From: Macrostomum lignano
Taxonomy: Eukaryota
Reading direction: 5' to 3'
DNA length: 37,432 bases
Assembly: GCA_002269645.1 (NCBI GenBank)
Contig: NIVC01002569.1
Span: 1-37,432, forward strand
Positions 1 to 37,432 of this stretch are shown piece by piece (positions within the stretch are counted from its first letter, which is position 1; every line of letters starts with the position of its first letter). A program made the translations under genes and the position numbers. The notes beneath the pieces were generated by a model that ran no database searches, was not told the origin of the DNA, and was given only the letters and a program-made list of their open reading frames with translations.

Positions 1-283
1 GAAGGCCTTGCGAATCGAGGTGAGAATTTCGCGATTCGCTCTGGCTGTCAGGCCTAAGAGAAGCACACAGTGCCACTTGGGTAAATTAGTTAGCACATCA
101 CATTAGACACATACGACATACAGGCCATTAAACATCGCTTCCACGGATCCAAGGGAAAATTATTTTCAAAAATAAAAATCTGGGTTGATCTTTAACTCCG
201 TAAACTGGATGGGAGCACAGAAACGATCGTATTACACAATGTATTTTATGAGATACGGTCTGCTGTGAGCTGACTCGACTGCT

Positions 284-363
284 TCACCTGCCCCAGCTAG
301 TTCAGCTGCACCACCTGCCCCAGCTAGTTCAGCTGCATCACCTGCCCCAGCTAGTTCAGCTGC
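284..363. repeat. 27-bp tandem repeat, 3 copies
   Basis: (T/C)CACCTGCCCCAGCTAGTTCAGCTGCA begins at 284, 311 and 338. The period is a multiple of 3 and the - strand reads AAELAGAG(D/G/E) three times, so it could be coding, but this is unproven. Confidence 0.85.
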
Positions 364-1221
364 TTCAGCTGCCAGCTGCCTCATGCCCTGCCCACAAAAT
401 CCTTGCGGCCCGCTAACAGGCACTCTGAGGAAAAGATCGCATGGAATGAAAATGCCGGGCAGGCAGGGCAGCTAGGGGGGCGGGGTGGGGGAGCAGACAG
501 GCATCTAATGATTTCCCCAGTATCGATCCTCATGGTGCACTGAATTGAATGCCCCTCTCTTGAGCCTCTGCCGCACTCCGCAGTCGCTCGTGCCTCCTCA
601 TCAAGAGGAAGGGAAAGCCCAGCGACTTGCCGGTCACGAAAGAGGATGCGGCACTCATGCAGGCGCCGCCGCTGTTACTCTCTCGACGACTTACGTCTCT
701 CTAGGACTGGGCAGCGACTGCCGAGAGTCACAATTTCACTCCTGTTGCTTTTAGGAGCAAAAACCTTTGTGGAAAGCACCACCCGCCAAGACCAAGCATG
801 CCCAGAGATGAGTCGTCAGACTGAGCGGCAGAAGTCTTCCAGCAGTTGCGGCCATGCTGCCTGATGGGAGAAAGCAAAGAGCTGAGATTTTGTGGCATTA
901 ACAGTACGCGGACTAGCGGCTCTGCTCTTTAGTAGCCTTGTTAGAGAAAGTATCTAGCGTAAAGAAACAAATACGTGCATGATCCATGACCGAAGTGCAG
1001 CTTGCACTGTTGAAGAGTTTTTGTTAGCTAAACAGATCAATGCGAATGAAAGCATGGCGATCGATTCCTGACAGCACATGAAAAAATCAACTAGGTAAAG
1101 CTTGCTTATTGATGTCTGCACCCCCATGTGGAAAGATTGCTCAGAGCAAACACCCAAGAGCCACAGACCAGCCAGGGCAAAGTCCCTGACAGCTGGCTCA
1201 GGAGGGGAGGCGGCCACTCAC

Positions 1222-1380
1222 TTGATTGACGGGCGGCAAACAGTCCAGGATGCTGAGCATGAGCTTGGCGCCGCCGCGCGGATCCCGGGATTTCCACGGC
1301 CAGAGCGTCCAGCAGCATGCGGTACAGAGCGTTGGTGAACAGCGGCTCCGGCAGCTCGCGAACAAAGTCCTTCAGGAGGC
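1222..1380 (-). CDS. RhoGAP-domain exon of SYD-1/RhoGAP100F-like gene (contains an apparent 1-nt indel)
   Basis: Acceptor cgcag| lies at 1381 and donor |gtgagt at 1221. The exon reads (G)LLKDFVRELPEPLFTNALYRMLLDALAVEIP, then in another frame DPRGGAKLMLSILDCLPPVNQ. Both halves match the RhoGAP helices of the SYD-1 family. The frame switch is at about 1283-1289. Confidence 0.8.
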
Positions 1381-1679
1381 CTGCGATCAGCGGTGGGGTT
1401 GGCTGTCGATTAATCTGATCCCGAAATTATTCCCAGCTTCCCAATACGGGGCCTAGAAATCAATCGATTGTCTAGAGCACGAATATCCGATACTGACCGG
1501 CACAGCTTCAGCTTTCTCTCTACGAGAGCATGACCAAGGCATGCCTGGCCCCTGCTGTGAGCCTGTCTGCAACCGGCCTCATCCGCTTTCCTTCATCTTG
1601 CAATGATAATTTTTTAAAGCCTTACTGAGAAAATACGGGAAACCCATAGCAAAAAAGATAGCCGGGCAGTCCAACTCAC

Positions 1680-2521
1680 CTGTGACTGCATGAATGTCGG
1701 GCACCTTGTCAGCTGAAAGGTCCACCTTGCCAGGTCGCCGCTCGAAGGCTTCCCGCAGGCTTATCTTGCTCTTGTTGGAGCCGCACAGCCGGTAGATGCC
1801 GGGAATGTCCAGACCGCGCCGCTCCACCTCGTCGATGCACTTTTGCACGAGCAGCGGCACCTGTTGGCCGGATTTCTCCCGGCGCACGAGGATATCAATG
1901 GGAACCCCAAAGATGGACGAATGCATCCGAGGCGACTGCGTACGGCACATCACTTCGGAGATGGAGTAGCAGGTCAGCTCAAAGTAGAGGCAGCCCTTGG
2001 GCTCCATGCCCAGGGCGATGCGCTCGGAGCGAATGCAGCGGTGCCGGAAGGAGGCTGCGAGGCTCACGAGGTTGACGCTGCCGTGGAAGCAGAGGCGGTG
2101 CTTGTTGCTCGGGTCCCACTGGTACAGCAGGAATCCAAGGCCGCGGGCTCCGGCTGCAAACAGATCAAACTGCTCGTCCCAATGGAAACATTCGGTGCTG
2201 GTGCGGATGAGGGAGCGGGCCATGCGGACGGAGTCCAGCTCCAGCAGGCAGTAGAGATCCCTCAGCGCCACTACAGGCGCGTGCAGGCCGGTGCCAGCCA
2301 CCACGTGGACTCGCAGGACCCCGTCGATGCCGGCTGGATGGCCGGGACCCAGAGACCGCGCACTGCGGTCGGACGGGCACGGCCGGAACTCGTGCAGGCT
2401 CAAGCGGCCGGCCTGGCCCCTACGGCTTCGGCAGGAGCCCCAGCTGCCGCCAGCCCACCGCTGCCGCCACGCAGAAAGCAGCTGCCCCCACCTGCACAGT
2501 TGTTGCTTGCCACCAAAGGAA

Positions 2522-2561
<40 letters not shown>

Positions 2562-2960
2562 ATGAAGTTGCAGATTTTGCGGTTGCTGGAGCAGCGGCTG
2601 TTGGGGTTGATAAAAAGCTGCTTGGGGCAGCAGCTGAGATGAGCCCACCGAGTAGGGGTAGGTTTGGTAGCCGGGGTCGAAAGACGAGTGGTGCTGCAGA
2701 GGCAGACACTCGCTGCTCATCTGCCTGCCCGAAGCCAGTTGCACCTGCCGCTGTCTTTCCCAAGTGGGCGGGTAGCGGCCAGCGGGCCTGGCAGAGTCGC
2801 TGGTGTAATAGCCATCCAGCTGGTGGCTGCCCGCAGCCCCCAGTAACTCGCGCCCACAGGTGGCGGCACCTCGAATCCCTGCGGCATGGGCACGGGCGCA
2901 AACTCCGGTGGAGGCGGCGCCGCTGCAAATCGTGTGTTGGGACGGCAAGCTGAATTGGCT
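1680..2960 (-). CDS. syd-1: Large exon of SYD-1/RhoGAP100F/SYDE-like gene: low-complexity region, C2 domain and start of RhoGAP domain
   Basis: C2-like GVLRVHVVAGTGL..RDLYCLLELD..FHWDEQFDL..LYQWDPSNKHRLCFHG is followed by RhoGAP IFGVPIDILVRRE..VPLLVQKCIDEVERRGLDIPGIYRLCGS (arginine finger present). Donor acag|gtgagt is at 1679 and acceptor ctgcag| at 2961. The C2+RhoGAP order and these motifs are typical of the SYD-1 family. The reading frame 5' of ~2410 is ambiguous. Confidence 0.8.
2522..2565. repeat. (CTG)n(ATG)n trinucleotide run (poly-His/poly-Gln or poly-Ser/Ala on - strand)
   Basis: About 10 GCT/CTG units followed by 4 GAT units, read directly from the sequence. Confidence 0.9.
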
Positions 2961-4518
2961 CTGCAGTTAGGGCCAATCCGGCTACAGTCGCATTATAGTT
3001 CCAACAATTATAATTCCTGTCTTTTAGTTAGTACAGGGATATTATTTGTTGATCTGCTCCGCGCTTGCGGAATCAATCTGTCCTCTCAGCCTTTCTGCAT
3101 TACCCCTTAGGACGAGGTTTACCGCCCACATCTATTATTTCTAAAAAAGTACAAGTCAGCTGACTCGATTGAAAGCGGAAGGCTATTGTCGAGTACTCGT
3201 AAATCCCTTGCTGGGGAAGAAGACACCTCATTTCGCTGGAGCTGCAGCCAAATCCTATCAGCCCCCGCAATCTAAATTCTGCCTGTCTTCTCTCCCAGCT
3301 GGTTAGCACTTCGAGCCGAGCTCTGCCGCAGAGGCTCTACTACCCGCTCCCTTCTGCGGACGGACAGGCCTCGCTCCCCTCGTCACTTGCCGCTGCTTGA
3401 TGGGGTTAGAGAAGTGCAGATGTACTTTTCCACCCGCCATCGCGCAAATAAAGGCCGCGGGGCTCTGCACACATTGCTTAGAGAGCTCCGGGTCGGCCTA
3501 ACTGGAGCAGGCAAGGACTTTCTCTGTGTGCAATTTGGCGGTGGGATGAGTGAATTGAGGTACGTAGTGTGCCGCAGCTCAAGCAGGCATGTAGGACTGC
3601 AGAGTTCTCTCGTACAGTACGTGGGATGGGACGGAATGAGAGAGAAAGAGCGGTCACAGAGTTCGAGGCCCTCCTGTCCCAGGTGGCGGTGCAGGAATGT
3701 ACGGCGCCAATCCATCCCCTCCTCTCTCTTCCCATCCAGCTCGATCCCTTCCGGTCGTCTCAGCCGCCCACTGCTCCCAGCAGCTCCCTCTCGTTTAGCC
3801 TTGCCCAGCAAGCCACTCGAACTCGCCCCGGTGGCCTCTCGACAGACGCCAGCCCTCATCCCCTCAATCTCAACCGCCGCCTCTCGATCCCATCCCGCTC
3901 ATCCCCTTCCACTCGCGGGCATGCCAGATGTAGCGGCTCTGCGGCTGCACCTGCCTTCCTGCTGTGTCGGCCTTCTTCTCTCCCTTTCTTTCGACACGCA
4001 GCGAAATTTCGCAGAGTCACGCTCGCCTCTCTTATTTCGGCATCTCCCTTCCTCAAAAGCTCCAAGCCAGTGACACAGAAATTCCCAAAGAGAGTGAGCG
4101 GGAAAGAGCACTAGCGCTGGTGTTAACTATTGATGGGGCACAGCGCCCTGCTATTCCAGCTTCCCTGGCATCCACTAATTCGCAGCCCCATCAGCACTCA
4201 GATTTCCCAACTGTGGGGAGATTTGGATGAAAAAAGCATTCTGGAGCTGCCGCTGGTAGGCAGGCGCTGGTGGCAATGCGGATGGAGTAGCAGGGTGGAA
4301 GAGCGGTGTGGGCTGGGGCAGCATTCAAGGGAGAAAGTAGCAAAGGAGTTTCCTATGGTCTGCTTCTGAGGTGTGCTTTGAGAGTGGCGCCTTGGATATT
4401 TCTGAGGCACAGCATAGCACCTGCCAACTCACAATTGGCGCTGAAGGAGGCGTTTGGATTTTTCTGCTAAGAATTTGTACTACAAAATAGCAAAACTTGT
4501 AAAGTTCTTAAAGGGTTA

Positions 4519-7500
4519 GTGAGTGACACAAAAATGCTGGAAGGTGAAGAGGAGGCAGTGAGAGTGACACAGAATGCTGGGAGGTGAAGAGGAGGCAGTG
4601 AGAGTGACACAAAAATGCTGGGAGGTGAAGAGGAGGCAGTGAGAGTGACACAGAATGCTGGGAGGTGAAGAGGAGGCAGTGAGAGTGACACAAAAATGCT
4701 GGAAGGTGAAGAGGAGGCAGTGAGAGTGACACAAAAATGCTGGAAGGTGAAGAGGAGGCAGTGAGAGTGACACAGAATGCTGGGAGGTGAAGAGGAGGCA
4801 GTGAGAGTGACACAAAAATGCTGGAAGGTGAAGAGGAGGCAGTGAGAGTGACACAGAATGCTGGGAGGTGAAGAGGAGGCAGTGAGAGTGACACAGAATG
4901 CTGGGAGGTGAAGAGGAGGCAGTGAGAGTGACACAGAATGCTGGGAGGTGAAGAGGAGGCAGTGAGAGTGACACAGAATGCTGGGAGGTGAAGAGGAGGC
5001 AGTGAGAGTGACACAGAATGCTGGGAGGTGAAGAGGAGGCAGTGAGAGTGACACAGAATGCTGGGAGGTGAAGAGGAGGCAGTGAGAGTGACACAGAATG
5101 CTGGGAGGTGAAGAGGAGGCAGTGAGAGTGACACAGAATGCTGGGAGGTGAAGAGGAGGCAGTGAGTGTGACAAAAAAATGCTGGAAGGTGAAGAGGAGG
5201 CAGTGAGAGTGACACAAAAATGCTGGAAGGTGAAGAGGAGGCAGTGAGAGTGACACAAAAATGCTGGAAGGTGAAGAGGAGGCAGTGAGAGTGACACAGA
5301 ATGCTGGGAGGTGAAGAGGAGGCAGTGAGAGTGACACAGAATGCTGGGAGGTGAAGAGGAGGCAGTGAGAGTGACACAGAATGCTGGGAGGTGAAGAGGA
5401 GGCAGTGAGAGTGACACAAAAATGCTGGAAGGTGAAGAGGAGGCAGTGAGAGTGACACAGAATGCTGGGAGGTGAAGAGGAGGCAGTGAGAGTGACACAG
5501 AATGCTGAGAGGTGGAGAGGAGGCAGTGAGAGTGACACAGAATGCTGGGAGGTGAAGAGGAGGCAGTGAGAGTGACACAGAATGCTGGGAGGTGAAGAGG
5601 AGGCAGTGAGAGTGACACAGAATGCTGAGAGGTGGAGAGGAGGCAGTGAGAGTGACACAGAATGCTGAGAGGTGGAGAGGAGGCAGTGAGAGTGACACAG
5701 AATGCTGGGAGGTGAAGAGGAGGCAGTGAGAGTGACACAGAATGCTATGAGGTGGAGAGGAGGCAATGAGAGTGACACAGAATGCTAGGTGGAGAGGAGG
5801 CAATGAGAGTGACACAGAATGCTATGAGGTGGAGAGGAGGCAATGAGAGTGACACAGAATGCTATGAGGTGGAGAGGAGGCAATGAGAGTGACACAGAAT
5901 GCTAGGTGGAGAGGAGGCAGTGAGAGTGACACAGAATGCTGAGAGGTGGAGAGGAGGCAGTGAGAGTGACACAGAATGCTGGAGGTGAAGAGGAGGCAGT
6001 GTGAGTGACACAGAATGCTGGGAGGTGAAGAGGAGGCAGTGAGAGTGACACAGAATGCTGAGAGGTGGAGAGGAGGCAATGAGAGTGACACAGAATGCTG
6101 AGAGGTGGAGAGGAGGCAGTGAGAGTGACACAGAATGCTGGGAGGTGAAGAGGAGGCAATGAGAGTGACACAGAATGCTATGAGGTGGAGAGGAGGCAAT
6201 GAGAGTGACACAGAATGCTAGGTGAAGAGGAGGCAGTGAGAGTGACACAGAATGCTGGCACAGAATGCTGGGAGGTAGAGAGGAGGCAGTGAGAGTGACA
6301 CAGAATGCTGGGAGGTGAAGAGGAGGCAGTGAGAGTGACACAGAATGCTGAGAGGTGGAGAGGAGGCAGTGAGAGTGACACAGAATGCTGGAGGTGAAGA
6401 GGAGGCAATGAGAGTGACACAGAATGCTATGAGGTGGAGAGGAGGCAATGAGAGTGACACAGAATGCTAGGGTGGAGAGGAGGCAATGAGAGTGACACAG
6501 AATGCTATGAGGTGGAGAGGAGGCAATGAGAGTGACACAGAATGCTATGAGGTGGAGAGGAGGCAATGAGAGTGACACAGAATGCTAGGTGGAGAGGAGG
6601 CAGTGAGAGTGACACAGAATGCTGGCACAGAACGCTGGGAGGTGGAGAGGAGGCAGTGAGAGTGACACAGAATGCTGGGTGAAGAGGAGGCAGTGAGAGT
6701 GACACAAAAATGCTGAGAGGTGGAGAGGAGGCAGTGAGAGTGACACAGAATGCTGGGTGAAGAGGAGGCAGTGAGAGTGACACAAATGCTGAGAGGTGGA
6801 GAGGAGGCAGTGAGAGTGACACAGAATGCTGGGTGAAGAGGAGGCAGTGAGAGTGACACAGAATGCTGGGTGAGAGGAGGCAGTGAGAGTGACACAGAAT
6901 GCTATGAGGTGGAGAGGAGGCAATGAGAGTGACACAGAATGCTAGGTGGAGAGGAGGCAATGAGAGTGACACAGAATGCTATGAGGTGGAGAGGAGGCAA
7001 TGAGAGTGACACAGAATGCTATGAGGTGGAGAGGAGGCAATGAGAGTGACACAGAATGCTAGGTGGAGAGGAGGCAGTGAGAGTGACACAGAATGCTGAG
7101 AGGTGGAGAGGAGGCAGTGAGAGTGACACAGAATGCTGGGAGGTGAAGAGGAGGCAGTGAGAGTGACACAGAATGCTGGAGGTGAAGAGGAGGCAGTGAG
7201 AGTGACACAGAATGCTGAGAGGTGGAGAGGAGGCAATGAGAGTGACACAGAATGCTGAGAGGTGGAGAGGAGGCAGTGAGAGTGACACAGAATGCTGGGA
7301 GGTGGAGAGGAGGCAATGAGAGTGACACAGAATGCTATGAGGTGGAGAGGAGGCAATGAGAGTGACACAGAATGCTAGGTGGAGAGGAGGCAGTGAGAGT
7401 GACACAGAATGCTGGCACAGAATGCTGGGAGGTGGAGAGGAGGCAGTGAGAGTGACACAGAATGCTGGGTGAAGAGGAGGCAGTGAGAGTGACACAGAAT

Positions 7501-8735
7501 GCTGGGTGGAGAGGAGGCAGTGAGAGTGACACAGAATGCTGGGTGAAGAGGAGGCAGTGAGAATGACACAATGCTATGAGGTGGAGAGGAGGCAATGAGA
7601 GTGACACAGAATGCTAGGTGGAGAGGAGGCAATGAGAGTGACACAGAATGCTATGAGGTGGAGAGGAGGCAATGAGAGTGACACAGAATGCTATGAGGTG
7701 GAGAGGAGGCAATGAGAGTGACACAGAATGCTAGGTGGAGAGGAGGCAGTGAGAGTGACACAGAATGCTGGCACAGAACGCTGGGAGGTGGAGAGGAGGC
7801 AGTGAGAGTGACACAGAATGCTGGGTGAAGAGGAGGCAGTGAGAGTGACACAAAAATGCTGAGAGGTGGAGAGGAGGCAGTGAGAGTGACACAGAATGCT
7901 GGGTGAAGAGGAGGCAGTGAGAGTGACACAAAAATGCTGAGAGGTGGAGAGGAGGCAGTGAGAGTGACACAGAATGCTGGGTGAAGAGGAGGCAGTGAGA
8001 GTGACACAGAATGCTGGTGAGAGGAGGCAGTGAGAATGACACAATGCTATGAGGTGGAGAGGAGGCAATGAGAGTGACACAGAATGCTAGGTGGAGAGGA
8101 GGCAGTGAGAGTGACACAGAATGCTGGCACAGAATGCTGGGAGGTGGAGAGGAGGCAGTGAGAGTGACACAGAATGCTGGGTGAAGAGGAGGCAGTGAGA
8201 GTGACACAAAATGCTGAGAGGTGGAGAGGAGGCAGTGAGAGTGACACAATGCTATGAGGTGGAGAGGAGGCAATGAGAGTGACAAGAATGCTGGTGAGAG
8301 GAGGCAGTGAGAGTGACACAGAATGCTGGTGCTGGAGGTGGAGAGGAGGCAGTGAGAGTGACACAGAATGCTGGGTGAAGAGGAGGCAGTGAGAGTGACA
8401 CAAAAATGCTGAGAGGTGGAGAGGAGGCAGTGAGAGTGACACAGAATGCTGGGTGAAGAGGAGGCAGTGAGAGTGACACAAATGCTGAGAGGTGAGAGGA
8501 GGCAGTGAGAGTGACACAGAATGCTGGGTGAGAGGAGGCAGTGAGAGTGACACAGAATGCTGGGTGAGAGGAGGCAGTGAGAATGACACAATGCTATGAG
8601 GTGGAGAGGAGGCAGTGAGAGTGACACAGAATGCTATGAGGTGGAGAGGAGGCAGTGAGAGTGACACAGAATGCTATGAGGTGGAGAGGAGGCAGTGAGA
8701 GTGACACAGAATGCTATGGGTGGAGAGGAGGCAGT
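4519..8735. repeat. ~40-bp unit satellite array, ~105 copies
   Basis: Consensus GAGTGACACAGAATGCTGGGAGGTGAAGAGGAGGCAGTGA repeats without interruption for ~4.2 kb. Unit variants are mostly about 36-41 bp, with occasional partial duplications. The + strand is strongly purine-rich. Confidence 0.98.
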
Positions 8736-8811
8736 TACAAGAGAAGTTTACAAAGAATTGAGATCGAAATCCTCGCTGAGGCAATAGGCAAAGAGAGTGG
8801 TGTGGCCTCAC

Positions 8812-9429
8812 TGTATGCAGCGTACGGCCCTGCTGCTGAGTATCCATAATAGTCTGGGGCCGCGGCCGCCCGCCCGTGGAACAGATGGTTCTGCTCGTTC
8901 AACCGCTGATGAGGTGGTGGCAGTTGGCCGATCCCCATAGCGCCAAGTCGGTCGGCAGCGGCTGTGACCTCTTCGGCGGAGGCGAAGCCACCGGCCGCCC
9001 CGCCGGGAGCCTCCCGTAACCGTGATGCAGCTCAGAGTCTGAGCAGTACTCCTGTCTGGAGTTTTGGCTGCCGGTCGGGCCGTACTGCAGGCCCGCGTCA
9101 CGGCAAAAAGTGCGCGGTACCCGGCCTGCCGGGTGAGGGGCAAAGTGCACCCGCTGCTGCTGCTGCTGCGGCTGCGGCTGCTGCTGATGGTTCTCCAGCT
9201 CCCCTGAGCACAGCCTCTATGGGGTCACTCCGACAGCTGGTCAATGGACGGTGCGGGTAGCGGCGCCCCCGGCGGCGGCAGCGGATGGCGGCATGGGTCC
9301 GGCCTGCTCTGGGTTTCCCTGTGTTGCAGTTCCGTTGCCAAAGTTTGTAGAGGCTTTGGCGTGCTCTGACAGGCAGGCCGACACAAATCGCAGGAGGCGG
9401 TGAGAGCCGGTCAGGTTCCGCCGGCTGCA
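8812..9429 (-). other. GC-rich coding-like segment, possibly a 5' exon of the RhoGAP gene
   Basis: Flanked by a plausible acceptor (ttccag| at 9430) and donor (aca|gtgagg at 8811). It contains a poly-Ala run and a Tyr/Ala-rich stretch (APDYYGYSAAGPYAAYS). No single frame is open end to end. Confidence 0.25.
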
Positions 9430-10397
9430 CTGGAAATCTCCATTTTCTGCGCTACCGTAGCTGGCAGTGGGTGAGACGAGTGAGCAGAGAGGCAGAGGAG
9501 ATGAGAGAGACCGGACTGAGGCTCACGCACTGGTTGGTGCTGGGCCAGGAACTCTGCAGTTCATCTCTGTCCCGTCCCGGCTCACAGCAGTGGCCAGTGC
9601 ACTCACTCGCGCACAACTGGAGAGCGGGCAGCCTGCCCCAATCCTGTCTCGCTCCCCAATTCTAACACTAATCGGCCTCTGCGCTGCATTTCCCGCCCGC
9701 TCCGCTCTTCCCCTCTCTTCCCCGTGAACTTTCCCGCCCAAAAGAAACACAGCGGTGCAGGGAGGCGGGGAGGAGAGGAGGCGGGAGGAGGAGGAGACCA
9801 GCGGAGGCAGTGTGCCGAAGGGGCGATGGAGGCCGGTGGCCGGCTTTCACTCCCGGCGGGCAGCGCATTGTCTAGCCGGGAGCAGCGGAAGAGAACGACG
9901 GGGGAGGGCTCAGAGTTGGCGCTGAGTGGCGACCGTGTTTGGGAAAGGCCTGCTAGCGCTCGGGTCAAAAAACTGGCTGTGTCCCGGCAGCCCAGCCGGC
10001 ATTCTCTCCGTGTCCTGTTAGGCGATTCAAAGGGAGGAACGAAAGTTCTGAGACACCAGTGACCTGAGAAGAATGGCAGGCTCACGGAATAGGGTGAGCT
10101 CAGTAACTTTGGGAGTGATAAAAGAGGATAGAAAGGGGAGAGGTAGAAAGTAGGGAGTAGGCAGAAGAAGCCACGGCAAATTCAGAAAGTTGCTGAACCC
10201 GGGATTAGACATGGCTGACTGGGAGCTCGGCTCATTCGAGCGCCTTTTGCTGCTCCTTTAAATGGTTTGAAAGAGCGAGAGTAAAATGCGCTCGTAGATT
10301 GCAAAAAATTAATGCGGAAAATATCGGCGATGGCGAGGAGGCCAGCTTCAAAAAGTCCACGAAAAACATTCTGAGCACGGGTTTGTGCGCAGTAGAA

Positions 10398-10738
10398 TTT
10401 CTGACCAATACGAGCTATTCTCAATGAGATTCTCAGGGAAATCGCACTGATTTCTGACCAATATTCTCAATGAGATTCTCAGGGAAATCGCACTGATTTC
10501 TGACCAATATTCTCAATGAGATTCTCAGGGAAATCGCACTGATTTCTGACCAATATTCTCAATGAGATTCTCAGGGAAATCGCACTGATTTCTGACCAAT
10601 ATTTTCAATGAGATTCTCAGGGAAATCGCACTGATTTCTGACCAATATTCTCAATGAGATTCTCAGGGAAATCGCACTGATTTCTGACCAATATTCTCAA
10701 TGAGATTCACAGGGAAATCGCACTGATTTCTGACCAAT
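10398..10738. repeat. 46-bp minisatellite, ~7.3 copies
   Basis: Unit ATTTCTGACCAATATTCTCAATGAGATTCTCAGGGAAATCGCACTG. The first copy has a 6-bp insertion (CGAGCT) and two later copies have single substitutions. Confidence 0.95.
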
Positions 10739-12249
10739 AATACGTTGATTAACACTTTCTGGTATAGCAGAGCACTTTTCACACATGCTCAGCGAGTTTG
10801 TTAAAAAATCAGATCCCATGAATTCGCTCAACTTTTGCAGCAATGTCTCACCCCCAGGGGTGCTGGGGAATCCCCGTGGCCCTCTCAATGCAGAAGTTCT
10901 ACGCAAACTGGCTTCGTTTCTCCGCGGCATGAAAAACTCCCGGCGGGGCCCAGGCGGAAAAAGCAGGGAAGCCCCAGGGCAGAGTGGTTGCAGAAAACTG
11001 AGCAGCCGTTTAGCTTGGGAAGGCAAGTGGAATTTCTGATGTCACGATCCAGCGGGCGTGGCATTCAACAAAACAATTGCGGTCAACAATTTTTTTGCCT
11101 TTTTGTCAGCAGAGGTGCCTGAGCTCTTGTCGGTCCGATACCGATGTCGGTCCAAATGACTGAAGACTCGAGTCAATTAACTTGGGGAAACCACAGACCG
11201 GCCACCCGCTTGTCCAAGTGCAATGCAAGGTGGCTGGCGTAGCTAGGTGTATTTCATCGGTATATATACCCAGGTAGCCGGAGGGCGAGTAGAGCGACGG
11301 TGTACGAAAGGTCAATAGTTTTTACCGACAGTTACAGCTAGCGCATACGCATAATGCAGTGCGTATAACACAAAACAGCGAATAAATTGTTTGGCGTCAG
11401 CGCCGCAGGTTTCACTTCAAGCCACGAGCCGCGAGCTTCGTCGGTGAAAACGAGCCGCTGTCTTTCAACTGGTCGGGCTGGCCCAGAGGCATCGTCTGCG
11501 GCACATCGAAGGTGACTGCCGAAAGTGTCGAAACCTTTCGACTGCGCCGGGGCCGCGACCGCTGTACCATGTGGCGAGTGGTCTCTGTGGCGACGTTTAC
11601 ATAGATATTGTCCCCATCAGTCAGTCGCAGGCTCTTAGCGGACCCGTTGGTGCCAAGCTCCATCCATGGGCGAACACCTGCAGTAATTTTAAGAGATATA
11701 GATAGTGAATAAAAAACAGCTACCTCGCAGCCCTTCAGTTTAGTATGGCCCAGAAAACATCTGTCGAGATAGACGAGAACCTTAATATGCTCAACACAAA
11801 GCTGATGCAGTTGTTATTGACGACCGGAGCTTCAAGTGTCCTACCTGGTTTTTGGACCTATCGGGACGCTGCAGCGCGACACGGTCAGGTCCTTGTCCCG
11901 TTTGCTACCAGTATACAGAGGCCTGTGCAATTTCTCCATCTATCCAGAGACCTCCTGTAAGGCCCGTGGCCCCCACTGAGCTTGCCGACGGATCCATCAG
12001 GGTCCTGTTTGACCAACTGCTCGATTCTAGTTTTGGTGTCGAACCAGAGTCGAAATGGTCTTTTGCCCGTTTGGCAAAGCTATCAAGGTATGTTAAAGAG
12101 CTAAATTCCCATCGAGAGAATTTACTGACGCCGGTGAGGCTGTAGAATTCTTTCTGATTGTAGATGCGAGGGCGTAAATGTCTAGCTAAGAACAGGAAGC
12201 GGAACATGCGGAACCTCACTACTGGATGTACATTCCACTGGTCAAGGAA

Positions 12250-12735
12250 ACAAATATCTAGGTGCAACGCTCACGCATAGCCTTCGTTAGACCAAGCACG
12301 TTGACATTGTCATTGGACGCTCTAAGCGGTGTTTCTTCCAGGCGAAACGGCTATCGGGGCAACCTGGCGGCTCTCTCCCAAGATGCTAAGGTGGATCTAC
12401 ACGGGCATCATCCAACCCAGCATTATCTATGCGCGTCTCATCTGGTCCAACGCGTTGGAGCTGAAGACGGTGAGGGATTGGCTGTACTAACTGCAGGGCA
12501 GTAATTGCCGGGACATAACTGATGCGTACCCCCTCCACCCCCTAAGAGGGCTCAAAAATATCCTCAACATGCTTCCGCAGCACCAAGCTGAGGCGATGAA
12601 AGGCCCGTATTAAGGCCTTGTCCTCTATCAAGCTATCAACCAAATCAGCTTTAAACTGCTTTATAAGCTTGCAAAAGCTAGCGATTCTCAATAGGATCAA
12701 CGTGATCTGGACACCAGGCCACAGCAAAATCCGAA
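12250..12735 (+). mobile_element. Degenerate non-LTR retrotransposon fragment (R1/LOA/I-group-like; RT thumb plus RNase H C-terminus)
   Basis: Across frameshifts and stops it reads [57 protein letters not shown] (LINE RT C-terminal motifs), then KALSSIKLSTKSALNCFISLQKLAILNRINVIWTPGHSKI (RNase H W.PGH motif). A weaker linker-like resemblance extends upstream to ~11750. Confidence 0.7.
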
Positions 12736-12989
12736 GTCATCCGTTAACCTCGTCATTCACAATTGTCTGAGCCACCAACATCAGCTGCACTGGAACAGCT
12801 GCTCCGAATATCAAAAAACATGCATGAGCTGCGGTGCCTGTTATAAACTGGGGAGTATACAAATTCCTGATCTCTTTAAATAAAACTGATATTAGGGAGA
12901 TGTGGATGATCATTGCTGGCCATGGCTTCTTCTACAGTAGACATATTTCACTACAAATTGATTGCTCTGAAATTTGGCCCTATTATAGC

Positions 12990-14182
12990 TTAGAGGTGGA
13001 AACAGCGGCGCACCACGTCACATTCTGCCCGCACTTCATCAAAGCTCGGAGACATCATCTCGGCTTTCCGTTAAGGTTAGAAGAGCTCACCACCCCGAGC
13101 CGGATCCGTGACCTACGCGCATTCGTCCGGGACTCCGGCCGGATGAAGATCGCAGACGCCACTCTCGCGAGCTCTTCTGCTGCTGGCTTGGATAGGCGCA
13201 GCCCCAAGGCTAACGCCTTGTTGTTTTTTGCTTGGGGTTGCAATAGGGGCCACGGTCTAATCGCGGCGTCGTGCTTCTCGTAAGTAGTAAGTAAGTAGTA
13301 GTAGATGTCTAACAACTGAAACCCGATAATCTAATCCGAACGTAAACTGATGTTTACTCACCGGGGCCAACATTGCCAAAGGCGTCTCCGAACGCCTCAA
13401 CCCCGTAGAAGCCGTCAACGCAAAAGTGCAGCCCCAGAAGGGAGGTCAGTCCAAGGCGAGACTTGAGGCCGTGAAAGATGACACCGATTTTTATATTGAC
13501 CCTCATTCGAACCTTAATGCAGTGCGTCCAGATGGGCAGGTACTTCGTTTTATACAGGTCGCTGCGGCGCACTCCTTTCTGGTTGAGCAGGTAGCCAACG
13601 TACATCTCAGCGTTGCGACGCATGACGCGGAAGTTCAGCACAACATAGCGATAGTAAAGCGGCTGGATCGCCTCCCGGCGGGCCCGGCACAGGGTTTTCA
13701 GATATGGATGGCGAAACACGTTAAGGTCCTGCGGGATGCCAGTAAGTGCTGGATGAACTTTCTCAAGTCCCTACCAAGGAGGCTTAGCAGTTCCAAATTC
13801 TATGGCTAAGTCGCCGAGACTTTAACAAAATAACAGTCAACTCTAGTTATTCAAGAGGTGCTATGACTACACATTAGAGGATTTGATGCAAATAAATTCG
13901 AGATAAACAATACAGTATGAATCCCCTCACCCCCGGTTTGTCCGGACAGCCATCCTCGTCCACGGGCACAGTGAGTGGTTTGCTAGTCTCGGCCGTGAGG
14001 TGCTCCAGAGTCTCGCCCAGCTCCGAGAGCTCGTTCCGGCTGCGCCGAATCGGCGAGTCGCCAACTGGGGACATGGAAGGCCGGGAGAGTCTCCGCCGGT
14101 CGATGAAGCCAATGTCGAGCTCGATGACCGTGGAGTTGCCGCGCTGGCTCAGACGAGGTGAGGGTGAGTATTCTTCCACCAT
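12990..14182 (-). CDS. Uncharacterised spliced gene, ~315 aa (family not recognised)
   Basis: Proposed exons are 14182(ATG)-13931, 13770-13362, 13308-13091 and 13058-12990(TAA). All introns are GT-AG, phases 0/1/0 are mutually consistent, and there are no internal stops. The last intron is only 32 nt and so is less certain. Confidence 0.5.
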
Positions 14183-15622
14183 TGCGCCCGAGTCTGCGTG
14201 CCGCTGTGGCTGGAGATGAGAATTTCTGCTGTGACTGGGCCTAATTGTAGCCAGCATTCTCCCAGTGAGCGGGCCAGGGCCTGCCACAGACAAATCCCAA
14301 AGCCCAGCTGCTAAGTGCAGCGGGTGTTTGTGCACTTTTGCTTGCCTGCTTTAATTTAGCTTTTATTTCCCTCTAAGTATATGATAATAGCCATTTAATA
14401 GACAGCTTAATTTAATGGCTATTGTTTTATATAAAATCAAATTGCTTATTTTGGCGTATTCCATCTGGTCGACCGTGGTTGCGGGCGGGGGTGCGGGGGG
14501 GCAGAGCCCCCCCCCCACAATCAAACTATAGACAAACTTCTATGTAGAAATATCTCAAAACAGCTTATACAGTTTTAAATCTTTCTCGCGGGCCATGACA
14601 ATTTTTTAGTAAGAATTTTCTTAAGACAGTCAGCAAGTGAAAGAATGTCTAAAACGGAGAGAAGCAAATGCAACAAAATTGTCTAACTGCTTTACCGAGG
14701 ATTTGTGCTGTTCAATTTGCTATGGCTGGCGCTGAGGAAGACTTCGACTTCTCTGATTCTTCAACTCATTCGAGAATCCACCTGCTGCTATATCGGTGCG
14801 TCTATCATTACCTTCGACAAGCCGTGTGGGTGAGTTGCTTGATTCGACCGACTTGGAGCGCAGGATGTCTGATCGAGAATCATCGGTCCCTTTGCCAAGG
14901 TGGCTAGGATATTGTGTCCAGTGCTTTGCAAGGCATCTCTGTTCCAGAAGTAAACCCGAGCAGCGGTCCCACCAGTGAGTTTGTCGCTTCTGATGAGTCT
15001 TGTGAGTCCTCTACTATATAATGCTCACGGAGTGAAGTCTACGAGCGTATCGTCATTTTGAGGGTCCTAAAATTGAAATCCTGTTGAGTGCGTGCAGACT
15101 TTTTTGAAGCTAGCATGAAAAACTATTGAGAAGAAGCATGAGTTATGCGTTATTCGTTTTCTGTTTTTGTCGTTTTCTATTTGCGGCATCAAATACACAT
15201 GAATTGCTTATTCATGTGATTCTTCGCAGATTCCTTGCTGCGAAGACGCCCATTAAACGTCAATTAAATAAGCAATCGGATTATTAGAGAATACCGAGCG
15301 CTCTTATCTCCATTCACTGCGCACTACCACTGAAGTCTGAGTCTGAAGGTAAAAAGCTATGCCAGTAAACAGCGATGTGGTTTCTAATAAACACATATTT
15401 TACCAAGGCAGTTGATACCAAAATTGTACACTCTGGAAAGAAGTGGATGTAGAGATATTCTAGAGCAAAGCAAAGTTTCGTGAGGAGGCTCTGTTTAGGC
15501 TGAGCTCATATAATGAAATACTTTCGACTGGAACAGAAGCTTTGGTGGAGTGGAGCAGCTAAGAGTTTACACCTAAAGACTGCAGTGCCCTCTAAGTACT
15601 CAAACTCTCCGTTCACCTGGCC

Positions 15623-16406
15623 ATGGGTTGCTCGCCCAGCAGCTTCTCTGGCGCCAAGAAGGGTTCGTGATTTCCATCTGGCTGTGGCAACTTTGCTGGA
15701 GCTTATTGCTCCGTGAGCACTTTTCCTCACTTGCCCATTGCTTTTCTCTTTCAGGCCGCTCTAGGAAAAGGATGAAGAAGAAAAGAGGTGCGCCCAGCGG
15801 AATACATATTTTTGCCTTTTCACTTCTAAGATGCCAAAAGATTATCCTATTGAATCCGCTATTTTCCAGATCGCAGACCCAAGCCTCGAGTCAGAGGCCA
15901 CGGCGGAGGTGAGTTGTGCTCAGATTCTTGGTTTTCAAACATTCAGAACATGAAAATGGCAGATACTAAATTTTGATTTGAAAACTTTCAGACAGTGATG
16001 GAGTGCCAGTGAGAATTCCAGCTGCTTTGAGCATGTTTCGCTTCTCTATTCCACTGTCTATTGATCTTTCAATGCCATTCAATAATAATGATAAGCTCTC
16101 GGTTTTCTTTCCCTCCGACCCATTTTTAGGAGATTGATGACGGCGGCAGCTGCGGCTTTGTGAGCTGGGGCCGCCACTTGAGACTCTAATTTTTTGCACT
16201 GTCTATGTAGCAATGCCTCATTAGGCTACTATAAACTAATCATCGCTGACAAATGCACTCTGCCTCTATTTCAGAGTGATGGTGGAGGCGGCGGTGGCTG
16301 GGACGATAGCGGAGGCGGAGGCGGCTGGGACGGTGGTGGGGGCGGAGGCGGCTGGGACGGTGGTGGGGGCGGAGGCGGCTGGGACGGTGGTGGCGGTTTC
16401 GACTGA
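15623..16406 (+). CDS. Candidate small 3-exon gene with Gly-rich (WDGGGGGGG)n C-terminus; in-frame TGA in exon 1
   Basis: Proposed exons are 15623-15712, 15765-15908 and 16275-16406, all phase 0, with gtgag donors and ttcag/ctag acceptors. The last exon SDGGGGGGWDDSGGGGGWDGGGGGGGWD..FD* is the best-supported part. An alternative stop-free frame exists using the acceptor at 15754. Confidence 0.4.
16285..16400. repeat. 27-bp Gly-codon tandem repeat (~4 copies)
   Basis: GGCGGAGGCGGCTGGGACGGTGGTGGG repeats with period 27. Confidence 0.85.
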
Positions 16407-18298
16407 AGCGATTGACGCGTCGCGGACTGGGGCATGTGGGAAGTCAATACAAAACTTTGCGGCTAAAAATTCCACTTAGGGCTGGTACAATAATTCAGCT
16501 ACAGAATACGTCATTTGACACGATTTCTGTGCACGTTGGTTTTGTTATTTTGTTGTTTCGACTTTCCTTGATTTTACTTTTATTCTAAAACTATCTAGAA
16601 GTAATTGATGTCACAGTAATTGGTTTATCACGATAAAAAACAACTTTCCAAGAAATTCTCTTAAATCGAGATTTTTGAACAAACTCAGGCCTCTCACGCT
16701 GCACTAGCAAGCGAATGATTTTTTTAGCAAGCACGAAAAGGGAGTGCATTTGCTCTGTTAAGATTGAGAATGGGGTCTCACAGAGTTGTTAACAATAGAG
16801 TAGTGAGCAAGGGTTTGAGATAGACGCACCCTGTAACAGGAGCGGAGCAGGACTGCAAAAATGTTTAGAAAGAAAAACTCGCAAAAAATGCTTCTGACCT
16901 CAAAGTACGTCGGTCACTTGGCTGAGCTCGGAATGTAAAAGCATCAATTAAGTTATGAAGAACATTGTAAGAAAAAATTACTTACTGTATTTGCAAGTAT
17001 TTGAGCACAAATGTCTCATCGGCTGCTAGGTTACTACTATAAGTATTATATAGCAAGACACGGCCTCCAGACGAGAAACCGATGTCAGATTTAAGCGCCG
17101 GACTGATTTTTTAAAATTTTTGAGTCTTCTCCAGCCTACGTCCGCTAAGCCTGGAATAGGCCTGTTTCAAAGGGTAAAGAAAGTCTATTCTCAGTACAAA
17201 AAATAAAATCAAAATCTTGTTTTGCAGAACATGGTTGATACAGCATCCCTCGTGTGCAATTCCATGCGAGTTCGCAATCAGCTACAAGAGAACCGAAATC
17301 GATTCAATATGAGGATAGACTCTGAGTATAAATTTCATCTTGGCTTGCGTGCTTATCAGCTAACCAAAGTGTTTTGAAAAATGCAGCCGAAAGTTGCGAT
17401 TTAAGACACTTCTGAATGGAATCTGCCGAAGCTGTGAGGGTTAAGAGCTGCTTGAATGAGCTGCTTGAATTGATGAGCGGCTGCATGGAACAAGCGGAAA
17501 GCGGCATCACGTGACTGAGCAGCAAAACAACTGAGCCATGGCTATAAATAGATTCACCCAGTTGCAGTTGAGAAGGAGAGCAATAAACAGACGTCCAAAA
17601 AGAGAAACAATAGCCAGTGTTCGCTCCAAGGGATTTCACCCGAGAGATTTGGCCAACGATTTAGTCAAAATCTTTCACAGGGAGACCTGACCAGCGAAGC
17701 TACTGCACTGCAAACTGCCGACGCATTCTTGACAGTGAGCTGTGAGCACAAAAGTGTTTGTCTTGCATTCTCGGTGTTTTTCAAACGCTTCGGAGCGGCT
17801 CCATGGGCCTCGGTCAGCTGCAACCGATCACCGTGCAGCAACCGCCACATGCATTTAGCTTGCGATCGCTGCCTCAGTTCGCAAAGTGGATGTTGCATCA
17901 GTTCAGAGGGGTTCATGTGCATTAGCACTAGAATGCATTGTCTATACGAGGTACACTCGTAGTGCACCGCAGTCCTCACCCCTGACCAGCTAACTCCGAT
18001 TCCGCCAGCTAGAGCTGGTAACTGTACTAACTGGGGTGTTTGCCGCCCTCTCTCACCCCGCTTAGTCCACAGCCTGCCTCTCAGCCCAGCCCATTGGCCC
18101 AGTTGGCAAAGCCAGTGGAGGAGAGGGACAGAGTGGGATAAAACAGGTAGAAAAGAAAATTAAGAATGAGGAGAGCCGGAATCAGCCCATAGCCCCGTCA
18201 GCGCCAGGCACTTAGCAGCCCCTGCCTGGCCCCTTTCAGGCACAAAGAGGCGGCTGGTAGCAAAGCTCAGACCAGCCTCCTGAGGGCGTCATCACGGC

Positions 18299-21200
18299 AT
18301 GGCTCACGCCAAGGTTGCGCCACAATCGCTGACTGATGATGAGGCGGAGATTCTGAGAAGTACGCGACCCGAGGATCAGGATCGAGTAAGGATTTCAGCT
18401 GATTGTAAATTTCCCACACGGATCTCTCTGGCTCCTTTCATTTAGGTTGGCGCACTTTGAGCTGTTGGGCACGAATAAAAAACTTGTTTCCATAGCAACC
18501 CTGTGCTTTAGAGGCAAAGGAAAGAGCTTTTTCTGCTGTTTTGGTAAGCCGGAGGGACTTCGTGTTAACCACCTTTTAACCACCCCGAAAGTAGAAATAC
18601 AAAAGACAAAAGCAAACCTGACAACAAAAGGCAGCAAAAGTAGGAAGTGGCTGGGAAATCCTGGCGAGGCGGATCAAAGCGGCTCTTTTCCACATCATTA
18701 TTGCCGTTTGCCTCGGATTTCAACTGGGCTCTGATGTGAGATGCTGGAGCCAACCAATAAAAGTACATTTTTAATGCCTGCGTGCCCTTGAGCCATGAGC
18801 CTAGCATGCTGCAGCAGCTGCAGGATTCCGTGAGAAAGCCCCAGGTAGAGAGGCCACTAGAGCAGCGGGAAAGCAACTGCTGCAAGAAGAGATAAAAATG
18901 AGTTCTCTGTGGCAGCGGTACCCAACTTAAGCGAAGAGATGCTGAGTAGTACTGGCACAAGAGTGGAGAAGACATGCGATTGCCTGTCATGAGTACAGTC
19001 CCAGAAATAATGCTCTCTTCTTTCTGGCATTCAGACCATTCACCCAAGCAACCCCGACCTCTCGACAGCCTGTGAAAACAAAATTTCTGCCCTCATTCTC
19101 TGCATTTCTGCAGTGGGGTGTTCCCGGTTTGGGGTAAATCGCGTGAATGTGACATTCCCAAAGTCCACAAGCTTATTTGAACCCAAGGAGCTGTATCTTT
19201 ACTCAAGTCTATGCCGTGTCAAATCGATATCCAGCCGAGTTTACGGGAGGTACTGGAGAAATCAAGTCAATAAAATGAAATTATAAAACGTCGAAATGCA
19301 AATATTCAGTAGATGAGGAAACAGCACATTATGTTCTGTCAGAGTTAGTGAGTAAACTTGACAGGCTGAAATATAAAATAGACTGTTAGCACCTCTACGA
19401 ACGTGCTCCCCCATGCTTGCAGAGACACGAGATCTTCTCCAGCAGGCTAGCCGGCAGCCCGCACCAGAACGTGCTGGACCTCTTCCTGACCGGGGAGCGA
19501 GTGTCCTGCACCCAGCCTTGCTTGGGACGGCGAGACGGCGAGCGCTCGCCCTACACCTGGCTGTCCTATAGAGAGGTAGGCGCTTAGAAGGGGCCTGATT
19601 GGAACATTAGCTTGATTGATATTTGGATTCCAATCGATTTAAGCGAATGGACTTTTGCCAGCCATCAAGAAAATTGATACGCTGTTTCCCGCTAATGAGG
19701 GGCTTGTCGGGATTTGCAGTCAGCGAGGCGGAAAGCTGTAGTGCTGCTTCAAGCACTGACAGTAGATCAGATTTATACAATAGTTGAATCTTGAGGATAG
19801 ATATAGCTAAAACTATAGACAAAGTCTAGCTGGAACTGTGAGCACAGTGAGTTTTGTGGCCTCTAGCAAAGGAAGTTTTGTCAGTCCCCAGCAACTGGAC
19901 TTGTTCAGAAACCTATGCGGGTTTTGAGGTAAGAGAGGCCAACACAGCCGTTTACCCACCGGTTACAGGTGCTGCAGCAGGCCCGCTGCGTGAGCCACTT
20001 CCTCACCGGGCAGCTGCATCTTCGACGCGGCGCTTTCGTGGCAATCTGGTCGAAGAACCGGACCGAGTGGGTGACGCTGGAGCTCGGCTGCTTCATGACG
20101 GGCCTCGTGCCGGTGCCACTGTATGACACGCTCGGCGACGAGGCCTGCGACTACGTGCTGAAGCAGACTGGCGCGGCCGTCATGCTGTGCGAGGGCCGGG
20201 CTCAAGCAGCCGGACTGACTCGGCTCAAGTCGGGCGCTCAGATCCAGCACCTGATTCAGCTGGACTTCGCCGAGGTGGCCAACAGTGAAGTCGCGGAAGG
20301 CCCCAAGGTCTGGAGCTGGTCGGACGTGCTGAGCACCGGCCGAGAGCTGGAAGAGCGGCTGGCACAGGCTGGAAAGCAGCAGGAGCAGCCGGTGGGCAGG
20401 GCCGACCTGGCTGTTCTCTGCTACACCAGCGGAACTACAGGTGGGCGGAAAAAGCGATCAAAGTATGATTAACTGACCGTACTTAATTGCAAAGGAAGCT
20501 GTCTATTGGCTTTTCTGCTGCTCCCAGAGGATAGTTTCAAATTCAAGTCCCACGAATACTGCGGTTATTCCTTGCATTCTGTTCTCTGCAGCCATTGCAA
20601 GACTTCATTCATAAGCCCTTGAGGCATCTCGCGCATGCACATCATCACCTAACAATGTAACATCAGTGTCTTCAGTAGATAGTGCAGCGCAAGAATATCA
20701 GAGGGCAAAAAAATCATTTTTTGAGTCATTCCTTATTCCCCTCGCAGCGAGGATTGAAATTAACTTCAGACGAACTTAATTATCATACTAACATCACCCC
20801 TCAGGCCCACCGAAGGGAGTGCAAATCACACACGGAAATCTGGTGGCAGAGGTTCTCGGGATGCACGAGTTCTTGGTGGCTCATGGAGGCCAGGTGAGCA
20901 TGAGCATGAGTGCTATGAGTGCTAGTACGAGTACGAGTTATCAGTATCAGTATCTGTATCCCGGAGCAATTGCAGTATCAGTGGGTAGAGAAAGAATTTC
21001 CGTCCCCAGACCAACCTGCTTGCAGCTTAGCTTGTTGCGGGAGGGAATCCGATGCCCATTCGCTAATTGTACCAAGCTTAAAATCTGATCTTAATTCCAT
21101 TATCTACTGGAATTCAAAGCGGTCCAGCGTAAATTGCCTGAGACTTCAAAGCAAAATAGCGCAAAAACTGCCTTTGCCAGCACGCACCTGTGCCTCACCA

Positions 21201-22859
21201 CGACGACGTGTACCTGAGCTACCTGCCGCTGGCGCACATCTTCGAGCGCATTATGCAGCTGTTCTGCTTCATGCAGGGCATGCGGATCGGCTTCTTCCGC
21301 GGCGACATCGCTGGCCTCACAGCCGACATGCGGGAGCTGCAGCCCACCGTCTTCTGCACCGTGCCGCGACTGCTCAACCGAATCTACGACCTGGCGCACG
21401 CCAACGTGGCCGGCAGCTGCCTGAAGTCGCTCATCTTCAACCTGGCGCTGCGCAAGAAGACAGAGGAGGTTGACCGCGGCGTTATCCGCAACAACTCGAT
21501 GTGGGACTCGCTGGTCTTTTCCAAGGTGCGCGAGCCCACCGGGGGCCGCATCCGCCTCGTCATTGTGGGTTCCGCGCCGCTCGCCGAGTCCGTCATGCGG
21601 TTCGCACGAGCTGCCTTCGGCTGCCCCGTCATGGAGGGCTACGGCCAGTCTGAGGCCACCGGCGGCTCCACCTGCACTCCGCCGACCTGCGTCTCGACCG
21701 GCCACGTGGGCGTGCCTCTGTTTCAGAATGCCGTCATGCTGCAGGTATCCGGGTTCTGGGTGGGGCTGCTGGTAGTGGACTGGAGGCATGCACATTTATT
21801 TTTCCCAACAGTTTACTTCGGCGATTGTGTATTCAGTCGCTCAACACTCTACATGTACAAGATTCATCGTTTTTTCATCGTTTAGCGCACCCCTTCCTGC
21901 CGCGCAGGACGTCCCTGAGATGGACTATTTCTCTCGGGACGGCCGTGGTGAGGTCTGCGTCCGGGGGCCAAACGTTACCAGCGGTTACTTCGCCCAGCCG
22001 GACAAGACGGCTGAGGCCATCGACAGCGCTGGCTGGCTGCACACGGGCGACATCGGCGAGTGGCTGCCCGGCGGGCTGCTGAGAATTATCGACCGCAAGA
22101 AGCACCTTTTCAAACTGGCGCAAGGCGAGTACCTGGCGCCCGAGAAGATCGAGCAGGTGTACGCTACCTGTCCTACCATCCAGCAGGTGTACGTTGACGG
22201 TGACAGTCTGGAGAGCTGCGCGCTGGCAGTGGTAGTGCCCAGTGCCGAAGCGGCACAGGCCTGGGCGCATCGCCATCGCGAGGACTCGGCGGGCTCGCCT
22301 GAAGTTGCTATGACAGCCGCCTGCGGCAGCGAGGAATTCAAGCAGGCAGTGATGCAGGAGATGCTGGCGGCGGGGAAGGCGGCTGGTCTAAAGTCGTTCG
22401 AACAGGTGTGAAACTGTTGCCACTTTTTCGTCTTTTTCAATTAAAGCCTTCAAAATACCGCTGTTATCACAGAAATCTGCGGCTGTTAGAGCCTCTGCAA
22501 TTTTAGCCACTTGATTAGGCCTCTCGATAGCGGACCCGCTCTGAACCCTAATCCAGGCAGGATCGGCTTGTTGTGAATTATGATAGGCTTTGCAGTGAAT
22601 TAATTTTGAACCAAGGTGCTATCATGTGAATGCTTACTCGTATCAGCTGCCTTGACTCAAGCTGCCAAGTTCTTCTAAAAACATTGAAACCTTAAAATCC
22701 GTTCCAAAACAGGCGAAAGACATTGTTCTGCACCCGGAAGCCTTCAGCATAGAAAACGGCTTGTTGACGCCCACCTTCAAAGCCCGGCGGCCTGAGCTGA
22801 GGAAGCGCTTTGGCGATGAATTCAAGCGGATGTACCAGAAGATGAAAACTGGAGGCTGA
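18299..22859 (+). CDS. ACSL: Long-chain fatty acyl-CoA synthetase (ACSL1/5/6-like), 7 coding exons, ~670 aa
   Basis: Exons are 18299-18385 (tentative first exon), 19423-19575, 19969-20440, 20805-20893, 21181-21744, 21908-22405 and 22713-22859, all GT-AG and phase-consistent with no frameshifts. Motifs: PCLG..YTWLSYRE, YTSGTTGPPKG (AMP-binding), YLSYLPLAHIFER, EGYGQSE, GWLHTGDIG, IIDRKKHLFKLAQGEYLAPEKIE, LLTPTFK. Confidence 0.93.
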
Positions 22860-23663
22860 AATCTGAAGACTAAAGAGCTCATGCCAGACATGCAACTTGG
22901 CAACTTGATTGATTTCGTTTTAGCGTCCAGCTGCACGCTTTAGCGGTAAAACGCACGCAGGATGCAGATGGGCACAGAGACTTAGATATGCAAAATACAG
23001 TATTCAGCACCACAGATGCTTGTCAGCGGCTGAAAGGAAAAAAATAATCAGACAAATGTGTTAACTTATAAGTTCTTTTTTTTCTTGCTTCCAGCTGGTT
23101 AATAGAATTTCAAAATCTCAGGGTCACCGGCATCCTCTAGAAGGCAGTTAGTGGGGAGCCAAGATGCCGGCAACTCCCCTACTCAGACTCAGACAGTCAC
23201 TGTTCTGTCTGTCAGTTTGTACAGTGTTGAAGGATCTTTTAGCTGAATTGGGCACATTTAGGCTTCCTGGGCGCCTCGTTACCCAAGACTCATAGTGATC
23301 CTGCAGCCATTGAAACAGTCGACTTGATAGAAACCTCTTTAACTATTTAAATGCTGACAAACTTTACTGTCAGATAAAAAGTGAATTCACACGGATTGCC
23401 CCTGTTTGTGAGGTAAATGGGACGAACCGCACTGCTTTCACTAAGACGCAAGCTCCCCAAAAGATCTTCTTTGAGACGTCAGCACTAAAGCAGCGAGCCG
23501 TCAGTACGCAGTGAATTCCATGACTTCCCTGGTTGACGCCAACGTCCAGGATGTGGCTATCCCCGTTTGGTACAATGCCCTCCTGAATACAGCCCATTTT
23601 AATGTCATTGGCATCACAGTCAGTGATAAGTTGCCATCCCGTGGTTGAAAATGCAGCAATTGC

Positions 23664-23787
23664 TGCCTCCATTTCTCTTAGGCTCTTTTGTGAGCCTGGA
23701 GTGAAATGGGTGTTAGCCATCCACCCCTCGCGCTGTACATTGTGCCGCCTTTGTGCGCCGTCCTCTCTACCCCCCGTGGGGTGGGGG
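23664..23787 (+). repeat. Split direct repeat A1
   Basis: 124 bp identical to 26996-27119 except one C/T mismatch (cgtcctct vs cgtcttct). Confidence 0.95.
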
Positions 23788-24128
23788 AGATCGGCGAGCT
23801 CTTAGACGCTAACTACAGTCCAAGTGTCGTGTGGGAATTCGATGAGGATTACAGAAAGTTGATCGCAGACTCGGATTCGCATCGATGGGGCTGCGAGCCT
23901 CCACAGCTGTACCACCGACACCTTAACGCACCAAGAAACTTAAAAGTCACCCTGAGCAGACCAGCATCCAACCAGTCGCAAGCTCCCATCTGCCTAAGCT
24001 ACAACTCCCCTGCCGGCTGCCAGCGGTCCTCCTGTAGGTACCGTCACGTCTGCAAGCTGCGCGACTGCGGCCGGCCGGCGTCGGCGGCGACGCTGTGGAG
24101 GGAGCAAAAAACTAGATCTTTTTTATAG
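23706..24128 (+). CDS. Truncated gag-like ORF1 with CCCH zinc finger
   Basis: WEFDEDYRKLIA..HRW resembles the YD..FR...A....W motif of DIRS/Ngaro gag. ICLSYNSPAGCQRSSCRYRHVCKLRDC is a gag CCCH/C-rich finger. The ORF is only 140 aa and its ATG lies inside repeat A1. Confidence 0.7.
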   Translation: MGVSHPPLALYIVPPLCAVLSTPRGVGEIGELLDANYSPSVVWEFDEDYRKLIADSDSHRWGCEPPQLYHRHLNAPRNLKVTLSRPASNQSQAPICLSYNSPAGCQRSSCRYRHVCKLRDCGRPASAATLWREQKTRSFL

Positions 24129-24150
24129 CCGCCCTGCTTTTAACCCCCGT

Positions 24151-25700
24151 TTGCCGTCGCCTTTTATCTTGCCTCCCTCTGCTCATTGCCCTGCTCCCAC
24201 CCTGCTCTCTCCACCGCGCCGCGCTCTGTCGTCCAACATGAACCTTGCCGCCTGGGAGCCGCTGCTTCTGGGTGACCAAGACGAAAATTTTTTCGCAGCG
24301 GCCTTAGTTACGGCTTTCGGCTCGTCAATAGGTCGCCGCCTTCTCTTGCCTGCTCCGCCAACTACCGCTCAGCCTTGGACCAAGCCAAGCAGGTTGATGA
24401 ACAGCTCGCCGAGGAGCTCCGTCTCGGCCGCCTGCAGCTCGCCAATGGCCCTGTCATGATGAACGCCATCGGGGCGATTCCAAAATCTGACGGCAGTGTC
24501 CGGGTCATTCATGACCTTTTTAGACCTTCGGGGTCCTCCGTCAACGACAGCTATGAGCAGGAAAAGGGGCTGCGCTTCGCCTCTGTCCAAGACTTGAACC
24601 GCTATCTTCGCCCAAGCTCGTTTATCGGCAAAATCGACCTCAAGCAGGCCTATCGTTCCGTCGGTATTCACCCAGACGACCAGGTGCTCACGGGCCTCAG
24701 CTGGCGGTTTGCTGCCGACAGCGATGACTCGGTGCTCGTTGACACCCGGTTGCCCTTTGGTGCTCGAGCGTCATGTGAAATTTTCCATCGCTTATTGGCC
24801 GGCATCAAGCGCCACATGCTCAGCATTGGCTTCACAGCTACCGTCAACTACTTGGACGACTGGGCAGTAGCCACTGATACTGAAGAAGCGGCTCAGGAGG
24901 CCTTCAATTATCTGGTTGAGCTACTGCAGAACTTAGGCTTCGACATCAACCGGCAGAAGACCGTGGCTCCAGCTCAACACGTTGTGTTTCTCGGCGTGCT
25001 GGTTGACATTGTGAACGACACTCTGTCACTTCCAAGCAACAAGAAAGACGACATTAGGAAACTGCTGAACGATTGCCTGTCACGTGACGTTGTTAAGCTG
25101 AAGCAGCTCGAAAAACTGGCCCGAAAGCTGTGCTGGCTCAGCCAGATCAACAGGCTTTTGCATCCTTTCCTGCGTCCGCTCTTCGACATCCTCAGCTACA
25201 GAATGGACACCCGGCTGCCATCTGAGCTTCGCACCTCTTCCTCTGGTGGCTGCGCGTCGTGACTCTGCCGCCGACGGTCATTCGCCCCCGTTTTCGTCAA
25301 CTTGTGGCCATCGAATCTGATAGCAGTTGCGAGGGTGCTGCTGGCATCGTCTTTGGCAGCGAATTCAATGACTGGACGTACTTCAGCTGGGAGAAGGACT
25401 TCGAGAGCAAGTTCCGCGACCTTCACATCAACCACAAAGAGGCGCTGGCTCCGCTGCTTACCATCCTGCGCTTCCGCGAGCAGCTTAGGAACAGCCGCGT
25501 TGTGATTTACTCGGATAGCACTGCTCAATAATGGCATGGTCAATAAGCTGTCCTGTCGGCATCCTCTGCTCATTCGCATCTATCAGACCGTTGCTCTCGT
25601 GTGCCTCACGTCGGGAATTCAGCTCCAGGCGTTCCACCTTCCTGGCCAGATGCAGCTGCTGAGCGACTCCGCTTCTAGAATGGGGGGCTCGAGCAGAGAG
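24151..25700 (+). pseudogene. Reverse transcriptase plus RNase H of the YR retrotransposon, broken by three frameshifts
   Basis: RT motifs KIDLKQAYRSV, RLPFGARAS, YLDDW and FLGV are in ORF 24375-25262. RH motifs IESDS, HINHKEALA, VVIYSDS and HLPGQMQLLSDSASR are in ORFs 25259-25531 and 25536-25874. Frame changes occur at ~24290, ~25235 and ~25525. Confidence 0.9.
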
Positions 25701-25755
25701 CTCATTAATTTTTGCTGCCGTCTTTACGGCTCTTTATGCATTTGCCCTTTCGAAT

Positions 25756-26770
25756 TTGCTTCCCACACCATTTCTGCCGTGTCTCGCACCCTCTTTATTC
25801 ACAGGTCGCAGCCGCGCTCCGCTCCGTTCCACCGTGTCTGTGTCCGCTCTGTGCCGCCTGTCACTAGCGCCTAGTTCCAGGAAGTCCTATGCGAGCCACT
25901 TACAAGTCTGGAACGAATTCTGCCGGCAGCGTCGAATTCCTGCGACCGCGCCTCCGAGTCTGATTCTGCCAATTTGTCTCGTTCCTGTTACAACGTGGAC
26001 CGGCGTCCTACTCCAGTGTGCAGTCAAGCCTCAGCGCGGTGTCTTTCCTTCATAGGGCTTCCGCGTCGCCAGACCCGACCAAGGGCAGCGCTCGCCTGGC
26101 TCTCGTGTGTCGCGGGGCTCGGCGTCTTCTGAGCCGGCAGTCTCGGCGTGCGACGCCGCTGAAGCCCAGCCACCTCCGCCTGCTCTGCAGCTCCACCGAG
26201 CTACGTCATTCGCTGCCAGCATTGCAGGTGGCCTGGTGGGGAGTCCTTAGGCTCGGCGAGCTCTTACCATCCACCGCTGCGGACGCTCTTCCCTGGAGCT
26301 GCCTATCAGCGTGCCCCGGTGGTCTGCGGCTGGTGCTCAACAGGTCAAAGACAAACCAATTCAAGGAGCGGCAACTGGAAGTTTTTCTGCCGCAGGCCTC
26401 TGAATGTCTGCTTATCTGTCCCGCTTCCGCACTAGCAACTCATCTGCGCGAGAATCAAATCTACGCGTCGCAGCAGCCCCTGTTTTCTGTCCTAGGCAGC
26501 CGCGGCCGGACTCTCTTGTCTGCCGCTATGTTCATCCGGCTCCTAAAGCGGGGCATGTCTCTGTGCGGCTTTGGTGAGTGCGGCTTCTCAGGTCACAGTC
26601 TGCGTAGAGGGGGGGCCAGCGCTGCCTTTCAGTCAGGCCTCTCAATCGCCGACATCCGTTGCATAGGCGACTGGCGTTCAGACTGCGTCTTTCGGTATTT
26701 CTCTGATGAGGCGTCATTTGCCCGCCGTCGGACAGCAGCTAGGCGGATCGCTGCCTGCCTGGCCTCTTGA
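25756..26770 (+). pseudogene. Tyrosine recombinase of the YR retrotransposon (one frameshift near 25969)
   Basis: The N-terminal part LAPSSRKSYASHLQVWNEFC continues, after removing one base, as QFVSFLLQRGPASYSSVQSSLSAV. Catalytic motifs LRLGE, GHSLRRGGA, GDW and FRY are intact in ORF 26018-26770. Confidence 0.9.
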
Positions 26771-26901
26771 CTGCTTACTCGCTCGTTTTTTTTACCCTTT
26801 GGCGTTTTACCTTGGCGTTCGTGGCCTGGCTTTGCTTACTTTTGCTGCCTCCTTGCTTTTATCTTCCTGTTCTCTCCTTTTCTCCTCCTTTTTTCGGGGT
26901 T

Positions 26902-26994
26902 GGGGTCGCTTTCCCCACCTCTCGCGCTGCTTCGGGCCGTAGACCTTTGCCTGCCTGCTGTTCGTCTCATTTGCTGTTGGGGTGTGATTGGTTA
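26902..26994 (+). repeat. Split direct repeat B1
   Basis: GGGGTCGCTTTCCCCACC...GTGTGATTGGTTA recurs at 27256-27344 and abuts A2 with one intervening base. Confidence 0.93.
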
Positions 26995-26995
26995 A

Positions 26996-27119
26996 TGCCT
27001 CCATTTCTCTTAGGCTCTTTTGTGAGCCTGGAGTGAAATGGGTGTTAGCCATCCACCCCTCGCGCTGTACATTGTGCCGCCTTTGTGCGCCGTCTTCTCT
27101 ACCCCCCGTGGGGTGGGGG
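26996..27119 (+). repeat. Split direct repeat A2
   Basis: Copy of A1 (23664-23787). Confidence 0.95.
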
Positions 27120-27255
27120 GTTTGCTCACCCGCTTATTTATATGCACGCCGCTCTCTGTGCCCGTCGCTTGCTTTGGCTTTGAAGCTCAAATTTTTTTAA
27201 ACACATTTTTTTCTTTTAATCTCGTTTGCTTGCAAAATAAACTTATCGTTACTAC

Positions 27256-27344
27256 GGGGTCGCTTTCCCACCTCTCGCGCTGCTTCGGGCCATAGACCTT
27301 TGCCTGCCTGCTGCTGCTATTTGCTGTTGTGGTGTGATTGGTTA
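27256..27344 (+). repeat. Split direct repeat B2 (right terminus of element)
   Basis: Copy of B1 with a 1-bp indel, two substitutions and a short diverged patch (ttcgtctc vs ctgct). Confidence 0.93.
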
Positions 27345-28699
27345 TGGGTATAAAGTACTCGAATCAAACACGCATCAAGTGTGTGGGTCAGCTTCTGGAA
27401 GACCCAATGGCATGATGCAAGCCCATCTAACAGATACGGTTTTGTGCGCATGTTGAGGTTACCATGGGACCCACCGGCGGGGTTGGTCCTCAGACGGTTG
27501 CGCATCGTCATGCGTTGCCTTTGAGTGCGTTTGAATGAGAACAGCTTAGGCCTCTTACTCGGAGTTCGAGTTCTCGAGGCCACCAGAGCAGGTATCCTCG
27601 CTCTAAAGTAAACTTAAAGTCTCTGCATCACTTAAGTTAATACGTGAATGAAAAATACGGGTTTTATGAAATACAAAGAGTTTAAATTAAGCCTGTGCGA
27701 GAATTTGGCATTAAGTTTCCTATTATATTTGGTAGTCCTACACCAAGCAAATTTCATAAAACCGAATTCGGCTATCTAAATCTTTTCTGGCAATACTTGA
27801 CAAGTCTTAATAAATTTACTTATCGCTTATTGAAAGAAAATTTTACCGAGGAATCAATCGCTGGGGAGAAAATAGTTTAGTAGGACGCAGAGTAATATAT
27901 TCTCGCGATTTACTATGCTCGTATTCTCATCATTTCGCGAGTACGCACGCGCGCACAGCGAAACATCAGCTGCGAGCATAAATCGGAGTATTATATCGGC
28001 GACACCACAATAGGCGTGAATAAAAACATAAGGAGAGCAAAAGATTCAGACAGAATCAGATGGCTTTGTTAATAAAGGCTGTTATAGCGAATCAGATTAA
28101 TAATGCAGAACAAAATGGAGCAGTGTCGAATTGCTGGGGAGATGGGACGATAAGCAAATTCTCTTAGGTGCAACCAAGGACAACTAAGAAGGACGCAACA
28201 CTCACAAAATGCGTAAGACAATTTGAAGGAGACAATTCAAGTTCAAATTAAAGTAAAAAAGCCAAAACCATAGAATCACCTGTATTAATGCATATTAATG
28301 AATACGAAATTGCCTGTCTGCAAAATTTCAGTTTTGACTGCAAACTAGAAAACTATCTGCACTTATATGCTCGCTAAATCCCACCTTCAAAAACATTTAC
28401 AATTCGTGAGTGTTGCGACCTCCTTGACGAAATTTTCTAGTGGCCCTTGTGTGGAAAAGTTCAGACAAAGAATTTCTAAAAAAGCATACTAGTATTACTA
28501 GACAAAGATTTGACATGGTTATATGTCCAACAATATCAGGAAAGAAATCAGACTGTAAGTTAAGGAACGCTGGCCGAAAATGACCAGATCTGAAAAATAC
28601 CAATTAATTCAACGGTGCCGGTGGCTACACATTGGTTTGTAGAAAAATTTATAATAGCTATAGTAATCTCCGATATGCTAAAAAGGAATTGTCTCGATT

Positions 28700-29447
<748 letters not shown>

Positions 29448-29619
29448 GATTTTTCACAGCAGATGTAAAAACTACGAGTCAAATAAGTTGAACCTGGGAA
29501 TTAGTTTTTTTTCGAATACTTTTCCACTTGTATAATAAATCCAGAAAATCTCATGGAATTGTGCTTCAACAGATAGCTATAGTTGAACTCTGTTGCTGCT
29601 GAAAAAGTGAGGGCCCAAC

Positions 29620-32600
29620 TTAGGCAAGGAAGGCGTGCTCCAGGAGGTCGGTGGTATCCATCCTCGCCTCGGGTTCCTTTACAACGCAGCAGCGGTAGAA
29701 GTTGCGCAGCTCATTGGACACTTTTGCTGAAATGTCGGGCATCTCGTACTTGTGGAAGTAGCGCGGGATCTGCATTGGCAGCAGGTGGCTGTTCGGCGGC
29801 TTGCCTTCTGCCATCTCAAAAACGGTGCAGCCGAAGGCCCACACATCGGACTGGGGCGTGTACTGGGCGTTGCCCTCCGCGCTGTGCAGCTCTGGCGCCA
29901 TGAAGTAGGGAGTGCCGCACTGGTTCATGCTGATGTAAGCAATTTTCGATGTGGTGATTTCTTTAGCTAGGCCGAAGTCGATCAGCTTGACAATGCCCTC
30001 ATGAGTGAGCATTACATTGGAACACTTAATGTCCCGGTGCAGGATGGCCGGCCTCCGTCTGTGCAGGAAGTTGAGGGCCGCGCAAATCTGTGAAGGAACC
30101 AATATTTGCTGATTTGATGTGTTTTCATAAAAATAATTTAGTTATTTCATGCTACTAATATTGCTACTCAGGTGCAGCATTACCTGCTGAGAAAACTTCT
30201 TTATTCCGGACTCCTCAAACGGCTTCCTCTGCCGTTTCATCAAATCAAAGAGGCTGATTCCGGCGATGAGTTCAGTGAAGATGCAGAACTGACCACTGTC
30301 ATCGAGCTCGGATTTTAGGAACACAACGATATTCGGATGTCGGACGGTCTTCAAAATTTCTATACCTTTCCTTTCCTGCTCGATTGCTCTTTTGTACCTC
30401 TTGGGATCGTTGCCCTTCATTGTGACAATCTTTACAGCCACGAACTGGTGCTTATCTGTGTAGGCCTTGTAAACCTTGCCAAAGCCACCCTCTCCGATGG
30501 GCCTCTTCTTGTTGTCATCGTCACAGATGATGTCCCACTTTGTGAAGTTGGGGTCGAGATAATGTGCGGCGGGTTCGGACGCAGCCCTAGCGCCAGCCCC
30601 AGCCCCAGCCCCAGCTGCAGCTTTGGGCCTCTCGGCATTTCGCAGAAACCTGTGCTTCAGAAGCTCAGTTGAGGTGAACCTCTGCTCGGGATTCTTCGCC
30701 ACACAGTGACGGTAAAATTCGCGCATGTCAGAAGAATATTTTTTTGATGGCAGAGGCATTTCCTGCATTTCCTTGAGCACATTGGGAATCTGCTGTTCCC
30801 GCTTGTCTCTGTTTGGAGGCTCGCCTTCTGCCATTTCGAAGATAGTGCACCCAAACGCCCAGATGTCCGTCTTGGGTGTGTAGGAAACATGCGCCTGACT
30901 GCTGAACAGTTCAGGAGCAAGGTAATACCAGGTGCCGCACTGGCTCTCAGTCACTGCTGCGATTGTTGAAGTGACGATCTCTTTAGCGAGTCCGAAATCA
31001 ATCAACTTGATTACATCCCGCTTTGTCAACATAATGTTGGAGCATTTGATGTCCCTGTGCAGAATTGCAGGCTTGCGTGTATGCAGAAAATCCAGCGTTG
31101 AACAAATCTGAAGAAGCATGTCAAGCGTGATTAATCAGTTCTGTGATTTATTCAACATCAACATCACCATCAAAAATATAAATCTACATATTTACCTGGG
31201 AAGCATAGCTTCTGATTTCCGACTCTTCAAAAGACTGCCGATCCTTCAAGTGGTCAGCCAGACTCATGCCGTCAATCAACTCAGTGAAGACGTATACGGC
31301 TCCATCCTTCTGTTCGGACTTTAAAAAGATGGCTATATTTTGGTGACGAATGGCCTTCAAAACTTCAACGGCTTTCATCTCCAAGTCGATGGCTTTCTGA
31401 ACGACTCTATCGTTCTTGGCACCCTTGAGCTTGGTTACTTTCACTGCAATTGTTTGGCCCTTGTTTGTGCGCGCCTCGTAGACCCTGCCGAAGTTCCCTT
31501 CGCCGATCAACTTTTTCTTACGTCTCTCATCATAGATGTAGTCCCAGTCTGTAAATGTGGCGTCCAGATGATCCTCTGTGGACCTAGAAATGCGATTGTT
31601 GGATATCATTGAATACATAACACCGGTGAACATAATTTTAAAGGCATAAAAAAGCAAAAAATTACTCCTGTCTCTGATTGGCGCCGCCAGGTCTTCTACT
31701 TGGACTTGGCTTTTCGCGGGAACCAGATTTCTGCAGAACCTTCAGGAGCTCTTCGTGATTGCGCTTCTTTGCGATATCCACAGCGTTCTCCCCTTTCTGG
31801 TTCGGCTTGCCCACACTGCAGCCGCGGCTCATGAGAAATCGCACTGTCTCGGGGCTCGCGTCCGCCTTCACAGCCCGCATCAATGGCGTGTTGCCATCGG
31901 TGTCCGGAGTATCCAGAGGAGCACCCACTTTAGCTAGGAACTCAAGAAGCTCTATGTTGTCCTCTTTTGCTGCGTACCAAGCCAGAGTCTTGCCGTTGTC
32001 ATCCTTCACGGAGATGTTGCACCCTTTTCCGTGTAGGTATTGAACCATATCAACGGAGCTCTTCTGTGCCGCGCATAAAATGGCGGTCTCATTTATTTTG
32101 TTCGGCAAATCCAGTTTAGCTCCAGACTCTCCCAAAGCCATCAGGATCACAAAATGTCCGTTGTAGGCAGCCCTCAAAGCAGGAGACACACCGCGCTTGT
32201 TCTGATGATTCAGATCGCTTCCTTCGGAGATCAGAAAGCCGACCGATTCTTCAGGACCCACCTGGCAGGCACCAAGGAGTGCGGTTTCACCATTCTTCTT
32301 GTTGACCTGCTTCATTGACAAGCCCATTGCGCGTAGCTCTTTAAGCATGTCGACCTGCTGGTTTGAAGCCGCAATCATGGCGAAGTCATAGCCGTTGAAC
32401 TCGATGTGATCAATCGAGCTCCTGCATCAATGAGCATGTGGAAGATGGGCAAAGAGCCCTGCTTGATTGCGCACTCTAGTGGCGTTGTTCCCTCCTCGTC
32501 TGCCTGGTTGACATTCGCGTTACTGCGAATTAACAGCCGCACAATGTCGTCGTGCCCGTTGTTCACTGCCGAAAAAATCGGAGTTCGACCAGTGATGCTC

Positions 32601-33400
32601 GTGTGGTTTATGTTGCAGCGCTTCTCCAGTAAGAAATTTACGACTTCAAAGTGATCGTTTTGAGCAGCGCAAAACAGTGGCGTGTGTCCACGATCGTCCG
32701 TGAGCTCAAAGTCAGCCTTGTACTTGTTCAGCAGAAGCATAATGTCCAGGTGCCCATTTAGAGCGGCAATAAACGCCATTGTGCGGCTCTGGGCGAGCTT
32801 ATGGTTGCAGGCTTTGCGGTCCGGGTGATTCTTCAACCAGAAGTCGATAATTCTTACGTTACCTTCCTGCGCAGCGGTCATGAGGGTCTTCTCGTGCACC
32901 ACCGAGTCGAATTGCAGGCAGCGCCTGACGTTCTCCAGTGTTGTGACGATAACAAGACTCCTCTTCATCAGACCGATATCCGCTGCTGTGTGGCCCTTGT
33001 TGTTGATGTGAGCCACATTGGCCCCCTTCTCAATAAGAAGTTCGACCGGCTCCTGCTTTTTGTTGATGACGGCGGATATGAGTGGCGTATCACCATCTTC
33101 GTCTGTGGCATCGATTTCCGCTCCTCGTCTTAGCAGCTCCCTGATCACATCCGTGTGTCCTTCATGTGCTGCAAGGTGCAGTGCGGTAAGACTCTTTTTG
33201 CCTCGAGCGCTTGGGTCGCCGCCGCCATCCATGAAGGACAGGCACCGCCGACGATCACCGGAGGCAGCCGCCTTCAGAAAGGATTTAACTGCTGGTGGAG
33301 TCGGATCTTCGCTGCTGCTGGTGGAACTGGCATCTTTCCGCTTTTTTTGAACTCCCTCCATGAGCTCCTCCAGGTGCTCCCGGAGCATTCGTTCGAAATC
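29620..33400 (-). CDS. Ankyrin-repeat protein with two tandem Ser/Thr kinase domains (STE/MAP3K-like), at least ~1170 aa, 5' exons not located; one 1-nt deletion at ~32413
   Basis: Exons are 33400-31666, 31583-31196, 31107-30184 and 30087-29620(TAA), all GT-AG. There are about 16 ANK repeats (TALHLAA, TPLISAV, TPLFCAA, TPIFSAV, TPLMRAV and others). Kinase 1 has [24 protein letters not shown] and kinase 2 has [24 protein letters not shown]. Restoring one base at ~32413 makes the ANK exon 1736 nt, which fits the phase-2 junction. Confidence 0.88.
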
Positions 33401-36400
33401 CTGTAGTGGTGGGGGTCTCTGAAAGAGAAGGGGCAGCTGTCGTACATGAAAATATTTACACGTAGCTTTTTATGCAGTCTTACATATGATTTATACAAAA
33501 TTTTTAACCAAATGATTTGGTACCTTGTTAAAAAATCAAGGTTTCAACTAGATTACTTACACTTGACATGCTTCGGCAAGCAGTGTGTCAAATTTAAATA
33601 CCCACAGAGTAAGCTGATCTCCTACGAGCTTATAATTAATTGTGGATAAGAATTTTTACAGTTAAACGAACGTAATGCTTTTTTTGCCAATCAGTTGAAT
33701 GCGACACACTATAAATCCAAGCTTTGTACAGAGACAGCATCCCCCCGCCCTCAGTCAGAGAGGACAGAAAAAATACTCATGCCCAGTACAGTATGCGATA
33801 TGCCTGTGTACGTACACCTCCGAATGTACTGGCATGGCGCTACGCTCGTATTTGCGCTTTCTGCGTCGCAGTAAAAAAGTTTGCTTTGATGCGAATAGGC
33901 AAGCAAAATAAGGTACTTTAAATTGATAACCCGCGGGTACGTACGTCTGCTGTACTGCGCGCAGTCAGTAGCGACTGCATTACATCTCTGCACTACCAGC
34001 ATTACCATACCAGCTTGGATATTTTACACTTCTATTTGTTTTATACAGAGACGAAAATATAATTTCCTTTCCATCCAAGATAAGAAAGCAAAAGCAAAGC
34101 TGATTCTAATATTTTTACTTTGATATTCATGTAGTACCTTGTAGCCGCGAGAGCAACGTGCAAGCAGACCCGGACACGCCCTGTCTTGCAAATCCGTGCT
34201 GCTTTTTAGACGATACGGATGCAAAAAATTTTTTATTAACTACAGACTGAACAGATTGAGGGAATTTTTTTGTTTTTTTGCTTTACCTGACTGTAAATAT
34301 TTTACCCCATGCACAACCCTAAAGAAACTTTTCCCAGAGACATTACTTAGTTAATCTTACGATCTTAAATGAGGTATTAAAAATACACAACATGCAACAA
34401 CACCTATCCAGTGCAGCATCTAATTAAGTAGCGGGGAGGCGTGACGCTTTGAGACAGCGATATGGCGGTGAAGCTGCATGTGACTTGATCTGTTGGCCCG
34501 ATAGGTATTCGGTGGTCTGTGAGCTATAGCTGTTTCTGTTAGCGGCAGGCTTTCGGATACGGGTTCGGAAGGTTTGAACTAATTCCGAAGACCAAAAGCA
34601 GCAAAAACCTCCAAACCAACAAAAGGTAACAGCTCGAAATGCACTATTATATATATTACATCGCCACGAGTAAAATCTGCTTGCGGGTTGCGGCCGTCAG
34701 CTAATATTATCGACAGGAAATAGAAGCCCCCAATGTTTAACATAAAACAGAGCAAGACGGTCTTTGACCACGAGACACGCTCGCTGTCACCGCAAACTGC
34801 TTCGGGAAGTACATGTACACGTACTCGTAAATTTACGATCATGGAAATAGAAGTTCTATACAGTGTACATACATGTACATGTTTAAATGATTTGTCCAGT
34901 GTTCACGTACAGCTCACTTCACAACAAATGTCTTTTAATTTAATCCAGTTGTTTTTATTCCGTTGCTAATCCTGATGCGTCCCTATTGCATTTAATGTGT
35001 CGCATTATCTCCTCTCCTGCATCTTAGAATTTTTGAGAATTTCTAAATTTATGAGACTTACCTTTTCCACTTTGGACATGCATTTTGGGGCCAACTTTCA
35101 GCCTGCACGAAGTCCCAGAAATAGTAGCCGCTGATTAATTTTTCAACAAAAGTAAAAAACTGAAAGCCAAATGGCTTCATTTTCCCAAAAAATTGATTTG
35201 TTGTTTTTTAAAGAGAAATTCAGGTTTGCGCGCAGATTTCTTAGAATCATTTGCTAAATAATTCATTCATGGCTTTATGGCTCTTGTCGGATCTACGTCC
35301 TAAGCATTTTTATCACTTTAATTTTTCTTTCATGATAAAAGAAGCCCCATTATAGGAAAACATTATTTTTGATCCTTTGAGTCCATTTAGTTACATAGGT
35401 TGAAACTCACCACTTAGTGTCAGCCTGTCAGGTAGGCCTGCTAGTGCAGTGTAGTGTATATCAGTATATGGATTAATGAATAGGGCTTAGAGATTTAGCC
35501 AGAGCAGTACAGTAGGAAGATCCTTTTGGGGATTGATTTGATCTATTTGATCAATGGATATGAGGATATGATGGATATAAACTATCTATGGTAGTTTTAG
35601 TATCTAAGCACTTAGCTAATGAGAAAAAAGACTAGGCCTAGGCAAAGTTAAGCATACATATAAATTTAATATCTATTTTACCTTTATTTAAGTTTTAACT
35701 AAGCAATTGCTAGTTATAGACCCATTCAAAAATCTATACTGAATAAACAAATTAAAAAGGGTCTAAAATTGTTTTACTTATATAAAATAATAAAATATGT
35801 TCAATAGGTCCCTATTTAAAACATTTTAGCTGTGGCAATTGCTAAATAGTAACATTGCTATTCTAGTTCCACCAGTGAACGAGCTGAGCCCGGCGCCGCC
35901 AAAGGCCAAAGGCGGCATCGGCGAGAGCAAGAGAACCCGAGGCCCATCAGGGGCTGAGGGCGAGTGAATAATTTCTACCCATGGCGGCCGAAGGCCGACA
36001 TGGGCTAGAAAGTATTTACAAGTAAATAAGTTAGACTCTAATGCATTTTGAAATTTCACGTTTTTCTGCCAAAAAATGCTCCTGTTTTGCAACCACTGCA
36101 CCAATTGAGTTGAGTGAGGTGTCGATCGATAGAAAACTTTTAGATCTATCGAATGAATGTACTTTTAAATGCAGAGATTTTTTAAATGAGCCGTAAAATA
36201 ACTGGAAAGACAATTTTTTCAAAAGTGCTTCTAGGAGATCTCAAAATTCTGGTACACCTTACGAGATACAGCTTCGCCATCTGAGAATCAAAGTTGTAAA
36301 ACTAAATTTCCTACAAAATGGTATATGGCGCTTTGATTTATTTTGGTATCTTTATGTAGTTTTGGTGGGTTTTTTGGGTAAAAAAATGACCCTCATTTTA

Positions 36401-37432
36401 TTATTTCCCCACTTTTTCCTACGAACCTTTTTAGGTTTCGGCTTCAAAGCAGTGCATTTGGATGCGCAATGCAAATATCTACAAGTGTCTAAAGTTTTGC
36501 TTTCCTACGCTTCTACAGTGCTGAGAAAATTGACAAAAATCAATTTTTCAAAAAATCACATGACTTTCGCATTATTGCTCATTATAATTTTGAGAACATG
36601 GTGCGAATAAGCCAATATCGAATTTCTATAGCATAGTTGCTGTACTATATTGGTGTAAATTGCTGCCGTCTGCTTTCACTGCTTTCGGATTGAAAAATCG
36701 ATCAGAAATCGATAATTTGTGATTTTTGGCTGATTGAGTGCCAGAAAATGGGTGATTAAAATTTTAAAAGAATGCTAGATCAAATGTGGATACTGCAACG
36801 AATTGTACTAATGTCTGGCTAAAATTGACCAAGTTTTTGAGTGTCTGCAACAAGTGCTCATGTGTCAAAAGTGATTCGAAATCGATCAGAGTAGTGATTT
36901 TTTAATATTTTGCTTGAAATCAGGCAAAAAAACGCAATAAGATGGCATTATTTTTATGACGGCTGATTTCCCAAAAAACGAGGTATATTTGTGTGCAATT
37001 TCTAGAGATTCGGTTTATTTAGTAAAAATTATCGATAAAAAACTGAAAACTTGACTTTTTACTTTCATGTTAGTTCCGGGGCTATTTAAACTGGAAATGG
37101 TAGGAATTTTGCACTGAAACCAATGCACAGTGTTCCATATAGTTAATTTAACAAATTTCTTGAATTTCATAACCATTCAATGTTTTTTCATGTAAAAATG
37201 CCTTTTTTGCATCGAAATTCATCACATTAAGCTGCATACCGCTTTGCATAATCTGCATTTGCATGTGATTGCTTGCATGGCTTTGGCATTGGGCTAATTA
37301 AGCTGTTAGAAAGGAAGGAAAGGAAAGGAAAGGAAGGAATAATCGTACATACAATGTACACACCCGTCCCTTCCAAGTGGGGTGTTGGCAACGCGGAGGG
37401 CTTGGCAGCTTGTTTGGAGGGCGTGTAATAGA

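Follow-up and report, generated by a model that had tools for sequence, protein, structure and literature searches.

In most known tandem kinases one of the two domains is inactive, and tandem kinases with two active-looking domains are rare in animals, RSK/MSK being the classic case. The plant tandem kinase proteins (Rpg1, WTK1/Yr15, Sr60, Sr62, Pm24, and others), which are demonstrated immune receptors, are of the RLK/Pelle type, mostly combine a kinase with a pseudokinase, and lack ankyrin (ANK) repeats. Among animal proteins, ANK repeats are joined to a kinase fold in TNNI3K, ILK, RNase L, ANKK1/RIPK4, and DAPK1; these proteins have approximately 4–10 ANK repeats and only one kinase or pseudokinase, which is of the TKL, CAMK, or RNase L type. 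We know of no dual-active tandem kinase in which a long ANK array is joined to two STE-like domains that are paralogs of each other.

The stretch of DNA analyzed here (the window; 37,432 nt) is one entire contig of the Macrostomum lignano assembly Mlig_3_7. On its minus strand, positions 29620–33569 hold BOX15_Mlig002250g5, a five-exon gene in which approximately 16 ANK repeats are followed by two Pkinase domains, referred to below as K1 and K2. All four introns are of the GT-AG type (142, 82, 88, and 96 nt). Three further copies of the gene, g1, g2, and g4, lie on separate contigs, and residue numbers below are those of their deposited 1,180-aa product (P0121). The features, in the direction of transcription, are as follows.

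33561–33569, minus strand: coding exon 1, ATG TCA AGT (MSS), followed by a GTAAGT donor, in agreement with the N-terminus of P0121 (1180 aa)
33419–33560, minus strand: intron 1, 142 nt, GT..AG
31666–33418, minus strand: coding exon 2, with an N-terminal acidic/helical region, all 16 ANK repeats (roughly 31725–33292), and a Ser/Pro/Arg-rich tail
32415–32416, minus strand: point at which one base present in g1, g2, and g4 is missing, so that CGG/CGA ATT has become CG ATT; the frame shifts in ANK repeat 9, with a stop at 32375
31584–31665, minus strand: intron 2, 82 nt, whose donor overlaps an apparent stop codon; P0121 bears out the QE|STEDH junction
31196–31583, minus strand: coding exon 3, the K1 N-lobe, with the pre-kinase motif LDATFTDWD (31541–31567), GEGNFG (31487–31504), the IAVKV lysine (31436–31450), and the alphaC segment (31358–31393)
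31108–31195, minus strand: intron 3, 88 nt, phase 0, between SQ and IC
30184–31107, minus strand: coding exon 4, 924 nt or 308 codons in one open frame, comprising the K1 C-lobe, linker, and K2 N-lobe; K1 motifs HRDIKCSN (31030–31059), DFG (30973–30999), and APE (30901–30918); K2 motifs LDPNFTKWD (30532–30558), GEGGFG (30478–30495), and VAVKI (30427–30441)
30580–30621, minus strand: low-complexity inter-kinase linker AGAGAGAGA, aa 880–893, inside exon 4
30088–30183, minus strand: intron 4, 96 nt, phase 0, at an SQ|IC position identical to that of intron 3
29620–30087, minus strand: coding exon 5, the K2 C-lobe and stop codon, with HRDIKCSN (30010–30039), DFG (29953–29979), and APE (29881–29898)
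28700–29447, no strand: (TATC)n microsatellite of approximately 188 copies, beginning approximately 170 nt downstream of the stop codon; context, outside the protein

A first-pass annotation of this DNA had described approximately 16 ANK repeats followed by two complete kinase domains with a short linker between them, and this description held. Manual inspection together with HMM matches gave 16 repeats including caps (aa 46–568; Pfam Ank_2, E value 1.6e-92), and both kinases match the Pkinase model PF00069 over profile positions 3–263 of 263, K1 with 208.4 bits (E value 1.6e-61) and K2 with 195.5 bits (E value 1.4e-57), where the gathering cut-off is 31.7 bits. The linker, AGAGAGAGA, lies within one continuous exon. 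The statement that each kinase has a full motif set, including the alphaC Glu, and that both are catalytically intact stood only in part. K1 has GEGNFG at 615–620, the beta3 Lys K636, HRD at 734–736 (catalytic D736), DFG at 754–756 (D754), and APE at 781–783; the corresponding K2 motifs are GEGGFG at 922–927, K943, HRD at 1042–1044 (D1044), DFG at 1062–1064 (D1062), and APE at 1089–1091, and each domain also has the catalytic-loop Lys and Asn. However, the canonical alphaC-Glu column, which lies 11 residues upstream of the HPN Asn and 4 ahead of RS3, is occupied by Ala (A659) in K1 and by Gly (G965) in K2, with Glu at +2 and −3 instead (E661 and E656 in K1, E967 and E962 in K2). Both domains thus keep the catalytic residues but lack the canonical alphaC Glu, and because of this substitution full activity cannot be assigned from sequence alone.

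The locus is one copy (Mlig002250.g5) of an M. lignano gene that is present four times. The g1, g2, and g4 copies are nearly identical and each encodes an intact 1,180-aa ANK-K1-K2 protein; with one base restored, the window coding sequence gives a translation 100% identical to that of g2. Window positions 22927–37432 and the g2 contig are 99.4% identical and have an AMP-binding neighbor gene in common. The gene is real and supported by transcripts: the deposited 1,180-aa models come from an RNA-seq annotation (StringTie/TACO/TBONE/TransDecoder) whose pipeline splits transcripts at trans-splice and poly(A) sites, and the K1 C-lobe, the linker, and the K2 N-lobe all fall within the single 924-nt exon, in line with the single transcript that had been assumed at first. 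The protein is already in the databases as PAA71750.1 and UniRef A0A1I8J3B8, in both cases as "hypothetical protein", and an exhaustive search of representative proteins recovered the gene's own cluster at 100% identity. Ab initio M. lignano models do fuse neighbors, for example P0011 (K-ANK-partial K) and P0159 ([ANK-K]x2), and a misjoining of adjacent ANK-kinase genes or of a collapsed tandem array during assembly or annotation could in principle yield such an architecture. Yet no ANK segment, stop codon, or intron separates K1 from K2, four separate contigs told apart by SNPs carry the same structure, the gene models are transcript-based, and K1 and K2 are only 55% identical and therefore are not a collapsed repeat. 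A misjoining is effectively refuted already, and the probability that we leave to it is negligible.

In the window copy, a 1-nt deletion shifts the frame in ANK repeat 9, so that no single open frame spans both the ANK array and the kinases; the site reads ggagctcgattgatcac, where the other copies have cgG/cgA att. The deposited g5 product (P0261) starts at M351, the ATG at 32378, and it is annotated as 830 aa only as a result of this frame break. The break had been overlooked in the first-pass annotation. A micro-intron at the site was considered and rejected, as the ANK repeat is continuous through it and g1, g2, g4, and the paralog P0002 are collinear there. The break is probably a long-read (PacBio) consensus error in a redundant contig. 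In the assembly, which was made from PacBio data with Canu, redundant blocks with at least 95% identity add up to 180 Mb; the private differences of the window gene relative to g1, g2, and g4 are two single-base deletions and no substitutions, which is the profile of PacBio consensus errors, and in the 14.5-kb overlap between the window and the g2 contig gap openings (38) outnumber mismatches (26). Alternatively, g5 may be a genuine pseudogene or an N-terminally truncated allele that makes at most 830 aa, with 6–7 ANK repeats followed by K1-K2, and we give this possibility real weight while placing it at less than even odds. The deletion persisted through Pilon polishing with Illumina and RNA-seq reads, although polishing is untrustworthy where regions are 99% duplicated. 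An older model based on the ML2 assembly (P0262) also jumps the site, apparently with the same frameshift, but ML2 and Mlig_3_7 were built from the same PacBio reads, so that P0262 neither supports nor counters a consensus error. In addition, the open reading frame from M351 onward is otherwise intact, and the DV1 line has extra chromosome copies and redundant gene copies, so the loss of a single copy would be tolerable.

Homology searches placed the gene among many relatives in the same species. There are 38 M. lignano/Logan clusters at 41–59% identity (K2 against each kinase), each of which spans one kinase of the two-kinase query and most of which have ANK repeats. The relatives above 45% identity are all from M. 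lignano save for one Logan transcript of unknown species, which bears out the earlier suggestion of a lineage-specific protein. These comparisons show that the gene belongs to an expanded, Macrostomum-restricted family with an ANK array and a single STE-like Ser/Thr kinase. It has the N-terminal ANK array, the LDxxFxxW(D/N) lead-in, the HRDIK(C/S)SN kinase, and the phase-0 intron at SQ|IC that mark this family, and departs from it in nothing but its two kinase modules. The paralogs BOX15_Mlig024438g2 (P0002) and BOX15_Mlig023526g1 (P0126), likewise deposited as "hypothetical protein", have one kinase where Mlig002250 has two. Paralogs such as Mlig024438 have a collinear array of approximately 16 repeats that is 58% identical to that of Mlig002250, followed by the LDxxFxxW(D/N) lead-in and an HRDIKCSN-type kinase that is 59% identical to K2; the Mlig024438 kinase intron likewise falls between SQ and IC in phase 0, and at the canonical alphaC-Glu column the paralogs also have G/A, with Glu at +2 and −3. 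In a search of the literature and supplements, Mlig002250 and Mlig024438 were not mentioned, and we found no paper on a Macrostomum ANK-kinase expansion.

The two kinases of Mlig002250 differ in their relationship to this family. K1 and K2 are 55% identical to each other; K2 is 59% identical to P0001/P0002, whereas K1 does not exceed 51% identity to any paralog, and tree and quartet distances make the K1 branch approximately twice as long as that of K2. Bootstrap support for joining K1 with K2 was 43% (NJ) and 59% (quartets), against 41% of the quartet bootstraps for K2 with P0001/2, and the sole firm result of the trees is that K1 was never grouped with another paralog by NJ or quartets. K2 is the counterpart of the paralogs' kinase and K1 a faster-evolving, more diverged duplicate. 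Together, the comparisons show a tandem, in-frame duplication, in Mlig002250 only, of a whole module in which the LDxxFxxWD lead-in precedes a kinase domain interrupted by a phase-0 intron. Introns 3 and 4 occupy homologous positions but their sequences no longer align, consistent with an old duplication; catalytic Lys, HRD, DFG, and APE have nevertheless been retained in both domains despite approximately 45% sequence divergence. Homology searches found no two-kinase ortholog outside M. lignano, and the age and retention of the layout are therefore judged within one genome only. The layout is unusual for an animal, as the first-pass annotation had noted. When 1.84 billion representative proteins were searched for tandem kinases, this gene cluster was the only one of the 150 best-scoring matches to have two kinases behind an N-terminal ANK array.

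Selection was assessed from the divergence between g2 and g4, which comprises 19 synonymous and 6 nonsynonymous changes (dN/dS approximately 0.09, a small count of 25 changes). By module, dN/dS is 0.10 for the ANK array, 0.10 for K1, and 0.06 for K2, which indicates purifying selection in all three. The protein had also been suggested to be an innate-immunity or sensor receptor, in which a variable ANK array would recognize a ligand or some pathogen factor, with the signal then relayed by the two kinases in analogy with plant tandem kinase resistance proteins. The family is expanded and lineage-restricted, its N-terminal ANK arrays differ markedly between subfamilies (units of approximately 60 aa in P0004 vs. 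33 aa in Mlig002250), and the tandem-kinase layout is elsewhere tied to plant immunity. However, the value of 0.10 from the g2-g4 comparison points to purifying selection in the ANK repeats and not to the diversifying selection that had been proposed as a check, the kinases are STE-like with no kinship to the plant RLK/Pelle tandem kinases, and lineage-specific expansions are common in M. lignano as a consequence of genome duplication. We consider an immune or sensor role improbable.

The same data address whether one of the two domains has become a regulatory (pseudo)kinase, with one domain phosphorylating substrates and the other acting as an allosteric regulator or decoy, as in the JAKs and most plant tandem kinases. 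This is what one would expect from the rule that one domain is inactive in most known tandem kinases, of which the plant proteins are examples, and it could account for the K1 branch being approximately twice as long as that of K2, for the lower identity of K1 to K2 (55%) than of K2 to its paralogs (59%), and for the Glu missing from the canonical alphaC column in both domains. The alphaC substitution, however, is common to 26 of 32 single-kinase family members, and another 5 of the 32 combine the canonical Glu with S/A at +2, so that it is a family trait rather than the decay of a redundant copy. In addition, neither domain has lost its Gly loop, beta3 Lys, HRD, catalytic-loop Lys or Asn, DFG, or APE, and the dN/dS of K1 (0.10) matches that of the other modules. 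A division into kinase and pseudokinase is accordingly unlikely in our view, although less so than an immune role. We also considered an asymmetry in the activation loops, where the residue corresponding to MST3 Thr178 is Ser in K1 and Asn in K2, as a sign that K2 activates K1, and dropped this reading because the column is not a conserved Ser/Thr across the family.

The description of both domains as STE-like agrees with their closest matches. The closest solved structures are MST3/STK24, STK25, MST4, SLK, LOK, and ASK1, with NEK7 also near, and the closest non-flatworm sequences are plant MAPKKKs and MAP3K19 at 32–38% identity. STE20 structures scored 120–137 bits and ASK1 approximately 115 bits, where STE11 is under-represented among solved structures. 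The kinases are STE-group-like as classified by these matches, the similarity being too low and too even for placement in STE11 or STE20. They do not have the N-terminal AGC and C-terminal CAMK domains of RSK/MSK, nor are they of the plant RLK/Pelle (IRAK-like) lineage, as they match STE-group kinases best and the plant two-kinase proteins P0041 and P0045 are only 26–37% identical. A JAK- or GCN2-type arrangement does not fit either, since both domains are complete in catalytic residues and ANK is the only other module, with no FERM-SH2 or HisRS-like region.

The reading that we favor, with a probability of roughly 60%, is that the four-copy gene encodes a cytoplasmic 1,180-aa ANK-K1-K2 protein that arose by in-frame duplication of the kinase module, that both kinases work and activate each other, and that the g5 frameshift is an error. 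From its N-terminus, the predicted protein would run through a short leading region and 16 ankyrin repeats to K1, which a flexible Ala/Gly linker connects to K2, and it would reside in the cytoplasm. The ANK solenoid may serve as a protein-binding or autoregulatory module, and both domains would be working kinases, neither of them a decayed pseudokinase. STE20-type kinases phosphorylate each other's activation segments between molecules; K1 and K2 might do so within one chain, with a flexible linker of roughly 30 residues allowing them to meet as a built-in dimer, which would make activation independent of concentration. An AlphaFold2 model of the 830-aa window product with 35 paralog rows (pTM 0.47) was confident for the ANK array and K2 and poor for K1, because the paralog rows all aligned to K2, and with this pTM and the poor K1 the model is uninformative on K1-K2 or ANK-kinase packing.

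If both domains are active, the protein would be a natural experiment in which an inter-molecular activation step has been turned into an intra-molecular one. The family-wide alphaC-Glu swap, perfectly anticorrelated with a Glu two residues on, poses a modest but well-defined problem in the structural biology of kinases, and a relocation of the alphaC Glu, if true, would be a previously undescribed way to build the Lys-Glu bridge. It is tempting, and at present rather speculative, to go further and see here an animal counterpart of the tandem-kinase proteins: an obligate intramolecular pair of active, paralogous STE-like kinases behind a 16-repeat ANK sensor, in a fast-expanding, flatworm-specific, receptor-like family for non-self or stress sensing that has also moved its alphaC Glu (Glu0 to Gly, Ser+2 to Glu). 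M. lignano is tractable by RNAi, in situ hybridization, and transgenesis, and these methods make the dual-kinase question directly testable. The genome was duplicated recently and holds many duplicates specific to this lineage, of which Mlig002250 is one; it is also already deposited, and we regard it as a lead rather than a discovery.

Compared with known systems, the catalytic domains best match STE-group kinases, namely GCK-III STE20 kinases (MST3/STK24, STK25, MST4), SLK/LOK, ASK1/MAP3K5, MAP3K19, and plant MEKK-type MAPKKKs (110–137 bits for structures), and K2 has in common with them a GTPYFMAPE-type subdomain VIII. All of these comparators have the canonical alphaC Glu and a single kinase that is not accompanied by an ANK array. 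TNNI3K, ILK, and RNase L resemble Mlig002250 in the N-terminal position of their ANK repeats; none of the animal ANK-kinase proteins introduced above was among the best matches, and a specific relationship was not detectable. The chytrid hypothetical protein KAJ3099705.1 of Phlyctochytrium bullatum (P0219) likewise combines an ANK array with several kinases, but this unverified gene model is fungal, has the order K, approximately 10 ANK repeats, K-K, and LRR, with LRR as an extra module, and its kinases are only distantly similar. As in the plant tandem kinase proteins, two kinase-fold domains share one polypeptide through duplication or fusion, whereas in Mlig002250 both domains have the catalytic residues, are STE-like, and have no known immune link. 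RSK/MSK also has two predicted-active kinases in one chain, which work as an intramolecular relay. In RSK these are AGC and CAMK domains of different origin, joined by a regulatory linker with docking motifs, whereas those of Mlig002250 are paralogous STE-like duplicates (55% identity) with a low-complexity Ala/Gly linker, and RSK/MSK offers a model for the internal activation step that we propose.

The gene under study, BOX15_Mlig002250, was modelled by six-frame translation and a reading of splice sites, and the model comprises the following exons, separated by four GT-AG introns of 142, 82, 88, and 96 nt:

33569..33561, minus strand, coding exon 1, encoding MSS
33418..31666, minus strand, coding exon 2
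31583..31196, minus strand, coding exon 3
31107..30184, minus strand, coding exon 4, 924 nt or exactly 308 codons
30087..29620, minus strand, coding exon 5
aa 589-880 of the product, first kinase domain (K1)
aa 903-1180 of the product, second kinase domain (K2)

The product matches Ank_2 (E 1.6e-92) and two full-length Pkinase domains (E 1.6e-61 and 1.4e-57) from Pfam, and the array at aa 46-568 comprises 16 ANK repeats when the terminal caps are counted, so that both the "about 16" repeats and the two complete kinase domains proposed in the first-pass annotation are borne out. Both kinases contain the Gly loop, the beta3 Lys, HRDIKCSN, DFG, APE, and D(I/V)WAFG. Because the C-lobe of K1, the inter-kinase linker, and the N-lobe of K2 lie without interruption in the 924-nt exon, the fusion of the two kinases is independent of splice prediction. 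Both introns flanking this exon (31108-31195 and 30088-30183) are phase 0, and their positions, SQ|IC in each case, are homologous; skipping of the 308-codon exon would therefore stay in frame, and a hypothetical isoform of this kind would carry a hybrid single kinase made of the K1 N-lobe and the K2 C-lobe.

With both kinases together as a query (K-K query), phmmer was run exhaustively against 1.84 billion representative proteins and returned a 1180-aa protein with 100% identity across the entire query, which a cluster look-up identified as BOX15_Mlig002250g2 from Macrostomum lignano (PAA71750.1). This protein had thus been deposited before, under the label hypothetical protein; in the literature we found no paper that discusses it. 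A word-indexed homology search missed the gene's own 90% cluster (P0121) even though it was in the collection; it was found by the exhaustive search alone, without which this layout would have seemed unannotated. The sister copies g1 and g4 also encode 1180 aa each, and the deposited product of the fourth copy, g5, which is that of the window (a complete contig of assembly Mlig_3_7, GCA_002269645.1), has 830 aa. The g2 contig is 99.4% identical to the window over 22927-37432 and 99.5% identical over 19746-22920. The DV1 line has extra chromosomes and its assembly contains 180 Mb of non-repetitive blocks with at least 95% identity (PMC5730564), which accounts for the four gene copies. For the "Mlig" models, RNA-seq data were assembled with StringTie and TACO and supplemented by a de novo transcriptome; TBONE then cut the transcripts at trans-splice and poly(A) sites that had been mapped by experiment, and TransDecoder called the ORFs (PMC5730564). 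On each of three contigs, an assembled mRNA thus has the 1180-aa ORF as its longest. Together with the exon common to K1 and K2, these models answer the refutation condition of the first-pass annotation, separate transcripts for the ANK and kinase parts, in favour of a single mRNA.

The 830-aa product begins at M351 because a base is missing in ANK repeat 9 of g5, where the window reads ggagctcgattgatcac, g2 and g4 read cgG att, and g1 reads cgA att, and the frame consequently runs to a stop at 32375. With one base restored, the translation of the window's coding sequence is the same as that of g2. An intron at the frame break was ruled out, as the ANK repeat is continuous and the paralogue P0002 is collinear there. 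Inside the gene, the private differences of the window relative to g1, g2, and g4 are two single-base deletions and no substitutions, and the 14.5-kb overlap with the g2 contig contains 38 gap openings and 26 mismatches. This excess of gaps, with private differences confined to deletions, is characteristic of errors in a PacBio consensus, and from these comparisons the frameshift is probably such an error in a redundant contig. The older ML2-based gene model P0262 likewise jumps the frameshift site; ML2 and Mlig_3_7 share PacBio reads.

The remainder of the window contains the following features:

1579-2976, minus strand, exon-sized ORF that matches a SYDE-type C2 domain (E 3.7e-16) and then the first part of a RhoGAP domain (E 1.5e-08)
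19746-22920, plus strand, AMP-binding gene (long-chain acyl-CoA-synthetase-like), convergent with the kinase gene and its neighbour on the g2 contig too (668-aa product)
24375-25262, plus strand, reverse-transcriptase ORF (RVT_1, E 1.4e-14)

The first of these is a fragment of a SYDE-like RhoGAP gene at the contig end. A retroelement probably inserted between the AMP-binding and kinase genes; the ORFs flanking the reverse transcriptase (23706-24128 and 26018-26770) had no Pfam match, one of them, judged by eye, resembles a recombinase-like C-terminal ORF, and the occurrence of the peptide MGVSHPPLALYIVPPLCAV at both 23706 and 27038 suggests terminal repeats. A large purine-rich 40-nt minisatellite (4521-8735, approximately 107 copies, 87% matches) is responsible for the strong GC and AT skew at 4-9 kb and for long spurious minus-strand ORFs. 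Seven copies of a 46-nt tandem repeat with 98% identity occupy 10416-10739, and a (TATC)n microsatellite of approximately 188 copies (28700-29447), also found on the g2 contig, begins approximately 170 nt downstream of the kinase gene stop codon.

All relatives with more than 45% identity are from M. lignano except for one Logan transcript, species not given, in agreement with the proposed lineage specificity. The ANK-kinase family forms 38 clusters at 90% identity in the word-indexed search; most members have a single kinase together with an ANK array, and among the proteins collected by both homology searches 26 have at least two ANK repeats and one kinase. The nearest members, P0002 (Mlig024438) and P0001, have a single kinase and a collinear ANK array with 58% identity, and share with Mlig002250 an LDxxFxxW(D/N) lead-in and the kinase intron at SQ|IC. 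Their kinase is 59% identical to K2 but 46-49% identical to K1, whereas K1 is closest to K2 (55%), with every paralogue at 51% or less. K1 never grouped with another paralogue in NJ and quartet analyses, and quartet bootstraps were 59% for K1 with K2 and 41% for K2 with P0001/P0002. The simplest reading of these relationships is that the whole kinase module (lead-in, domain, and intron) was duplicated in tandem and in frame, roughly when the Mlig024438 lineage separated, and that K1 subsequently evolved faster. Introns 3 and 4 can no longer be aligned to each other, so the duplication would be old. We assign a probability of about 0.85 to the domain anatomy and origin by internal duplication jointly.

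Copies g2 and g4 differ by 19 synonymous and 6 nonsynonymous changes (dN/dS 0.09; 0.10 for ANK, 0.10 for K1, and 0.06 for K2, all from small counts), with no sign of relaxed constraint on K1 or K2 in this small sample of differences. Between g2 and g4 the ANK part has accordingly diverged under purifying selection rather than the diversifying selection for which a check had been proposed; this is the one measurement relevant to the immune or sensor role suggested in the first-pass annotation, a role which we regard as improbable. Despite approximately 45% divergence, K1 and K2 retain all classical catalytic residues. Of the motif set originally ascribed to both, the Gly loop, Lys, HRD, DFG, and APE stand, but the alphaC Glu does not: the canonical column, set by ungapped alignment to MST3, MAP3K19, and plant MAPKKKs with the hydrophobic register kept and the RS3 Leu at +4, holds Ala in K1 (alphaC segment at 31358-31393) and Gly in K2 (alphaC segment at 30352-30387). 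Judged from the alignment, this substitution is a family trait, since 26 of 32 Macrostomum members have Gly or Ala in this column and Glu at +2, and in five (P0003, P0004, P0005, P0009, and P0012) the column holds the canonical Glu, with Ser or Ala at +2. The perfect anticorrelation between the two Glu positions across the family, together with a Glu at -3 that is invariant within the family and missing in outgroups, suggests compensation rather than decay. In the AlphaFold model the alphaC helix is unbroken through G965; K1 is modelled poorly and pTM is 0.47, so that domain packing is not readable from it.

Among the best 150 matches to the K-K query, the majority have at least two kinase domains; their sources are PAK3-like arrays of birds, plant tandem kinases, and proteins of oomycetes, amoebae, and bacteria. 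The layout for which a search had been proposed, an N-terminal ANK array before K-K, occurs among these 150 in the Mlig002250 cluster alone. A chytrid model (P0219) differs in having the order K-ANK-K-K-LRR. Other multi-kinase M. lignano models are P0130/P0274 (BOX15_Mlig009993g1), P0122 (UniRef A0A1I8G4U5), P0159, P0011, and P0167; among these, one K-K and one K-K-K protein lack ANK repeats and have an unusual catalytic loop, HRDINCSN, in which Asn replaces Lys, and the models with the order [ANK-K]x2 or K-ANK-K could each represent neighbouring genes joined into one.

The top solved structures are STE20-type (MST3/STK24, STK25, MST4, SLK, and LOK), then ASK1 and NEK7, at 110-137 bits, and outside the flatworms the best-matching sequences belong to plant MEKK-type MAPKKKs and to MAP3K19 (32-38% identity); the label "STE-like" given to the kinases at first reading is therefore justified. 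STE20-type kinases trans-phosphorylate activation segments between molecules. As a tentative mechanism, the ANK solenoid could serve partner binding or autoinhibition, and K1 and K2, on a flexible linker of approximately 30 residues, could form a built-in pair that trans-phosphorylates its activation segments intramolecularly. The Mlig002250 protein belongs to the kinase superfamily and, within Macrostomum, to the ANK-kinase family, and would work "like" a tandem kinase; it lies outside the plant TKP, RSK/MSK, JAK, and GCN2 families because for each of these some defining features were looked for in the protein and are absent from it.
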